Shown here: positions 1 through 64,000 of the stretch, piece after piece
How positions within the stretch are numbered: the stretch's first letter is position 1
Layout: each line of letters starts with the position of its first letter
Source: Chitinophagaceae bacterium
GTDB lineage: Bacteria > Bacteroidota > Bacteroidia > Chitinophagales > Chitinophagaceae
NCBI GenBank assembly: GCA_022841365.1
Contig: JALHRP010000004.1
Location: 48,106-112,105, forward strand
Length of the DNA stretch: 64,000 nucleotides
Direction: 5' to 3'
Translations under genes and position numbers: made by a program
The notes under the pieces: generated by a model
The model's database searches: none
Told to the model about the DNA's origin: nothing
Seen by the model: only the letters and a program-made list of their open reading frames with translations

Positions 1-1
1 T

Positions 2-952
2 GAAGCAGCAGCCTATGTTACAGCAGTACGTAAATTGGTTCGTACGTTGCATGTTTGCGATGGAAATATGGAAGAAGGAAGTTTGCGTTGCGATGCAAAT
101 ATTTCTATCCGTTTAAAAGGAGAGCAGAAGCTGGGAATAAAAGTGGAAATTAAAAACCTCAACTCTATCCGGTTTCTCAAAAAAGCAATTGATCATGAAG
201 TGATGCGGATGATTGCGATGAAAGAAAAAGGCGAAACCATTGTACAGCAAACAAGAGGGTTTAATCCGGATACAGAAACAACCTTTGCCATTCGTACAAA
301 AGAAGATGCTGATGATTACAGATACATGGCCGATCCTGATCTGCCGCCGTTTATTATAACAAAAGAATTCATTCAACAGGTGAGAGCATCTTTACCTGAA
401 CTGGCTGAGCAAAAGAAACAGCGGTTTCAGCAGCAGTATGCTTTACCGGCTTATGATGCAGCATTGCTGAGTGAGGAGAATGATGTAGCAGCTTTCTTTG
501 AAACAACTGCCACACATACGGCAGCATACAAACAAATCGCCAACTGGATACTGGGTCCGGTAAAATCTGTATTGAATGAGCAGGCAGTTGAAATTGGTCA
601 GCTTGCTTTACAACCACATCAGTTGGCAGAAATCATTCAGTTGGTTGAAGAAGGAAAAGTGAGTTATACGGTTGCGGCACAAAAATTATTTCCTGCAATA
701 TTGAACGGACAGGCAATACATTCAGCTTTAGAACTTGCACAGCAGCTCAATCTTATACAGGAACGGAATGAAGATGCATTGCAGCAGTTGATTGATGAGG
801 TACTTGGTTCTATGCCCGATAAAGTGGCAGAATATAAAAAAGGAAAGAAAGGTCTCATCGGTTTGTTTGTTGGCGAAGTAATGAAAGCATCAAAAGGCAA
901 GGCCGATCCAAAATTGTTAAATCAATTAGTTACACAAAAATTATTAAACTAA
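2..952 (+). CDS. gatB: Asp-tRNA(Asn)/Glu-tRNA(Gln) amidotransferase subunit B, C-terminal part (5' end lies upstream of the window)
   Basis: The frame is open from nt 2 (EAAAYVTAVRKLVRTLHVCDGNMEEGSLRCDANISIR...), so the M at 35 is internal. It has the GatB core motifs (EGSLRCDANISIR, DYRYMADPDLPP) and the GatB/YqeY-type tail (KGKKGLIGLFVGEVMKASKGKADPK). Confidence 0.9.
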   Translation, partial: EAAAYVTAVRKLVRTLHVCDGNMEEGSLRCDANISIRLKGEQKLGIKVEIKNLNSIRFLKKAIDHEVMRMIAMKEKGETIVQQTRGFNPDTETTFAIRTKEDADDYRYMADPDLPPFIITKEFIQQVRASLPELAEQKKQRFQQQYALPAYDAALLSEENDVAAFFETTATHTAAYKQIANWILGPVKSVLNEQAVEIGQLALQPHQLAEIIQLVEEGKVSYTVAAQKLFPAILNGQAIHSALELAQQLNLIQERNEDALQQLIDEVLGSMPDKVAEYKKGKKGLIGLFVGEVMKASKGKADPKLLNQLVTQKLLN

Positions 953-962
953 ACAATCACGA

Positions 963-2096
963 ATGAAGAAGTTATGGTTTATTGCAGTTGTTGCTGTACT
1001 GGCAACAGCATGTGAAAGTAACGGCAGTAAAAACTTTACTGTAAGTGGTGAAATTAAAAATGCACCGGCAACAGTGGTGTATCTGGAGCAGATCTCTTTT
1101 GAAAACATGCCGCCGCAGGTACTGGACAGTGTTACTTTAAAAGACGGGAAGTTTTCATTAAAAGGAAAAGCAACAGAAGAATCCTTACTGCAACTGCGTT
1201 TCCCTGCTGTTGAGAAAGGCCCGTTGTTTTTTGTAATCAATGATAAATCTGTAATACAGTTGTCAGCAGACTGGTCCGATGTTCGTCAGCTCAGCTATAA
1301 AGGCTCACCTGCAACAGAACGCTTACGTGTTTTTGTTGATTCACTTTCTGTAACGCAGCAAAAACTGTACACAGCTCAGTACGAACTGCAGAATGTAATT
1401 AAGGAAGACAGTTTGAAAATGATCAAACAAAAAGAAATGGAAAGCATGCTGTCTTTGTTTCGTGCCTATGTAAAAAAAGTGGCCATGGAAGATAAGAGCC
1501 CCATGGTAAGCATGTTTGCCACTTCAATTAATACAGGAACCGATGTTGCAGAAAATGAAGCCATGTATAACACACTGGTGAAGCGCTTTCCAAAGCATAC
1601 CGGCATCCAGGCGGTAGTAAAACAGTTTCGTGAAAGCACATCAGGAGCGCAGCAACAGCAGGCCCCTGCAGGAAAAGTAACCGTGGGGCAGATGGCTCCC
1701 GAGATCACTATGCCCGATGTAAACGGACAGTCTTTTTCGCTCAGCAGCTTAAAAGGAAAATATGTGCTGGTAGATTTTTGGGCCAGCTGGTGCGGTCCGT
1801 GCCGGCAGGAAAACCCAAATGTGGTAGCAGCTTATAATAAATTCAAAAATAAAAATTTTACCATACTCGGTGTATCGCTCGATAAAACAAAGGAAGCATG
1901 GATCGAAGCCATTAAGCAGGATGGATTAACCTGGAATCATATCAGCGATCTCAAATTCTGGAACAGTGAAGCGGTTACATTATATGGGTTCAACGGTATT
2001 CCTTACAATGTATTAATTGATCCTACAGGAAAAGTCATTGCAGATAATTTACGTGGTGCAGAATTGCAGAGTAAATTATCTCAGCTGCTGCAGTAA
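963..2096 (+). CDS. TlpA/ResA-family thiol-disulfide oxidoreductase lipoprotein
   Basis: Lipoprotein signal (MKKLWFIAVVAVLATAC). The C-terminal thioredoxin fold carries a WASWCGPC active site and a GIPYNVLIDPTGKV cis-Pro loop region. Confidence 0.85.
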   Translation: MKKLWFIAVVAVLATACESNGSKNFTVSGEIKNAPATVVYLEQISFENMPPQVLDSVTLKDGKFSLKGKATEESLLQLRFPAVEKGPLFFVINDKSVIQLSADWSDVRQLSYKGSPATERLRVFVDSLSVTQQKLYTAQYELQNVIKEDSLKMIKQKEMESMLSLFRAYVKKVAMEDKSPMVSMFATSINTGTDVAENEAMYNTLVKRFPKHTGIQAVVKQFRESTSGAQQQQAPAGKVTVGQMAPEITMPDVNGQSFSLSSLKGKYVLVDFWASWCGPCRQENPNVVAAYNKFKNKNFTILGVSLDKTKEAWIEAIKQDGLTWNHISDLKFWNSEAVTLYGFNGIPYNVLIDPTGKVIADNLRGAELQSKLSQLLQ

Positions 2097-2120
2097 AAAA
2101 GAAATGCTGTATTAGTTATA

Positions 2121-2157
2121 AAATGAAAGCCCCCGCATATGCGGGGGCTTTCATTTT
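2121..2157. terminator. Bidirectional intrinsic terminator between convergent genes
   Basis: AAATGAAAGCCCCCGC-atat-GCGGGGGCTTTCATTTT is a perfect long GC-rich stem. A-run/T-run flanks make it usable on both strands. Confidence 0.8.
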
Positions 2158-2178
2158 GTATATACCATGAAATTAATA

Positions 2179-3189
2179 TCAAGGCAATAATACTTTGTCA
2201 ACTACATGCAGTACACCGGGGCGTACAGAAGCAGAACCCGCAAAGTAAAGGATGTCTGCAGTTGTTACTGCAGCAGCCGTTGGGTTACTTGTACCTTTTA
2301 CAGTAACACTGTTTCCACTCACACCAATTGCAACATTGGTTCCTTGAGCAGTCATCAGATTCGTTGCATTTGTAAAATCAATACCAAATGCTCTTCCGCT
2401 TCTGTTAAAAGGAGAAGAAAGTGTACTTGATGTTAATGATGAACTTGGAACCACATGATACAGCAGAATGTTTCTGAGTACAATGGAATCAGCAGAACTT
2501 AAACCTGCAATAAAAGCAGCATCAGCATAACCTGCTGCCTGAAAAGCAGCATTAGTTGGTGCAAATACTGTTAACAACGTTGTTGTTGTATTAACTGTAG
2601 TTGCCAGGCCTGCTCTTGTTAACGCAGCTGCAAGAAGCGTTAAGTTTGAGTTTGCTGATAATGTTCCTGTAAGTGTAGCCAGCGGTGGTAACAATACTCC
2701 GTCAATAGTATGTACAACACCGTTACTTGCACGGATATTCACTTTATTGATTTTTTTACCATTGAGGTAAGAAGCATTGTTATAAAAAGAGGAATTTAAA
2801 ATTTCTCTTTGTACACTGGTGTACGCAGCATTCGGGCCAGGCAACAGATCGGTAGAAAGAATACGACCGGAAATGATGTGGTTTCTTAATACTGCTCTTA
2901 ATACATCCAGCGGCATGGAACTTACAGTAGCTGCTGTAATACCTGAAGCATTGAAAGCCGCATCAGTTGGAGCGAAAATGGTATAGTTACCTAATAACGC
3001 TAAATCAGCATCCAGTGCTGTACGCTTTACTGCAGCTACAAAAATAGACAGATTGGATTCCTTCTCTGCTATTGCAACTACATTGTCTGTTACGCCCGGA
3101 GGGAATGCAATGTTTTGTTCCCGTTTGTCACAGGCTGCCAAAACTACAACGGCGAATAGGGCCAGCAGACTATATTTTTTTATGTTCAT
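2179..3189 (-). CDS. Fasciclin (FAS1) domain lipoprotein, two FAS1 repeats
   Basis: Lipobox (VVLAAC). Two FAS1 signatures are present: TIFAPTDAAF...VVHTIDGVLLP and TVFAPTNAAFQAAG...VLHVVDKVLLP. It is the last gene of the SusC/D operon. Confidence 0.85.
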   Translation of the reverse strand: MNIKKYSLLALFAVVVLAACDKREQNIAFPPGVTDNVVAIAEKESNLSIFVAAVKRTALDADLALLGNYTIFAPTDAAFNASGITAATVSSMPLDVLRAVLRNHIISGRILSTDLLPGPNAAYTSVQREILNSSFYNNASYLNGKKINKVNIRASNGVVHTIDGVLLPPLATLTGTLSANSNLTLLAAALTRAGLATTVNTTTTLLTVFAPTNAAFQAAGYADAAFIAGLSSADSIVLRNILLYHVVPSSSLTSSTLSSPFNRSGRAFGIDFTNATNLMTAQGTNVAIGVSGNSVTVKGTSNPTAAAVTTADILYFAGSASVRPGVLHVVDKVLLP

Positions 3190-3219
3190 ATCAATTGTAT
3201 TTAAAAATGTTCTTAAATA

Positions 3220-3756
3220 TTACTGTGCGATCAGCCAGCCTACATACTTAAAGTTTTCGCTTGCCTGAACTTCACTGTTGCCAACTAGTTCAAACACAGC
3301 TTGAACAGATGTGCCTGCAACAGCAGGAGGTCCGGGGTTGCGTATTACCCAACGTGCAAAACCAAAACTTGAATTTGCAGGGATGGTCACCTGTGTGTCA
3401 ATCAGATCAAAATGCGTTCCGGGAACAGCAGTTGAAAAGTTAGACGAAACTTTTACAGTAAAAGTCTGAGCTGTTGATTTTTGTGCACCTACCAGATTAA
3501 TCCGCATACGGATCGTATCAGTAACGGTTCTTGTTGTTATTACAGGATCCAATGTACCCAGTGATCTTCCGTAACCTGTTGGAACACGGTTCACCAAAGG
3601 AAAAGGCAAACCTCCTGATTTACTTGTATAAGCAGCCACGTCGAATTCTGCAACGCTACCGCTCCATACAATATCTTCATTTTTAATACAGCTGCTCAGA
3701 AATAAACTGAGGATGAGAGCAAAGCTGAGGATTGAACTATATTTTTTCATATTCAC
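3220..3756 (-). CDS. Small beta-rich lipoprotein accessory to SusC/D (possibly DUF4843-like)
   Basis: Signal plus lipobox (LFLSSC). It starts 13 nt downstream of susD. The family name is from memory of PUL layouts and is not verified. Confidence 0.6.
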   Translation of the reverse strand: MNMKKYSSILSFALILSLFLSSCIKNEDIVWSGSVAEFDVAAYTSKSGGLPFPLVNRVPTGYGRSLGTLDPVITTRTVTDTIRMRINLVGAQKSTAQTFTVKVSSNFSTAVPGTHFDLIDTQVTIPANSSFGFARWVIRNPGPPAVAGTSVQAVFELVGNSEVQASENFKYVGWLIAQ

Positions 3757-3769
3757 TGTTTATTAATAA

Positions 3770-5305
3770 TTAATATCCAAAATTCTGCACCATATTAGGA
3801 TTGGCATCTAATTCACGTGTAGGAATATTTGCCAGCACTCTGAAATCGTTATAGAGCAGCGTAGAATAATGAGGAGCTTTTGCAATATCAACTCCACGAC
3901 GTTTGAGATCGAAAAAGCGATGACCTTCAAAAGCCAGCTCAATTCTGCGTTGCTTTATAATCTCGTTAAACAAAGCAGTTCCGGTTAAAGCATTATCAAA
4001 TGCCTGTTGCGTAGTAGCATAGTTTGAATATCTGTTTTGCTTAATGCGGATCAGATCATTACGTGCAGCTGCTTCATCAAATACAGGTGATCCGGGTGTG
4101 GCCATTGCTTCAGCACGGTTCAGGTATAATTCAGCAACACGGATCAAAGGAATATTATCCAGGTTCTGGATACCGCTTTTACCTAAGTATTTGGTACACT
4201 CAACACGTGCAGTACCACGACCGGGAGAACCCTGCTCATATAACAGGTTACGCACATCATCAGATCTTGATGTGATGACCCCACCGGCATAGTTTGCAGT
4301 TGTGATGTTAATACCAAGGTCTCCAAGTAAAGTTAAGCTTGGCACTAAATCTCCGAATCCACCTAATACACCATTATTACCGGGGATAACCAATGTGGTA
4401 AAGCTGGTTTGCAGTGATTCATTTACCCCGATATTTTCAGCAGGGTTAATCAAACGCAATTCAAAAATGGACTCAGGGTTAATGGCTGTTCTCCATCCGT
4501 TTACATAAGCAGAACTGCTCATTAAACGACTTCCTGTTGCTGCAATTGCCAGATCAGCATATGTTTTACAGGTTGCATAATCTTTACGATATAATGCAAC
4601 TCTTGAAAACAAGGCCTGTGCTGCAGATAATGTAGCTAACTGCGGATATGATGTAGAAGCAAACGTAGCTGTTAACTGTGTAGTAGCTGCAGTTAAATCT
4701 CTGTAAATCTGAGCGTAAACAGAGTCAACCTTATCTCGTGAAGGAATGTTCTGAGAAGCGCCTGCAGTTGTAGTTGGAGTTGTTAATACTACAGGAACAC
4801 CACCTCTGTCTAAACCTAATACAGCTACACCCGGCTCGTAAGCATAGGCTCTTGCTAAATCAAAATAACAAAGTGCACGCAGAAATTTTAACTGACCTTC
4901 CCAGTTGTTGCGTTCTGCTGGTGTAACCGCAGGTGCAACATTCAGTGAAGGAATTGCTGCAAGGATCAGATTGATATTTGCAATAGCAAAATAATCCTGC
5001 TGCCAGTTAGCAAAATGTGCGGTGGCAATATTCTGCGCTTCTGCATTTAAACGACCTGATTTGTTGGTTGCAAAACCATTATCAGATAATGCTTCGGGAT
5101 GTGTGATTAAATCACGACCGTATAAGCGGTTGTTTTTTAAACGGGCATAGATACCTAAAATCGCTGCATTCACATTCTCCCTTGAGGTTAATGCAGTGTT
5201 TAGATCAATTGATTGACGTGGCTCAATTTCCAGTTGCTTGTTACAGCTGGTAAATGTGGCAATAAACGTCAGCAATAAACCCGGTATAATTAATAGTTTC
5301 TTCAT
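3770..5305 (-). CDS. susD: RagB/SusD family nutrient-uptake outer membrane lipoprotein
   Basis: Lipobox (ATFTSC). SusD-like motifs are present: ELYLNRAEAMA and QRRIELAFEGHRFFDLKRRG. It lies directly downstream of the SusC-type receptor. Confidence 0.9.
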   Translation of the reverse strand: MKKLLIIPGLLLTFIATFTSCNKQLEIEPRQSIDLNTALTSRENVNAAILGIYARLKNNRLYGRDLITHPEALSDNGFATNKSGRLNAEAQNIATAHFANWQQDYFAIANINLILAAIPSLNVAPAVTPAERNNWEGQLKFLRALCYFDLARAYAYEPGVAVLGLDRGGVPVVLTTPTTTAGASQNIPSRDKVDSVYAQIYRDLTAATTQLTATFASTSYPQLATLSAAQALFSRVALYRKDYATCKTYADLAIAATGSRLMSSSAYVNGWRTAINPESIFELRLINPAENIGVNESLQTSFTTLVIPGNNGVLGGFGDLVPSLTLLGDLGINITTANYAGGVITSRSDDVRNLLYEQGSPGRGTARVECTKYLGKSGIQNLDNIPLIRVAELYLNRAEAMATPGSPVFDEAAARNDLIRIKQNRYSNYATTQQAFDNALTGTALFNEIIKQRRIELAFEGHRFFDLKRRGVDIAKAPHYSTLLYNDFRVLANIPTRELDANPNMVQNFGY

Positions 5306-5322
5306 GTTTCTGTTTTTATGCT

Positions 5323-8300
5323 TTAAAATCCAATTTGAATACCTGCATTAAAGTTTTTCGTTTGAGGAATGATACCTGTTGATGTACCCACAAACTCAGG
5401 ATCGTATCCTAACCAGTCAGAATAAGTAAAGAGGTTTTGCCCCTGAACATATAAACGGAGATTAGTGAGTTTCAACTTACGTAACAGGCCTTGTGAAAAG
5501 TCGTAAGACAAACGAACATCTCTTAAGCGGATAAAATCAGCTTTCTTCCATAAGCGGCTTGAACCGATTGCATGGTTGTTACCACCGGGTTCTGCACCAC
5601 CATTAAAGAATCTTGGATAAGATGTAATGTCACCAGGTTTTTCCCATGCGTTATCATAAGCAACCTGCAGTGTATTGAACGTACGGTTGGCATTCTCAAT
5701 CAAAAAGTTTACCTGACCGTCTGTTGCAAGCACACCATACTGATAAGTGAATAACGCATCAATTGTAAAGCCTTTAAAGCTGATGGTATTGGTAATACCT
5801 CCCCACTGATCTGCTTCACCATCGCCAATGTAGCGGCGGTCACGTACCTGAGGGGCATAAGTAATATTTCCAAACGTATCAACCCACATCGGGCGACCTG
5901 TTGCAGGGTTTACACCGGCATATACCTGCGTAACAATGCTGTTAATTGAGCGACCTACACGGAATGAAGGATCTCCGGGTAATTGCTGTAATCCATCATA
6001 AATCTTCTTCACGTTGTTGTAAGCAAACGAGAAGTTGAAATTAACGTTCCAACGGAAACCATCACTGGTTTTAGGACGGAAGATTTCAGCATTTAAACCT
6101 ACTTCAACACCTTTAATTTCCAGTTCTCCAATGTTTTCAACATAGTTGTCTACACCATTCACCCAGGTCACAGGACGTGGTAATAATAAATCTAATGAAC
6201 GGCGCTGATATACTTCCACAGAACCACTGATGCGGTTGCTGAGTATACCATAATCTAAACCAAGGTTAATGGTTTGGTTTCTTTCCCAACGCAGATTGGG
6301 GTTACCTAAGTTGGTATAACCAATGGCAGCAGCCTGATTGTATTGACCGGCACCACCTACAAGTGATAAGGCATCAAAGTTGCCGATCTGATCGTTTCCT
6401 GTCTGGCCATAAGAACCACGCAGACGGAGTGTGCTGATCCAGTTTACATCCTGCAGGAACTTTTCGTTATCCATATTCCAGCTGGCAATAATACCGGGGA
6501 ACCAACCAAAACGGTTGTTGGCACCAAAACGGCTTGAACCATCACGACGAACAATCAGTGACAATGAATATTTGTTATCAAATGAATAGTTTACACGACC
6601 AAAGATACCGGCACGCTTGTATCCGGTCCAGAACTGTCCTACCGATTCAGCTGTTGCTGCGGCGTTAATAGTTGTAAACTGGAATGAAGGGAAACCAATA
6701 CCTGCACCGGTAATTGACTCCTGCACATCTCTGCGGTACTCAACACCAACAACTCCATCAATACGGTTTTTGGTAAATGATTTATTGAAGTTTAATGTTT
6801 GAGTTGTCAGGAAGTTGGTATTCCAGTCACTTTCAACACTACCACGACCACGAACACCAAAACCATCATTGGTTCTTGGGTCACGATACAGGTTACCCTG
6901 TACCAAGCGGTAATCAAGCGCATAAAAAGAACGGAAGGTTAACCAGGGTGCAAACTTATATTCACCTGTAATTGATCCAACCAATTGATTGGTTTTCTGA
7001 TAACCTGAGTTAAAATCGTTTACTGCAATAACGTTCTGATTTAATACACCGGCTAATGCTTGTGCTGGTGGTAAACCAAAATAGGTTCCGTCAGGATTAC
7101 GAACAGGGTTTACAGGAAGAATCAATGAACTTGAAAAGATCGGGCTTCCAAGAAAAGAACCACTTACACCAAACGGAAGTTGTTGCTCAAAGCTGCTCAC
7201 ACTGAGTTTTGAAGTAAGGGTTAATTTATCGGTTGCTTTGTGCGTAATATCTGTGTTCAGCGTGTAACGCTTAAAGTCTACTTTATTAATAATTGTGCTC
7301 TGGTAGCTGTAAGAAGCACCCAGATAAAAAGTAGTCTTGTCATTACCACCACTCATGTTCAGATCATAGTTCTGGATGGTACCTCTTTTAATTGCAAGGT
7401 CTTGCCAGTTGTATGTTGGTAAAACTGCAATCATCGAATCTACCTGCTTTTCAGTAAACGCATTGGTAGTTGCAGTTGGTACACCGGTAGCATTTGCTAA
7501 CTCACCTAAAACGGAACGCTTGGCGTTGAGCATGGTATAACCGGCAGTTGTATTAATGCTGTTATTAAAAAAAGCCATTGCTCTTGCGTTGATGTATTCC
7601 TGTGTGTTTAATACATCAAACTTCTTAATAGGCTGCGCAGAACCTAAGTAAGCATTGAAGTTGAACTTGGTTTTGCCCGACTTACCTTTCTTGGTTGTAA
7701 TGAGAACAACACCGTTAGAAGCCTGTGCACCATAAATGGCAGCACTTGCAGCATCTTTCAATACATCAATTGACTCAATGTCGTTTGGATTTAAAAATGC
7801 AAGCGGGTTGTTTTGTGTAAAGTTACCATCGTTGCTGGTATTCATCTGTACACCATCTACGATGTACAAAGGCTGGTTACCTGCAAGGTAAGAACCTGTA
7901 CCACGGATACGAACGTTAATAGCACCACCGGGGATACCATTGTTTGCCTGTACCAATACGCCGGCAGCACGACCCTGCAATGCACGGTCAACTGATGCGT
8001 TTGGCAGGTTGGCAATTTCTTTTCCTTTTACGGAAGAAATGGCACCACCTTCATCTCTTTTTTTACGTTGCTGATAACCTACTACCACAACTTCCTGCAG
8101 ATCTTTATCTGCTGAAGCAAGTGATACATTGAAGCTGGCACGGTTGCCGATTGATACTTCAACATTGCTGTAGTTTACAAATGAAAACACCAGGGTTTTT
8201 GCAGTGGATGGAACGCTTAATTTAAACGATCCGTCTGCACCCGTGGTAGTACCTGTACTGGTACCTTTAACTGTAACGGATACGCCCGGTAAAGGGCTGC

Positions 8301-8403
8301 CGTCTTTCTCATCTGTTACCTTACCGGTAACAGTCTTGTCCTGTGCAAATACGTGCAGTGTGCACAATAAAAGCAGGGACATCATGCTTACAAGTTTTCT
8401 CAT
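5323..8403 (-). CDS. susC: SusC/RagA family TonB-linked outer membrane receptor
   Basis: The start was moved to the internal M (MRKLVSMMSLLLLCTLHVFAQ signal peptide). It has a carboxypeptidase-regulatory-like domain (GKVTDEKDGSPLPGVSVTVKGTSTGTTTGADGSFKL). The plug motif is IESIDVLKDAASAAIYGAQASNGVVLITTKKG and the barrel ends ...NAGIQIGF. There is no STN/anti-sigma extension. Confidence 0.9.
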   Translation of the reverse strand: MRKLVSMMSLLLLCTLHVFAQDKTVTGKVTDEKDGSPLPGVSVTVKGTSTGTTTGADGSFKLSVPSTAKTLVFSFVNYSNVEVSIGNRASFNVSLASADKDLQEVVVVGYQQRKKRDEGGAISSVKGKEIANLPNASVDRALQGRAAGVLVQANNGIPGGAINVRIRGTGSYLAGNQPLYIVDGVQMNTSNDGNFTQNNPLAFLNPNDIESIDVLKDAASAAIYGAQASNGVVLITTKKGKSGKTKFNFNAYLGSAQPIKKFDVLNTQEYINARAMAFFNNSINTTAGYTMLNAKRSVLGELANATGVPTATTNAFTEKQVDSMIAVLPTYNWQDLAIKRGTIQNYDLNMSGGNDKTTFYLGASYSYQSTIINKVDFKRYTLNTDITHKATDKLTLTSKLSVSSFEQQLPFGVSGSFLGSPIFSSSLILPVNPVRNPDGTYFGLPPAQALAGVLNQNVIAVNDFNSGYQKTNQLVGSITGEYKFAPWLTFRSFYALDYRLVQGNLYRDPRTNDGFGVRGRGSVESDWNTNFLTTQTLNFNKSFTKNRIDGVVGVEYRRDVQESITGAGIGFPSFQFTTINAAATAESVGQFWTGYKRAGIFGRVNYSFDNKYSLSLIVRRDGSSRFGANNRFGWFPGIIASWNMDNEKFLQDVNWISTLRLRGSYGQTGNDQIGNFDALSLVGGAGQYNQAAAIGYTNLGNPNLRWERNQTINLGLDYGILSNRISGSVEVYQRRSLDLLLPRPVTWVNGVDNYVENIGELEIKGVEVGLNAEIFRPKTSDGFRWNVNFNFSFAYNNVKKIYDGLQQLPGDPSFRVGRSINSIVTQVYAGVNPATGRPMWVDTFGNITYAPQVRDRRYIGDGEADQWGGITNTISFKGFTIDALFTYQYGVLATDGQVNFLIENANRTFNTLQVAYDNAWEKPGDITSYPRFFNGGAEPGGNNHAIGSSRLWKKADFIRLRDVRLSYDFSQGLLRKLKLTNLRLYVQGQNLFTYSDWLGYDPEFVGTSTGIIPQTKNFNAGIQIGF

Positions 8404-8588
8404 ACTCGTTTTAGGTTTATTAATGAAAATTATGTCCAAAATAGGCAGGCATAGTTCAGGTTACATGTTGATGGTTAAGGAAAAGAGACCGGATGCTGTT
8501 CACTTTGGTTAGAAGCCTTCAAAAATAACGGGTTCTGTTATACAAAGTTTAAATAGTAGACAGAAATTTTACCCTAATGCTGCATATG

Positions 8589-11012
8589 TTATGAATGGTT
8601 ACTATGTTTTTTTGCAGATGTACGTTGGATTGACAATAACATGACGGGAAGCAGGATGAGATTGGTAATCATAGCCACCAGCAGGGTTAATGAAGTGAGC
8701 CATCCAAGGGCCTGTGTACCACCAAAATCGGAGAAGCAGAAAATGATAAAACCGGCCACCAGTACAAGCGAGGTATAGATAATACTGATGCCTGTATGAC
8801 GGATGGTTTGTTTTACTGTTTCATGTACATCATGTTTGTGGAGCGGAAGCTCCTGTTTGTAGTTGATGAGAAAGCGGATGGTGACATCAATGGCAATACC
8901 CAGTGCCACGCTGAAAACCAGCACTGTACTTGGTTTTAGCGGAATGCCTGCCCAGCCCATTACTCCTGCAGTAATCACCAGCGGCACAATATTGGGCACC
9001 AGTGAACAGATCAATATGCGCAGCGAACGGAAGAGATAAAGCATGCAGAGTGAAATAAGCAAAAAGGCCCAGAGGATACTCTCTTTTAAACCGTTAATGA
9101 TAAACCGGCTGCCTTCCACAAACGTTACGCTTGTTCCTGTGAGCTGAATATTTGCAGTTCGTTTTAAACGGGATGAATCAATATCTCCGGGTGCTATGGA
9201 AGTACTGTTGATTAATTTGGCATATGTAAGACTATCATTGTTAAACAACTCTTCTGCTTTTGCCTGCACACTGTCTAAAATTTTTGGAAGACTGTCGCTG
9301 CCCACATCGGCCATATTTACACTGATCCGTGCACGCTGACGGCTGCTGTCCATAAAATTGCCCACCAGCTTCACGAAATTGTTGTTTTTGTTAGAACTGT
9401 TGCTGTCGGGTTTCATTTGCAGATAAGGGGCAAGAAATGCCAGGTCAAACTCATTAGGTACAGTGTACATATTACTGTCACTGTCGTAATACGCCTGCCG
9501 TGCAAATTTTAAGCCTTCGGTGATGGCAATGGCTTTTCCCATTTCAGGCCGGGCTTCTAAATACTGAACCAGTGCATCAATTTTATTGAGATTGGGAATG
9601 CTTCTGGTAACTCCTTGTTTACGACGGGTATCAACTACAATTTCCAAAGGCATTACACCGGCAAAATGCTGTTCAAAAAATTTGAGATCCACATAAATTT
9701 TATCGCTTTTAGGAAGATCATCCACAATAAAACCAACACTTTTTAAACGCAGAATACCAAGTAATGAAAACAATAACAGGATGCCTGTAAAACTATACGT
9801 GTATTTAGGATGATTAAACACCCAGTCTTCAATACGAATAATGGCTTTGTTTAACCGCTCATTTTCAAGATAGCGCACATGACGTTGCTTGGGTGCAGGC
9901 AAATAACTGAGTACAATGGGAATGAAAATAAAGGAGATCACAAACAGCACCATAATGTTGATGCCTGCTACAATTCCAAACTCTCTCAATATCTGACTCT
10001 TGGTAAGCGCAAACACCGCAAACCCAATGGCAGCAGCTATATTACAGAACAAGGTTACAATGCCCATTCGGCCAATCATGTTCACTAAAGACTGATGTTT
10101 ATCTCCGCTCTTTTTATATTCAGTATGAAATTTATTGAGAAAATAAATACAGTTGGGTATGCCAATCACCACCATCAATGGCGGAATCAGTGCATTTAAA
10201 ATCGTTATTTTAAAACCAAAAAACACAATGGTGGCAAGGCTCCACAATACACCAATAATTACCACCACCATACTCAGCCACATTGCACTGAATGAGCGGA
10301 AAAATAACAACAGAATAATGGCCGATAAAAGAACAGATCCCAGCAAAAATAATTTCATTTCATTGGCAATACGTGTACTCATCACCGTACGTACCAACGG
10401 CAGTCCGCTGAGATGCATTTCTAAATTCTGTTCTTTTCCAAACTGCTCGGTTAACTTCATCAGCCCGTCAACCGACACATTTCTGTTTTTTGAATTGAGC
10501 ACATCTTTATTAATGCGCACAGCCATCATGTATACCTTGCTTTCCGGATTGTATAAAAGACCTCTGTAGAAAGGAAGATTGTTTAGCACCGCTGCTGCAC
10601 TGTCTAACTCCTGCTGAGTTTGTATGTTCTCAGGAAAAACAGGAACGGCTTTTAATTTTTCACCTGCTGAATCTTTCACCAGGTTTACGGCTGTGCTTAC
10701 ACTTAATACATCTTCAACACCGGGTACTTGTTTAAACGCTTGCTGAAGCGCTGTGAATTTTTGATAGAAGGGCAGTTGAAAAAAATCTTTCTTTTCAAAA
10801 CCAATCACCAGCAGGTTGCCATCTTCACCAAACTTTTGTTTAAAAGCAGTATACTCAAGAAACTTTGGATGATCAACAGGAATGGCTTTTGCAAATTCGT
10901 AGCTCAGTTGCACCTTCGATGCAAAATAACCCATTACAGCAGTTGACAAGAGTACGGCAATCAGCAACATCAGCCGGTTACGTAACACCCATTTTCCCAA
11001 TTGATACCACAT
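8589..11012 (-). CDS. MMPL/RND-superfamily exporter (two sterol-sensing-like transmembrane (TM) bundles)
   Basis: The 807-aa product has two blocks of about 6 TM helices. Each block follows a large periplasmic loop, which is the COG1033-type architecture. Confidence 0.8.
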   Translation of the reverse strand: MWYQLGKWVLRNRLMLLIAVLLSTAVMGYFASKVQLSYEFAKAIPVDHPKFLEYTAFKQKFGEDGNLLVIGFEKKDFFQLPFYQKFTALQQAFKQVPGVEDVLSVSTAVNLVKDSAGEKLKAVPVFPENIQTQQELDSAAAVLNNLPFYRGLLYNPESKVYMMAVRINKDVLNSKNRNVSVDGLMKLTEQFGKEQNLEMHLSGLPLVRTVMSTRIANEMKLFLLGSVLLSAIILLLFFRSFSAMWLSMVVVIIGVLWSLATIVFFGFKITILNALIPPLMVVIGIPNCIYFLNKFHTEYKKSGDKHQSLVNMIGRMGIVTLFCNIAAAIGFAVFALTKSQILREFGIVAGINIMVLFVISFIFIPIVLSYLPAPKQRHVRYLENERLNKAIIRIEDWVFNHPKYTYSFTGILLLFSLLGILRLKSVGFIVDDLPKSDKIYVDLKFFEQHFAGVMPLEIVVDTRRKQGVTRSIPNLNKIDALVQYLEARPEMGKAIAITEGLKFARQAYYDSDSNMYTVPNEFDLAFLAPYLQMKPDSNSSNKNNNFVKLVGNFMDSSRQRARISVNMADVGSDSLPKILDSVQAKAEELFNNDSLTYAKLINSTSIAPGDIDSSRLKRTANIQLTGTSVTFVEGSRFIINGLKESILWAFLLISLCMLYLFRSLRILICSLVPNIVPLVITAGVMGWAGIPLKPSTVLVFSVALGIAIDVTIRFLINYKQELPLHKHDVHETVKQTIRHTGISIIYTSLVLVAGFIIFCFSDFGGTQALGWLTSLTLLVAMITNLILLPVMLLSIQRTSAKKHSNHS

Positions 11013-11124
11013 GTGATTCAGATACGTTTATGAGTAAAATAAAAGCAGCGCAAAGAAACGCCATTCTGCCTTACCTGCATCAAAAAATCTGCCTTGAGCG
11101 AAAAGCATTTAAATTTGAATTGCG

Positions 11125-13425
11125 ATGTTTCAGAAACTTTTTTTATCAGGTCTTTTTGGTTTCATTTATTTCTCTGCTGCTGCTCAGTTAACAGGTATTG
11201 GTCAGTGGCGGGAGCATATGGAATATAAATCCGGTCTGCGTGTTACACTTTCGGCCGATCATGTATTTACTGCATCCAATTACGGCGCATATGCTGTAAG
11301 CAGAAGCGAGGGCGAAATTGAACGGCTGAGTAAAGTAACGGGATTAAATGATGTGGGAATCAGCGCCATCAAATACAATTCATTCAACAGTAAACTGGTG
11401 ATTGCATATACCAACAGCAATCTGGATATTATTTACCGCAACGATATAATTAACCTCCCCGATATTCTCCGAAGCAATGTAAGCGGCGATAAAAAAATTT
11501 ATGACATCAGCTTTCTCAACAACAAAGCCTATCTCAGCACCGGACTTGGTGTTATTGTAGTTGATTTAGAGAAATACGAAATAAGCGGCACATACTTTAT
11601 TGGCAACACCGGTGGCAATGTGAAAGTGAATGGGTTTGCAGATGATGCAACACGTTTCTATGCAGCTACTGAAGAAGGATTAAAAGCTGCCAATCAAAAT
11701 GCGGCGAACCTAAGTGATTACCGTAACTGGTCTTTATTAAGTGGCGCAAATGGTTTGCCGCAGGGTCCGGTTAAACAGGTGATGGTTATTCAAAATACAA
11801 TCGTTGTTCAATATTTTACATCGTTGTATGCATTGAACGGGAATACATGGCAGTTAATTTATAACGATGACTGGCGATGGGAAAATGTAAATGCAAGTGA
11901 CGGCACCATTCTTATTTGCGAAGAAAAGAATTCATGGAACGAACGAAGAGTGTTATTGCTGAATGTAAATGGTTCTATTAACCGCATCGTTCAAAACAAT
12001 AATGAACTGAGGTATCCTTTTCAGGCAGTAAAAAGTGGTAACGAAATATGGATTGCCGATTTTGATAAAGGTCTGGTGAAAGCTGAGGCCAGTCTCTTTG
12101 AGCGATACGCTATTAATTCGCCGTATGGGCGTTTAGATGGAGACATGTTGTTTTATAAAAACAAATTGTACGTTGCCGGTGGTAGTGTAAATGAAGACTG
12201 GAATTATCAGTACAACGGTACCGGTTTTTTCAGTTTTGAAAACAATGAATGGAAAGATTTTAACCGTACCAATCTTTCGTGGATGGATACGGTGCTGGAT
12301 GTAATCAGCATTGCTGTTGATCCACGCAACAATACTGTTTATGCAGGATCTTTTGGTGGTGGTTTGATTGAGTTTGAAACTGCAACCAAATATAAAATTT
12401 TCAAACAGGGGTCGCCGTTGAATGTAGCTGTTGGTGATCCCAACAATTACCGTGTTGGCGGTTTGGCCTTTGATGCTGAGAACAATCTCTGGATCAGCAA
12501 TTTTGCCGGCAGTAATAATTTTCTTGTAAAAAAAGCAGATGGTAACTGGCGAAGTTTTCGTGTGCCCTTTTTAATCAGGGATAATATGGTTGGTGCTATT
12601 GTAATTGATGATGCCAATCAAAAGTGGATACAGGTTCCGCAGGGAAACGGATTGCTTTGTTACAATCATGGTGCTTCTATTGATAATGCAGGAGACGATC
12701 GTTGGAAATGGTTTCAAACAGGAAGAGGCAATGGAAACCTGCCCAGCAACTTTGTAAACTGTTTGGTAAAAGATAAAGATGGATTTATCTGGTTAGGAAC
12801 AGATAAAGGCATTGCTATTATTCAATGTCCGGCCGAAGTGTTTACAGCCAATGGATGCGAAGCATTTCAACCCATTGTACAGCAGGATAATTTTGCCGGC
12901 TTCTTATTTGAAAATGAAGAAGTGCGTGCTTTAGCAGTGGATGGTGCAAATCGCAAATGGGTGGGTACACGCAATGGTGTTTGGCTTATTAGTGCAGATG
13001 GTGAAAAAGTAGTTCAACGTTTTACTGCAGAAAACAGTCCGCTGTTGAGTAATGAAATTATACGCATTGCCATTGATCCGCAAAGTGGCGAAGTATTCTT
13101 TTCTACATTCAATGGTATCTGCAGCTATCGCAGCACTGCAACAGAAGCAAATGAAACAAAAGATCAGGTGATTGTGTTTCCCAGTCCGGTGCCAGCGGGT
13201 TATAATGGAATGATTGGCATACGTGGATTACCGGAGAATTCAATTGTAAAAATTACAGAACTCAACGGACGATTGGTTTATCAAACAAGATCATTAGGTG
13301 GACAAGCAGTATGGAATGGAAAAGATTATAATAATCAACGTGTATCAAGCGGCGTATATCTTGTACTGGCAAAAAATGAAACGGGTATAGAAAAAAATGT
13401 GGGCAAGATCGTGTTCATCAAATAA
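11125..13425 (+). CDS. Beta-propeller protein with T9SS C-terminal sorting domain (PorZ-like)
   Basis: Signal peptide (FSAAAQ). It has repeated two-component-regulator-propeller type motifs (NNLWISNFAG, GFIWLGTDKGIAI, NRKWVGTRNGVWLI). The C-terminal approx. 80 aa is a T9SS CTD (VFPSPV...ITELNGRLV...GVYLVLAKNE...GKIVFIK). Confidence 0.7.
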   Translation: MFQKLFLSGLFGFIYFSAAAQLTGIGQWREHMEYKSGLRVTLSADHVFTASNYGAYAVSRSEGEIERLSKVTGLNDVGISAIKYNSFNSKLVIAYTNSNLDIIYRNDIINLPDILRSNVSGDKKIYDISFLNNKAYLSTGLGVIVVDLEKYEISGTYFIGNTGGNVKVNGFADDATRFYAATEEGLKAANQNAANLSDYRNWSLLSGANGLPQGPVKQVMVIQNTIVVQYFTSLYALNGNTWQLIYNDDWRWENVNASDGTILICEEKNSWNERRVLLLNVNGSINRIVQNNNELRYPFQAVKSGNEIWIADFDKGLVKAEASLFERYAINSPYGRLDGDMLFYKNKLYVAGGSVNEDWNYQYNGTGFFSFENNEWKDFNRTNLSWMDTVLDVISIAVDPRNNTVYAGSFGGGLIEFETATKYKIFKQGSPLNVAVGDPNNYRVGGLAFDAENNLWISNFAGSNNFLVKKADGNWRSFRVPFLIRDNMVGAIVIDDANQKWIQVPQGNGLLCYNHGASIDNAGDDRWKWFQTGRGNGNLPSNFVNCLVKDKDGFIWLGTDKGIAIIQCPAEVFTANGCEAFQPIVQQDNFAGFLFENEEVRALAVDGANRKWVGTRNGVWLISADGEKVVQRFTAENSPLLSNEIIRIAIDPQSGEVFFSTFNGICSYRSTATEANETKDQVIVFPSPVPAGYNGMIGIRGLPENSIVKITELNGRLVYQTRSLGGQAVWNGKDYNNQRVSSGVYLVLAKNETGIEKNVGKIVFIK

Positions 13426-13433
13426 GTTTTCTT

Positions 13434-14183
13434 TTGAGTAATGTACTTCATAAAACAAAAGCAGTAATTCTCCGCTCAGTGAAGTATGGCGAAACCAGTT
13501 TAATTGTTTCGGCATATACTGAATTGTATGGTTTGCAGAGTTATATTGTACAAGGTGTAAGAACCAGTTCAAAAAAAGGTACAGGCAAAGCCAATTATTT
13601 TCAGCCTGGCTCTATGCTGGAGCTCATTGTATATCATCATGATTTAAAAAATCTGCAGCGTATTAAAGAATTTAAATGGAGTTATTTGTATGAGCAGTTG
13701 TTTGCTGATGTAATAAAAAATACGGTGCTGCTGTATATGATGGAACTGTTGCAGAAATGTGTTAAGCAACCGGAGAACAATCCTGATCTGTTTTATTTTA
13801 TTGAAGAAGCGTTGATGCAGTTAGATCATGCCAATGAAAAAGTAACCGCCAATTTTCCACTTTACTTTGCATTGCACTTAACCAACTTTTTTGGATTTCA
13901 GATAAATGTAGATGATGCTGAAATAAATCCTGTTCTCGATTTGCAGGAAGGAAGTTTTACAGCCACACATCCGCAACATGTGTATTATGCTGAAGGTAAA
14001 ACTGCAGAACTCATCAGAGAATTATTAAAAGCCATGCAGCCACATGAACTGGTAGAAATTCCAATGAATTATTTACAACGCAGGCAGGTGTTAGAAGTAT
14101 TGGAAACCTATTATGCACTGCATATTTCTGAATTTGGAAAGTTAAAAACACTTCCTGTATTGCAACAGATATTTGAGCCTTGA
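13434..14183 (+). CDS. recO: DNA repair protein RecO
   Basis: The N-terminal OB fold is typical of RecO (KTKAVILRSVKYGETSLIVSAYTELYGLQSYIVQGVR). Length is 249 aa and the apparent start codon is TTG. Confidence 0.85.
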   Translation: MSNVLHKTKAVILRSVKYGETSLIVSAYTELYGLQSYIVQGVRTSSKKGTGKANYFQPGSMLELIVYHHDLKNLQRIKEFKWSYLYEQLFADVIKNTVLLYMMELLQKCVKQPENNPDLFYFIEEALMQLDHANEKVTANFPLYFALHLTNFFGFQINVDDAEINPVLDLQEGSFTATHPQHVYYAEGKTAELIRELLKAMQPHELVEIPMNYLQRRQVLEVLETYYALHISEFGKLKTLPVLQQIFEP

Positions 14184-14240
14184 TACGTGAATCTTAGAAA
14201 TTAATTTACATCTCCGAAAAGTGAGGGCTGTGTGATTCTT

Positions 14241-14268
14241 CCCCTCTTGAGAGGGGATTGAGGGGTGT
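14241..14268 (+). repeat. Hairpin with duplicated G-rich 3' arm (element A)
   Basis: CCCCTC-ttga-GAGGGG-att-GAGGGG-tg lies between the convergent recO and amidohydrolase genes. Confidence 0.5.
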
Positions 14269-14275
14269 GTAATAT

Positions 14276-15511
14276 TTACAACAATCTTTTTGATGTACTG
14301 AAATCATTGTTCAGCAAAACAACTCCCGGTTGCTTTCCTTTATCAAAGCTGCCCAACACATCATCCCACTGCAAAGCTTTTGCTCCATTGATGGTTGCCA
14401 TTTGTAACAATTGTTCAACTACTTTCAGGTATGGCATACTTCTAAAGTATGCCATACCTCTTAATGCTTCCAATTCTTTTGCAATACTTAGTTGCCGGTT
14501 ACTGCTGTAACTATCTGTACCCAACCCAACATTGCAACCGTGCTTTAGTAAAAGATCAACAGGTGGTGTTTTGTTTTCAATGTACAGATTGGCATTGATG
14601 CATAAACAATAAATGAGCTTTAAACCATTGGCTGCAGCATATGTATTGGCCCAAACAATATCTTCTTCGGGCATATACGTATTGTGAACCAGCAGTATGG
14701 TTTGCTGTTGATTGAAATAAGGAAGATAAGATCGAATGCTTGTTTTTCCTGTAACAGGAAAAGGAGAAACAGGCATGCCGAATATGTTGAAAAACTTCAG
14801 GAAATCTCCTCCGCCTGTCTGATACAATTCATTTTCTGCAGGATTTTCCTGATTGTGTATAGAAATGATCCTGCCTGCAGTTGCATCATTAATCAACTGA
14901 AACATTTTTGGGGAAATGCTGTAAGGTGCATGTGGTACCAGCGATGTACGGTGTGCGGTGTTTGAAGTAAGAAGGGAGTTTTCTAATTCTGTTGCAACTG
15001 ATTGATAACGCTTAAAATTATCATCTGCCTTTTCATCTGTAAAACAAAGCACTTCAACAAAATTCTGCCATCTGATTTTACTGTTGCTTTTTACCAAAGC
15101 AGTATCGGCCGTGTTACCAATATCTCCAACAGCAACAATACCGTTATTGTACATTTCTGCTTCTGCATTTGCAATTGCAAACTGTTTTATTTTTTCGGAG
15201 GTTTCAAGTTCCTCTCCTTTTGGGGGAGGCTGGGAGGGGGCCTCACGCTTTTTTACAACAGAACATAAGAAATCAATTAAACCCGTATGTGGTGGAATAA
15301 CATTTTTTAAATGACTCAACTCTAAATGACAATGTGCATTAATAAAACCGGGTGTAAGTATTCCATCAAACACTTCTACATCATCACCTGCATCTTCTGC
15401 TGCTGCAAGATCCTGCACAACACCTGCTGTATCGGTGATCAGCACTTTACCTGATTGATGCAGCCGATACCCGTCAAATAACTCTGTTGCTTTGAATTTC
15501 CTGTAGCCCAT
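14276..15511 (-). CDS. Amidohydrolase-superfamily metal-dependent hydrolase (chlorohydrolase/deaminase-like)
   Basis: HxH metal motif (GFINAHCHLELSHL) and later LGTDS. The start was trimmed to MGYRKFKATELFDG at 15511, because the 124-codon upstream extension overlaps prfA on the other strand and has no homology-like features. Confidence 0.8.
   Translation of the reverse strand: MGYRKFKATELFDGYRLHQSGKVLITDTAGVVQDLAAAEDAGDDVEVFDGILTPGFINAHCHLELSHLKNVIPPHTGLIDFLCSVVKKREAPSQPPPKGEELETSEKIKQFAIANAEAEMYNNGIVAVGDIGNTADTALVKSNSKIRWQNFVEVLCFTDEKADDNFKRYQSVATELENSLLTSNTAHRTSLVPHAPYSISPKMFQLINDATAGRIISIHNQENPAENELYQTGGGDFLKFFNIFGMPVSPFPVTGKTSIRSYLPYFNQQQTILLVHNTYMPEEDIVWANTYAAANGLKLIYCLCINANLYIENKTPPVDLLLKHGCNVGLGTDSYSSNRQLSIAKELEALRGMAYFRSMPYLKVVEQLLQMATINGAKALQWDDVLGSFDKGKQPGVVLLNNDFSTSKRLL
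15211..15243 (+). repeat. Hairpin with duplicated G-rich arm (element D), embedded in the amidohydrolase CDS
   Basis: CCTCTCC-tttt-GGGGGAGG-ctg-GGAGGGGG-cc. Read on the minus strand it encodes EAPSQPPPKGEE. Confidence 0.45.
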
Positions 15512-15582
15512 GGATTGAATTCTTTTAACTTTGCCGCTCAAATTTATATACAAAACCTTCCCTTTGGGAAGATGGAGGCGAA

Positions 15583-16647
15583 ATGTTAGATAAGTTAGAC
15601 GCAATAAAAGCAAGATTTGATGAAATTGGTGTTGCCTTAACCAACCCCGAAATTGTAAGCAATAACAAACAGTTCTCGGCATTAAGTAAAGAATACCGGA
15701 GCCTGGAGAAAATTGTGATTGCTCAAAAAGAATACCTGCAGGTATTGGATGATGTAAACAGTTACAAAGAAGCGTTGAATGGGAATGATGAAGAGTTGAG
15801 AGAAATGGCAAAAGAAGAATTGCCGTCATTAGAGCAAAAAAAAGAGCAGCTTGATAAATATATTCGTCAGTTATTAATTCCAAAAGATCCGCAGGATGAT
15901 AAGAACGCCATTCTTGAAATCCGTGCAGGTACAGGTGGTGATGAAGCCAGTCTTTTTGCAGGTGATCTCCTTCGCATGTATACCAAATATTGTGAGCGTC
16001 GTGGATGGAAAACAGCTGTCCTGAGCGAAAACGAAGGAACAGTTGGCGGTTACAAAGAAGTGCAACTGGAAGTTACAGGCGATGATGTGTATGGGGTATT
16101 AAAATTTGAAAGTGGTGTACATCGTGTACAGCGTGTACCTGCAACCGAAACAAGCGGCCGTGTGCATACCAGTGCTGCAACTGTTGCCGTAATGCCCGAA
16201 GCAGAAGAAATTGATTTTGAATTAAGAGAAAGTGATGTAAAAATGGAAACATCACGAAGTGGCGGTGCAGGCGGACAAAACGTAAACAAAGTTGAAACCA
16301 AAGTAATGCTTACGCATATACCTACCGGTGTTGTGGTGATTTGTCAAACAGAACGTACACAGCTGGGTAACCGTGAAAAAGCCATGCACACCCTGCGTAC
16401 CCGTTTGTACGAAGAACAGGTACGGAAACAGGAAGAAGAAATTTCAAGACAACGGAAAAGCCTGGTGAGTACAGGCGACCGAAGTGCCAAGATCAGAACA
16501 TACAATTATCCGCAGGGGCGGGTAACCGATCACCGTATTGGACTTACCCTCTATAATCTGGATGCTGTATTAAACGGAGAAATTGATGAATTGATTGATG
16601 CTCTCCAGTTCGCCGAAAATGCAGAGAAACTTTCAGCACAATCTTAA
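15583..16647 (+). CDS. prfA: Peptide chain release factor 1
   Basis: It has the PAT tripeptide ([14 protein letters not shown]) and the GGQ motif ([16 protein letters not shown]). Length is 354 aa. Confidence 0.95.
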
Positions 16648-16734
16648 AAGAAATCACCGGTTTCGTCGAAATTTATACTGCAGGCTCTTTTTCCTCTTTA
16701 CCTTCCTTTTCTTTTTTAACCCCAAACTTATTTT

Positions 16735-17313
16735 ATGTTTGAACAGCTATTTAATCTCGTAAAAGAACAGGCAGGTGCTGCCATTATTCAGAACCCTGAT
16801 ATTCCGAATGAGCGAAACGATGAAGCAATCGGAGAAGTAACCAATAGTGTAACCAACGGTTTACAAAATGCAATATCCGGCGGGCAATTTAAAGATGTAC
16901 TGAAGCTGCTGGGCGGTCAGGGGGGCGATGTACAGAACAATCCTTTAGCCAGCCAGTTATCCGGTAACGCAGTGAGTTCATTAATGGAAAAATTTGGATT
17001 GAATCAGGGGCAGGCAGGTAATATTGTAAGTAATCTGTTACCCGGCGTTTTAAAAAATCTTATTTCAAAAACAAATAACCCTGCAGACAGCAGTTTCGAT
17101 TTACAGGGCATCTTCAGTTCATTAACCGGTGGAAAAACAGGCGGACTGGATATTCAGGGCCTTCTTGGAAAAGTTACACAAGGCGGACTTGATAAAGATG
17201 GTGATGGTGATACAGATTTTAATGATGTGATTAATATGGTGAAAGGCGGTGCAGCTCAGTCTAAAGGCGGCGGAGGAATGATGGATATGGTAAAGGGTTT
17301 ATTTGGTTCATAA
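16735..17313 (+). CDS. Gly/Asn-rich hypothetical protein (DUF937-like), with an EF-hand-like DKDGDGDTD loop
   Basis: The ORF is clean and has its own terminator. Repeated L..LLGG / FGLNQGQAGNIVSNLLPGVL segments are present. The family assignment is tentative. Confidence 0.6.
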   Translation: MFEQLFNLVKEQAGAAIIQNPDIPNERNDEAIGEVTNSVTNGLQNAISGGQFKDVLKLLGGQGGDVQNNPLASQLSGNAVSSLMEKFGLNQGQAGNIVSNLLPGVLKNLISKTNNPADSSFDLQGIFSSLTGGKTGGLDIQGLLGKVTQGGLDKDGDGDTDFNDVINMVKGGAAQSKGGGGMMDMVKGLFGS

Positions 17314-17336
17314 AGAAAGATCTCCATTGAATAATC

Positions 17337-17371
17337 ATCCCGGTCTGCTTTTGCTGATCGGGATTTTTTTT
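17337..17371 (+). terminator. Intrinsic terminator of the 16735-17313 gene
   Basis: ATCCCGGTC-tgcttttgct-GATCGGGAT forms a 9-bp stem with one G-T pair. It is followed by T8. Confidence 0.7.
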
Positions 17372-17564
17372 CGATTGAGAGAGGTTACGGAAATGTTCGT
17401 GGTATAAAAATAAGCACACGGAAAGCTGTTGGCATGGTTTTGGAAAGTGCTGTTATACGATTAAAGATGTTGAAAGGAAGCAAATTGGTTTTAGAAAGTT
17501 TTAACAGAAGGCAGGTAAACTTTGGAATCGGTTTTGCGTCTTAATAGTATAAAGTTTGAAAGCA

Positions 17565-17627
17565 GTCAATTTTCTCATAAGCAGTTAGTTTTGGTTACGG
17601 TCTCCCGATTCTTCGGGAGACCCTTTT
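17565..17627 (+). ncRNA. Candidate small RNA, copy 1 (27-nt shared core plus intrinsic terminator)
   Basis: The core TTTTCTCATAAGCAGTTAGTTTTGGTT spans 17570-17596. It is followed by GGTCTCCCG-attctt-CGGGAGACC and then CTTTT. A near -7 box (AAAGTTTG, 17551-17558) lies 11 nt upstream of the core. Confidence 0.35.
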
Positions 17628-17729
17628 AAAAAAACCGAAAAAGTTGAAAGAAAGGTTTGCAGAACATTAACAGGACGTGAACCTTGCACACAGGAAGATT
17701 AAACGAACTTTGTATAACAAATTTGAATT

Positions 17730-17794
17730 TACTTTTTTCTCATAAGCAGTTAGTTTTGGTTTCGACCCCGGTTTCCACCGGGGTCTCTTTTTTT
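17730..17794 (+). ncRNA. Candidate small RNA, copy 2 (same 27-nt core, different terminator stem)
   Basis: The identical core spans 17735-17761. It is followed by GACCCCGG-tttcca-CCGGGGTC and then TCTTTTTTT. A near -7 box (CAAATTTG, 17718-17725) lies upstream. The 3' part overlaps the last codons of the VanZ-like CDS on the other strand. Confidence 0.35.
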
Positions 17795-18166
17795 CAGGAG
17801 AAAATACAACCAGGCAAGGCATGCTCCAATTGCATCTGCAAGCATATCCCACACATCAAAATCTCTGTCAACCCACAGTTGAACATACTCCATTAAAATG
17901 CCATAACCACAGGAAATGAATACTGCTCCTGCAAGGGCAATCCTGAATACAGAAACGGGACGATCTTTTGATTGAAGGTAGTACCCCCACAATACAACCT
18001 GAATTCCAAATAAGAGGGCGTGAATAAATTTATCAAGATGTGTTATTTCAAATTGTTTCTCTTTTGCTATGCTGATGGGAGGTATAACCAGCAATAAAAA
18101 AATAATGACCGACCAAATAATGACCGGCCATTTTGTTGCAAAATATGCTTGTAATTGTTTAATCAT
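17750..18166 (-). CDS. VanZ-like family membrane protein
   Basis: 138 aa with four TM helices. A DKFIHALLFG motif is typical of VanZ-like proteins. Its start overlaps the gcvH stop by 1 nt. Confidence 0.7.
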   Translation of the reverse strand: MIKQLQAYFATKWPVIIWSVIIFLLLVIPPISIAKEKQFEITHLDKFIHALLFGIQVVLWGYYLQSKDRPVSVFRIALAGAVFISCGYGILMEYVQLWVDRDFDVWDMLADAIGACLAWLYFLLKKRDPGGNRGRNQN

Positions 18167-18543
18167 TAAGCAACCAAGGCTGCATAAGCTGTGGCATCCA
18201 TCAACGCATCCACATCGGCAGGATTGTTTACAGTTACTTTCACCATCCAGCCCGCACCATATGGATCTGAGTTTACAGATTCAGGCTGATCATTCAATGC
18301 ACTGTTTACTTCCAGTATTGTTCCTGCAACAGGTAAAAACAAATCACTAACAGTTTTTACCGCTTCTACAGTTCCAAATACTTCTTCCGCATTTAACGAT
18401 TTACCAACGGTATTGATATCAACATATACAATATCACCCAACTCTCTTTGGGCAAAGTCTGTAATACCAATAGTTGCCACATTACCTTCCATGCTGATCC
18501 ATTCGTGGTCTTTTGTGTAGCGGAGATTTTCAGGAAAATTCAT
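18166..18543 (-). CDS. gcvH: Glycine cleavage system protein H
   Basis: Lipoyl-lysine motif [11 protein letters not shown] and an N-terminal YTKDHEWI segment. Length is 125 aa. Confidence 0.9.
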
Positions 18544-18593
18544 GTTCGTTTATTTTATTTATGAGCGCTGCTAAATTGACTGTTTTCTACGAA

Positions 18594-19256
18594 TCAGAAA
18601 AATAAAAATTTCTTTTTCAAACGCATTTTTACAATACGGATATCTTCTTTAGGCCGGTCGTACTGATCTCTTGCTGTTGCAGCAATGAGATCTACCACGT
18701 TCATGCCCTTTACTACATGGCCAAACACGGTGTAATTCTGATCGAGGTGCGGAGCGCCACCTTCTGTTTTATATACTTCACGGTAGTTGAGTGGAATTTT
18801 CCTTCCGCCCAATCGTTTTATTTCAACTTCATTTAAACTGCTGTCCGTAAATTTTTTTCCCTGCACAATATAAAACTGGCAGCTGCTGCTGGCTTTTTCC
18901 GGATTGTCGTTGCGTGCTGCAGCCAGCACGCCTCTTTTGTGGAACAAGGAAGAGTCAAATTCTGCTGGAATTCTGTAGTTCAATCCACCACCACCATATC
19001 GTTTTCCGGGTTCAGATTTTTTGGTATCAGGGTCACCAGCCTGTATCATAAACTCTTTAATAACCCGGTGAAAAAGAACACTGTCGTAAAACTTTTGTTT
19101 AACCAGTTTTATGAAATTGTCACGGTGCTTCGGCGTTTTATCACTCAGTAACACAACAATGGTTCCTTTGTTTGTAACAATTTTTACTTTTCGCTTTTTT
19201 GCATCAGCATGCATCATCAAACAACTCAATACAAACAGTAAAATAATTCTTTTCAT
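18594..19256 (-). CDS. Cyclophilin-type peptidyl-prolyl cis-trans isomerase, secreted
   Basis: Signal peptide. Cyclophilin motifs are present: FHRVIKEFMIQAGDP, CQFYIV and YTVFGHVVKGMNVVD. Confidence 0.9.
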   Translation of the reverse strand: MKRIILLFVLSCLMMHADAKKRKVKIVTNKGTIVVLLSDKTPKHRDNFIKLVKQKFYDSVLFHRVIKEFMIQAGDPDTKKSEPGKRYGGGGLNYRIPAEFDSSLFHKRGVLAAARNDNPEKASSSCQFYIVQGKKFTDSSLNEVEIKRLGGRKIPLNYREVYKTEGGAPHLDQNYTVFGHVVKGMNVVDLIAATARDQYDRPKEDIRIVKMRLKKKFLFF

Positions 19257-19600
19257 TAAAACCCTTTTTGTTCAAAGTAAAGTAAAACATGGTCTTTAAT
19301 AAAATCTTCCTGTTCCTTGGTGGCGAGAGATGGTAAGGCTTTCAGTTGTTTAAAATGAGGCCAGCCGTCATCATCAGTTTTTTCAAATACAAAGTATCCG
19401 CTTTGAGAAAGCAAAGAACAAATGGCCACATGTATGAGATCCTGTTTCTGCTCTTTCGTATATTTTTCACGTAATTGCCCGAACTCCTGAATACCTATCA
19501 GAAATAATACGGCTTCCAGATCGGGTTTTTTACCAAAACGTTCCACCAGTTTATGTTCCAGGTTCATCCAACGTACAAATAAATCACTTGCTGCATCCAT
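19256..19600 (-). CDS. Hypothetical protein (114 aa)
   Basis: A clean ORF. It appears translationally coupled to the PPIase gene through a TAATG overlap. No domain was recognised. Confidence 0.55.
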   Translation of the reverse strand: MDAASDLFVRWMNLEHKLVERFGKKPDLEAVLFLIGIQEFGQLREKYTKEQKQDLIHVAICSLLSQSGYFVFEKTDDDGWPHFKQLKALPSLATKEQEDFIKDHVLLYFEQKGF

Positions 19601-19817
19601 AAGAGCGCAAAGATAAGCCGATAGCCGGTAGTCATCAGCCGTTCGTAAAAAGCAGTCATCGAATCTGCAATTTACTAACGGCCATCCGCTACCGACTTTC
19701 TTCTAAAGTTCGGCCGCATTTTTGCAAAGAGGGAGTTGAATTTTATTCTATCCGTTTATAAAATGATTTCCCCTGATGCCAGCGGGATTGTATTTTCACC
19801 ATCTAAACCTGGAATAC

Positions 19818-20819
19818 ATGTTAAAAACTGCAGAAGACATTAAAATCCTGAATGAAAAAATTCAATATGCAGGTGCTTTCTTAGACAGACTGCGGGATGA
19901 AGTAAGCAAAGTGCTGGTAGGGCAACAACATATGATAGATCGTTTGCTCGTTGGACTTTTAGGCAATGGTCATATTTTGCTTGAAGGTGTACCCGGTCTT
20001 GCAAAAACCCTCGCCATCAAAACACTTTCACAGGCAATTAATGCAAAATTCAGCCGTATACAATTTACACCCGACATGTTGCCGGCCGATGTAATCGGTA
20101 CCATGATCTATAATCAACAGAAGAATGAATTTTTTGTACGTCGTGGACCCATCTTTGCCAATTTTGTTTTGGCCGATGAAATAAACCGTGCCCCCGCCAA
20201 AGTACAGAGTGCATTGCTGGAATCAATGCAGGAGCGGCAGGTAACCATTGGTGAGCACACCTATAAATTAGATGAACCCTTCCTCGTTTTGGCTACTCAA
20301 AATCCATTGGAGCAGGAAGGCACTTATCCGTTACCGGAAGCACAACAGGATCGTTTTATGTTAAAGGTGGTGATTGATTATCCAAAGAAAGAAGAAGAGT
20401 TGCTGATCATTCGTCAAAATACACAGCAGATAGCATCACCAACCATCAACCCGGTTGTTACCATGCGTGAAGTTATGGAAGCAAGAGATCTTGCACGTAC
20501 GATTTACATGGATGATAAAATTGAAAATTATATTCTGGATATTGTTTTTGCCACACGTAAACCGGAACAGTTTGGTTTAGGAAGTTTAAAACCATTGTTG
20601 GCATATGGCGGTTCGCCCAGAGCATCCATTAATATGGCGTTAGCAGCAAAAGCAGTTGCTTTCTTACACAAAAGAGGATATGTGTTACCGGAAGATGTGC
20701 GTATGATTGCAGCCGATGTGTTGCGTCATCGCATTGGGTTAACCTATGAAGCAGAAGCAGAAAATGTTTCAGTAGAAGAAATTATTAAGCAGGTGTTGAA
20801 TGCGGTTAAAGTACCGTAA
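19818..20819 (+). CDS. MoxR-family AAA+ ATPase
   Basis: Walker A (GVPGLAKT), Walker B/sensor region (LADEINRAPAKVQSALLESMQE) and GSPRASI. The start was trimmed to MLKTAEDIK. Confidence 0.9.
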   Translation: MLKTAEDIKILNEKIQYAGAFLDRLRDEVSKVLVGQQHMIDRLLVGLLGNGHILLEGVPGLAKTLAIKTLSQAINAKFSRIQFTPDMLPADVIGTMIYNQQKNEFFVRRGPIFANFVLADEINRAPAKVQSALLESMQERQVTIGEHTYKLDEPFLVLATQNPLEQEGTYPLPEAQQDRFMLKVVIDYPKKEEELLIIRQNTQQIASPTINPVVTMREVMEARDLARTIYMDDKIENYILDIVFATRKPEQFGLGSLKPLLAYGGSPRASINMALAAKAVAFLHKRGYVLPEDVRMIAADVLRHRIGLTYEAEAENVSVEEIIKQVLNAVKVP

Positions 20820-20890
20820 GCCCCCTAACACACTGAAAGGGGAATGAATTTGCATTATTCAACTTAGAACTTTAAAACTCAGAACTCCTT

Positions 20891-21763
20891 TTGTTAACTA
20901 CAGAAGAAATATTAAAAAAAGTTAGAGCACTTGAAATAAAAAGCAAGCGGCTCACCAATCATATGTTCACCGGAGAATATCATTCGGCGTTCAAGGGTCA
21001 GGGTATGAGTTATAAAGAAGTGAGAGAATATCAGCCCGGTGATGATATCCGTTTTATTGACTGGAATGTAAGTGCACGCTATGCACATCCTTACAGCAAA
21101 GTATTTGAAGAAGAAAGAGAGTTAAGTTTATTCTTACTCATTGATAACAGTGCCAGCATCAGTTTTGGTACTCATCTGCAACGCAAAAAAGATCTGGTTA
21201 CAGAACTGTCGGCCATCCTTGCTTTTTCTGCTGTGAACAATAACGATAAAGTAGGTGCTATTCTGTTTGGTGATAAAGTACAGAAGTTTATTGCTCCTAA
21301 AAAAGCCAAACAGCATACGCTTTATATTGTACGTGAAATGCTCACCAATGATGCAAAATCAAAGAAAACAAATTATGCAGATGCATTCCGTATGTTTAAT
21401 AATGTGTGCAGGCGCAGAAGTATATGTTTTATGATCAGTGATTTTTTAGGCACAGGTTACGAAGAGGCATTACGTGTTGCAAGCCGCAAACATGATGTAA
21501 TCGGAATTAAAATTTATGATCAGCTTGATATGAAGCTGCCGGATGCAGGCTTGCTGCAGGTAGCAGATGCAGAAAGCGGAGAACAGCGGTGGATTGACAG
21601 CTCCAGTGCATTGGTTCGCTTTGAATACGAAAAAGATTTTCACAAGCATAACGATTATGTAAAAGATGTGTTTCGACGTGCAGGTGCTGATCTGCTGCAT
21701 ATGCGTGCAGGCGATGATTATGTAAAAGTGTTACAGAAATTTTTTATCAACCGGAGTAAATGA
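20891..21763 (+). CDS. DUF58 domain protein (MoxR partner)
   Basis: It has the DDIRFIDWNVSAR motif and a VWA-like body. The start is non-ATG (TTG) and the stop overlaps the next gene (ATGA). Confidence 0.85.
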   Translation: MLTTEEILKKVRALEIKSKRLTNHMFTGEYHSAFKGQGMSYKEVREYQPGDDIRFIDWNVSARYAHPYSKVFEEERELSLFLLIDNSASISFGTHLQRKKDLVTELSAILAFSAVNNNDKVGAILFGDKVQKFIAPKKAKQHTLYIVREMLTNDAKSKKTNYADAFRMFNNVCRRRSICFMISDFLGTGYEEALRVASRKHDVIGIKIYDQLDMKLPDAGLLQVADAESGEQRWIDSSSALVRFEYEKDFHKHNDYVKDVFRRAGADLLHMRAGDDYVKVLQKFFINRSK

Positions 21764-22656
21764 TCAGACAGGGTATTGTTATATTGATTGGTTTATCAGT
21801 TATATGCATGAATTCCGTTGCACAGATTACACCTGTGATTACATCAGCAAAAGAAAAAGTACTGATCGGTGAACCGCTGAAACTGAAATTAGAACTCAAA
21901 GCAATTGATCGTAATGCAACTGTACAATGGAAAATACCCGACAGTATTCCGCACTTCGAATTTGTAAGCTATGATACCAGTGATTTGTTTAAACGGGAGA
22001 TAACCGTCACCAGTTTTGATAGCGGCTTATGGGTGATTGAAAATATTGCAGTGATTGTTCCTTCTAATGTTAATGATAAACCACAGTTGCTCAGGTTTCC
22101 TCCAAAAGAAATACTGGTAGAGTATGATACAACGGGCAATCAGTTGTTGAATGATGTAAAACCTATTATTGAAGTAAATGCTGCAGAACAATGGATTGGC
22201 TATGCCATTGCTGCCCTGGCTTTACTCAGTTTAATTGTGCTCGTCATCTTATTCAGACGATGGAAGAAGAAACAACAGAAACTCATTACTGAAGAAGATT
22301 CAAAGTATACTGCACTGGAAGAATTTCAACTGGTGATTGAAAAACTGAAACAACAAAGCTGGAGTACGCAGTTGGAACAGAAGCAACATTTTTCTGAGTT
22401 ATCACATGCGGTTAAACGTTATTTTGAACGGCGCCTCCGTGAACCACTCACCAGGTTAACAACAGATGAAACGATGTTGCAGCTGAAACCTTATTTAGTA
22501 AACGACCGTTTAATTGCAATTACACAGGTATTTCGTTTGGGCGATGCGGTGAAGTTTGCAAAATTTACAGCCGATCAACAGGATTGCATTAATGCCGTGC
22601 AGGATATGGAGGTGATTGTAAAAAAATCTGAAACAGAATTACAGGCAAATGATTAA
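21760..22656 (+). CDS. Single-pass membrane protein of the Bat-type operon (periplasmic beta-rich domain + TM + DUF4381-like tail)
   Basis: Signal peptide, one TM helix (WIGYAIAALALLSLIVLVILF) and a C-terminal helical region ending RLGDAVKFAKF. It sits between the DUF58 gene and batA. Confidence 0.65.
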   Translation: MIRQGIVILIGLSVICMNSVAQITPVITSAKEKVLIGEPLKLKLELKAIDRNATVQWKIPDSIPHFEFVSYDTSDLFKREITVTSFDSGLWVIENIAVIVPSNVNDKPQLLRFPPKEILVEYDTTGNQLLNDVKPIIEVNAAEQWIGYAIAALALLSLIVLVILFRRWKKKQQKLITEEDSKYTALEEFQLVIEKLKQQSWSTQLEQKQHFSELSHAVKRYFERRLREPLTRLTTDETMLQLKPYLVNDRLIAITQVFRLGDAVKFAKFTADQQDCINAVQDMEVIVKKSETELQAND

Positions 22657-23653
22657 CGAATGGTATCAACAAATTGTATTTGCTTATCCATATCTTTTAT
22701 GGCTGTTAATACTGTTGCCCTTACTGATTGTGTGGTATCTGTTTAAAAATAAAACAGCCAGCTCTTCCATTACCATTTCAACATTACGGATTTATAAACG
22801 GCACGGCGGATCAAAAACGGTTATTCGTCATCTTCCGTTTGTATTAAGGTTATTGGCAATAGCGTTGTTGATTGTTGCCATTGCCCGTCCGCAAACAAGA
22901 AGTAACGAGGAACGTATAGAAGGAGAGGGCATTGATATTGTTTTATGTATGGATGTAAGCGGCAGTATGCTGGCAGAAGATTTTGCACCCAACCGCATGG
23001 AAGCCATGAAAAAAGTGGCAGCAGATTTTGTTGATGCAAGAAAAACAGACCGTATCGGCTTGGTCATTTTTTCCGGTGAACCATTTACGCAATGTCCCAT
23101 TACAACAGATCATGCTGCACTCAAAAGTCAGATTTATGCTGTAAGAAGCGGTATACTGCAGGATGGTACCGCTATTGGCTCCGGTTTGGCAACAAGCGTT
23201 GAGCGCTTAAAGAAAAGTAAGTCGAAAAGTAAAGTAGTGATTCTTTTAACGGATGGTGAAAACAATGGCGGTTTAATACCTCCCAGCACTGCAAAAGAAA
23301 TTGCCAAAGCATACAATATTAAAGTGTACACCATTGGTATGGGAACAGACGGGTTTGCAACGCTGCCCCAGCAAACCACAGCAGGCGTGGTGCGTACAAA
23401 AGAAAAAGTAAACATTGATGAAAAGCTGTTGCAGGAAATTGCCCGGGAAACCGGCGGCAGTTATTTCCGTGCAAAGGATAATGAAAGTCTGGCAAATGTT
23501 TATGTTGAAATTGATCAACTGGAAAAATCAAAAATAGAAACCAGCAGTTTTGCCCGTTATGCAGAACAGTTTTATCCGTTAGCTATAGCAGCAGTTTTAT
23601 TGTTACTGATTGAAGTGTGGCTGCGGTATAAAGTGTTGAGAAAATTCCCTTAA
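22649..23653 (+). CDS. batA: VWA-domain membrane protein, BatA-like
   Basis: N-terminal TM pair, MIDAS motif (DIVLCMDVSGSM), VILLTDGENN and a C-terminal TM helix. Confidence 0.85.
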   Translation: MINEWYQQIVFAYPYLLWLLILLPLLIVWYLFKNKTASSSITISTLRIYKRHGGSKTVIRHLPFVLRLLAIALLIVAIARPQTRSNEERIEGEGIDIVLCMDVSGSMLAEDFAPNRMEAMKKVAADFVDARKTDRIGLVIFSGEPFTQCPITTDHAALKSQIYAVRSGILQDGTAIGSGLATSVERLKKSKSKSKVVILLTDGENNGGLIPPSTAKEIAKAYNIKVYTIGMGTDGFATLPQQTTAGVVRTKEKVNIDEKLLQEIARETGGSYFRAKDNESLANVYVEIDQLEKSKIETSSFARYAEQFYPLAIAAVLLLLIEVWLRYKVLRKFP

Positions 23654-23713
23654 TAATTAATATTCATACCTTCTTTTGCCTGCGTGGCAATCTATTCCTT
23701 TTCTTTGCAGCGT

Positions 23714-24658
23714 ATGCAGGCACTCATTTATAAATCAACAGGGAACTGGTATGTGGCCAAAACAAATGATGGTGACTTTCTGCGTGCAAGAATAAAAGGT
23801 AAATTCAAGATTGATGGTATTACATCTACCAACCCCATTGCTGTTGGAGATATTGTTGAAGTTGAAATGGAAAATGAGCTGGAGCAAACAGCGATGATTG
23901 TGGAAATTTATGAACGCAGGAATTACATCAACCGAAAATCACCACATCAAAAATATCATCATCATATTGTTGCAGCCAACCTGGATCAAAGTATGTTGTT
24001 TGCCACAATGAAAGAGCCGAGAACATCGCAGGGATTTATTGATCGTTTCCTGATCGCATCAGAAGCCTATCATATACCAAGTGTTATTGTGTTCAATAAA
24101 TCGGATGTGTACCGTAAAAAAGAAATGGATCTGTTTCAGGAATGGAAGGCCATGTACGAAGCGGTAGGCTATAAAGTATTCCTTATCTCCATGGAAAAAA
24201 AAGAAGGCATTGAAGAGGTAAAAGAGTTGTTGAATGGAAAGATCAGTTTAATCAGTGGTCATTCAGGTGTTGGTAAATCAACTTTCATTAATGCAATTAT
24301 GCCTGAGCTGGAATTAAGAACAGAAGAAATAAGCGGCTGGAGCGGAAAGGGAATGCATACCACTACGTTTGCAGAAATGTATGATCTGCCATCCGACTGT
24401 TTTACTGATGGCGGAAAGATCATTGATACACCGGGTGTAAAAGAATTTGGACTGGTTGATATCAGCAAACAGGAACTATCGCATTACTTTCCTGAAATGC
24501 GTGTGTTGATCAACGATTGCCAGTTTAATAATTGTATTCATCTGGAAGAACCCGGCTGTGCTGTAAAAAATGCAGTGGCAAATGAACAGATTCATCCGCT
24601 CAGGTATATCAGCTATTGCGGAATACTTGCAACAATCGAGGAGAAGAAAAATTATTAG
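23714..24658 (+). CDS. rsgA: Ribosome small-subunit-dependent GTPase A
   Basis: N-terminal OB fold, circularly permuted GTPase (NKSD, GHSGVGKST, DTPG) and a zinc knuckle (CQFNNCIHLEEPGCAV). Confidence 0.9.
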   Translation: MQALIYKSTGNWYVAKTNDGDFLRARIKGKFKIDGITSTNPIAVGDIVEVEMENELEQTAMIVEIYERRNYINRKSPHQKYHHHIVAANLDQSMLFATMKEPRTSQGFIDRFLIASEAYHIPSVIVFNKSDVYRKKEMDLFQEWKAMYEAVGYKVFLISMEKKEGIEEVKELLNGKISLISGHSGVGKSTFINAIMPELELRTEEISGWSGKGMHTTTFAEMYDLPSDCFTDGGKIIDTPGVKEFGLVDISKQELSHYFPEMRVLINDCQFNNCIHLEEPGCAVKNAVANEQIHPLRYISYCGILATIEEKKNY

Positions 24659-24777
24659 CGCTTCGCTTATTCAATGAATATAATCCCAATCAAACTTCAA
24701 CGTAATTGACAATTGCAGAAAACAGCAAAATTGTTGATGTGTTAGAATCAAGTGTGTGGATATATTCTAAAGCACCG

Positions 24778-24814
24778 TCCCTTCTCTACGGGAGAAGGGA
24801 ATGAGGGATGAGGC
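24778..24814 (+). repeat. Hairpin with duplicated G-rich 3' arm (element B)
   Basis: TCCCTTCTC-tacgg-GAGAAGGGA-at-GAGGGATGAGG lies 3 nt from the stop of the minus-strand 104-aa gene. Confidence 0.5.
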
Positions 24815-24816
24815 TA

Positions 24817-25131
24817 TTATGCTTCAGAAGGATCCGCATCTTTCAATGCATCCACCAGTTCTGCAATGGCTGCATTTTCAAAATGTTCACTTTTTTCTTC
24901 CAGCGATGGAAAAACAGAGATGCCGTTGAAAATATTAAAGCTTAACGTAAGGGCCGTTCCTTTGTACAGAAAGTCCCAGTACAATGCTTCAAAATCATCC
25001 AGCTTTTTAGTGAAAGAAATCTTCAGCTTGTCGGCCAGTAAATCGGCCCAACGGTGAAATTTTTCATAACTGGCATCATCATCAAGGATGGCCTCGTTAT
25101 ATCCTACATGGTTTCGTAATGTGGGATTCAT
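24817..25131 (-). CDS. Acidic hypothetical protein (104 aa)
   Basis: A clean ORF with no recognised domain. Confidence 0.55.
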   Translation of the reverse strand: MNPTLRNHVGYNEAILDDDASYEKFHRWADLLADKLKISFTKKLDDFEALYWDFLYKGTALTLSFNIFNGISVFPSLEEKSEHFENAAIAELVDALKDADPSEA

Positions 25132-25177
25132 AGTGGTTATTTTTTGGTGTTATTAATCAGGGATCAGACCCCTGTAT

Positions 25178-25351
25178 TTAGCTGTTAAATCGTTTTGCTC
25201 TTTTTACTTTCTCGCCACTTAATATTTTTTCTGCACCCACATTTTTACCGTTGGTAGGACAACCCTCTTTTGGTGTACGTTTAAAGACGTTACAACTTGT
25301 CATAAAAGACACCAGAACAAGGACGAGTGCTGCTTTAGTTATTTTTTTCAT
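25178..25351 (-). CDS. Small basic lipoprotein, 57 aa (below the ORF-track cutoff)
   Basis: Hand translation gives MKKITKAALVLVLVSFMTSCNVFKRTPKEGCPTNGKNVGAEKILSGEKVKRAKRFNS. It has a classic signal peptide plus lipobox (MTSC). Confidence 0.5.
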   Translation of the reverse strand: MKKITKAALVLVLVSFMTSCNVFKRTPKEGCPTNGKNVGAEKILSGEKVKRAKRFNS

Positions 25352-25399
25352 TGTGTAGTTGGTTTATACATTTAGATATAAGACAATCATTATACCGTT

Positions 25400-25933
25400 T
25401 TACTCCTTTTCTGTTAATACATCTTTAAACCAGCCGGAATATTTGGTATAGTTATTTGCAATTCGGTTAATTTCTCCTTGAATCAGCTCCTGGCTGATGT
25501 CTTTTACTTTTTTGGCGGGCACCCCTGCATAAATACTTCCAGCTTCTACTACTGTGCCTTCCAGTACAACTGCTCCTGCTGCAATAATAGAGTTGCTGTT
25601 GATCACTGCATTATCCATCACAATAGCTCCCATGCCAATCAGCACATTATCATGTACTGTACAACCGTGAACAATGGCGTTGTGGCCAATACTTACATTG
25701 TTACCAACGATGGTTTTTGTTTTTTGGTATGTAGCGTGGAGTACAGCCCCGTCCTGGATATTCACTTTATTTCCCAGCCGTATGCTGTTTACATCGCCCC
25801 GAACAACCGCATTAAACCACACACTGCATTGGTTACCCATTACAACATCACCCACAATGGTGGCATTGGGTGCAATGAAACAATCTTCACCAAATTCAGG
25901 AGAAATTCCCTCAACGGGAAGGATAATGGGCAT
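25400..25933 (-). CDS. Gamma-carbonic-anhydrase-like left-handed beta-helix (hexapeptide repeat) protein
   Basis: The start MPIILPVEGISPEFGEDCFIAPNATIVGDV is typical of this family. Hexapeptide repeats run throughout. The upstream 20-codon extension was rejected. Confidence 0.85.
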   Translation of the reverse strand: MPIILPVEGISPEFGEDCFIAPNATIVGDVVMGNQCSVWFNAVVRGDVNSIRLGNKVNIQDGAVLHATYQKTKTIVGNNVSIGHNAIVHGCTVHDNVLIGMGAIVMDNAVINSNSIIAAGAVVLEGTVVEAGSIYAGVPAKKVKDISQELIQGEINRIANNYTKYSGWFKDVLTEKE

Positions 25934-26186
25934 ACGGAGCGGAGCTTTAATGAACCATAAAGTTCGCAAAGTTTTTTGACTGCTCATAATCATTTGCAGG
26001 TTTTCTTTTAAATCACTCCGTCAAAAGCCTCTCAGCTGCAAACTCCACTGTTTATGTTCTGTTTCAAAGAGCATTGTACCTGCATATACGTTACAAAGGA
26101 CTTCCTGGTTCTCCGGCTAAACCAAACCGTTAACAGGGTGAGTAATGTTGCAGCATATTTGCGACATTTGCATCCATTCAAACCAC

Positions 26187-27362
26187 ATGAATCAACGGGA
26201 ACTTTTTTTACAACATGTTGCACAAACCTCACCGGCACCGCTTGCTCTGGAAATTGTACAGGCAGAGGGCTGTAAACTGAGGGATGCTGCAGGCAAAGAA
26301 TACCTTGATCTTATTGCAGGCATCAGTGTTTGCAATGTAGGGCACCGGCACCCGAAAGTGGTGGAAGCAATCAAACAACAGCTCGATCAGTACATGCATT
26401 TGCTGGTTTACGGAGAATTTATACAAACACCGCAGGTACAGTATGCCAAACTGCTCACTGATCATTTACCTGCATCACTCAATACTGTTTACTTTACCAA
26501 CTCCGGAACCGAAGCAACCGAAGGTGCCATGAAACTAGCCAAACGGGTGACCGGAAGAACACAGATGGTTGCGTTTAAAAACAGTTATCATGGAAGTACT
26601 CAAGGTGCATTAAGTGTGATGGGCGATGAATACTGGCAAAATGCTTACAGACCTTTACTGCCCGGAATTTCGCATGCCGGATATAATTCGTTTGATGATC
26701 TCGAATTAATTACTGCAAACACTGCCTGTGTAATTGCAGAAACCATACAAGCTGAAGCAGGTGTAAATGCACCGCTGCATGAATGGATTCATGCGCTGCG
26801 AAACCGTTGTAACGAAACGGGTACTTTGCTCATACTCGATGAAATACAATGTGGCTTTGGACGAAACGGAAGTCTGTGGGCCTTTGAACAATTTGGAATT
26901 GTGCCCGATATTTTATTATTAGGAAAAGCGTTGGGCGGCGGAATGCCATTAGGTGCTTTTATTGCCGGTAAAGAATTGATGTGGAAGTTAACAGAAAATC
27001 CGGTGCTGGGGCATATTACCACATTCGGCGGTCATCCGGTTTGTTGTGCCGCAGGGTTAGCAGCCATGCAGGTTTTGTTACAGGAGCAATTGATTGAACA
27101 GGTGTTTGAAAAAGAAATCCTGTTTCGTTCTTTGCTCCATCACCCAAAAATAAAAGCCGTTCGCTCAAGAGGTTTACTGATGGCCGTTGAATTTGATTCG
27201 TTTGAAACCAACAAGCAGGTGATTGATGCCTGCATTACAAACGGTGTGCTCACCGATTGGTTTTTATTTGCAGCACAGTGCATGCGGATTGCACCGCCAT
27301 TAACGATTTCTGCTGCAGAAATTGAGCAGGCCTGTGCTGTTATCTTATCTTCTGCAGATTAA
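26187..27362 (+). CDS. Class-III (acetylornithine/GABA-type) PLP-dependent aminotransferase
   Basis: Motifs NSGTEATEGAMKLAKRVTGR, LDEIQCGFGRNGSLWAF and the PLP-lysine context LLLGKALGGGMPLGAF. The start was trimmed to MNQRELF. Confidence 0.85.
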   Translation: MNQRELFLQHVAQTSPAPLALEIVQAEGCKLRDAAGKEYLDLIAGISVCNVGHRHPKVVEAIKQQLDQYMHLLVYGEFIQTPQVQYAKLLTDHLPASLNTVYFTNSGTEATEGAMKLAKRVTGRTQMVAFKNSYHGSTQGALSVMGDEYWQNAYRPLLPGISHAGYNSFDDLELITANTACVIAETIQAEAGVNAPLHEWIHALRNRCNETGTLLILDEIQCGFGRNGSLWAFEQFGIVPDILLLGKALGGGMPLGAFIAGKELMWKLTENPVLGHITTFGGHPVCCAAGLAAMQVLLQEQLIEQVFEKEILFRSLLHHPKIKAVRSRGLLMAVEFDSFETNKQVIDACITNGVLTDWFLFAAQCMRIAPPLTISAAEIEQACAVILSSAD

Positions 27363-27422
27363 GGGTTTACTTTCAACACATGTATTGAATTTCGATTTAT
27401 TTTTAAGGAGTAAAATAATCGA

Positions 27423-30400
27423 ATGAAAAAAGTAGCCGCCCTTTTCCCGTTGTTCCGTGTATGTTTTGTTCTGTTTCTTACAACGTTTGTTTTTCAATAT
27501 ACAATTGCACAAACAACCAGGTATCCTTCTACTTTATTGTGGCGTATTTCCGGTAATGGTTTAAATAAGCCATCTTATTTGTATGGTACCATGCACCTCA
27601 CAGATAAACGCCTTTTCTTTTTTGGAGATTCGTTATACAAAGCCATAGAACAAACAGAAGGGTTTGCTATTGAAATACATCCCGATGAGTTAGCTACACA
27701 AATGATTCAGTCGTTTACCAAAGAAGATAAAAGCGGTTATTTAAAAGATGCAGTAGATAAAGAAAGTTACGAGCGCATAAAAAAGAAACTGGGGAAAAAG
27801 TACGGACTCAATACAGAACGCATAACAAAGAGACAGGCATACCTCACCAGAAATGAATGGATGAAGGAATTAAGAAAGCCGGATGATATGCAAACCTTCA
27901 TGGACGCCTGGTTGTACAACATTGCAAGACAGCAGGGAAAATGGACAGGTGGAATTGAAGACCTCGAGGATCAGTTGAATTTAATTGAAAAAGAAGAAGC
28001 TGATTTTTCATTTGATGATATGCTCATTAGTAAAAAACTGATGCAGGGTGGATTGAACCAGATGATTGATCTCTATCTGTCGCAGGACTTACAGGCCATT
28101 GATGAATTTTTTAACAGCAATTACAAAGAGAAAAAAAATGCGTGGCTAAACAAACGGAATATCAAAATGTCGAACAGGATGGACAGCCTGCTTCAATACC
28201 GCAGTTGTTTTTTTGCCGTAGGTGCGGCACATCTTCCCGGCGATTCGGGTGTTATCAAACTTCTCTTACAAAAAGGATTTAAGGTAGATCCTGTTTTTTC
28301 ATCGCAAAAAATTTCTCCTGATGAATACAAAGTTGCTGCTGCCGAAATGAAATGGCAGTCTTTTACTCCTGCCGACAGTATGTATCAGGTGATGTTTCCA
28401 TCAAAGTCTGCTACCATGTTTATTAATGGCAATGTGCTGAAGATGGAAATGTGTATTGATATACCTACTGCCACTTACTACATTACTGCAGCTGTACCCA
28501 ATATGCAAAAAGATATGAGCAAAGAAAAGCTGGTAGATAAAATGCTGGAAGGGTTTACCAAAGACAGTAAAGTGATTGAACGTAAAAAAATGAATACAGA
28601 TGGTACTACAGGTGTTGAGCTGCTCATTGAAAAAGACGGGTACCTGCGTATAAAAGGATTTATAAAAGGGAATTATGCTTTCATAACTGTGATGGGGCAC
28701 GAAACAAAAAAGGAAATGGTTAGCGGCGAAATGGCGAACCGTTTTTTTGAATCATTTCAGGTAAGCAGTAAAGCTTTAAGAATGACAGACAAGCTGAAGC
28801 CTTATGTAAATGAAGAAGCAGGGTTCAGTGTATTATTACCCCAGCAACCCGAAAAAGGAAAAACAGAACAAACCGAAGGATGGATTTCCAAAACCTATTC
28901 TGCTATTGATATTACCAACAATGTGTACTTCATGATTGTGGTGAGAAGTACAGCGCCCGGGTTTTATTTAAACGGCGACTCCAATTATTTTGCTTTGCAA
29001 AAAGGCGATTGGAGTGCTTTGCTCTCAAAAGTTACTGCAGAATCGTTTTTTAATCTGGGCAATTTTCCGGCCATGCGGTACGATTTTCTGATAGAGAAAG
29101 GAAAAGAAAAAGCCAGCAGTAAAACGTTAACCATTAACCGGGGTAACCGCTCTTATCTGTTGCTTGCTATAACAGAAAAAGATGATGAGAATAATGCGGC
29201 GATAGAAACCTTCTTTAATTCATTTCAACTGCTGGATTACAAACAGGCGCAGTGGAAAACCAACACTTCACCGGATGGACATTTTTCGGCTTACACACCT
29301 GCACCTATTGTGTTTAAACAAAAGAAAGATGCAGAAGGAAAAGATGATGGTGCACCTACTTATGTTTCATACGATTCATTAACAGCCGTATCATATGAGT
29401 ATTTAAAAATCGGTTATGCAGATTATTATCAGGCAAAAACAGACAGCGCACTTTTTTATGATGCAATGATTACCCAAACCGAAACAACCGATTCAATCAT
29501 CAGCACAAAGTATGTTACAAACGGAACCGATAAAGCACAGGAGGTGGTACTCTTTTTAAAAGGCAATCAAAATTTCCGGCGCATGCGGATGGTGCTTCAT
29601 GGCGATACCATGTACATCGCTTCTACGTTTTTACATGAGGCATTGTTGAATACAGCAGAAGTAAACAGACAGTTTAATGAGCTGTTGATTTTAACTCCTT
29701 CTGCTCCCACAACCCTGTATAAAAAACGAACAGGTGAATTGCTGGCCGATCTTGCATCGGGCGACTCAGTAAAATTTAATGCAGCAATTGAACGGATTGA
29801 TAACATTACATTCGAAAAAGATGATTTGCCGCTGTTGAAAGAAGCGTTGATGAAGCAGTACGATCTTGCGGCAGAAGAACACGATGATATTTATAACATC
29901 ATTGCCGACATTATAGCAGATCTCAATGATTCATCTATTGTAAGTTTCATTCAAAAAAAATATTTCTCACCGAATCTCGATAACGAGGCACAGAAGCTGG
30001 CAATGCTTCGTTTGCTTGCTTCAACCAAAACAAAAGAGAGTTATCTGGTATTAAAAGATCTGCTGTTAACCGAACCTCCTTATGTGGATTATCTCAATAC
30101 GCTGGAGTATAAGTTGAGGGACTCTTTATCATTAACAGCATTGCTTTTTCCTGAGTTGATGCGGCTGAGTAATGACTCGCTGTATTATGATTTCACTGCA
30201 TCGTTGGCCAATCTGTTACTTGACAGTAATCAAATAAAGTTTGAAGCAATCAAACCATTTGAAGAGAACCTGCTCAAAACCGGCGAACAGTTTATTGCAA
30301 AAATCAAAGCAGATCCGGAAGCAGATATCTGGCGTGAAGTAGAAACGATGCATTTGCTGGGCAGATTGAATACATCAAAAGGAAATGCTTTGCTGCAACA

Positions 30401-30890
30401 ACTGGTGCTGCTTAATAATAAATATATCAACAGCAGGGTACTGATTGATTTGCTGATCAACAAACAAACAGTGCCAAAAGAAAGTGTAGAGTTACTGGCT
30501 GCCGATAAAGAGTACAGGTTTTCATTTTACAACCGCCTGCAGAATAAAGAACTTGGGTCATTTTTTCCCGCAAAGTACAGCACACAAAAATCATTGGCTG
30601 AATCGGATGTGTACAATATGGCAGCTGATGAGTATACAGTTGAATCGGTTGTTTACCTCGATAGTAAAGTGATCAGTTACAAAGGCGAAGAAAGGAAATT
30701 TTATCTCTTTAAAGTAAAAGTAGAAGAGGAGGGATGGTATTTGGGTATTTCAGGAGGATACAGTAAAGACCAGAAAATACTGTACATGAAAAAAGGAGAA
30801 GATGTTGGTGGTATTTATTGGACGGAATCGTATAATGCTAAAAAGATCAATGAGCAGTTTGAAAATTATCTGAAAGCATTGCCTGAATAA
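27423..30890 (+). CDS. Large secreted TraB/GumN-family fusion protein (1155 aa)
   Basis: Signal peptide, then a TraB/GumN domain (LLWRISGNGLNKPSYLYGTMHL ... FFAVGAAHLPGDSGVIKLL). Three repeats of about 150 aa follow, then a helical C-terminal region. Confidence 0.8.
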   Translation: MKKVAALFPLFRVCFVLFLTTFVFQYTIAQTTRYPSTLLWRISGNGLNKPSYLYGTMHLTDKRLFFFGDSLYKAIEQTEGFAIEIHPDELATQMIQSFTKEDKSGYLKDAVDKESYERIKKKLGKKYGLNTERITKRQAYLTRNEWMKELRKPDDMQTFMDAWLYNIARQQGKWTGGIEDLEDQLNLIEKEEADFSFDDMLISKKLMQGGLNQMIDLYLSQDLQAIDEFFNSNYKEKKNAWLNKRNIKMSNRMDSLLQYRSCFFAVGAAHLPGDSGVIKLLLQKGFKVDPVFSSQKISPDEYKVAAAEMKWQSFTPADSMYQVMFPSKSATMFINGNVLKMEMCIDIPTATYYITAAVPNMQKDMSKEKLVDKMLEGFTKDSKVIERKKMNTDGTTGVELLIEKDGYLRIKGFIKGNYAFITVMGHETKKEMVSGEMANRFFESFQVSSKALRMTDKLKPYVNEEAGFSVLLPQQPEKGKTEQTEGWISKTYSAIDITNNVYFMIVVRSTAPGFYLNGDSNYFALQKGDWSALLSKVTAESFFNLGNFPAMRYDFLIEKGKEKASSKTLTINRGNRSYLLLAITEKDDENNAAIETFFNSFQLLDYKQAQWKTNTSPDGHFSAYTPAPIVFKQKKDAEGKDDGAPTYVSYDSLTAVSYEYLKIGYADYYQAKTDSALFYDAMITQTETTDSIISTKYVTNGTDKAQEVVLFLKGNQNFRRMRMVLHGDTMYIASTFLHEALLNTAEVNRQFNELLILTPSAPTTLYKKRTGELLADLASGDSVKFNAAIERIDNITFEKDDLPLLKEALMKQYDLAAEEHDDIYNIIADIIADLNDSSIVSFIQKKYFSPNLDNEAQKLAMLRLLASTKTKESYLVLKDLLLTEPPYVDYLNTLEYKLRDSLSLTALLFPELMRLSNDSLYYDFTASLANLLLDSNQIKFEAIKPFEENLLKTGEQFIAKIKADPEADIWREVETMHLLGRLNTSKGNALLQQLVLLNNKYINSRVLIDLLINKQTVPKESVELLAADKEYRFSFYNRLQNKELGSFFPAKYSTQKSLAESDVYNMAADEYTVESVVYLDSKVISYKGEERKFYLFKVKVEEEGWYLGISGGYSKDQKILYMKKGEDVGGIYWTESYNAKKINEQFENYLKALPE

Positions 30891-30894
30891 TTTA

Positions 30895-33393
30895 TTAAAA
30901 CTGTAATTTAAAACTGCCGAAAACGCCAAAGCGTTTATATTTTTCTTCCGGCATTGGCAGGGGAAGTACACGCCAGATAAAATCTATACGGATCACCCGT
31001 AAGATATTATCTACACCGGTGCCCAGCTCCATATACGTTTTGCCGTTGAGCGATTGAAACTGATGACCACGGTCGAAGATGGCTCCTACCTGATTAAAAT
31101 TTCTATTGGCATTGCTTAAGCTGCCCCATAAGGTTTTTGCCGTCCAGAACTGGCGGAACTTTAATTTTCTGGTCGGGCCAATTAAACGAAATATCCCATT
31201 GCCGATATTATGTTCCAGGTTAATGCCTGCATATTCATCGCTCAGGTATTCAAACCTGTTCATTAAATTAAACGCATACTTGTTGTAATAATAAATTTCA
31301 TTTCTGGGATGTACTTCAAGTAAAGGGAAAGGTAAGGTTCCATAAATTTTTCCACCATAAATATTGTAATACAATTCTCCCAGGTTGGCTATTTTAAAAT
31401 AGTCGTGAACAGAGCCGGTGAGTTTATGATATTGATAATTACTTTTAAAGATACCCGGTATTCCTCTGGCATATTTTATTTCTGCAATGGGATAAGGGCT
31501 GCCCAGACTGCTTCTTAAAAAAGTACCTTCCAGAAAACGTTCCAGATATGCAAAGCGTAGTTTGAAAGCAAATTCAGTATTATTCAATGCTTCGCCTGTT
31601 CCGCCATTGTAAATTGTTTTTGAAGGGAGTGAACGTACTGGATCAAATCTTTTACGTGTAGCAGCCACTTCAAACGTAAAACCATTGTTTGTTTCTTTTG
31701 AAAATTCAATCCGTTGCTGTTCAACACGTAAAAATTTAATGGGCACCTGACGTTTTCTTGCAGCCAGTGTAAAAATATTATCAGTTCCTACTTCATCGTA
31801 ATACACCTGTCCGTTATCATAATCATTGGCATAAGAAACATACAACTTGGTGCGGGGATTTTTTTTAAAGAGATGTGTTATTTCTGCACGGCCTTTCAAT
31901 TTCTGATCTTTAAACCCGTAAGCCAGATAACCACGCAGCCACCAGGTTTTGCTGAAGTTGGTACTGGTGCCCAGATCTAACCGGAAACGAAAGCCTTCTA
32001 CAATATTTGAACTCATTACGTTAAACCATGGTCCGTATTCTACACTTCCAAAAGCTTTATAACCGGTTGCAAGAAAGCTGGCAATATCACTGTAGCGTTT
32101 AAACAAAGGCATACTCTGTAAAGTATCAATCATACTGTAAATCGCCTTTTCATTTTTATCAAGATTTTCATGTCTTGATTCACTCCAATAGGCTTCCGGT
32201 TGTTCAGTAGAGCCGGGGAGTAAAACTGTTTCTTCCAGTTTTTTATTTTTTCGCAATGCTTCCCAAACCATACCGGAGTTAACAATGACATCTTTATACG
32301 TAGTTGTTTTTCGACCGGTTACACCAAACTTCTGCTTGCCAATTGCAGACACATCAATAATGAATTTATCTTTTGCAAGAAACCACACACTGTCGTTAAT
32401 CAGTTTATACTCCTGCACTATACTCAGCTTATCAACATAATTTACATTGGCTTCTTTTGATAAACGCAGATTCATTTTCTGTACAGCAAATGTGGTATCA
32501 TGTATCCAGCAATCGCCTTCAAATGTATTTTCTCCTTTACGCTTGGGTGTAAATACCAAATGGAAAAAACGTTTACCTGCAACATATTGCGTATCAGTTA
32601 ACCGGTAAGAGTAAAATGCATCACCATTGTCACTGATGGGGCTGATGAATCGTTTATCAAACACCGGAATGTAATTGTTATATACATTGATATTCTGATC
32701 CATACCACCCAGCAGTTTCTGTACGCTTTCATTTTTTAAGCCCGATGTTCTGCTGGCTTTTATTTCTTCTCTTCGTTTGAGCGGACTTTTCTGATAATAA
32801 TAATCAGAAATAGTTTCTGTTAGAAATACCGGAAGAAAGGGACGCTCTTCACTTGTACTGTCAATTGTTTGATCAATAATAAAACCAAAGGGGCGAAGCG
32901 GACGCAGATTCTTAAACTTGTCTTTATTGATTTTATTCAGATCTACTTCCAGCTTGTTGTATAATTCGTATCCGAAATTTTCGAAACGGTAACGGTCATT
33001 GTCAGGTTTTTGTTTCACCACTTTGCGCCAGAGAATCCAGCCCCTGCTGTATTTCGATTTTACAACCACTTCTCTGCCTGCACTGCCACGTTCCAGATTA
33101 ATGGTTAAAAAAATGGTATCCTTTGTTGTAAGAGGTAATGGAAGAACCAGGTTTTTATAACCGACATAACTTACCAATACGGAATCATTTACCGATAACT
33201 CAGTAACCCGAAATAGAAAACTTCCTGAAGAATCACTCAGTTTTCCAAAGCCTGAGTTTTTCAATACCACCGATGCAAATGGAATGGGCTCATCCGAATG
33301 GGAGTCTTTAATAATACCTGTGATCACTTTTGTTTGAGAAAAAGCAGAGGAAAGGCTTATGATCAGGGTAAAAAGAAATGAAACAAACTTCAT
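30895..33393 (-). CDS. Carboxypeptidase-regulatory-like domain + DUF5686-type outer membrane protein
   Basis: Signal peptide, a CarboxypepD_reg-like start (ITGIIKDSHSDEPIPFASVVLKNSGFGKLSDSSGSF) and a long beta-rich body ending ...GSFKLQF. Confidence 0.7.
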   Translation of the reverse strand: MKFVSFLFTLIISLSSAFSQTKVITGIIKDSHSDEPIPFASVVLKNSGFGKLSDSSGSFLFRVTELSVNDSVLVSYVGYKNLVLPLPLTTKDTIFLTINLERGSAGREVVVKSKYSRGWILWRKVVKQKPDNDRYRFENFGYELYNKLEVDLNKINKDKFKNLRPLRPFGFIIDQTIDSTSEERPFLPVFLTETISDYYYQKSPLKRREEIKASRTSGLKNESVQKLLGGMDQNINVYNNYIPVFDKRFISPISDNGDAFYSYRLTDTQYVAGKRFFHLVFTPKRKGENTFEGDCWIHDTTFAVQKMNLRLSKEANVNYVDKLSIVQEYKLINDSVWFLAKDKFIIDVSAIGKQKFGVTGRKTTTYKDVIVNSGMVWEALRKNKKLEETVLLPGSTEQPEAYWSESRHENLDKNEKAIYSMIDTLQSMPLFKRYSDIASFLATGYKAFGSVEYGPWFNVMSSNIVEGFRFRLDLGTSTNFSKTWWLRGYLAYGFKDQKLKGRAEITHLFKKNPRTKLYVSYANDYDNGQVYYDEVGTDNIFTLAARKRQVPIKFLRVEQQRIEFSKETNNGFTFEVAATRKRFDPVRSLPSKTIYNGGTGEALNNTEFAFKLRFAYLERFLEGTFLRSSLGSPYPIAEIKYARGIPGIFKSNYQYHKLTGSVHDYFKIANLGELYYNIYGGKIYGTLPFPLLEVHPRNEIYYYNKYAFNLMNRFEYLSDEYAGINLEHNIGNGIFRLIGPTRKLKFRQFWTAKTLWGSLSNANRNFNQVGAIFDRGHQFQSLNGKTYMELGTGVDNILRVIRIDFIWRVLPLPMPEEKYKRFGVFGSFKLQF

Positions 33394-33536
33394 CCGGGTA
33401 TAAGAGTTAAATAAGAAATAAAAATAGCAAATCCCTTACGGAAAGACGGTTTTTGTTTGCAGCAACAACGGATACAGTTAACAAGGTTCTGTTAAAAAAG
33501 TGAAAATGAATTTGGAAGATGAGTAGAAAGCCATTT

Positions 33537-33553
33537 ACTTTGTATTTCAAAGT
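33537..33553. promoter_or_regulatory. Palindromic operator candidate, copy 1
   Basis: ACTTTG-tattt-CAAAGT ends 7 nt before the ATG at 33560. Confidence 0.4.
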
Positions 33554-33559
33554 GATTTT

Positions 33560-34219
33560 ATGAACAGCCAGAATCAGCCATTAGATACCTTAGCAGATAT
33601 TAAAAAAATGATGGACCGCAGCAGCCGGTTTATCAGCCTGAGCGGATTGAGCGGCATCGGCGCCGGTGTTTGTGCATTAGCAGGAGCATGGTTTGCCGCT
33701 GACGTAATTGGCACTAACAGAACTGCTGTTGTTGAAAAAAGAACCGGTGTGCAGGAGCCTTACGAAGAAATCAGTATAGACATGCTGCAGGCATTTATGG
33801 GCAGCCGATTATTCTGGATTGCAGTAATTACATTTTTTGCTGCTTTATTAGTAGCATTTATTTTTACTTATATCCGAAGTACAAAAGAAGGAATACCAGT
33901 TTGGGGAGTAATGGCCAAACGGTTAATGTGGAATGTTGCCTTACCAATGGGTGCCGGCGGTATTTTTTTACTGAAGCTCATTGAAGCAGGTGTATATGGT
34001 TTAATTGCACCCGGCTGTTTAATTTTTTATGGGCTGGCGCTTGTAAATGCCGCCAAATATACGTTAGGCGAAATCCGCTATCTGGGATATGTACTGGTTG
34101 TATTGGGTTTAATCAATTGCTGGTTCCCCGGCTATGGGTTGTATTTCTGGGCCGCCGGTTTTGGTGTGATGCATATTGTATATGGTATGGTGATGTGGAA
34201 TAAATATGAGCGTAAATAA
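33560..34219 (+). CDS. Multi-pass membrane protein (219 aa), first gene of the regulator/creD operon
   Basis: About five hydrophobic helices. The stop lies 2 nt before the next start. Confidence 0.65.
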   Translation: MNSQNQPLDTLADIKKMMDRSSRFISLSGLSGIGAGVCALAGAWFAADVIGTNRTAVVEKRTGVQEPYEEISIDMLQAFMGSRLFWIAVITFFAALLVAFIFTYIRSTKEGIPVWGVMAKRLMWNVALPMGAGGIFLLKLIEAGVYGLIAPGCLIFYGLALVNAAKYTLGEIRYLGYVLVVLGLINCWFPGYGLYFWAAGFGVMHIVYGMVMWNKYERK

Positions 34220-34221
34220 TT

Positions 34222-34542
34222 GTGAACCGAATTGATGTAATGAAGAATCCTATTGAACAGTTGCAAAAAGTTTTTGACAGTCGGGTGAGACTGGGCATCA
34301 TGAGCGCATTAGTTGTGAATGCTCAGGTAAGCTTTAATGAACTGAAGGAATTGATACAGGTAACCGATGGTAATCTGGCATCGCATCTGAAAGCGTTGGA
34401 AGATAACGGATACATTAAAGTAAATAAAGGATTTGTAGGACGAAAAACCAATACCACTTACGGTATTTCCAAAGCAGGTGAAAAAGCATTCAAACAACAT
34501 ATTGAAGCATTGGAGCAAATGATCAGACAGATAGGAAAGTAG
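34222..34542 (+). CDS. Winged-helix transcriptional regulator (HTH_34/ArsR-like)
   Basis: RLGIMSALVVNAQVSFNELKELIQVTDGNLASHLKALEDNGYIKVNKGFVGRKTNTTYGISKAGEKAF is a wHTH followed by a wing. The start is either GTG 34222 or ATG 34240. Confidence 0.8.
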   Translation: MNRIDVMKNPIEQLQKVFDSRVRLGIMSALVVNAQVSFNELKELIQVTDGNLASHLKALEDNGYIKVNKGFVGRKTNTTYGISKAGEKAFKQHIEALEQMIRQIGK

Positions 34543-34558
34543 TTTTTTTTGTACTTAC

Positions 34559-34575
34559 ACTTTGTAATTCAAAGC
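34559..34575. promoter_or_regulatory. Palindromic operator candidate, copy 2
   Basis: ACTTTG-taatt-CAAAGC ends 20 nt before the creD ATG. A 27-nt window around it matches copy 1 at 21 positions. Confidence 0.4.
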
Positions 34576-34594
34576 ACTTTTAATAATTATTAAA

Positions 34595-35923
34595 ATGGAC
34601 ACACAACCAACACAAACATTCTGGCAGCGCTACGGCATCTTTATCAAATCAATTCTGGTGGGATTTCTGATTTTAGTATTGTTAATCCCCACTGCTTTTA
34701 TTCACGAACTGGTAGCCGAGCGACAGCAGCGCCAGCAGGAAGTAATTAATGAAGTGAGCTCTAAATGGGCAGCAGCACAAACCATTACAGGACCCTTTCT
34801 GATTATTCCATACAATGAAAGACAAACAGATGATAAAGGCAAAGTGGTTCTTATTAAAAAATATATCCATTATTTGCCCGAGCAGTTGAATGTGAATGGT
34901 CAGTTGATTCCTGAAATCAGACATCGCAGTATTTTCAAGATTATATTATATAAATCGGATCTGGTTCTTACCGGTAAATTTATTCCACTTCATACTGCAA
35001 CACTGGGCGTTGATTCTTCATCTGTTTTATGGAACGAAGTAAAAGTTTGCTTTGGCATTACCGATAACAGAGGTATTGCAGAACAACTTCAGTTAAAATG
35101 GGATGCTGCATCAGTTGAATTGAATCCGGGTGTACCTGTGAATACAATTGCATCAACAGGTGTTAGTGCTGTATTGAGCAATGCCGGTTTATTAAAAGAG
35201 AAAGAACAAACGTTCTCGTTGCATCTTAAACTCAACGGATCTGCACAATTACATTTTACACCAGTTGGTAAACAAACAACTGTGCAATTAGAATCGGCAT
35301 GGCAGGATCCTGCGTTTGATGGTAAGTTTTTGCCCACAAAATCGGATGTAAGTAAAACCGGGTTTAAAGCCAACTGGAACATTCTGCATTTTACCCGTGA
35401 TATTCCACAGGCATGGATTGACGAAAAGCCGGAGATAACAGATAATGCTTTTGGTGTGGAGTTGCTGCAGGGAATTGATTCGTACAGCAAAACCATGCGT
35501 ACAGTAAAATATGCCGTACTGTTTATTGCACTCACTTTCTTTTTATATTTCTTTATTGAAATTCTTAAAAAAAGAAGTGTGCACCCTTTACAATATATTC
35601 TGGTGGGGTTAGCACTCTGTATTTTTTATACGTTGTTATTGTCTATCTCGGAATACATCAATTTTAATATTGCTTATCTCATAGCATCAGCTGCAACCAT
35701 AGGTTTAATTACACTCTACACACAAAGTATATTCAAAGACTGGGGAATAGCCGGAGCATTTTTTGTTTTTCTCTCTTCCCTGTATGGCTTTATTTATATC
35801 CTTATTCAATTGCAGGATGGTGCATTGCTGTTTGGCAGTATTGGTTTATTTATTCTGCTGGCAGTGGTGATGTATTACTCAAAGAAGATTGATTGGTATG
35901 GTTCGGCGAAAAATATGAATTAA
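34595..35923 (+). CDS. creD: Cell envelope integrity inner membrane protein CreD
   Basis: One N-terminal TM helix, a large periplasmic domain (ERQQRQQEVINEVSSKWAAAQTITGPFLIIPY) and a C-terminal 5-TM bundle. This is the CreD layout. Confidence 0.8.
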   Translation: MDTQPTQTFWQRYGIFIKSILVGFLILVLLIPTAFIHELVAERQQRQQEVINEVSSKWAAAQTITGPFLIIPYNERQTDDKGKVVLIKKYIHYLPEQLNVNGQLIPEIRHRSIFKIILYKSDLVLTGKFIPLHTATLGVDSSSVLWNEVKVCFGITDNRGIAEQLQLKWDAASVELNPGVPVNTIASTGVSAVLSNAGLLKEKEQTFSLHLKLNGSAQLHFTPVGKQTTVQLESAWQDPAFDGKFLPTKSDVSKTGFKANWNILHFTRDIPQAWIDEKPEITDNAFGVELLQGIDSYSKTMRTVKYAVLFIALTFFLYFFIEILKKRSVHPLQYILVGLALCIFYTLLLSISEYINFNIAYLIASAATIGLITLYTQSIFKDWGIAGAFFVFLSSLYGFIYILIQLQDGALLFGSIGLFILLAVVMYYSKKIDWYGSAKNMN

Positions 35924-35930
35924 TAAACTT

Positions 35931-36016
35931 CATGGTAACCATGGTCGGTGAAGACACCGACCATGGCAGAAGCAACCAGGGTGTAAACCATGGCAAGTGG
36001 GATACCTGCCATGGCA
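35931..36016. repeat. Cluster of four CCATGG palindromes including a perfect 12-bp inverted repeat
   Basis: CCATGG occurs at 35939, 35961, 35988 and 36009. CCATGGTCGGTG-aaga-CACCGACCATGG spans 35939-35966. ACCATGGCA(A/G) repeats three times. Confidence 0.6.
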
Positions 36017-36053
36017 AAGAGTAATGATGTTATAAACGATCAATTTAATAGTT

Positions 36054-36536
36054 ATGGTCAAATTACTTAAATCAATCAGGAGTCAGTTGCTGGTGTTGCT
36101 TACACATACGTTTGCGTTGCCGGTATTAAAAATAATCCGGAAGAAAAAACCTTTTCCGTATACAACAGATCAGCTAAGTGCACTTCCTTATGAAACAGTG
36201 GGGAACGAATTGTGGCAGGCACTCAATCAACATAACCTCCGGTTATTACCTTATTATGAGAAGCATGATATTAAACATGTGGTGTTGCAATATCCGTTTA
36301 CAGATGAAGGAGAAGTTTGTCTGCAGTTTTTTATGCTGGCGAATGGCAGGATTTCTTTTCCGGTTCTTTCAACCGTCATCTACGGACTGGTCACCATGCC
36401 GGAATATTATGCTTCCTTCTTTCATGCACACAAAAGAGGAAAGCAGTATAAAAATCTGGATCAATTCAATTGGTTTTCCATAATGGAACAGCCACTGGTT
36501 CAGGTACAACAGGAGATTTCAAAACAGTTGGTATGA
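36054..36536 (+). CDS. Hypothetical protein, possibly Coq4-like
   Basis: 160 aa. The HDIKHVVLQYPFTDEGEVCLQFFMLANG segment resembles the Coq4-family core. This is from memory only. Confidence 0.5.
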   Translation: MVKLLKSIRSQLLVLLTHTFALPVLKIIRKKKPFPYTTDQLSALPYETVGNELWQALNQHNLRLLPYYEKHDIKHVVLQYPFTDEGEVCLQFFMLANGRISFPVLSTVIYGLVTMPEYYASFFHAHKRGKQYKNLDQFNWFSIMEQPLVQVQQEISKQLV

Positions 36537-36625
36537 GCATAACAGGATATTTTAAAACAAAACGTACAGGTTGGCTTTATTATCCGGAGTATTTATTTGT
36601 TATCTTATTATGGAAAAATAAGCAT

Positions 36626-36988
36626 ATGAAAAAACTCATTCGTTCCTTTCAACATGCGGCAGATGGTTTTTTGAATGCAGTAAGAACTGAAACAAATCTG
36701 CGTATTCATATTGTTGCAGCAGTCATTTGTTGTGCGGCAGGGTTTCTGTTAACATTAACTCCTGTTGAATGGATACTGGTCGTTTGTTGCATTACTGCTG
36801 TTATTGCATTTGAGTTAATTAATACAGCTATAGAACAACTCTGTAATCTGGTAACAAAAGAGCCGCATCCTTCGGTGAAACAAATCAAGGATATTTCTGC
36901 AGCAGCTGTATTAATAGTTAGCATAGGGGCTGCAGTGATTGCCGCTATTATTTTTTTACCCAAACTGATGAATCAATTTATAGTATGA
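36626..36988 (+). CDS. dgkA: Diacylglycerol/undecaprenol kinase (DgkA family)
   Basis: The start is MKKLIRSFQHAADGFLNAVRTETNLRIH. It has three TM helices and an AFELINTAIE motif. The upstream 52 codons of the track ORF were rejected. Confidence 0.8.
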   Translation: MKKLIRSFQHAADGFLNAVRTETNLRIHIVAAVICCAAGFLLTLTPVEWILVVCCITAVIAFELINTAIEQLCNLVTKEPHPSVKQIKDISAAAVLIVSIGAAVIAAIIFLPKLMNQFIV

Positions 36989-37620
36989 AACGAATCCTGA
37001 TTTATTCCGTTGCATTTAGTATTGCCTTGTATCTGTTTCGTGTAGTGTATACAGGAAGTCTGCTTTTTTTATTTATACCGTGGAATTTATTTCTTGCCTG
37101 GTTGCCTTTGTTCTTCAGCAGCAGAATAAAAGGTGCATCCATCACTATAAGCAACGGACTGTTTTTTTGTTTATGGCTTCTCTTCTTTCCCAATGCACCG
37201 TATTTAATTACAGATCTGTTTCATCTGGAACAACGGGAAGGAGTGCCGCTTTATTTTGATCTGGTATTGTTGTTTACTGCTGCATGGAACGGATTGCTAA
37301 TGGGATTGTTATCATTCAAACAAATTGAACAGAAGCTGCTCCATCATTTCTCTTTTAAAAAAGTACAGCTTATCACAGGTTTTTGTTTTTTGCTTTGCGG
37401 TTTTGGAATTTATCTCGGCCGGTACGAACGCTATAACAGCTGGCATTTAGTAACACAGCCTGTTACACTTGCAGAGGATATCGTTTCAAAATTTCTGCAG
37501 CCATGGAATTACCCACGGGCATGGGCAGTAACTGTTTTATTTACGTTGTTGCTGTTGCTGATCTATGAAACACTAAAAAAATTGCCTGCTCATTTCAGTG
37601 AGCAGGCAAGGGAAGTGTAA
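36985..37620 (+). CDS. DUF1361-family membrane protein
   Basis: Motifs WNLFLAWLPLFF and FFPNAPYLITDLFHL, with about six TM helices. An ATGA overlap links it to dgkA. Confidence 0.7.
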   Translation: MKRILIYSVAFSIALYLFRVVYTGSLLFLFIPWNLFLAWLPLFFSSRIKGASITISNGLFFCLWLLFFPNAPYLITDLFHLEQREGVPLYFDLVLLFTAAWNGLLMGLLSFKQIEQKLLHHFSFKKVQLITGFCFLLCGFGIYLGRYERYNSWHLVTQPVTLAEDIVSKFLQPWNYPRAWAVTVLFTLLLLLIYETLKKLPAHFSEQAREV

Positions 37621-37632
37621 GTATCCTTATAA

Positions 37633-40600
37633 TTAAAAGTCAAGCCCTATTGAAACATGCAGCTTTGGTTTTTCATTAAAGAAACCGCTCATGGGCCAGC
37701 CTGCATCAAAGCGAATAAAATATCCCAGCAGTGTACTTCTTGCACCAAAACCATAACTGCCCAGGAAGGGACCAATGCCGGGAGCTTTTAATGCAACAGT
37801 TAAGGGACTGCCCGGTTCGCTGTAAGTAATTTCGGGCCGGCCGATTTTATTGTATTTACCATTCCATGCCGTTCCTAAATCAATAAACTGAACCAGCTGA
37901 AAGTTTCTTAAGAAAGCATTGTTGATGGGCTTGTTAAATAAAGTTGTAAATACGGGAAGCCTCAGTTCACTATTAATGACCATAGCGTTATTTCCATTGG
38001 CTGAGTTTTGTAAAAATCCTCTCAGGTTTACGGCCAGTGATTCATATACATAACTCTGATCAAGTGCAGGGCGGTTGTTGGTGTTGAAGTAACGTTGTTT
38101 TGCAACACCATTTCTGATCACATCATTATTACCCAGCATTAACCAGCCATCTGTACCACCGAGGTAATAAATAAATTTGTTGTTACCCCATGATATATCT
38201 GCAGCTGCACGAACAGCCCAGATAAAATTGCGGTAAATTTTTAAATAATGTCTTGCATCAAAACCAAGGTTAAAGGTAAAGTCGCCTGCAGAATCTCTGT
38301 TGCCGCCGGAGTAACTGCCACCAAGTCTGTTGTATGCTTCCATCCATGCTTTGAAACGTAACCCTCTCCAGATATTGGTTACAGGGTTAATGGTATTATC
38401 ATGTACAAATTCAAAACGGGCCAGTGCAAAATTTTCATCTAAACTGGGTTGCTCCAGTGAGCCCGGAATTAAATCATCGCTTTTAATATTGAACAGATCT
38501 TTTCTGAAACCACCGGCTAAACGAAAACTCTGCACTTCATTTAATGGATAGTTAACATTGGCCTGGTATACATTAATCAACTGATTGGTTGTATAATTCA
38601 AGCCACCTGAATTTCTCAAAAATACGGTAGATGAAGAACGGTAATAAGAAAGCCCCCAGTCAATGCGTCTTTTTAAATTATCGAAACGCATAAATACTTC
38701 ATTATCCTGCAAGCCATAGTTAATGCGGAAGGCGCCGGTAAATTTGTAATCTTCCATAAACTCCATGGCACCAACTCTTGTCATGGCATTCAATGGATTG
38801 GAGTTGCCCAGATTTACAGGACCCGATGCGCCTGTGTAAGGTTGAAAGCGATTGATGAGGAATACGCCGTTCGATAAAAAATTGGTTGTAAGATTATCAA
38901 CAAAATATTTTTTCCTGTAAGGAAACACACGCATTTTATTCAGCACATCTTCACGGGTTTGTTTTTTTACCCCCATTAATTTTTCACCTGTTGCAGAAGT
39001 ATCTTCTTTAAATTCTGTTTCAAAAAAATCTGTTGGCTTGGGTTGTTCTGTAACGGTACTATCCTGCAGATCGGTTCGTTGCTGTGTATTTTCACCAACA
39101 ATTTTATCGAGCCGTGTAGAGCGTTTAATGTATTCTGTGGGGCGTGCATTTACATTCCGCTTACGCAACACATTTTCATCTACTTTCAGTTTGTACAGAA
39201 ATTTAAACTCACCCTGTCTGTTCACTTCTGTTACCTGTCCGTTATCGCCTGCAATACGTGTTTCTAATACGCTGCTTTGATAATTGGTCATGGGGAAGGT
39301 GTACGAACTGTCATCTGTTACACGGAAAGTAAACACAGAATCGGGTTCTGTTTTATTCCATGCACGTAAGGTTGAATCGAGTTCTTTTGGTTCGGGGTTG
39401 CGTAAAATTTCATCGCCTACCTGAAACACTGTGTCAAGTCCTGCAGCAGTTGTAGTAAAGAAACCGGCCCATCTGTTGCCAATACCGTTTTCATCGCTGA
39501 TGAATGTAAAGTGATTGGTATTGTATTGTGATGGGAAACGGGCATTGCCGTATTTAATATTACTGAGCTGGGATATTTGTTTAAACTCGGATTTATTCCA
39601 GTTATCAATCAGGAACACATTGTAACGGTCACGTGGCAACACGGTATCTGCAGTAATGGCATTGGCCGATGGACGGTTACTGGAAAAGATAATTCCCGTT
39701 TTGTTGGGGAAGGCTACAAAACTTGCATCCAGATCATCATACACGTCATTGGTTACCTGTTCTAATTTCTGATTGTCAATTTTGTAAACAAACACATCGC
39801 TCTGTCCGCCTTTTACCGCACTCATCACCAGTGTATTTGGGTCCAGCATGTATTGCATATCATTCACCTGCTCAAAAGGAAGCTCCAGATTTTTCACCGT
39901 TTTAATTCTTCTGAATGCATCATACACACTCAGCAACAGTTTTCCTTTTTCCCAAACAATCATGGCAATGCGTGTTCCTTTTGGATCCCATGCCAGCAAT
40001 GGATAATTGGGGTTGGGTTTTTCTTCCAGGTTACGCACACCGCTTTTCCACAATACTTTTTCTGAAATAAAATTTTCGTTCAGGATCACTCTGGTTTGTC
40101 CTTTACGATATTCAACAACTGCGTATGTAAAACTTTTTGGATTGGGGTTTGCCTGAAAACGGAAGTAATCGTTCTTGCCAATTTCTTTTGGTACAGTTAA
40201 ACGTCCGCTGGGTACATTTCTTCTTGCACGGATGTCTTTAAAATATTTATCCCTGTTGTACATCATAAAATCGCTCAGTACCGCTTTCAGTTTCTTTTTG
40301 GCAATCGTAGTTGTTGCACGGTTTACGTTTTTATAAATACGGCTCAGGTATAACAGGTAGGTTACATTTTCTTTCCGGTACTTTTCTTCAATATAATACC
40401 AGAAGGCGTGGCCCGCAAGTTGTGGCTGCTCATAAGCAAACTGGTAAAAGTTTTTATATGTGGCACCAATCATGGCGCTTTTTAACTCATTATCTAATTT
40501 CGTGCTCCAGTTTTCAGCAGCATAAGCAATGTATCCATCTGTCATCCATTTGGGTAAATCAAGTAAGGCCTGGTTTTGTGCAAACTCGCCCAGATCATCA

Positions 40601-41076
40601 CCAAAGAGCATACTCTCTACCAATACCTTTGCAATCCCTTCTCTGATCTGGCGGCGCAGATCGTTATGATCGCCGTTGTAATACACCACCATTTTGTTGT
40701 TCACCAGTTTAGTTAATCCACCTGCATTTGGATAATCTAAACCGATACCGATGTTGGATTGCTTAAAGTCATTGAAATTATTGTAGAGCACAATATTTAG
40801 CCGGCGCTGTATACCGAATTCAATAAAATCTTCTAGTGAAGGAAGTTCTTCTTCAGCCGCCTGTGTAGCAAACTTGGCTAACTCTAAACCGTTTTGTGTA
40901 TAGTGAACATTGAAATTAGGGCTTTGATAAAAGTTCCAGGTAAACTTGGTATGCTGCACCCGGTTTTTTCCAAACTCCACCATGTTCACCTGTGCAAAGC
41001 TCACGGCACATAAAGTAAAAACGATCATTAATGATAGACCTGTACGTTTTATAAAACCTCTCTGTTGAATTCGCAT
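37633..41076 (-). CDS. Large outer membrane protein: N-terminal soluble region with TolB/PD40-like repeats + C-terminal Omp85-like beta-barrel
   Basis: The start was trimmed to MRIQQRGFIKRTGLSLMIVFTLCAVSFAQ (signal peptide). PD40-like segments are present (AWDPKGTRIAMIVW, SDVFVYKIDNQKLEQVTND, IIFSSNRP). The barrel ends ...LHVSIGLDF. Confidence 0.7.
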   Translation of the reverse strand: MRIQQRGFIKRTGLSLMIVFTLCAVSFAQVNMVEFGKNRVQHTKFTWNFYQSPNFNVHYTQNGLELAKFATQAAEEELPSLEDFIEFGIQRRLNIVLYNNFNDFKQSNIGIGLDYPNAGGLTKLVNNKMVVYYNGDHNDLRRQIREGIAKVLVESMLFGDDLGEFAQNQALLDLPKWMTDGYIAYAAENWSTKLDNELKSAMIGATYKNFYQFAYEQPQLAGHAFWYYIEEKYRKENVTYLLYLSRIYKNVNRATTTIAKKKLKAVLSDFMMYNRDKYFKDIRARRNVPSGRLTVPKEIGKNDYFRFQANPNPKSFTYAVVEYRKGQTRVILNENFISEKVLWKSGVRNLEEKPNPNYPLLAWDPKGTRIAMIVWEKGKLLLSVYDAFRRIKTVKNLELPFEQVNDMQYMLDPNTLVMSAVKGGQSDVFVYKIDNQKLEQVTNDVYDDLDASFVAFPNKTGIIFSSNRPSANAITADTVLPRDRYNVFLIDNWNKSEFKQISQLSNIKYGNARFPSQYNTNHFTFISDENGIGNRWAGFFTTTAAGLDTVFQVGDEILRNPEPKELDSTLRAWNKTEPDSVFTFRVTDDSSYTFPMTNYQSSVLETRIAGDNGQVTEVNRQGEFKFLYKLKVDENVLRKRNVNARPTEYIKRSTRLDKIVGENTQQRTDLQDSTVTEQPKPTDFFETEFKEDTSATGEKLMGVKKQTREDVLNKMRVFPYRKKYFVDNLTTNFLSNGVFLINRFQPYTGASGPVNLGNSNPLNAMTRVGAMEFMEDYKFTGAFRINYGLQDNEVFMRFDNLKRRIDWGLSYYRSSSTVFLRNSGGLNYTTNQLINVYQANVNYPLNEVQSFRLAGGFRKDLFNIKSDDLIPGSLEQPSLDENFALARFEFVHDNTINPVTNIWRGLRFKAWMEAYNRLGGSYSGGNRDSAGDFTFNLGFDARHYLKIYRNFIWAVRAAADISWGNNKFIYYLGGTDGWLMLGNNDVIRNGVAKQRYFNTNNRPALDQSYVYESLAVNLRGFLQNSANGNNAMVINSELRLPVFTTLFNKPINNAFLRNFQLVQFIDLGTAWNGKYNKIGRPEITYSEPGSPLTVALKAPGIGPFLGSYGFGARSTLLGYFIRFDAGWPMSGFFNEKPKLHVSIGLDF

Positions 41077-41235
41077 AATTTCATCTGTTTGATAATAAAT
41101 GTTTTTATTTGTCAGGCAGAATAGCATGAAAAAACGCATCTGTTTTTAAACAGCGGTTTTGTTCATGGTCATTCGGATGTTGATGGTAATGTAAAACCAA
41201 AATATTACGGTCATTAAAAGTACAAAAATCAATTC

Positions 41236-41877
41236 ATGTTCACTGTTAAAGCTTTTACGTTCAGCCCCATTCAGGAAAACAGCTATTTACTGTATAACGA
41301 AAAAGGCCATGCACTCATTATAGACCCCGGCTGTTATTTTGAAGAGGAACGGGAGGAGTTCGGTTTGTTTGTACAACAAAACAAACTGAAACCGGAAATG
41401 TTGCTCAACACCCACTGCCATCTGGATCATGTTTTTGGCAATAAATGGATGCACGAAACCTATGATTTGCTGCTTCATATACATCCCAATGAAAAACAGG
41501 TGCTCGATTTTGCTCCTGCCAGCGGTTTGATGTGGAGCCTGCCTTTTGATAATTACAATGCAGAATTGAAATACATTAAAGAAGGGGACGATATATTACT
41601 GGATGATGACAGGCTGCAGATCCTTTTTGCACCCGGCCATTCTCCCGGTCATGTTTGTTTCTATTGCAAAGAGCAGGGTTTTGTTATTGGGGGCGATGTG
41701 TTGTTTCGTGAAAGTATTGGCCGTACCGATTTACCCGGCGGGAATTTTGAAACACTCATCAACAGTATTAAAACGCAGTTGTTTTCGTTGCCCGATGAAA
41801 CCATTGTATACAGCGGGCATGGACCTGCAACTACTATTGGTCATGAAAAAAAGCACAATCCTTTTTTAATTGAGTGA
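41236..41877 (+). CDS. MBL-fold metallo-hydrolase (glyoxalase II-like)
   Basis: Motifs HCHLDH, APGHSPGH and GRTDLPGG. Length is 213 aa. Confidence 0.85.
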   Translation: MFTVKAFTFSPIQENSYLLYNEKGHALIIDPGCYFEEEREEFGLFVQQNKLKPEMLLNTHCHLDHVFGNKWMHETYDLLLHIHPNEKQVLDFAPASGLMWSLPFDNYNAELKYIKEGDDILLDDDRLQILFAPGHSPGHVCFYCKEQGFVIGGDVLFRESIGRTDLPGGNFETLINSIKTQLFSLPDETIVYSGHGPATTIGHEKKHNPFLIE

Positions 41878-43377
41878 AATAAACTTTCCAATAAACGGAA
41901 TATACTGTAATTCTTTCTTTTCAATTCTTGCAACAAAATAAGTAAAACCGGCCAGCAGCAGTGTTCCGCTTACAATGCTGAACCAGAGCGGATCGTACAT
42001 GTACACAACTGCCCTATGGAGAAGTACAATAATACTCACCATTGCCAGATAAGCAATCAGTTTTTTCTTAGCATAAGGCACGGGGTAATATTTTTGTCCC
42101 AGCAGGTAACTCGTAATCATCATAAATAAATAACAACTGAAGGTTGCAATTGCCGCACCCCAGTAATGAAACTTTGGTATCAGCAAAATGTTTACGCCAA
42201 TGGTAATGAGTGCTCCTGCAATGGTAATAGCAGCTCCGAATAAATTTTTATTGGTGAGTTTATACCAGATGCTGAGGTTGTAGTAGATGCCCAGAAAAAC
42301 ATTTCCCATCGCCAGCAGCAGCACTACACTCATTCCTTCGCCCCATGCCTTTGATTTCAGGGTGATGATCCATTTCAACACATCTAAATATAATCCAATA
42401 AAGAGAAACATAAAGCAACAGGCTATTACAAAAAACTTCATGATGCGTGCATAGGTGCGTGGTGCATCTTCATCTTTTGAACGATTGAAGAAAAAAGGTT
42501 CGGCTGCCATACGAAAGGCCTGTATCATGATCGTAATCAACACAGCTATACGGTACAGATTGGCAAATACACCCAGCTCATGTTTGGCTTCCTGTTCAGG
42601 CAAATCAACTACATGCTGGTATACAAGTCGGCTGAGCATATCATTGATCATTCCACCCAAACCAACAATGATGAGCGGATAGCTGTACTTCATCACTTCT
42701 TTCCAGAGTTTGCTATCGAAATTAAAATGCAAACCTTTCCATTCTTTCCACAATAATAAAAAAGTAACAAGACTGCCACATAAATTTCCAATGAGATAAT
42801 AACCAATGCCGATCTTTTCATTAAAGAAGGTTGAAACAAATCCTGTTGGATGTAGCTTTATATATGCCGGTAAAAAACCAAGAAAAAGAAATACAATAAA
42901 AATGTTTACAACAATACCTGCTATCCGTACAAATGCATATTTTTTCGGACGGTTCTCCTGCCGCAATCTTGCAAAAGGTAAAGTGGCCAATGTATCAAAA
43001 AACAAAATACCCAGCATCCATAAAATATATTCAGGTTTTGCAGTAAGCCCTGCTGCCTCTGCAATCCATGGCTGCAAAAAGTACAACGCTGCAGTAAACA
43101 ATACAGTTGTTGCTAACAAAAAAATGTTGAGTGTATTATAAAGTGCTTCTTTGTCTTTTTCATTTGAAAAACGGAAGTAAGCTGTTTCAACCCCATAAGT
43201 GAACACAATGTTTAGAAAAGGAATGATGGCGTACACCTGAGTAAGATCGGCGGTGAGGGCCGGCTGAGCAAAAATGAACGGCAACGCCATATTCATTAAA
43301 TAACCCAAAAAGCGGCTGGCAATGGTTGGTAAGCCATACCACAAGGTTTGTCCTGCTAATTTTTTAACGTTGCTCAA
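41866..43377 (-). CDS. MOP-superfamily polysaccharide/oligosaccharide flippase (Wzx-like)
   Basis: 503 aa with about 14 TM helices and the typical polysaccharide-biosynthesis-protein N-terminus (LAGQTLWYGLPTIASRFLGYLM). Confidence 0.8.
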   Translation of the reverse strand: MSNVKKLAGQTLWYGLPTIASRFLGYLMNMALPFIFAQPALTADLTQVYAIIPFLNIVFTYGVETAYFRFSNEKDKEALYNTLNIFLLATTVLFTAALYFLQPWIAEAAGLTAKPEYILWMLGILFFDTLATLPFARLRQENRPKKYAFVRIAGIVVNIFIVFLFLGFLPAYIKLHPTGFVSTFFNEKIGIGYYLIGNLCGSLVTFLLLWKEWKGLHFNFDSKLWKEVMKYSYPLIIVGLGGMINDMLSRLVYQHVVDLPEQEAKHELGVFANLYRIAVLITIMIQAFRMAAEPFFFNRSKDEDAPRTYARIMKFFVIACCFMFLFIGLYLDVLKWIITLKSKAWGEGMSVVLLLAMGNVFLGIYYNLSIWYKLTNKNLFGAAITIAGALITIGVNILLIPKFHYWGAAIATFSCYLFMMITSYLLGQKYYPVPYAKKKLIAYLAMVSIIVLLHRAVVYMYDPLWFSIVSGTLLLAGFTYFVARIEKKELQYIPFIGKFISLN

Positions 43378-43475
43378 TAAACGAAATTAATGAACTTTAA
43401 AAATAGTTGAAATTCTTCCTTTAAATGTGCAACTCATTCAGGTTGTTTTCTATCTTAGATTTCTAAAAACAGGTT

Positions 43476-44114
43476 ATGACTAAACTTTACTTTCTTTTAA
43501 TACTTGCCCTTTCCTTCAGTTTTAAAGCGAATGCACAGGTCTTTGCTGAGCTTGAAGTTCAAAAGAAAAAAATTCCTGCCATTGTTACCGAAGTGCCGCA
43601 GCCGGCTTCTGTAACAGAAGACGCCATTCGTCAGAAATTTACGCAGATGGGATATAATGCAAAAGAAAGCAGGGGAGTTTACAGCTACAAAGGCATCCGT
43701 ATTCCGGAGATCAGTGATGAAACTTTTGATGTGATCTTAAAAGTAGAACGTAAGAGCCGTAAAGAAAAAGATGAAAGCAATGTATACTTTGCTATTTCAA
43801 GAGGGTATGAGAACTATATTAAATCAACCGATGATGCCGGATTTATTGCAAAGGTAAAAACCTATTGTCTCAACTTTTTACCATGGGCCGAAGCACAGGC
43901 ACTTGAAGTGGAGATCAAAGCACAGGAGGATAAAGTAAAATCAACGGAAAATAAACTGAAAGATTATAACGAGGAGAGTGAAAGCCTGATTAAAAAGAAA
44001 AAGAAACTGGAAGAAGATATTGAAACCAATAAAAACAATATCGAAAAACAGAAAACAGAAGTAGAGAGCCAGAAAAAAATTCTCGATATACTAAGAGCTA
44101 AACGGAAAAGCTGA
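43476..44114 (+). CDS. Secreted hypothetical protein with C-terminal Lys/Glu-rich coiled coil
   Basis: Signal peptide (FKANAQ). A heptad-rich tail runs from about residue 140. Confidence 0.6.
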   Translation: MTKLYFLLILALSFSFKANAQVFAELEVQKKKIPAIVTEVPQPASVTEDAIRQKFTQMGYNAKESRGVYSYKGIRIPEISDETFDVILKVERKSRKEKDESNVYFAISRGYENYIKSTDDAGFIAKVKTYCLNFLPWAEAQALEVEIKAQEDKVKSTENKLKDYNEESESLIKKKKKLEEDIETNKNNIEKQKTEVESQKKILDILRAKRKS

Positions 44115-44123
44115 ATCTTAAAA

Positions 44124-44149
44124 TTCCCGGTTAACAGCCGGGATTTTTT
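44124..44149. terminator. Intrinsic terminator between convergent genes
   Basis: TCCCGG-ttaacag-CCGGGA is followed by T7. Confidence 0.7.
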
Positions 44150-44156
44150 TGGTTAA

Positions 44157-44564
44157 TTAGAGATCATTCAGCCGCACTTTTTTCCTTGTTTGTTTATGTT
44201 CACTTTGTTTTTTCTTTGATTCAATTCGTTTTTCTTTTGATGCCTTGGAAGGCTTGCTGGCAATTCTTGCTTTCTTGGGAGTTAAGGCAACGGAAATTAA
44301 GTGGTTGATCTTTTCAATCACTTCTGCTTTATTGGCCTGCTGACTGCGGTGTACCTGGCTTTTTACAATGAGGGTTCCTTCTTTATTGATGCGGTTACTG
44401 AGTTTTTCGAGCAACACTTGTTTTTGCTGATCAGTTACAACTGTTGAAGATGCAATATGCCAATAGCCCATCACCATGGTTTCTACCTTGTTTACGTTTT
44501 GTCCACCAGCACCGCCACTCCTTGCTGTTTGAAATTGTATTTCGTTACTTACATCTTTTGTCAT
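44157..44564 (-). CDS. arfB: Alternative ribosome-rescue factor ArfB (peptidyl-tRNA hydrolase, RF-1 domain)
   Basis: 135 aa with a GGQ motif ([14 protein letters not shown]) and a basic C-terminal tail. Confidence 0.85.
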   Translation of the reverse strand: MTKDVSNEIQFQTARSGGAGGQNVNKVETMVMGYWHIASSTVVTDQQKQVLLEKLSNRINKEGTLIVKSQVHRSQQANKAEVIEKINHLISVALTPKKARIASKPSKASKEKRIESKKKQSEHKQTRKKVRLNDL

Positions 44565-44621
44565 AGTTCAACCGAAGCTTGTATTTTCGGGATTCTAAAT
44601 TACAGCCAAATCAACAGATAA

Positions 44622-45074
44622 ATGAGAGCGGTCATTCAACGGGTAACACATGCTGCTGTAAAAGTTGATCAGCAGGTAACGGGGCAAATTCAAAAAGGCC
44701 TGCTTGTTTTCGTCGGAATTGAAGATGCCGATACAGCAGATGATCTTGAATGGCTGAGTAATAAGATCACAAACCTCCGCATCTTTGATGATGAAGCAGG
44801 TGTTATGAATTGCTCGGTAAAAGAGATTAATGGCGATATTTTATTGATCAGTCAGTTTACACTCCATGCATCAACCAAAAAAGGAAACCGGCCTTCCTAT
44901 ATTAAAGCAAGTAAACCGGAGACAGCAATTCCCATTTATGAAAAAATGATTCTTCAGTTGGAAAAGGATTTTGGTAAAACCATTCAACGAGGTGTGTTTG
45001 GTGCCGATATGAAAGTGGAGTTGCTGAACGATGGCCCGGTGACGATTGTGATTGATACGAAGAACAGAGAGTAA
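44622..45074 (+). CDS. dtd: D-aminoacyl-tRNA deacylase
   Basis: Motifs MRAVIQRVTHAAVKV, GLLVFVGIEDADT and SQFTLHAST. Length is 150 aa. Confidence 0.9.
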   Translation: MRAVIQRVTHAAVKVDQQVTGQIQKGLLVFVGIEDADTADDLEWLSNKITNLRIFDDEAGVMNCSVKEINGDILLISQFTLHASTKKGNRPSYIKASKPETAIPIYEKMILQLEKDFGKTIQRGVFGADMKVELLNDGPVTIVIDTKNRE

Positions 45075-45110
45075 TTTGAAGATTAGTGAATTTGAAAATT
45101 TGAAAATGAC

Positions 45111-45449
45111 ATGAGTACAGAACTTACAATTAAACAGGCGCAACTTGACGTTGACCAATGGATAAAAACCATTGGTGTTCGTTATTTTAATGAACTTACG
45201 AATCTGGGCATTTTAATGGAAGAAGTAGGAGAGCTGTCAAGATTGATGGTACGAAAGTACGGTGAGCAGTCTTTTAAAGAAACAGATAAAGGCAAAGAGT
45301 TAAGTGATGAAATGGCCGATGTGCTATGGGTATTGATCTGTTTAGCGAATCAAACCGGGGTTGATTTAACAGAAGCGTTGCAAAAGAATTTTGAAAAGAA
45401 AAATATACGTGATGCCAACAGGCACAAGGAGAATGAAAAGTTGAAGTGA
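45111..45449 (+). CDS. MazG-like nucleotide pyrophosphohydrolase
   Basis: EEVGEL...DEMADVLWVLICLANQTGVDL is the EExxE/ExxD metal motif pair. Confidence 0.8.
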   Translation: MSTELTIKQAQLDVDQWIKTIGVRYFNELTNLGILMEEVGELSRLMVRKYGEQSFKETDKGKELSDEMADVLWVLICLANQTGVDLTEALQKNFEKKNIRDANRHKENEKLK

Positions 45450-45450
45450 G

Positions 45451-45741
45451 TTATTTTTTTAACCTCTTTCGCTCTTGTAAATAAGCATAAATCAAAACGC
45501 CTCCTAAAATTAAAAACAGAAACCCTTTTTGCATAATAAGGTTATACAAACCAAACAGGCATATCAATACCCCAAAAATCAAATACCACATCCTCATATC
45601 ATAATGATGGGCTAAAAATGCTTTGCTTATTTCCGTATCAGAATAACCCTCTCTTTTAAGCTGCTCTTTAATTTCTCCTTCGGGTTCTCCTTTTTTGAGT
45701 TTTGATTTAATAAGTGATATTTTTTCTGCTGTCATCTGCAT
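45451..45741 (-). CDS. Hypothetical 2-TM membrane protein (96 aa)
   Basis: A clean ORF with two hydrophobic helices in the C-terminal half. Confidence 0.5.
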   Translation of the reverse strand: MQMTAEKISLIKSKLKKGEPEGEIKEQLKREGYSDTEISKAFLAHHYDMRMWYLIFGVLICLFGLYNLIMQKGFLFLILGGVLIYAYLQERKRLKK

Positions 45742-45869
45742 AAGTCAAATATATGCAATCACAACTTTTTCATAATGCAGGCAGCTTGTATCTGATTGCT
45801 ATCAGCTTTGGCAAAGTTTATCAACACCTCAAAACGCTTATCTTTGCCCACTTTCAAACAACCGTGAAC

Positions 45870-47309
45870 ATGGCGAACGACAAGCTTTTTGCAAATATCA
45901 TCTCACATGCCAAAGAGTATGGCTATATCTTTCAATCGTCTGAAATTTATGATGGCCTCAGTGCGGTATATGATTACGGCCAGTACGGCGCACAACTCAA
46001 AAAAAATATCAGGGATCTGTGGTGGAAAAGTATGACCCAGCTCCACGAAAATATTGTGGGTATTGATGCAGCCATCTTTATGCATCCAACCACCTGGAAG
46101 GCCAGCGGCCACGTTGATAATTTCAGCGACCCGATGATTGATAACAAAGACAGTAAAAAACGCTACCGTGTTGATCATTTAATTGAGGCACATGCTGAAA
46201 CATTATCCGATTCTGAATCTGCTGCTCTGATCTCTCAAATGGAACAATTGCTGGCAGCAGATGATTTCGCCGGCATCAAACAACTCATCGAAGAAAATAA
46301 AATCAAGTGCAGTGTAAGCGGTACATGTAACTGGACAGATGTGCGTCAGTTCAACCTCATGTTCTCTACCGAATTTGGTGCAGTAGCAAGCGATAACCCC
46401 GATGATAATATTGTGTACCTCCGCCCTGAAACAGCGCAAGGTATTTTTGTAAACTTCCTCAACGTGCAAAAAACCGGACGGATGAAAATCCCGTTCGGTA
46501 TTGCACAAACAGGAAAAGCGTTTCGTAACGAAATTGTTGCCCGTCAGTTTATTTTCCGCATGCGTGAATTTGAACAGATGGAAATGCAGTTCTTCGTTCG
46601 CCCCGGCACAGAACTGGATTGGTATGCGCATTGGAAAGAAACCCGCATGCAGTGGCATAAAGATTTAGGATTGCCTGCAGACAAACTTCGTTTTCATGAT
46701 CACGTTAAGCTGGCACACTATGCAAATGCTGCCTTGGATATTGAATACGAATTTCCGTTTGGATGGAAGGAACTGGAAGGTGTTCACTCAAGAACAGATT
46801 ACGATCTTCGTCGTCATCAGGAATTCAGCAAAAAGAAAATGCAGTATTTCGATACAGAGATCAACCAGAATTATATCCCTTATGTGGTGGAAACGTCTGT
46901 GGGACTCGATCGTTTGTTCCTCACCATTTTAAGCAATGCTTACCACGAAGAGCAGGTGCCTACATCGGAAGAAGGAAAGACCGATACCAGAACCGTTTTA
47001 CGTATTCCCGCCAAACTGGCCCCCGTTAAACTGGCTATTTTTCCACTTACAAAAAAAGATGGACTGCCCGAAATTGCCCGTTCTATCATGCAGGAATGTA
47101 TGCCGCATTTTGCCTGTTTTTATGAGGAAAAAGATGCAATTGGCAAGCGTTACCGCCGCCAGGATGCAATAGGTACACCGTTTTGCGTAACGGTTGATCA
47201 TCAATCAAAAGAAGATGGTACAGTCACCATCAGAAACAGAGATACCCTTGTGCAAGAACGCATTGCAATAGCAAATGTTAAAGAATTTATGAATAAATCT
47301 ATTGCATAA
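45870..47309 (+). CDS. glyQS: Glycine--tRNA ligase (dimeric class II type)
   Basis: The start was trimmed to MANDKLFANIISHAKEYGYIFQSSEIYDGLSAVYDYGQYG. Motifs FRNEIVARQFIFRMREFEQMEMQFF and VVETSVGLDR are present. Confidence 0.92.
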   Translation: MANDKLFANIISHAKEYGYIFQSSEIYDGLSAVYDYGQYGAQLKKNIRDLWWKSMTQLHENIVGIDAAIFMHPTTWKASGHVDNFSDPMIDNKDSKKRYRVDHLIEAHAETLSDSESAALISQMEQLLAADDFAGIKQLIEENKIKCSVSGTCNWTDVRQFNLMFSTEFGAVASDNPDDNIVYLRPETAQGIFVNFLNVQKTGRMKIPFGIAQTGKAFRNEIVARQFIFRMREFEQMEMQFFVRPGTELDWYAHWKETRMQWHKDLGLPADKLRFHDHVKLAHYANAALDIEYEFPFGWKELEGVHSRTDYDLRRHQEFSKKKMQYFDTEINQNYIPYVVETSVGLDRLFLTILSNAYHEEQVPTSEEGKTDTRTVLRIPAKLAPVKLAIFPLTKKDGLPEIARSIMQECMPHFACFYEEKDAIGKRYRRQDAIGTPFCVTVDHQSKEDGTVTIRNRDTLVQERIAIANVKEFMNKSIA

Positions 47310-47433
47310 TTGAATGAAGTAACCTAATTTGCCATCGAAAACACCAACGATTACGTAAATATTCAACGGAAGAGGTGTAAAATCATAAACCCATCGGCAA
47401 TCGTTAAATTGTAAAACAAAATAACCGGATAAA

Positions 47434-47742
47434 ATGAACTTAAGCTTAAGTCAATTAACCCTTGAAATGCATATTGTATTCTTTGCTGCTTTTTTGCTGG
47501 TTGCTGCAATCTTTGGTCTGTTGATAGGCCGCAAACAGATTGGCAAAAAACAAAAACGCATTCTGGAGCTGGAAAACGAAATGCTGAACGCTCATAATGA
47601 AATCCTGAAATTTGCGAAAACAAACAAACAACTCACCGAAACTCTGGAAAAAGCAAAAATTCCTTTCCCTGTTACACGCATAGATGCAGAAGAAGATGAA
47701 GACGAAAAAGTAAGAAAAATCCCTCTCGGTAAAATAGGATAA
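47434..47742 (+). CDS. Membrane-anchored coiled-coil hypothetical protein (102 aa)
   Basis: One N-terminal TM helix, then a helical region and an acidic tail. Confidence 0.55.
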   Translation: MNLSLSQLTLEMHIVFFAAFLLVAAIFGLLIGRKQIGKKQKRILELENEMLNAHNEILKFAKTNKQLTETLEKAKIPFPVTRIDAEEDEDEKVRKIPLGKIG

Positions 47743-47757
47743 ACAACCGGTCAGAAA

Positions 47758-47794
47758 TAAAAAAAAAGAACCATCGTAACGTGGTTCTTTTTTT
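47758..47794. terminator. Bidirectional intrinsic terminator
   Basis: A9-GAACCA-tcgtaacg-TGGTTC-T7 lies between convergent genes. Confidence 0.7.
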
Positions 47795-47812
47795 ATGGGT
47801 TCAAAAACCGGT

Positions 47813-50800
47813 TTACTGTTTCACCAGTTTCTGCATAAATACTTCGTTTCCTGTTTGATCTCTGATCTCAACAAAATAAGTGCCCGCTGCAAGTTTGCTT
47901 ACATCAAAAGCGGTGTTTTGATATGGAAGTCTGCTGCTTAACAATACCTGACCCAGAGCATTCATTACTCTCACATTGATTTCACTTACCTGATCTTTAT
48001 TACCCGTAACAATCATCAGCGTATTGCCGGTATTATTGTACACTGCTTTTACAAAAACGCCTTCGGTATTACTTACCGTAACAATATTGGAGTATGCAAA
48101 CTTACCATCCTGATCAATCATTTTTAAGCGGTAATAAAACTGGTTACCTTTTATCAATACTTGCTGATCGGTGAACGAATACGATACCGGTTGTGATGAT
48201 GTACCTCGTGCTGCAACGGTTCCCACTTTTTCAAAACGGGGATCATTATCAATTCTTCTTTCCACTTCAAAACGGTCGCTGTTATTTTCTGTTGCCGTTT
48301 GCCATTTCACATCAACATCAGGATATTTTTTGTTTGCAGTAAAGCTGATGAGAGTTACAGGTAATGGCTGGTTGAGATTGATGCCGCCTCCGTTGATCCA
48401 CAGTTCTGAGAACGATCTTACTTTAAACTCTGCATAATAACCATTGTTAAACGGAACCACATCAACATTACCCGGCGGGATAAACAGGTATATGCCGGAG
48501 TTATCGGCAAGTGTTCCGTTTTCATTGATGCCGCTGAATTTTGTTACACCTGCAAGAAATGCATCTCTGATGCTGGTGCAGGTTCCGCAACCTGTTGCTG
48601 TAATCAACGCAGTGGCTTCCTGTTCTGTAAAGTAAAAACGAACAAGCACACTGTCTGTTGGTGCTATGGCAGATGTAATCACCAGATTACGATCAAGATA
48701 ATATTGGTTGTTGATGAAACGCACGGCACCGGTGTTAATGTATGCACTCACATCTGTACTTCCTAAATTTTGTCCCAACGGGTTGATGGATGCAACCAGA
48801 TTGCCACCGCTGCTGAAGTTGATCCAGTTACTGCCGCTAACATTTTGATTGATATTTAAAACATTGGCACCGGTGTAAATGGTTGCTTTTTCAAAAATAT
48901 GTATGTCATCAATCCCTATGCCTTCGGCTTGTGTTAACTCATCGCTCGACAGAAGAAAACGAAAACGAACAGAAGCTGCGTTAGGTACTTCTGTACTTGA
49001 TACATGCCAGCGTTGTATATTTCTTCTCCATGATTGATTGGCAGAAGAATCGAACCAGTTGGTACCGTTTACTGCAGTTAAGCGTTGCCAGTTTGTTCCG
49101 TTATCGGTGCTGTATTCCAATGTATGAAAATCGCAGTTGCAGTTATCTTCCTGTTGTGAAATATGACTGAAGCTGAGCACAGGCTGTGTTAAACTGCTTA
49201 AGTTAAAACAGGGTGAGTAGAGATAGGAATTTTCGTTTTGTTTGTACGTGCTGTTTAATGTGGTAAACCATCCTTTGGTTTCACTGGCTGCTCTTGAGGT
49301 AACAGATTTAGATGGCACACCCCAGCGCCAGCTGCTGTAACTCAACGTATCGGTAAACCAGTTGCCGTTGCTTGTTTCAAAACGTTCTAAGTAAGGGAAT
49401 GCAGATACAACCGGGCTGCTGTAAACAAACTGATTGTTAATACTGTCGTTGATGGGATAATCATCACCGCTTAATTCAACCCATGCATCTATATCGTAAG
49501 CTCTTGCAACACTCAGATCTGCTGTTGTGGTAAATGAATAATCTGTTTCACTGTTGGCTGCTAATGTGCCCACTGTTCCTGCAACGGCAGCTCCGTTGTT
49601 GATGCGATAATAAACAGGCACATTATTATATGTAGTTGATGTTGTATTTTTTATTCTGATGCTGATGGTTGCATTGCCGGGTGAGCAATTCAGTTTAGAA
49701 GGAGCAACCAGTCTTGTGACCATTACATCATTTGTTGTAGCAACAATACGGATATCATCAAACGAAAAACCATCATCCTGATCAGGAACATCGGGATCAT
49801 AACTGCCATTGTTGGCTGATGTAGTTCCCTGCTGATCAAACCTTACCTGAAAGCTGGATGTAATAGTTTGTCCCAAATCATTTATGTTAACAGAAGCTTG
49901 TTTTACTTCACCTAAGCCTCCCTGATTTAAACTGAGATCATACACCTGTATCCATGGATCGGTATCGCTGCCTCTCATCCACACACCCGTGTTGGGTTGT
50001 TTCAACTGGCCGTGGTTACGGAATTTAAAATCGAAACGTAAACCCGGTGTTGCACTATAACTGCTGAGGTTGATGGTTCCTGTTAATTGATTTGTTGCAA
50101 GTGTGCCTGTGTAGTTCACAGCATCAAGTGTTGCAGATCTGTTTCCATTTACAGCAACACCTGAATTAATAAATGTGCGGAAACGTCCGTTATTGTTTGT
50201 GGTAGTAAAATCATACCTGTCGGCATTGGTTAGTGCAAAGAGATTGCTGTTGAATTCTGTTGTGCCTGTTGTTTCAAAACTTTCAGTATAAGGAAGTGTA
50301 ACAGCGGGGTTGGCAACATGTTTTAATGTATAGGTCCGTTCGTCATTTGCAGTTTGTGCATCACCTGTTTGTTTTACTTCAACCCGAATAGTGTAGTTGC
50401 CGTTTGCAGAAAGATTGGCTGTTGTTGCAAACGTGTAATCCACAGTTCCACCTGCTGCAATGATTGCTGCAGAGTTTTCTGTAATCACCGCTCCTCCGTT
50501 AATCTGGTAAGAAACATTATAACTGCCGGGAGTAGCTGCATTATCCAGGTTTTTTATACGCACAGTAATTTGCTGTGCGGCAGATAACTGTGTGCCGGTA
50601 TTGGTTCGTCCGTTTGTTGGAGAAAGTAAACTGTCAATTTTAAGATCATTATCAAATGCAGCATCAGTACAGGCTGTAGCAAGTGTTGGGGTAACGCTTC
50701 TGGCTGCAGCTCTCATACCAAGTGAATCGCTCATACGTGGCCGTACAGTAAACCAGTACAATTGATTTCTATCCAAACCGCTTACTCTGTAATTGGTTAA

Positions 50801-53107
50801 TGTTGTTGTGGTGAGGATATTGAATTCGCCGTTTACCAATTGCAATACTTCATAATCGGTTGCATTGGTAATGGCACCCCAGGATAAATCAACATATCCT
50901 TCACAGGGAACTGCAGTGGTTAATGCCGGTTGTGAAAGGATAGTAAAATTTCCGGGCGATACGGCTGAAGCACCACCACCATCTCTTGTAACTCTTACCT
51001 TCCCTCTGTTTGTTGGAGTATTGGGTAAACCAAACCAGCGGTAACGGTGCTGGTTAGCTGCAATACCACTTGCTACCGGCAACCATGTGCTTCCGTCGTC
51101 TGTTGAATATTCAATGGTGAATGTGTTTGAGCTGTTATCTGTTGCAGTCCATTTAATAATTTCTTCCAGACCGGGAGAAAAACGTTCGCCTCCGTAAGGA
51201 TGTTCAATAATAATTTCATCTCTTACAAATTCGTAAGTAACCACATACTCCTGCGGACCAACAGGTACATTGAAGCCTGAAAGATTAATTGTGATGTTTG
51301 AACCCGGATTATCAATCGTTACCTGTTCAATATTGTTTAAATGATCGGCACCTCTTGTTGCATTGTTGTTTACAGATGCAGGGGCGGGGTTTAGTATCCA
51401 CGGTTCATAAGTCGTTACTCCATCTGTAACTGTTAAGTCGAGGTCGTTCACCAATGCAACAGATGAAAGCGGAGTGCTTTCTTTATCGTGCCAGTACAAC
51501 ATCACTTTTACTTTTGTAGTACCTAGAGGTACGGCAATGTTTTGTGTGGCGGTGCCCGATGTAACCAATGTGCCTGAAAAAAATCTCCCCTGTTCAATTG
51601 CAACAGTTGCATTACGTGGATTAATTAATCCAAAACCATAACCGTAATCGGGGCCGGGGTTGCCTCTGTCGTCTGCTGTATTGCATAAAACTGCTTTTAA
51701 TAAAGCTGTTTTGGGATAACTGTTTCCGTTAAGTTGTTTATACCGTTCTGTTAGTAAAGACCAAACACCTGCAACAAACGGAGCGGAAAAGCTGGTACCA
51801 AAACCTGCTGCATAAGTGTTATTAAAACTGGTGGAAAACACACTTACACCGCTGGCTGTAACTTCCGGTTTAATACGGCCATCATCAACAGGTCCTTTGC
51901 TTGAGCTGAGGTTTAATACATCTGTTCCTACATGATAATCGGCAACATCTAATACATTTTTAGAAACCTGATAACCGCTTTTGATGGTACCGAATGATGT
52001 AGGATACGGTGTGCAGGTGCGTTGCCCGTCGTTACCTGCAGCAAAAATGTGTTGCAGGTAGGGATTGTTGTACATCTGCTGATCAATGTATACACTCAGC
52101 TCATTATAATCTCTGTTACCCGGGCAACCTGTTAATCCGTTAAAATAGGAGTTGTTGGTTACCGTCATGTTGTAATCTGTATAATAGATCCCTGACTTTG
52201 TAAGAATGTAATCAAAGTAATCTGCAATGAGCATACTCTTTGGTGCAACACCTTTTAACCGTTCTTCAATTAATCCATCGCCACCTGCAACACCTGTCAC
52301 CTGTCGCCCGTGGTTGTTTGTATGAAACACCGGATTTCTGTTTATGAGATTTGTACTGTTATCCAGATGAAACGGATTTGCATTATCGCCAATGCCGAGT
52401 GTAATTCCATTTCCAGATAAATTTCTTCCTGCCACTTCCAAACTGGTTAAGTTGGTTAAACCAAATAAACCACGTTCACGCTGGTTCAATGGTTCGTTTT
52501 GAAGAAAGGAAAGATTGATGTAGGTTATAAAAGGCAGTTCGCTGATTTCAGCAATTCTGTTGGCTGCTACTGAAACCTGTGCAAGACCCTGGTTTAAATA
52601 ATCAGCTTTTGTAAGTGTAACATCATATCGGGCAAGTATGGGAAATACATCGTTCCATTTTACTCCCGGCATCAATTGGATGTTCAGCAACAAAGGAGCT
52701 GCAGAAGTTTGCTGCTGCAATTGTGTTTTTATTTCGGCACCCAGCTTGGCAGTACCCGGTAATTGAACAACAGCTTTTACACCTGCTTGATAAAGACGGG
52801 AAAGCATGGGCACACTTTTCATTCTTACCTGATAGGTATAATCGGGCAAATAATACAGCATCTCAACACCCATTGCTTTCAGTTCTGTTTGCTGAGCAGC
52901 GGAAAGTGGTTGTTGAAAAACAAGTAACGCATACATCGCCGTTCCAAATCTTCCTTTTTGCAGCACAGTGGTTACTTCATTCGCAACCATATTTTCTTTC
53001 ACAATGAGGTTGCCAGTTTTAAGACGAAGTGTACCTGCCTGTTTTTGACCAACAGTGTGCTGACAGATGAACAGTAGTAACACTAAAACAACCGGAATCT
53101 TTTTCAT
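47813..53107 (-). CDS. Giant S8 (subtilisin-family) serine peptidase with T9SS C-terminal sorting domain (1764 aa)
   Basis: The start was trimmed to MKKIPVVLVLLLFICQHTVGQ. The catalytic triad contexts are GIGDNANPF (Asp), NNHGRQVTGVAGG (His) and GTSFSAPFVAGVW (Ser). An FN3-like module and two CARDB-like + MAM-like module pairs follow. The T9SS CTD is ...LAAGTYFVEIRDQTGNEVFMQKLVKQ. Confidence 0.9.
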   Translation of the reverse strand: MKKIPVVLVLLLFICQHTVGQKQAGTLRLKTGNLIVKENMVANEVTTVLQKGRFGTAMYALLVFQQPLSAAQQTELKAMGVEMLYYLPDYTYQVRMKSVPMLSRLYQAGVKAVVQLPGTAKLGAEIKTQLQQQTSAAPLLLNIQLMPGVKWNDVFPILARYDVTLTKADYLNQGLAQVSVAANRIAEISELPFITYINLSFLQNEPLNQRERGLFGLTNLTSLEVAGRNLSGNGITLGIGDNANPFHLDNSTNLINRNPVFHTNNHGRQVTGVAGGDGLIEERLKGVAPKSMLIADYFDYILTKSGIYYTDYNMTVTNNSYFNGLTGCPGNRDYNELSVYIDQQMYNNPYLQHIFAAGNDGQRTCTPYPTSFGTIKSGYQVSKNVLDVADYHVGTDVLNLSSSKGPVDDGRIKPEVTASGVSVFSTSFNNTYAAGFGTSFSAPFVAGVWSLLTERYKQLNGNSYPKTALLKAVLCNTADDRGNPGPDYGYGFGLINPRNATVAIEQGRFFSGTLVTSGTATQNIAVPLGTTKVKVMLYWHDKESTPLSSVALVNDLDLTVTDGVTTYEPWILNPAPASVNNNATRGADHLNNIEQVTIDNPGSNITINLSGFNVPVGPQEYVVTYEFVRDEIIIEHPYGGERFSPGLEEIIKWTATDNSSNTFTIEYSTDDGSTWLPVASGIAANQHRYRWFGLPNTPTNRGKVRVTRDGGGASAVSPGNFTILSQPALTTAVPCEGYVDLSWGAITNATDYEVLQLVNGEFNILTTTTLTNYRVSGLDRNQLYWFTVRPRMSDSLGMRAAARSVTPTLATACTDAAFDNDLKIDSLLSPTNGRTNTGTQLSAAQQITVRIKNLDNAATPGSYNVSYQINGGAVITENSAAIIAAGGTVDYTFATTANLSANGNYTIRVEVKQTGDAQTANDERTYTLKHVANPAVTLPYTESFETTGTTEFNSNLFALTNADRYDFTTTNNNGRFRTFINSGVAVNGNRSATLDAVNYTGTLATNQLTGTINLSSYSATPGLRFDFKFRNHGQLKQPNTGVWMRGSDTDPWIQVYDLSLNQGGLGEVKQASVNINDLGQTITSSFQVRFDQQGTTSANNGSYDPDVPDQDDGFSFDDIRIVATTNDVMVTRLVAPSKLNCSPGNATISIRIKNTTSTTYNNVPVYYRINNGAAVAGTVGTLAANSETDYSFTTTADLSVARAYDIDAWVELSGDDYPINDSINNQFVYSSPVVSAFPYLERFETSNGNWFTDTLSYSSWRWGVPSKSVTSRAASETKGWFTTLNSTYKQNENSYLYSPCFNLSSLTQPVLSFSHISQQEDNCNCDFHTLEYSTDNGTNWQRLTAVNGTNWFDSSANQSWRRNIQRWHVSSTEVPNAASVRFRFLLSSDELTQAEGIGIDDIHIFEKATIYTGANVLNINQNVSGSNWINFSSGGNLVASINPLGQNLGSTDVSAYINTGAVRFINNQYYLDRNLVITSAIAPTDSVLVRFYFTEQEATALITATGCGTCTSIRDAFLAGVTKFSGINENGTLADNSGIYLFIPPGNVDVVPFNNGYYAEFKVRSFSELWINGGGINLNQPLPVTLISFTANKKYPDVDVKWQTATENNSDRFEVERRIDNDPRFEKVGTVAARGTSSQPVSYSFTDQQVLIKGNQFYYRLKMIDQDGKFAYSNIVTVSNTEGVFVKAVYNNTGNTLMIVTGNKDQVSEINVRVMNALGQVLLSSRLPYQNTAFDVSKLAAGTYFVEIRDQTGNEVFMQKLVKQ

Positions 53108-53323
53108 AAGCAGGTTTTGGAAAAAATAATTGAATCGGGTGATATACAATCTACGGTTATGGTTAAAGGCTGGATGGCAGTAGTTCATTGCTGATGGGTT
53201 TACAGGACTTTGGATGTAGCCAAAATTAATCATTATTCCCGTAAAGCGAAAGCCTGTGAAAGATTTGAGTGGTTTCTCTCATCAAAGATTAAAATCACTG
53301 ATCCGTACTTATCTTTGCCCCCT

Positions 53324-56300
53324 GTGAACGTTGAATTGCTGCAGAAAAAATTTAATGATGATCCCCGCCTTTTTCAACTGGCGAACAGGCTCTCTTTTGC
53401 CTCTCCCCAACGGATTTATCTCAATAACCTTTTAGGCAGCTCGTCGCAATTTGTAGCGGCAGCTGTGTTTAATCATTCTATTCTGGACCAGTACAATCAT
53501 CTGTTTATTGTAAATGATGCAGAAGAAGCCGCTTACTTTCATAATTCACTCGAAGGAATTACACAGGAGTTAAACCTGTTTTACTTCCCTTCTTCGTTTA
53601 AGCACCCAAAGAATTTCAGGCTGCTGAACTCCTCACATGTGATGTTACGTACGGAGGCGCTTACAAGGTTTTCAATGCCCACCGGTTTAAGAGTTGGAGC
53701 CATTGTTACGTATCCCGATGCATTGTTTGAAAAAGTGGTGTTGCCTTCCAAACTACAGGGTAATATGCTGCTGATAAAAACAAATGACACATTGGATGTT
53801 GACAGCCTGATGGGTTTTCTGGTTGATCTTGGATTTACACGTACTGATTTTGTTTATCAACCCGGTCAGTTTGCATTGCGTGGAGGTATCCTGGATATCT
53901 ATTCTTTCGGTAACGAAAAACCTTACAGAGTTGAACTGTTCGGTAACGATGTAGACAGTATCCGCATTTTTGATCCGGAGACACAGTTAAGTGAAAGACG
54001 TTTGGTGCAGGTGAGCATTATACCCAATATTGAAACGCAGTTTGAAAGTGGCGAAAAAGTATCGCTGTTTGATTTTCTTCCTGAGAATACTATTGTGTGG
54101 ATTAAGGATGCAGATATTCTGCATGAACGTTTGCTCACCATGGAAGAAGATCTTCATCACTATCAGCAGTTATCACCTGCTGCAAAAAACAGTGGCGGCG
54201 ATGATGATGACAGGCTTGAAAAAAATGAAGTTAGTGCCGATGATTTTATTCCTGCTGCGCAGGTTGCAGAGCAGTTGCTGCGCTATCATACCATTGAATT
54301 TGGATATAAACCCCATCTGCTTACTACAGTTGAAGATCAAAACAGGCTGGAGCTTCATTATCAAACCAGGCAACAACCTGCGTTTAACCGGCAATTTGAG
54401 TTACTGATCAAAGATCTTAAAACACAGGCGGCCAAAGGATTTGAAACATTCATTTTTGCCGAAAATCCAAAACAGCTCGAACGGTTGCACAGCATTTTTG
54501 CAGATCTTAAAGCAGAGATACAGTTTACGCCCATTCCTTTTTCTATTCATGAAGGGTTTATTGATGAGGATTTAAAACTGCTTTGTTATACCGATCATGA
54601 AATTTTTCAACGCTATCATAAATACAAGGTTAAACAGGCATATAATAAAAGTAAGGCCTTAACCATCCGTGCTTTAAAAGAATTGCAGCCGGGAGATTAT
54701 GTTACCCATATTGATCATGGTGTTGGCACATACAGCGGTTTACAGAAAATTGAGATCAATGGAAAATTGCAGGAAGCTGTTCGGTTGATTTACAAAGACA
54801 GTGATATTCTGTATGTAAACATCAACTCACTCCATAAAATTTCAAAGTATACCGGTAAAGAAGGAAGTGTACCCAAGATCAATAAACTGGGCAGTGATGT
54901 ATGGAACAAACTGAAAGAAAAAACAAAAATTAAAGTAAAAGAAATTGCGTTTGATCTTATTCAGTTATACGCCCAACGAAAGGCGCAGGAAGGTTTTGCA
55001 CATACGCCTGACAGTTATCTGCAAACAGAACTGGAAGCTTCTTTTATGTATGAGGATACGCCGGATCAAAGCAAGGCAACAGCAGATGTAAAGAAAGATA
55101 TGGAATCTCCATCGCCTATGGATCGGTTGGTTTGTGGTGATGTGGGTTTTGGTAAAACAGAAATTGCTGTTCGTGCAGCATTTAAAACAGTGTGCGATGG
55201 AAAGCAGGCAGCTATCATGGTGCCCACAACCATTCTTGCTTATCAGCATTACAAAACATTTCAGGAACGGTTAAAAGATTTTCCTGTTACGGTTGATTAT
55301 GTCAACAGGTTTAAATCAACCAAAGAAAAAAAGGAAACATTTAAAAAGCTGGAAGAAGGAAAGGTAGATATTATTGTAGGTACACATGCTCTGTTGGGTA
55401 AAGAAGTAAAATATAAAAACCTGGGGCTGCTGGTGGTAGATGAAGAACAGAAATTTGGTGTGGGGCATAAAGAAAAGATCAAGACATTAAAAACAAATGT
55501 TGATTCACTCACACTAACGGCAACACCTATCCCACGCACACTGCAGTTCAGTTTAATGGGTGCAAGAGATTTGAGTATTATGAATACGCCGCCGCCTAAC
55601 CGACAACCTATTCAAACAGAAGTGCAGGTTTTTCAGGAAGATTTTATCCGTGATGCGATCTATTTTGAAACAGAGCGTGGCGGACAAGTGTTCTTTATTC
55701 ATAACCGAATAGCCGGCCTGGCTGAAATGGCTGCCATCATTCAACGTTTGTGTCCTGATCTCAGCATTGGTTTTGCACACGGACAAATGGAAGGGCACGA
55801 ACTGGAAGAACGCATCTTCGATTTCATCAGCAAAAAGTATGATGTACTGGTTTGCACCAATATTGTAGAAAGCGGTGTGGATATTCCAAACGTAAACACC
55901 ATTATGGTAAACAATGCACATCAGTTTGGTTTAAGTGATCTGCATCAGTTACGTGGAAGAGTAGGCCGCAGTAATAAAAAAGCATTCTGTTATTTATTGG
56001 CACCGCCCATGAGTACATTACCCAACGATTCGAGAAAGCGTTTGCAAACACTGGAACAACACAGTGAGTTGGGCAGCGGTTTTCAGATTGCCATGCGTGA
56101 CCTTGATATTCGTGGTGCAGGAAATATGCTGGGTGGTGAGCAAAGCGGTTTTATGGCAGAGATTGGTTTTGAAATGTACCAGAAGGTATTGGACGAAGCC
56201 ATAAGAGAATTAAAACGTACCAGGTTCCGTGAACTGTTTAAAGAAGAAATACAGCAACAGGAAAACTATGTAAAGGATTGTGTGATTGATACCGATCTGG

Positions 56301-56749
56301 AGATATTGATTCCCGATGCGTATGTAGAAAGTATTGCGGAGCGTTTAAGTTTATACTCCCGGCTGGATAATTGTGAAACAGAAGATGATCTGGTTTCATT
56401 TCATAAAGAACTCATTGATCGGTTTGGACCTGTTCCATCGCAGGTAGAAGATTTATTTATTACTGTGCGTTGCCGTAAGCTGGCAGTTGAACTTGGCTTT
56501 GAAAAAATGACCTTGAAAGAACAAACACTTCGTTGTTACTTCATCAACAATCCGGATTCTCCTTATTTTGAGTCGCCCGTCTTTCAGGGTATTATGCAGT
56601 TTGTGCAAACGGCGCTTAACAAAGCGCAACTGAAACAAACCGGTAAACTGTTTCTCCTTGTGATCAGGGATATGGATGGTATGGAAGCATTACTTCGGCT
56701 TTTAACACGTATGCATGCTGCAGTTGTTGCAAAGCCTGTACCGGCATAA
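53324..56749 (+). CDS. mfd: Transcription-repair coupling factor
   Basis: It has a CarD-like region (GDYVTHIDHGVGTY), helicase motifs (VCGDVGFGKTE, VVDEEQKFGV, LTLTATPIPRTL, QLRGRVGRS) and a TRCF C-terminus. The start is uncertain. GTG 53324 was chosen because the track start at 53210 would overlap the S8 ORF extension. Confidence 0.88.
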   Translation: MNVELLQKKFNDDPRLFQLANRLSFASPQRIYLNNLLGSSSQFVAAAVFNHSILDQYNHLFIVNDAEEAAYFHNSLEGITQELNLFYFPSSFKHPKNFRLLNSSHVMLRTEALTRFSMPTGLRVGAIVTYPDALFEKVVLPSKLQGNMLLIKTNDTLDVDSLMGFLVDLGFTRTDFVYQPGQFALRGGILDIYSFGNEKPYRVELFGNDVDSIRIFDPETQLSERRLVQVSIIPNIETQFESGEKVSLFDFLPENTIVWIKDADILHERLLTMEEDLHHYQQLSPAAKNSGGDDDDRLEKNEVSADDFIPAAQVAEQLLRYHTIEFGYKPHLLTTVEDQNRLELHYQTRQQPAFNRQFELLIKDLKTQAAKGFETFIFAENPKQLERLHSIFADLKAEIQFTPIPFSIHEGFIDEDLKLLCYTDHEIFQRYHKYKVKQAYNKSKALTIRALKELQPGDYVTHIDHGVGTYSGLQKIEINGKLQEAVRLIYKDSDILYVNINSLHKISKYTGKEGSVPKINKLGSDVWNKLKEKTKIKVKEIAFDLIQLYAQRKAQEGFAHTPDSYLQTELEASFMYEDTPDQSKATADVKKDMESPSPMDRLVCGDVGFGKTEIAVRAAFKTVCDGKQAAIMVPTTILAYQHYKTFQERLKDFPVTVDYVNRFKSTKEKKETFKKLEEGKVDIIVGTHALLGKEVKYKNLGLLVVDEEQKFGVGHKEKIKTLKTNVDSLTLTATPIPRTLQFSLMGARDLSIMNTPPPNRQPIQTEVQVFQEDFIRDAIYFETERGGQVFFIHNRIAGLAEMAAIIQRLCPDLSIGFAHGQMEGHELEERIFDFISKKYDVLVCTNIVESGVDIPNVNTIMVNNAHQFGLSDLHQLRGRVGRSNKKAFCYLLAPPMSTLPNDSRKRLQTLEQHSELGSGFQIAMRDLDIRGAGNMLGGEQSGFMAEIGFEMYQKVLDEAIRELKRTRFRELFKEEIQQQENYVKDCVIDTDLEILIPDAYVESIAERLSLYSRLDNCETEDDLVSFHKELIDRFGPVPSQVEDLFITVRCRKLAVELGFEKMTLKEQTLRCYFINNPDSPYFESPVFQGIMQFVQTALNKAQLKQTGKLFLLVIRDMDGMEALLRLLTRMHAAVVAKPVPA

Positions 56750-56879
56750 GTATACTCCTTGCTAATAAACTTTAAGTGTGCAAGTTGAAAATCGGAATTA
56801 AAACAGTAGTTTTAACTGTACAACGTTGCTGTATTTTCCTGCTTTAACCGCTCATTTTTTAAACAGTAAACCTTTTATC

Positions 56880-57245
56880 ATGCAACAAAATTTTGCAAAT
56901 GCACAGGAAGTAAAATACGCACAGGTAAGCAGCGATGAGCGTACAATGGCCATTTTATGTCATGTGTTATCCATCTTCTTCTCATTCATTCCGGCACTTG
57001 TTATTTATTTCGTAAAGAAAGATGAATCGCCATATGTAGCGGAACATGCGAAAGAAGTCCTCAACTTTCAAATCTCATTATTTATCTATGCGATGATCAG
57101 CGTGGTGCTTATCTTTCTCATCATCGGCATCCTGTTACTGATCGTTTTAAGTATTGTTGCATTGATTCTTTATATCATTGCTGCCATTAAAGCTTCGGAT
57201 GATATTTTGTACCGCTATCCGCTGACGATCAGACTGATCAAGTAG
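56880..57245 (+). CDS. DUF4870-family small membrane protein
   Basis: ERTMAILCHVLSIFFSFIPALVIYFVKKDESPYVAEHAKEVLNFQISLFIY is the typical DUF4870 core. The start was trimmed to MQQNF. Confidence 0.7.
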   Translation: MQQNFANAQEVKYAQVSSDERTMAILCHVLSIFFSFIPALVIYFVKKDESPYVAEHAKEVLNFQISLFIYAMISVVLIFLIIGILLLIVLSIVALILYIIAAIKASDDILYRYPLTIRLIK

Positions 57246-57368
57246 TTTTACTTTTCTTCTGTTAAGCAAAGTATAATAAATGTGGTTGAATGAACGTTCA
57301 ATTGGTTCTGGCATTGAGCTTGATCCAATAGTTATGTCAAAAACATTAATCCACATAAACCCTCGCTT

Positions 57369-58025
57369 ATGAAGCAAGTTTTACTCCTTCTTTCTTTCTC
57401 TGTTCTTATTACATCCTGTGCAAGAAAACGAATGATGGCCCGTGTAGATCGTTTCAACATTAAAACCATTGCCATTTTACCTGCACAGCTTGAAGTAACA
57501 GGGAACGTGCCCAAGAAGTTAACCCCCGAACAATTACAGCAACTGATCGTCCGCAACACCCGGTTTTTAAATCAGGCGTTGTACATTGATCTGGCTCAGT
57601 ATGTAGATACCCGTTTACGCCGTTATTCTCAGGTAGAATTTCAGAGTGCAGAGCGAACAAAAAAAATACTGAGCGAAAAAGGGATCACCGACTCAGCTTC
57701 CTGGCAAATGGATCCTGCAGATCTGGCAAAGATCCTCGGCGTAGATGCAGTGGTTGCAACCAAAGTAACACAGCAACATATTCTTGATGATGATGTGGCG
57801 ATGGGTATTGATGTAATAGGTGGTGTTCTCAACAGAAAACTGCCCGGCATTGGAATCCCGACAGGGGTTGCCCGTACAAGCGATATGTATGTAAACAGTG
57901 CGTTGATCCGTGAAGGATATACTGTTTGGAGCAGCCGGTTTACCAATCAAACAGATTGGAACTACCCGTTTCAGAATGCGATTCAAAGTGTAACAAGAGC
58001 TATTGCAAGGAATTTTCCGTTATAA
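57369..58025 (+). CDS. Hypothetical lipoprotein (218 aa)
   Basis: Signal peptide plus lipobox (LITSC). No confident family assignment. Confidence 0.6.
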   Translation: MKQVLLLLSFSVLITSCARKRMMARVDRFNIKTIAILPAQLEVTGNVPKKLTPEQLQQLIVRNTRFLNQALYIDLAQYVDTRLRRYSQVEFQSAERTKKILSEKGITDSASWQMDPADLAKILGVDAVVATKVTQQHILDDDVAMGIDVIGGVLNRKLPGIGIPTGVARTSDMYVNSALIREGYTVWSSRFTNQTDWNYPFQNAIQSVTRAIARNFPL

Positions 58026-58044
58026 AACTCTTTAATGACTAAAT

Positions 58045-58079
58045 AAAAAAGTCGTCCCGCATAAGCAGGACGACTTTTT
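58045..58079. terminator. Bidirectional intrinsic terminator
   Basis: AAAAAAGTCGTCC-cgcataagca-GGACGACTTTTT. Confidence 0.75.
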
Positions 58080-58095
58080 AATATCTTTTAAGAAA

Positions 58096-58293
58096 TTAAT
58101 CCCAGCCCTTCTTGGCGGTTCCGGCTTTAATAGCAGCCAAAGCTTTTTCTTCGCCTAACAAAGCCGTCAACTTATTACCTTTTCCATCATCACCTTTGGC
58201 AATATATCCACCTTTAGCAGTACGCTCTACAACTGCATTCTGGATAGGAACATTCTTTTCTTTCGTTTTTACGTTATACGCTGTTAACTGCAT
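58096..58293 (-). CDS. Small Lys-rich hypothetical protein (65 aa)
   Basis: A clean ORF flanked by a terminator. It lies immediately downstream of gyrB on the same strand. Confidence 0.55.
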   Translation of the reverse strand: MQLTAYNVKTKEKNVPIQNAVVERTAKGGYIAKGDDGKGNKLTALLGEEKALAAIKAGTAKKGWD

Positions 58294-58497
58294 AGTTCAA
58301 TAATTTTTGGGGGTTAGATAATATTCCCGGCTGTCCGGCTTGGTTTAAAAGTACAGATTTTCCCCAAAACTGGTCGAAAATGCTTTCCACAGTAGCTTTA
58401 TCGTTGAAAATCAAATACTAAAGAGCGTAATGAACGGTTGAACAGGCAGTTTTCTCAACTGATTTTTACCCGTAAAACCTATACAACCTGTTGTTAT

Positions 58498-60504
<2,007 letters not shown>

Positions 60505-60733
60505 CTAAATGATGGAGGTAATAAATTATTCGGACAAATGTACGGAAAAGGCAGGTGCCGGAGCTGTTTTAACGCTTGTTTTTAAGCTAAGAAATCCACA
60601 AATTTTTGCTTGAAAATGAAGAGTTTAGATGCGGGTTGGGAATAAACTTTGTTTGTGGCTGAAAGAGTGGAAATAATCTCCCGGTAAAACATGACAAAAC
60701 TCTGTCAAAAGCCCTTGATTACAGCCCTGCTTT

Positions 60734-61687
60734 ATGACCTATCTTTGCCACCTGATGCAGCAATTGAACGAACTACTCACACTCGCCAACCGAAACCCGC
60801 TCTTAACCCATGAGCTGGAGCTCGTATATGAGCAGGAAAAACAAATTCCCGGCTCGGTGCAGTATGGTATTTACCGGTACAAACTGTTGCCGCATGTTAC
60901 TACAGATGATACGGCCGTACTGGTATACAATGCACAATCTCAACAACCAAAAGACAGGAATATTGAACTTCGTTTTTGCATTAACGGCAATAAATACTGC
61001 AACAGCAAAACCTGTACAAACGGGGTATGTAAAAAATCATCGGCCGATTGCTCTGCAGAGCCAACCATTGATGTGTTCATGTTTCGTTTTTCACCATCTT
61101 ACCTTACACCGTTTGTAAAAGGAAAAACGATCACTACAAAAAGTGAACGGGTGCTTGCGTTTAAAGAAAAACAATCCTTCAGTACCACTGTTCAGCTTTG
61201 CAGCCGTATCAGAACAGTGCTGGAAAATCTGGTGCAACATAACTATAGTAATGCACTGGAGAATATTTATGTAAACAGCCAGTTGCAGACTTTGCTGTTG
61301 TACGGATTGGAGTGTTTAACTGATCAGAAAGCCGAAGAAAGTTTTGTGTGCCGTTTTCTTACAACAGATAATGCAAAAGATACCATTCAGCAGGCACGTG
61401 AAATTTTATTGCAGCGTATTGGTGAACCCATCACTATTAAAGAACTGAGCCGTAAAGTAGGTACCAACGAATGTTATTTGAAGAAAGGCTTTAAAGAAAT
61501 GTTCGGCACCACCATTTTTGAATTCTACCAGAGCCAGCGAATGGAACACGCTAAATATCTTTTGTACGAGAAAGGATTAAGCGTTACAGAAGTTAGTGCG
61601 TTGCTCGGATACTCCTCTATCTCACACTTTTCTACTGCGTTTAAAAAACATACGGGTTTAAAGCCTTGTGAGTTGTTATTCCGGTAA
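60734..61687 (+). CDS. AraC-family transcriptional regulator
   Basis: The C-terminal double HTH includes IKELSRKVGTNECYLKKGFKEMFG and VSALLGYSSISHFSTAFKKHTGLKP. The start may instead be the M at 60755. Confidence 0.8.
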   Translation: MTYLCHLMQQLNELLTLANRNPLLTHELELVYEQEKQIPGSVQYGIYRYKLLPHVTTDDTAVLVYNAQSQQPKDRNIELRFCINGNKYCNSKTCTNGVCKKSSADCSAEPTIDVFMFRFSPSYLTPFVKGKTITTKSERVLAFKEKQSFSTTVQLCSRIRTVLENLVQHNYSNALENIYVNSQLQTLLLYGLECLTDQKAEESFVCRFLTTDNAKDTIQQAREILLQRIGEPITIKELSRKVGTNECYLKKGFKEMFGTTIFEFYQSQRMEHAKYLLYEKGLSVTEVSALLGYSSISHFSTAFKKHTGLKPCELLFR

Positions 61688-61812
61688 GAACACCGTAAGT
61701 AATTTCCTTTGGATCACTCTCTTTCCGTTTTGCGTAAATGCTTTTTCTATATCCGTAACTCATCCTGCACATCCTGATTGATATTTGCACCCTAATGAAA
61801 TTGGAAATAAAC

Positions 61813-64000
61813 ATGAACAGAATTTTTAGTACCCTTTGCCTGGCAATAGCAGCATTACAAGCAAACGCTCAGCAGGATTCAACAAAGACAGACAGCAGCC
61901 GTCTTCATACCAAATATTTATCCGACATCACAGTAGTAGGCCGAAACAGTCGTGCCGATGTGCACTTCTTACCTGAAATTGTTGGCGTGAATATCAATGC
62001 AGGTAAAAAGAACTCGTTAATTGTGGTAGATAATGTGCAGGGAAATGTAGTTACCAACACCATGCGACAGGTGGTAGCAAAAATTCCCGGAATTCAGATT
62101 TGGGAAAGTGATGGCAGCGGTATTCAGATTGGTATTGCAGCAAGAGGGTTAAGCCCTAACCGCAGTTGGGAATTCAACACCAGACAAAACGGATACGATA
62201 TAGCCGCAGATCCATATGGTTATCCGGAAGCATATTACAATCCGCAGTTACAGGCCGTGCAGAGGATTGAAATTGTAAGAGGACATGGATCATTACAATA
62301 CGGTCCGCAGTTTGGCGGCATGGTAAATTATATATTACGTAACGGCAGTGAGATCAATAAAACGTTTGAGTTTGAAACACAACAAACGATTGGAAGCAAC
62401 GGCATGTTTAACAGTTACAACGCTATAGGTGGCGAAACGAAAAAGTTTCACTACTATGGTTTCTTTGATCACCGTAATGCAGATGGATACAGACAAAACA
62501 GCCGCTATTATAACAATTCAGGCTTTGGAACATTTACGTACCGCTTTACTGATAAATTTTCTGTGACTGCAGAATTGATGCGCAGTAATATGCGCAGTCA
62601 GCAATCGGGTGGATTAACAGATGCACAGTTGAAGCAGGATATTAAACAAAGTTTCCGCAGCCGCAACTGGTTTGATGTTACCTGGACAACTGCCGCACTT
62701 ATCAGCAATTATACTTTCAGTGAAACATCACGGTTGAATGTGAAATTATTTGCTGTACATGGCGATCGTAACAGTGTTGGTTTCATGCCATCGGCAGGGA
62801 TTATTGTAAAAGATACCATCAACAAAACCACCAATCAATACAATACCCGTAACCTCAATGAAGATGATTACAGGAACTATGGTTTGGAGGTACGCTACCT
62901 CGGTGCATACAAACTGGGTAAAATGAATAACTCATTTTCAGTTGGCGGCCGGTTGTACAAAGGCACAACATTGCGTTATGCTGCAGATGGAAAAGGAAGC
63001 ACCGGAACTGATTATGATATGACTGTGAGTGATGGCATCTGGACGAGAGATATTGATTTCAACACAGTGAATGCAGCACTGCATGCAGAAAATATTTTCA
63101 GAGTTTCTGAAAAGCTGATTGTCATTCCCGGTGTACGATATGAATATATTACCGGACAGGCGAGTGGCCGCAACGGTTTCAGCGGAGGGAATGAAGTGTT
63201 GCTGCAAAATCAAAAGCGCAGCCGCGGATTTGTGCTTGCAGGGATTGGAGCAGAATATCATGTAACCTCAATGACTGAAGTATATGCAAATATTACACAG
63301 GCTTACCGCCCCGTTCAGTTTGCAGATTTAACTGCACCTCCTACAACCGACGAAGTTGATCAGAATATTAAAGATGCAAAAGGATACAATGCTGATTTAG
63401 GTTATCGTGGACGTTTTAAATCTTTTCTATTTTTTGATGTAAGTGCATTTTATCTGCAATACAATAACCGTATCGGCACTATTGCACAGCAACGTACGGA
63501 TGGAAGTTTTTATAACTACCGCACTAATGTGGGCAACAGCACAAGCAAAGGAATTGAAGCCTTGATTGAATTTAGTCCGGTAAAAGCAATCACTGAAAAA
63601 TCAACATGGGGCGATATTCAACTGTTTGTTTCTTACGGTTACACCGATGCACGATATGGTAATTTTAAAGTGATTACAAAGAACAGCAACAATCAGTTGG
63701 TAGAAAGCAATCTCCAAAATAAGAAAGTAGAAAATGCACCTGAGCATATTGTAAGAAACGGATTAACCTATGCTTTCAAAGGATTTTCGTTTACCACACA
63801 GGTAAGTTATGTGAGTGATGCATTTGCTGATGCAAACAATACAGTGGCTGCAACAGCCAATGCACAAAACGGAATCATACCTTCTTACACTGTAACTGAT
63901 TTAACTGCAACATACCGTTTCAGTAAAAAACTGAACATCAGAGCAGGTGTAAACAATCTTACCAATGAAAAATACTTTACACGTCGTGCAGGTGGTTATC
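61813..64000 (+). CDS. TonB-dependent (siderophore-type) outer membrane receptor, 3' end outside the window
   Basis: Hand translation is open from ATG 61813 to the window end. It starts with MNRIFSTLCLAIAALQANAQ (signal peptide). The plug region is VQGNVVTNTMRQVVAKIPGIQIWESDGSGIQIGIAARGLSP...RIEIVRGHGSLQYGPQFGGMVNY. A late barrel motif reads NNLTNEKYFTRRAGGY. It is absent from the ORF track only because no stop codon is reached. Confidence 0.85.
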   Translation, partial: MNRIFSTLCLAIAALQANAQQDSTKTDSSRLHTKYLSDITVVGRNSRADVHFLPEIVGVNINAGKKNSLIVVDNVQGNVVTNTMRQVVAKIPGIQIWESDGSGIQIGIAARGLSPNRSWEFNTRQNGYDIAADPYGYPEAYYNPQLQAVQRIEIVRGHGSLQYGPQFGGMVNYILRNGSEINKTFEFETQQTIGSNGMFNSYNAIGGETKKFHYYGFFDHRNADGYRQNSRYYNNSGFGTFTYRFTDKFSVTAELMRSNMRSQQSGGLTDAQLKQDIKQSFRSRNWFDVTWTTAALISNYTFSETSRLNVKLFAVHGDRNSVGFMPSAGIIVKDTINKTTNQYNTRNLNEDDYRNYGLEVRYLGAYKLGKMNNSFSVGGRLYKGTTLRYAADGKGSTGTDYDMTVSDGIWTRDIDFNTVNAALHAENIFRVSEKLIVIPGVRYEYITGQASGRNGFSGGNEVLLQNQKRSRGFVLAGIGAEYHVTSMTEVYANITQAYRPVQFADLTAPPTTDEVDQNIKDAKGYNADLGYRGRFKSFLFFDVSAFYLQYNNRIGTIAQQRTDGSFYNYRTNVGNSTSKGIEALIEFSPVKAITEKSTWGDIQLFVSYGYTDARYGNFKVITKNSNNQLVESNLQNKKVENAPEHIVRNGLTYAFKGFSFTTQVSYVSDAFADANNTVAATANAQNGIIPSYTVTDLTATYRFSKKLNIRAGVNNLTNEKYFTRRAGGY

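Follow-up and report, generated by a model that had tools for sequence, protein, structure and literature searches.

To our knowledge, RNA-based regulation in Bacteroidota is almost unexplored beyond the gut Bacteroides, and the classical chaperones Hfq and ProQ are absent from the phylum. Outside of it, Qrr1-5 of Vibrio (RF00378) and the sigma-54-dependent sRNAs GlmY, CrcZ, and NrsZ are short, terminator-capped RNAs that some lineages encode in several sibling copies per genome; they have a long stretch without variation across a whole family, and a promoter of the -24/-12 type. The RNA that we describe here, from the Chitinophagaceae, resembles them in all these respects, the promoter type being found in most of its members. 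Within the phylum, FopS and GibS of Bacteroides (about 65-70 up to about 100 nt) have a conserved single-stranded seed, an intrinsic terminator, paralogous copies, and copies also in phage, all of which recur in the Chitinophagaceae RNA (PMC11697453, PMC7366714). They act at the start-codon regions of mRNAs for SusC-like outer-membrane transporters, an action that we propose for the RNA studied here, and FopS provides a precedent in the phylum for sRNAs that block start codons (PMC11697453). We analyzed a window, i.e., the whole stretch of 64,000 nucleotides, in which one interval likely consists of two tandem paralogous genes of an apparently undescribed sRNA family, conserved throughout the Chitinophagaceae.

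A tandem repeat and its conservation

A scan of the whole 64-kb window found the 27-mer TTTTCTCATAAGCAGTTAGTTTTGGTT as an exact match at two sites, both on the plus strand (Table 1), and no third match elsewhere even when 3 mismatches were allowed. No match is expected by chance and none occurred in 100 shuffled sequences; with one mismatch allowed, the repeat stretches to 30 nt. The fold prediction for the core (-0.8 kcal/mol, z = 0) is that of an unstructured sequence, and both copies have the GC-rich stem-loop and the U-tract of an intrinsic (Rho-independent) terminator. These results bear out the original prediction of a 27-mer present twice, unpaired and followed on its 3' side by a GC-rich hairpin and a T-run. 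The U-tract of terminator 1 is short and is followed by A7, so that some read-through is possible. Upstream, the two units share the blocks GTTGAAAG(G/A)AAG (at 17468 and 17642) and TTAACAG (at 17501 and 17667), as had been claimed, and the pair TGGTTTTGGAAAGT and TGGTTTTAGAAAGT lies at 17435 and 17486. The pieces previously pointed out at 17436 and 17487 do exist, but they are conserved blocks of the promoter region and not relics of extra copies. The gap between the protein genes had been described as the longest noncoding stretch of the window; the map of open reading frames of at least 90 aa leaves a longer one, of 472 bp, at 58026-58497.

Table 1. Coordinates of the features of the tandem locus (positions in the 64,000-nt window)
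Feature	Position	Strand	Remarks
Terminator of upstream gene	17338-17371	+	Hairpin + T8, read from the sequence
Conserved block TTGGCATGGTTTTGGAAAG	17429-17447	+	Kept in 6/6 clade sequences reaching there (window + 5 relatives)
Copy 1 upstream promoter element TTTAGAAAG-TT-TTAACA	17490-17506	+	TTAACA at 17501-17506, invariant in the clade
Copy 1 candidate sigma-54-type -24/-12 element TGGAATCGGTTTTGC (GG-N10-GC)	17523-17537	+	9/10 match to TGGCA-N5-TTTGC
Predicted sRNA copy 1, ~80 nt	17549-17627	+	Promoter geometry (predicted 5' end), R1 match, fold
5' half-repeat AAAGCAGTCAA	17559-17569	+	Copy 1 only; resembles the AAGCAGTTAG part of the core
Core 1 TTTTCTCATAAGCAGTTAGTTTTGGTT	17570-17596	+	Exact repeat; predicted unstructured
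Terminator 1	17599-17627	+	Hairpin GGTCTCCCGA/TCGGGAGACC at 17599-17622; 10-bp stem, loop TTCT, then C-TTTT (A7 beyond)
Copy 2 TTAACA element	17667-17672	+	Invariant in 9/9 clade sequences
Copy 2 candidate Bacteroidota -7 box CGAACTTTG	17704-17712	+	TAnnTTTG with T1 changed to G
Predicted sRNA copy 2, ~75 nt	17719-17794	+	Predicted 5' end; R1 match
Core 2, identical to core 1	17735-17761	+	Exact repeat
vanZ-family gene	17750-18166	-	Pfam VanZ; last gene of the minus-strand run with gcvH
Terminator 2	17764-17794	+	Hairpin GACCCCGGT/ACCGGGGTC at 17764-17785; 9-bp stem, loop TTCC, then TC-T7; family-typical, conserved loop UUUCYA

Conservation of the 27-mer in relatives had been set as a check on the original prediction, and we found it conserved. 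At least 120 species genomes, which are without exception Chitinophagaceae by database record, share its central 21-mer unchanged, but these 120 loci were chosen by the exact 21-mer and its invariance among them is by construction. The hairpin and the T-run are always on the same strand as the 21-mer, just 3' of it. In the terminator alignment, 97.4% of the cells are paired and all 9 pairs have compensatory changes, whereas none of 500 shuffles equals the real alignment and slid controls collapse. The stems covary around a conserved loop, UUUCYA (T43, T44, T45, C46, and A48 at ≥90%), and the stem of terminator 1 also covaries inside the clade that carries the tandem pair (GGTCTCCCGA, GGTCCCGG, GGCCCTGA, GGCCTCCTGA). 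The covariance model built from the family, R1, identifies only two copies in the window, at 17731-17801 (85.6 bits) and 17566-17637 (72.8 bits).

A sample independent of the RNA sequence comes from 11 metagenomic loci that were retrieved through a single VanZ protein alone. R1 matches the 3' end of vanZ with at least 66 bits in 10 of these 11 loci, 7 of them keep the tandem pair, and the exact 21-mer is found in 16 of the 17 copies that have the core on the contig. At the DNA level, the flanking genes are ~66-76% identical to those of the best loci (prfA never exceeds 76% in the loci compared), and the RNA segments are 87-100% identical. The bacterial copies are free-standing, with a same-strand open reading frame ending within 40 nt in only 2 of 121; the plus-strand core has stop codons in two of three frames, and no conserved small open reading frame was found on either strand of the family loci. 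Each gene, encoded on the plus strand, begins with a variable 5' leader, continues with an invariant ~27-nt core (UUUUCUCAUAAGCAGUUAGUUUUGGUU), and ends in an intrinsic terminator; the tandem pair goes back to an old duplication and is retained across its whole clade. The presence of the RNA in at least 120 species, its covarying terminator, and the tandem pair of 7 relatives sustain the view of two paralogous plus-strand sRNA genes and the expectation of a conserved core with covarying stems. Copy 1 has in addition the 5' half-repeat, which is kept in the clade and is a possible second seed; at its position AGCAGTCAA is found in ~27 of the 121 family members. A helix in which the half-repeat would pair with the 3' end of the core, suggested by the fold of one locus (L074), was rejected, because the co-variation of the flanks gives it no support.

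Ancestrally, the gene is flanked by the convergent vanZ-gcvH pair on one side and, on the other, by prfA, which may or may not be accompanied by the upstream DUF937-like gene; the order prfA/DUF937-like gene, RNA, vanZ, gcvH is found at ~45-52 loci. The upstream gene of the window (16735-17313) has a weak DUF937 match, below the Pfam curated cut-off, and it does have a terminator of its own, in line with the original prediction; R1 gives a weak, terminator-only match at 17339-17377. On the other side, the second module overlaps the 3' end of vanZ on the opposite strand, as had been noted. The vanZ reading frame crosses hairpin 2 into core 2, giving the protein tail ...DPGGNRGRNQN*, so that the final 12 codons, together with the stop, lie on the strand opposite terminator 2 and core 2.

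Promoter signals and transcript ends

Sigma-54 promoters have the pattern TGGCAC-N5-TTGCW, in which exactly 10 nt separate GG from GC and the start follows ~12 nt downstream. Sigma-A promoters of Bacteroidota have TTTG at -33 and TAnnTTTG at -7, the latter ~5-8 nt upstream of the start. We found TGGCA-N5-TTTGC at 9 or more of its 10 positions in 71 of 121 copies of the RNA gene, compared with 0.4% of control 130-nt windows. The fuller family pattern is TTAACA-N16-TGGCA-N5-TTTGC, a sigma-54-type -24/-12 promoter; 65 of the 77 family promoters have TTAAC at 21-22 nt ahead of TGGCA. TTAACA was observed in 59 of 68, against 3.2 expected (z = 31.8), and all 67 matches of the full promoter matrix over 0.97 Mb are sRNA genes. 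A good -24/-12 motif is absent from 43 of the 121 family members. Sigma-54, its -24/-12 motif, and its regulon have been documented in another Bacteroidota species (PMC9723704). Neither rpoN nor a gene for an enhancer-binding protein is among the annotated regions of the window, and the gene neighborhoods of the loci examined include no genes for enhancer-binding or RNA-binding proteins. The PM2 promoter motif of Bacteroides was tried as a further comparison and set aside as not comparable, being described as near-palindromic -10/-30 elements.

Copy 1 has the layout of most family members. The pattern TTAACA-N16-TGG-N8-TTGC occurs there with 0 mismatches and only once in the window. Its -24 element has the correct spacing (TGGAAT-N5-TTTGC) but reads TGGAAT instead of TGGCA, and of the 6 distinct clade relatives whose sequence spans the site, 3 (L124, L129, and L131) lack the GG. 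Because of these deviations, the promoter sequence makes sigma-54 dependence of the copy 1 type only moderately likely in the tandem-pair clade. Further upstream, the conserved TTGGCATGGTTTTGGAAAG block may serve as an activator site or be another -24/-12-like element, its spacing off by one. Copy 2 appears to have lost its -24 element: it offers only GG-N11-GC, which is not the sigma-54 spacing. It has instead a box of the form CGAnCTTT(G/A), present in 9 of 9 clade sequences and always 31 nt after TTAACA, from which we infer that the CGAACTTTG box may work as a promoter.

Transcription of copy 1 would start near 17549, from the sigma-54-type promoter with its fixed upstream TTAACA. Copy 2 would either have its own promoter, the CGAACTTTG box, and start near 17719, or depend on read-through past terminator 1, in which case its segment would be the 3' part of a transcript that starts at copy 1. 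Since one sibling would depend on a -24/-12 promoter and the other on its own box or on read-through, they are probably regulated differently. The transcripts are predicted to have ~75-80 nt, and not the 60-65 nt of the original prediction, because the conserved promoter signals sit further upstream. The -7 boxes on which the shorter length relied (17551-17558 and 17718-17725) are not conserved in the closest relatives, and each has one mismatch, a quality of match that arises by chance about once per 200 nt.

Candidate mechanism, phage copies, and rival explanations

What could these RNAs do? The exposed core would pair with translation-initiation regions. As CUCAU is complementary to AUGAG, the core would act over start codons, as an anti-AUG sequence. 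In particular, UUUUCUCAU would pair with AUGAGAAAA, the Met-Arg-Lys start that is typical of genes for signal-peptide proteins and TonB-dependent receptors, and this pairing would block initiation, as the unrelated FopS and GibS do in Bacteroides. Open reading frames beginning with ATGAGAA are mostly signal-peptide or TonB-receptor-like, including the SusC-like gene of the window (5323-8403). Base-pairing of the core at start codons is in our view the most likely mechanism, held tentatively, at somewhat less than an even chance. Duplex energies with 49 start regions of the window and 849 of the loci were no better than those of shuffled cores, and complementary 7-mers were not enriched at start regions except for the generic ATGAGAA. 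Near-complements of the core were found only in the sRNA genes themselves, together with a same-sense coincidence inside serS.

The core-plus-terminator module is also present in 23 viral contigs. Some of these copies adjoin integrases and resemble att sites: two contigs have an integrase beside the module (L136 and L137), and on a 48-kb contig two direct copies (L147 and L149) have 26 nt in common, one of them with an integrase beside it. Other copies come directly after phage portal, endolysin, or structural genes, the module lying 5-10 nt past the stop codons of unrelated genes, such as those for portal and structural proteins. Phages of these bacteria thus carry their own core-plus-terminator copies and, judging from these arrangements, probably also integrate into the sRNA gene.

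The rival explanation that survives best, and which we nevertheless consider unlikely, is that core and terminator are mainly a protein-binding or 3'-end module, i.e., they would engage an RNA-binding protein, as a platform or a sponge, or serve as a signal for stability or termination. The host RNA would then titrate the factor, and a phage mRNA with the module at its end would attract it. The 27 invariant nucleotides and the conserved terminator loop between covarying stems exceed the usual need of a seed, which hints at a protein partner, and proteins with an RRM, such as RbpB, bind Bacteroidota sRNAs (PMC11697453). The failure to detect an mRNA target by duplex energies or 7-mer enrichment points the same way, as does the position of the phage module behind unrelated genes, which fits a transferable 3'-end module. 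However, base-pairing sRNAs made from mRNA 3' ends would look alike in phages. Moreover, each RNA has one or one-and-a-half cores and no repeated short motif of the CsrB/CrcZ type, and the neighborhood has no linked candidate protein.

We regard it as very unlikely that the RNAs act mainly in cis, as antisense to the convergent gcvH-vanZ transcript that overlaps terminator 2 and core 2. In favor of such a role, vanZ is the immediate convergent neighbor at 51 of the 121 loci, with its stop codon in the T-run, the hairpin, or the core (11-57 from the core start), and its reading frame enters the core in the window and in at least 7 other genomes, where the tail NRGRNQN* recurs. Furthermore, on the minus strand the hairpin lacks a T-run, and vanZ transcripts may therefore continue through the core. 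Yet more than half of the family members are in other contexts without an antisense gene, neither copy 1 nor the phage copies are paired with a vanZ gene, and the extent of the overlap varies in a way that looks like a by-product of a shared terminator.

The phage copies raise the question of whether the tandem pair is the scar of a site-specific integration whose element has since been deleted. Copy 1 would then be attL-like, joining the host 5' part to an imported terminator, and copy 2 attR-like, with imported upstream sequence and the original terminator. The use of the sRNA gene as an att site in the four viral modules next to integrases or in direct repeat gives this scenario a basis, and so does the composition of the pair, since copy 1 combines an ancestral 5' part with a new hairpin, whereas in copy 2 the terminator is ancestral and the upstream region differs. 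Against it, the units share the upstream blocks GTTGAAAG.AAG, GGTTT, TTAACAG, and TTGC, as a tandem duplication of the whole gene would give, and the spacer is conserved block-wise over a deep clade (VanZ 43-62% identical), which indicates selection. No integrase was found near any of the 120 bacterial copies; in the window, the cores are 165 nt apart, with neither an integrase nor the features of an attachment site. We rate the scar, too, as very unlikely, and it would explain the origin of the pair, not its present function. Finally, the view that the copies are remnants of minus-strand genes whose 5' ends were duplicated, raised as an alternative in the original prediction because the minus strand spells AACTGCTT-ATG-AGAAAA (leader plus ATG-AGA-AAA), is refuted to the point of deserving almost no credence: the reading frame opened by the core ATG is short (median 12 aa, and at least 30 aa in only 11 of 121), its "downstream" sequence is the variable leader and promoter region, and the covarying hairpin and T-run fit the plus strand only.

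If base-pairing at start codons is the mechanism, the RNA could be the post-transcriptional arm of a sigma-54 stress regulon of Chitinophagaceae, whose core shuts off the synthesis of exported proteins and TonB-dependent receptors, and phages would integrate into the gene and express copies of it from the 3' ends of their late genes. This full scenario is quite unlikely as it stands. Were it true, phages could use the RNA for, e.g., receptor removal or envelope remodeling, and host and phage would have a family-wide regulator in common, in a phylum without Hfq or ProQ. Whatever its mechanism, this is a predicted small RNA perfectly conserved over an ecologically abundant family of soil, freshwater, and activated sludge, with a recognizable sigma-54-type promoter in most members, siblings probably under different promoters in one clade, and homologues in phages. 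It is present in the type strains Terrimonas ferruginea DSM 30193, Sediminibacterium salmoneum NBRC 103935, Niabella drilacis DSM 25811, Hanamia caeni BO-59, and Flavihumibacter petaseus NBRC 106054, so that expression, regulon, and targets are directly testable in culture. R1 is a ready covariance model for genome annotation, and the sRNA gene is a new candidate integration site for prophage prediction.

Comparison with known RNA families

The family appears to be new. A search of the whole window with the 4,227 models of Rfam 15 gave 0 matches at gathering thresholds, and a permissive search of the region gave only sub-threshold, terminator-driven ones (e.g., PsrR1, 22.8 versus 42; PrrF, 20.7 versus 90). 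We found no published description of this RNA in the literature on sRNAs of Chitinophaga and Bacteroidota, on sigma-54 sRNAs, or on the sequence itself. Several other classes were considered and rejected. A dispersed repeat of the MITE or REP type does not fit 2 copies in 64 kb at a syntenic position; in 100 loci searched there is one copy per 8-kb locus, save for a weak second match in one (L003). A type I toxin-antitoxin system was discarded because neither strand has a conserved small open reading frame. Guide RNAs of the dCas12f/TnpB type carry the guide 3' of a long scaffold and lie beside dcas12f-rpoE or tnpB (PMC13472631), whereas here the neighbors are prfA, the DUF937-like gene, vanZ, and gcvH, and the invariant part is followed by the terminator, with no variable guide.

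Compared with Qrr, the Chitinophagaceae RNA belongs to a different phylum and has no homology in sequence or structure; the sole regional match lies elsewhere and is sub-threshold and terminator-only (16.9 bits versus a gathering threshold of 50). It also has a fixed TTAACA 16 nt upstream of the -24 element instead of distant enhancer sites. Its link to sigma-54, unlike that of the sigma-54-dependent sRNAs, is read from the promoter sequence. The promoter type of GlmY and GlmZ reportedly varies between siblings and species, and seemingly this is likewise the case here.

The viral contigs suggest two further parallels. As at integration sites in tRNA, tmRNA, and sRNA genes, a putative prophage is bordered by a 26-nt direct repeat that covers the 3' portion of the RNA gene and has a tyrosine integrase alongside, and the phage-borne copy would supply a replacement terminator; however, many phage copies are not beside integrases, and the window has none nearby. 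The phage copies also share with the mRNA 3'-end sRNAs of enterobacteria (CpxQ, MicL, and DapZ) the layout of stop codon, conserved seed, and terminator, from which the free-standing bacterial copies, including both in the window, differ.

The resemblance to FopS and GibS does not extend to common membership, which would show as a shared R1/R1' 5' seed. The 5' region of FopS, deduced from the Northern probe AWO-590 (GUAUUAGAUUUAAGGUUAACAAA), has no similarity to the core, and the sequences are unrelated. The seed of FopS is at its extreme 5' end, whereas the Chitinophagaceae core abuts the terminator. Their promoters also differ, FopS genes using those of sigma-ABfr, and each RNA is confined to its own family, FopS to the Bacteroidaceae and the RNA described here to the Chitinophagaceae.

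A tandem pair of terminator-capped RNA genes beside vanZ

The 27-mer TTTTCTCATAAGCAGTTAGTTTTGGTT (the core) occurs twice on the plus strand, at the positions given in the original prediction, and each copy is followed on its 3' side by a perfect GC-rich hairpin and a T-run, as had also been proposed. The two-copy repeat can be extended to 30 nt with one mismatch. A third match with up to 3 mismatches is absent from the 64 kb, and 100 dinucleotide shuffles gave none. Upstream of the interval lie prfA, an amidohydrolase gene and recO; on the minus strand, vanZ is followed by gcvH and a cyclophilin gene, and its ORF crosses hairpin 2 and part of core 2. The interval (436 bp) had been called the longest non-coding stretch of the window, but the ORF-free stretch at 58026-58497 is slightly longer (472 bp).

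Features of the RNA locus and side observations in the window
Feature	Position	Strand	Remark
192-aa gene	16735-17313	+	weak, sub-threshold DUF937 match; left flank of interval
TTGGCATGGTTTTGGAAAG block	17429-17447		~55 nt upstream of the TTAACA element
Putative promoter, copy 1	17501-17537	+	TTAACA 17501-06, N16, TGGAAT 17523-28, N5, TTTGC 17533-37
Core, copy 1	17570-17596	+
Hairpin 1	17599-17622	+	then C-TTTT-A7
TTAACA, copy 2	17667-17672
CGAnCTTT(G/A), copy 2	17704-17712
Core, copy 2	17735-17761	+
Hairpin 2	17764-17785	+	then TC-T7
vanZ-family gene	17750-18166	-	convergent; right flank of interval
VanZ tail	17750-17794	-	antisense to terminator and core
GC hairpin	2112-2165	both	AGCCCCCGC...GCGGGGGCT; between convergent genes
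SusD/SusC-like pair	3770-8403	-	SusC-like gene at 5323-8403
PorZ-like gene	11125-13425	+	type IX secretion component (Pfam PorZ_N_b_propeller)
MoxR-like ATPase, DUF58 and BatA/VWA genes	19776-23653	+	looks like a Bacteroides-aerotolerance (Bat)-type operon
ORF-free stretch	58026-58497		472 bp without ORF of at least 90 aa; flanked by convergent genes
Terminator-like hairpin	58036-58100	-	inside the ORF-free stretch
Open frame	61758-64000	+	at least 747 codons, continuing past the window end; hence coding, not empty

The original prediction had offered an alternative, in which the repeats are duplicated 5' gene ends on the minus strand, each core reading as ...CTGCTT-ATG-AGAAAA. This reading is refuted because the ORF from that ATG is short (median 12 aa, and at least 30 aa in only 11 of the 121 bacterial copies compared) and covers the variable leader and promoter region. 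On the plus strand the core has stops in two frames; in the third, the commonest family type has a TAA four codons upstream without an intervening start codon. The isolated core is predicted to lack structure (-0.8 kcal/mol, z = 0), in line with the unpaired core that had been expected, and the terminator is the only stable element of the modelled transcripts.

Conservation and duplication of the RNA family

The main idea of the original prediction, that these are sRNA genes, holds well beyond the window. Our scan for the central 21-mer of the core, CTCATAAGCAGTTAGTTTTGG, took a single genome of each species and found it in at least 120 species loci, all Chitinophagaceae by record title. Carriers include Ferruginibacter, Sediminibacterium, Terrimonas, Niabella, Niastella, Puia, Hanamia, Flavisolibacter, Flavihumibacter, Dinghuibacter and others, with several type strains among those listed; among the matches listed, every locus has a same-strand hairpin and T-run after the 21-mer. 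In the alignment of 120 sequences, the 9 pairs of the terminator stem are paired in 97.4% of cells and all 9 show compensatory changes, a covariation reached by none of 500 column shuffles; pairing collapses when the partner is slid by 1 to 3 columns. Besides the 21-mer, the four preceding bases, one following base and the hairpin loop UUUCYA are at least 90% conserved. Terminator loops are normally unconstrained; here the loop (G)UUUC(U/C)A(C) (alignment columns 43-48) is conserved at this level in host and phage copies while the stem covaries freely, and the UUCU loop of window copy 1 is a deviation.

A covariance model of core plus terminator recovers the family in relatives, as had been anticipated. 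It finds exactly two copies in the window (85.6 and 72.8 bits; next match 17.5 bits) and one per 8-kb locus elsewhere. Weak extra matches in two loci, L003 (7167-7228, minus strand, 28.4 bits) and L124 (3309-3371, minus strand, 26.2 bits), may be diverged or decaying further copies. The GC hairpin at 2112-2165 scores as a terminator on both strands (17.4 and 16.8 bits) and is probably a bidirectional terminator.

Since the loci had been chosen by the exact 21-mer, relatives fetched through the VanZ protein alone served as an unbiased test. These are 11 metagenomic loci with 39-62% VanZ identity, and 10 of them have a model match for the RNA at the 3' end of vanZ. Seven (L123, L124, L125, L128, L129, L130 and L131) carry two copies 149-180 nt apart, like the window; two (L126, L127) are interrupted by the contig end, and L132, which is more distant, has only one copy. 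The exact 21-mer is present in 16 of the 17 copies with the core on the contig, the exception (L123 copy 1) lacking one A. Because the neighbouring protein genes share only ~66-76% DNA identity with the best compared loci, we conclude that very strong purifying selection acts on the core and that the tandem pair is an old duplication that has been maintained.

The two units share the upstream blocks GTTGAAAG.AAG, GGTTT, TTAACAG and TTGC, and we therefore favour a duplication of the whole gene followed by complementary divergence. Copy 1 keeps the ancestral promoter region and a 5' half-repeat, AAAGCAGTCAA, that roughly one in four family members has, and its hairpin is specific to the clade of the window. 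Copy 2 keeps the family-typical terminator beside vanZ and has a different upstream region. The commonest gene order is prfA, sometimes a DUF937-like gene, the RNA and convergent vanZ, often followed by an ECF sigma/anti-sigma pair and gcvH (by locus: VanZ 52, PrfA 45, GcvH 44, DUF937-like protein 29). The vanZ stop codon falls within the T-run, the hairpin or the core. In the window, as in 7 or more other genomes, the tail ...(G)NRGRNQN-stop of VanZ is encoded antisense to the sRNA terminator and core, so this peptide tail is fixed by the constraint on the RNA. Other copies adjoin unrelated genes (tatC, a large glycosyltransferase, histidine kinases, a radical-SAM gene), and the gene neighbourhoods of the loci hold no linked enhancer-binding or RNA-binding protein.

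Predicted promoters and transcript size

Most family members have TGGCA-N5-TTTGC upstream. This motif has the -24/-12 geometry of a sigma-54 promoter, GG-N10-GC, and the family is probably sigma-54-driven in most members. The motif, at 9 or more of 10 positions and within 130 nt upstream, occurs in 71 of 121 copies versus 0.4% of control windows. From the C of its GC element to the CTCAT of the core the distance is mostly 34-58 nt, giving predicted RNAs of ~78-103 nt. In 65 of 77 promoters, TTAACA precedes TGGCA at a spacing of exactly 16 nt (enrichment: 59 of 68 versus 3.2 expected, z = 31.8), often with TTTA(A/G)A 11 nt further upstream. In 0.97 Mb, all 67 matches to a whole-promoter matrix are sRNA genes; the matrix was trained on the same promoters, so these matches are circular and the absence of any other is the informative part.

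The putative copy 1 promoter is the only zero-mismatch match to the full pattern in the window, and from it the predicted start falls near 17549, for an RNA of ~80 nt. These values replace the promoter and size details of the original prediction, whose -7 boxes (17551-58 and 17718-25) are not conserved in the clade, where other upstream elements are; a one-mismatch match to such a box is expected about every 200 nt. In copy 2, TTAACA is kept but the spacer and -24 element are gone; all 9 clade sequences have CGAnCTTT(G/A) at a distance of exactly 31 nt after TTAACA, and this sequence nearly matches the Bacteroidota -7 box. Terminator 1 shows covariation among the clade sequences, but its U-tract is in every case a short run of 4-6 U before a stretch of A's, so read-through into copy 2 is possible. 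The block TTGGCATGGTTTTGGAAAG, which is conserved in all 6 sequences reaching that far (the window and 5 relatives), resembles a -24/-12 element with off-by-one spacing, or an activator site.

The -24 GG of the clade is present in the window, L130, L125 and L128 and absent in L124, L129 and L131, with TTAACA and TTT(A/T)GCGTCT kept even where it is absent. Across the family, 43 of 121 members lack TGGCA-N5-TTTGC, some having TAnnTTTG-like boxes instead. Siblings thus seem to differ in promoter type, a situation known from GlmY/GlmZ.

Phage copies, proposed function and known systems

The exact 21-mer also occurs in 23 IMG/VR viral contigs (L134-L156), all matching the model end to end (51-87 bits), in two situations. 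In the first, identity starts exactly at CTCAT and a tyrosine integrase (Pfam PF00589) adjoins (L136, L137, L147). A 48-kb contig has two direct copies with 26 nt in common (L147, L149), which looks like the signature of attL and attR in the RNA gene. In the second, a T-run plus the core starts 5-10 nt downstream of the point where a same-strand phage gene stops. This gene encodes a lambda-family portal in L138 and L144, with a prohead-protease/capsid gene following, and a structural or unannotated protein in other contigs; an endolysin gene ends 82 nt upstream of the module in L143, and a large terminase gene lies near it in L148. Of the 23 viral copies, 14 have the end of a same-strand ORF within 17 nt of the core start; of the 121 bacterial copies, only 2 have one within 40 nt. 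The surroundings of the 120 bacterial loci contain no integrase homologue. Together, the two situations suggest that phages both target the RNA gene and carry copies of their own, of a 3'-end type.

As for function, CUCAU in the core is complementary to AUGAG, and a perfect duplex can form between UUUUCUCAU and AUGAGAAAA. ORFs starting with ATGAGAA in the compared loci encode mostly signal-peptide proteins, many TonB-dependent-receptor-like; one such receptor-like gene is a syntenic neighbour ~2.5 kb from the RNA in six loci, and the SusC-like gene of the window is another. Its start, CCUAAAACGAGU-AUGAGAAAA, can pair with both core ends (-15.3 kcal/mol), the second-best of 49 window start regions and not significant alone. 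Bacteroides FopS sRNAs repress SusC-like transporters by pairing beside the start codon (PMC11697453), and in Flavobacterium psychrophilum protein quality control, envelope stress and gliding come under the sigma-54 regulon (PMC9723704). Because of this pairing, these gene types and these precedents, we tentatively favour start-codon occlusion, in which the core would pair over start codons and block translation initiation; exported-protein mRNAs as the target class are a doubtful proposal. Duplex energies over 49 window and 849 locus start regions resemble those of shuffled cores and yield no significant target, complementary 7-mers other than ATGAGAA are not enriched at start regions, and 0.9 Mb of compared sequence contains no near-complement of the core besides the RNA genes themselves. 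With an invariant core of this length and a conserved terminator loop, a protein partner is conceivable.

No Rfam family matches the RNA in the window, and a literature search found no paper describing it or its sequence. The family appears new and is of a known kind, the terminator-capped bacterial sRNA, with unusually strong conservation and a link to phages. It is unrelated to the FopS sRNAs, and its phage copies have the layout of sRNAs that come from the 3' ends of mRNAs.
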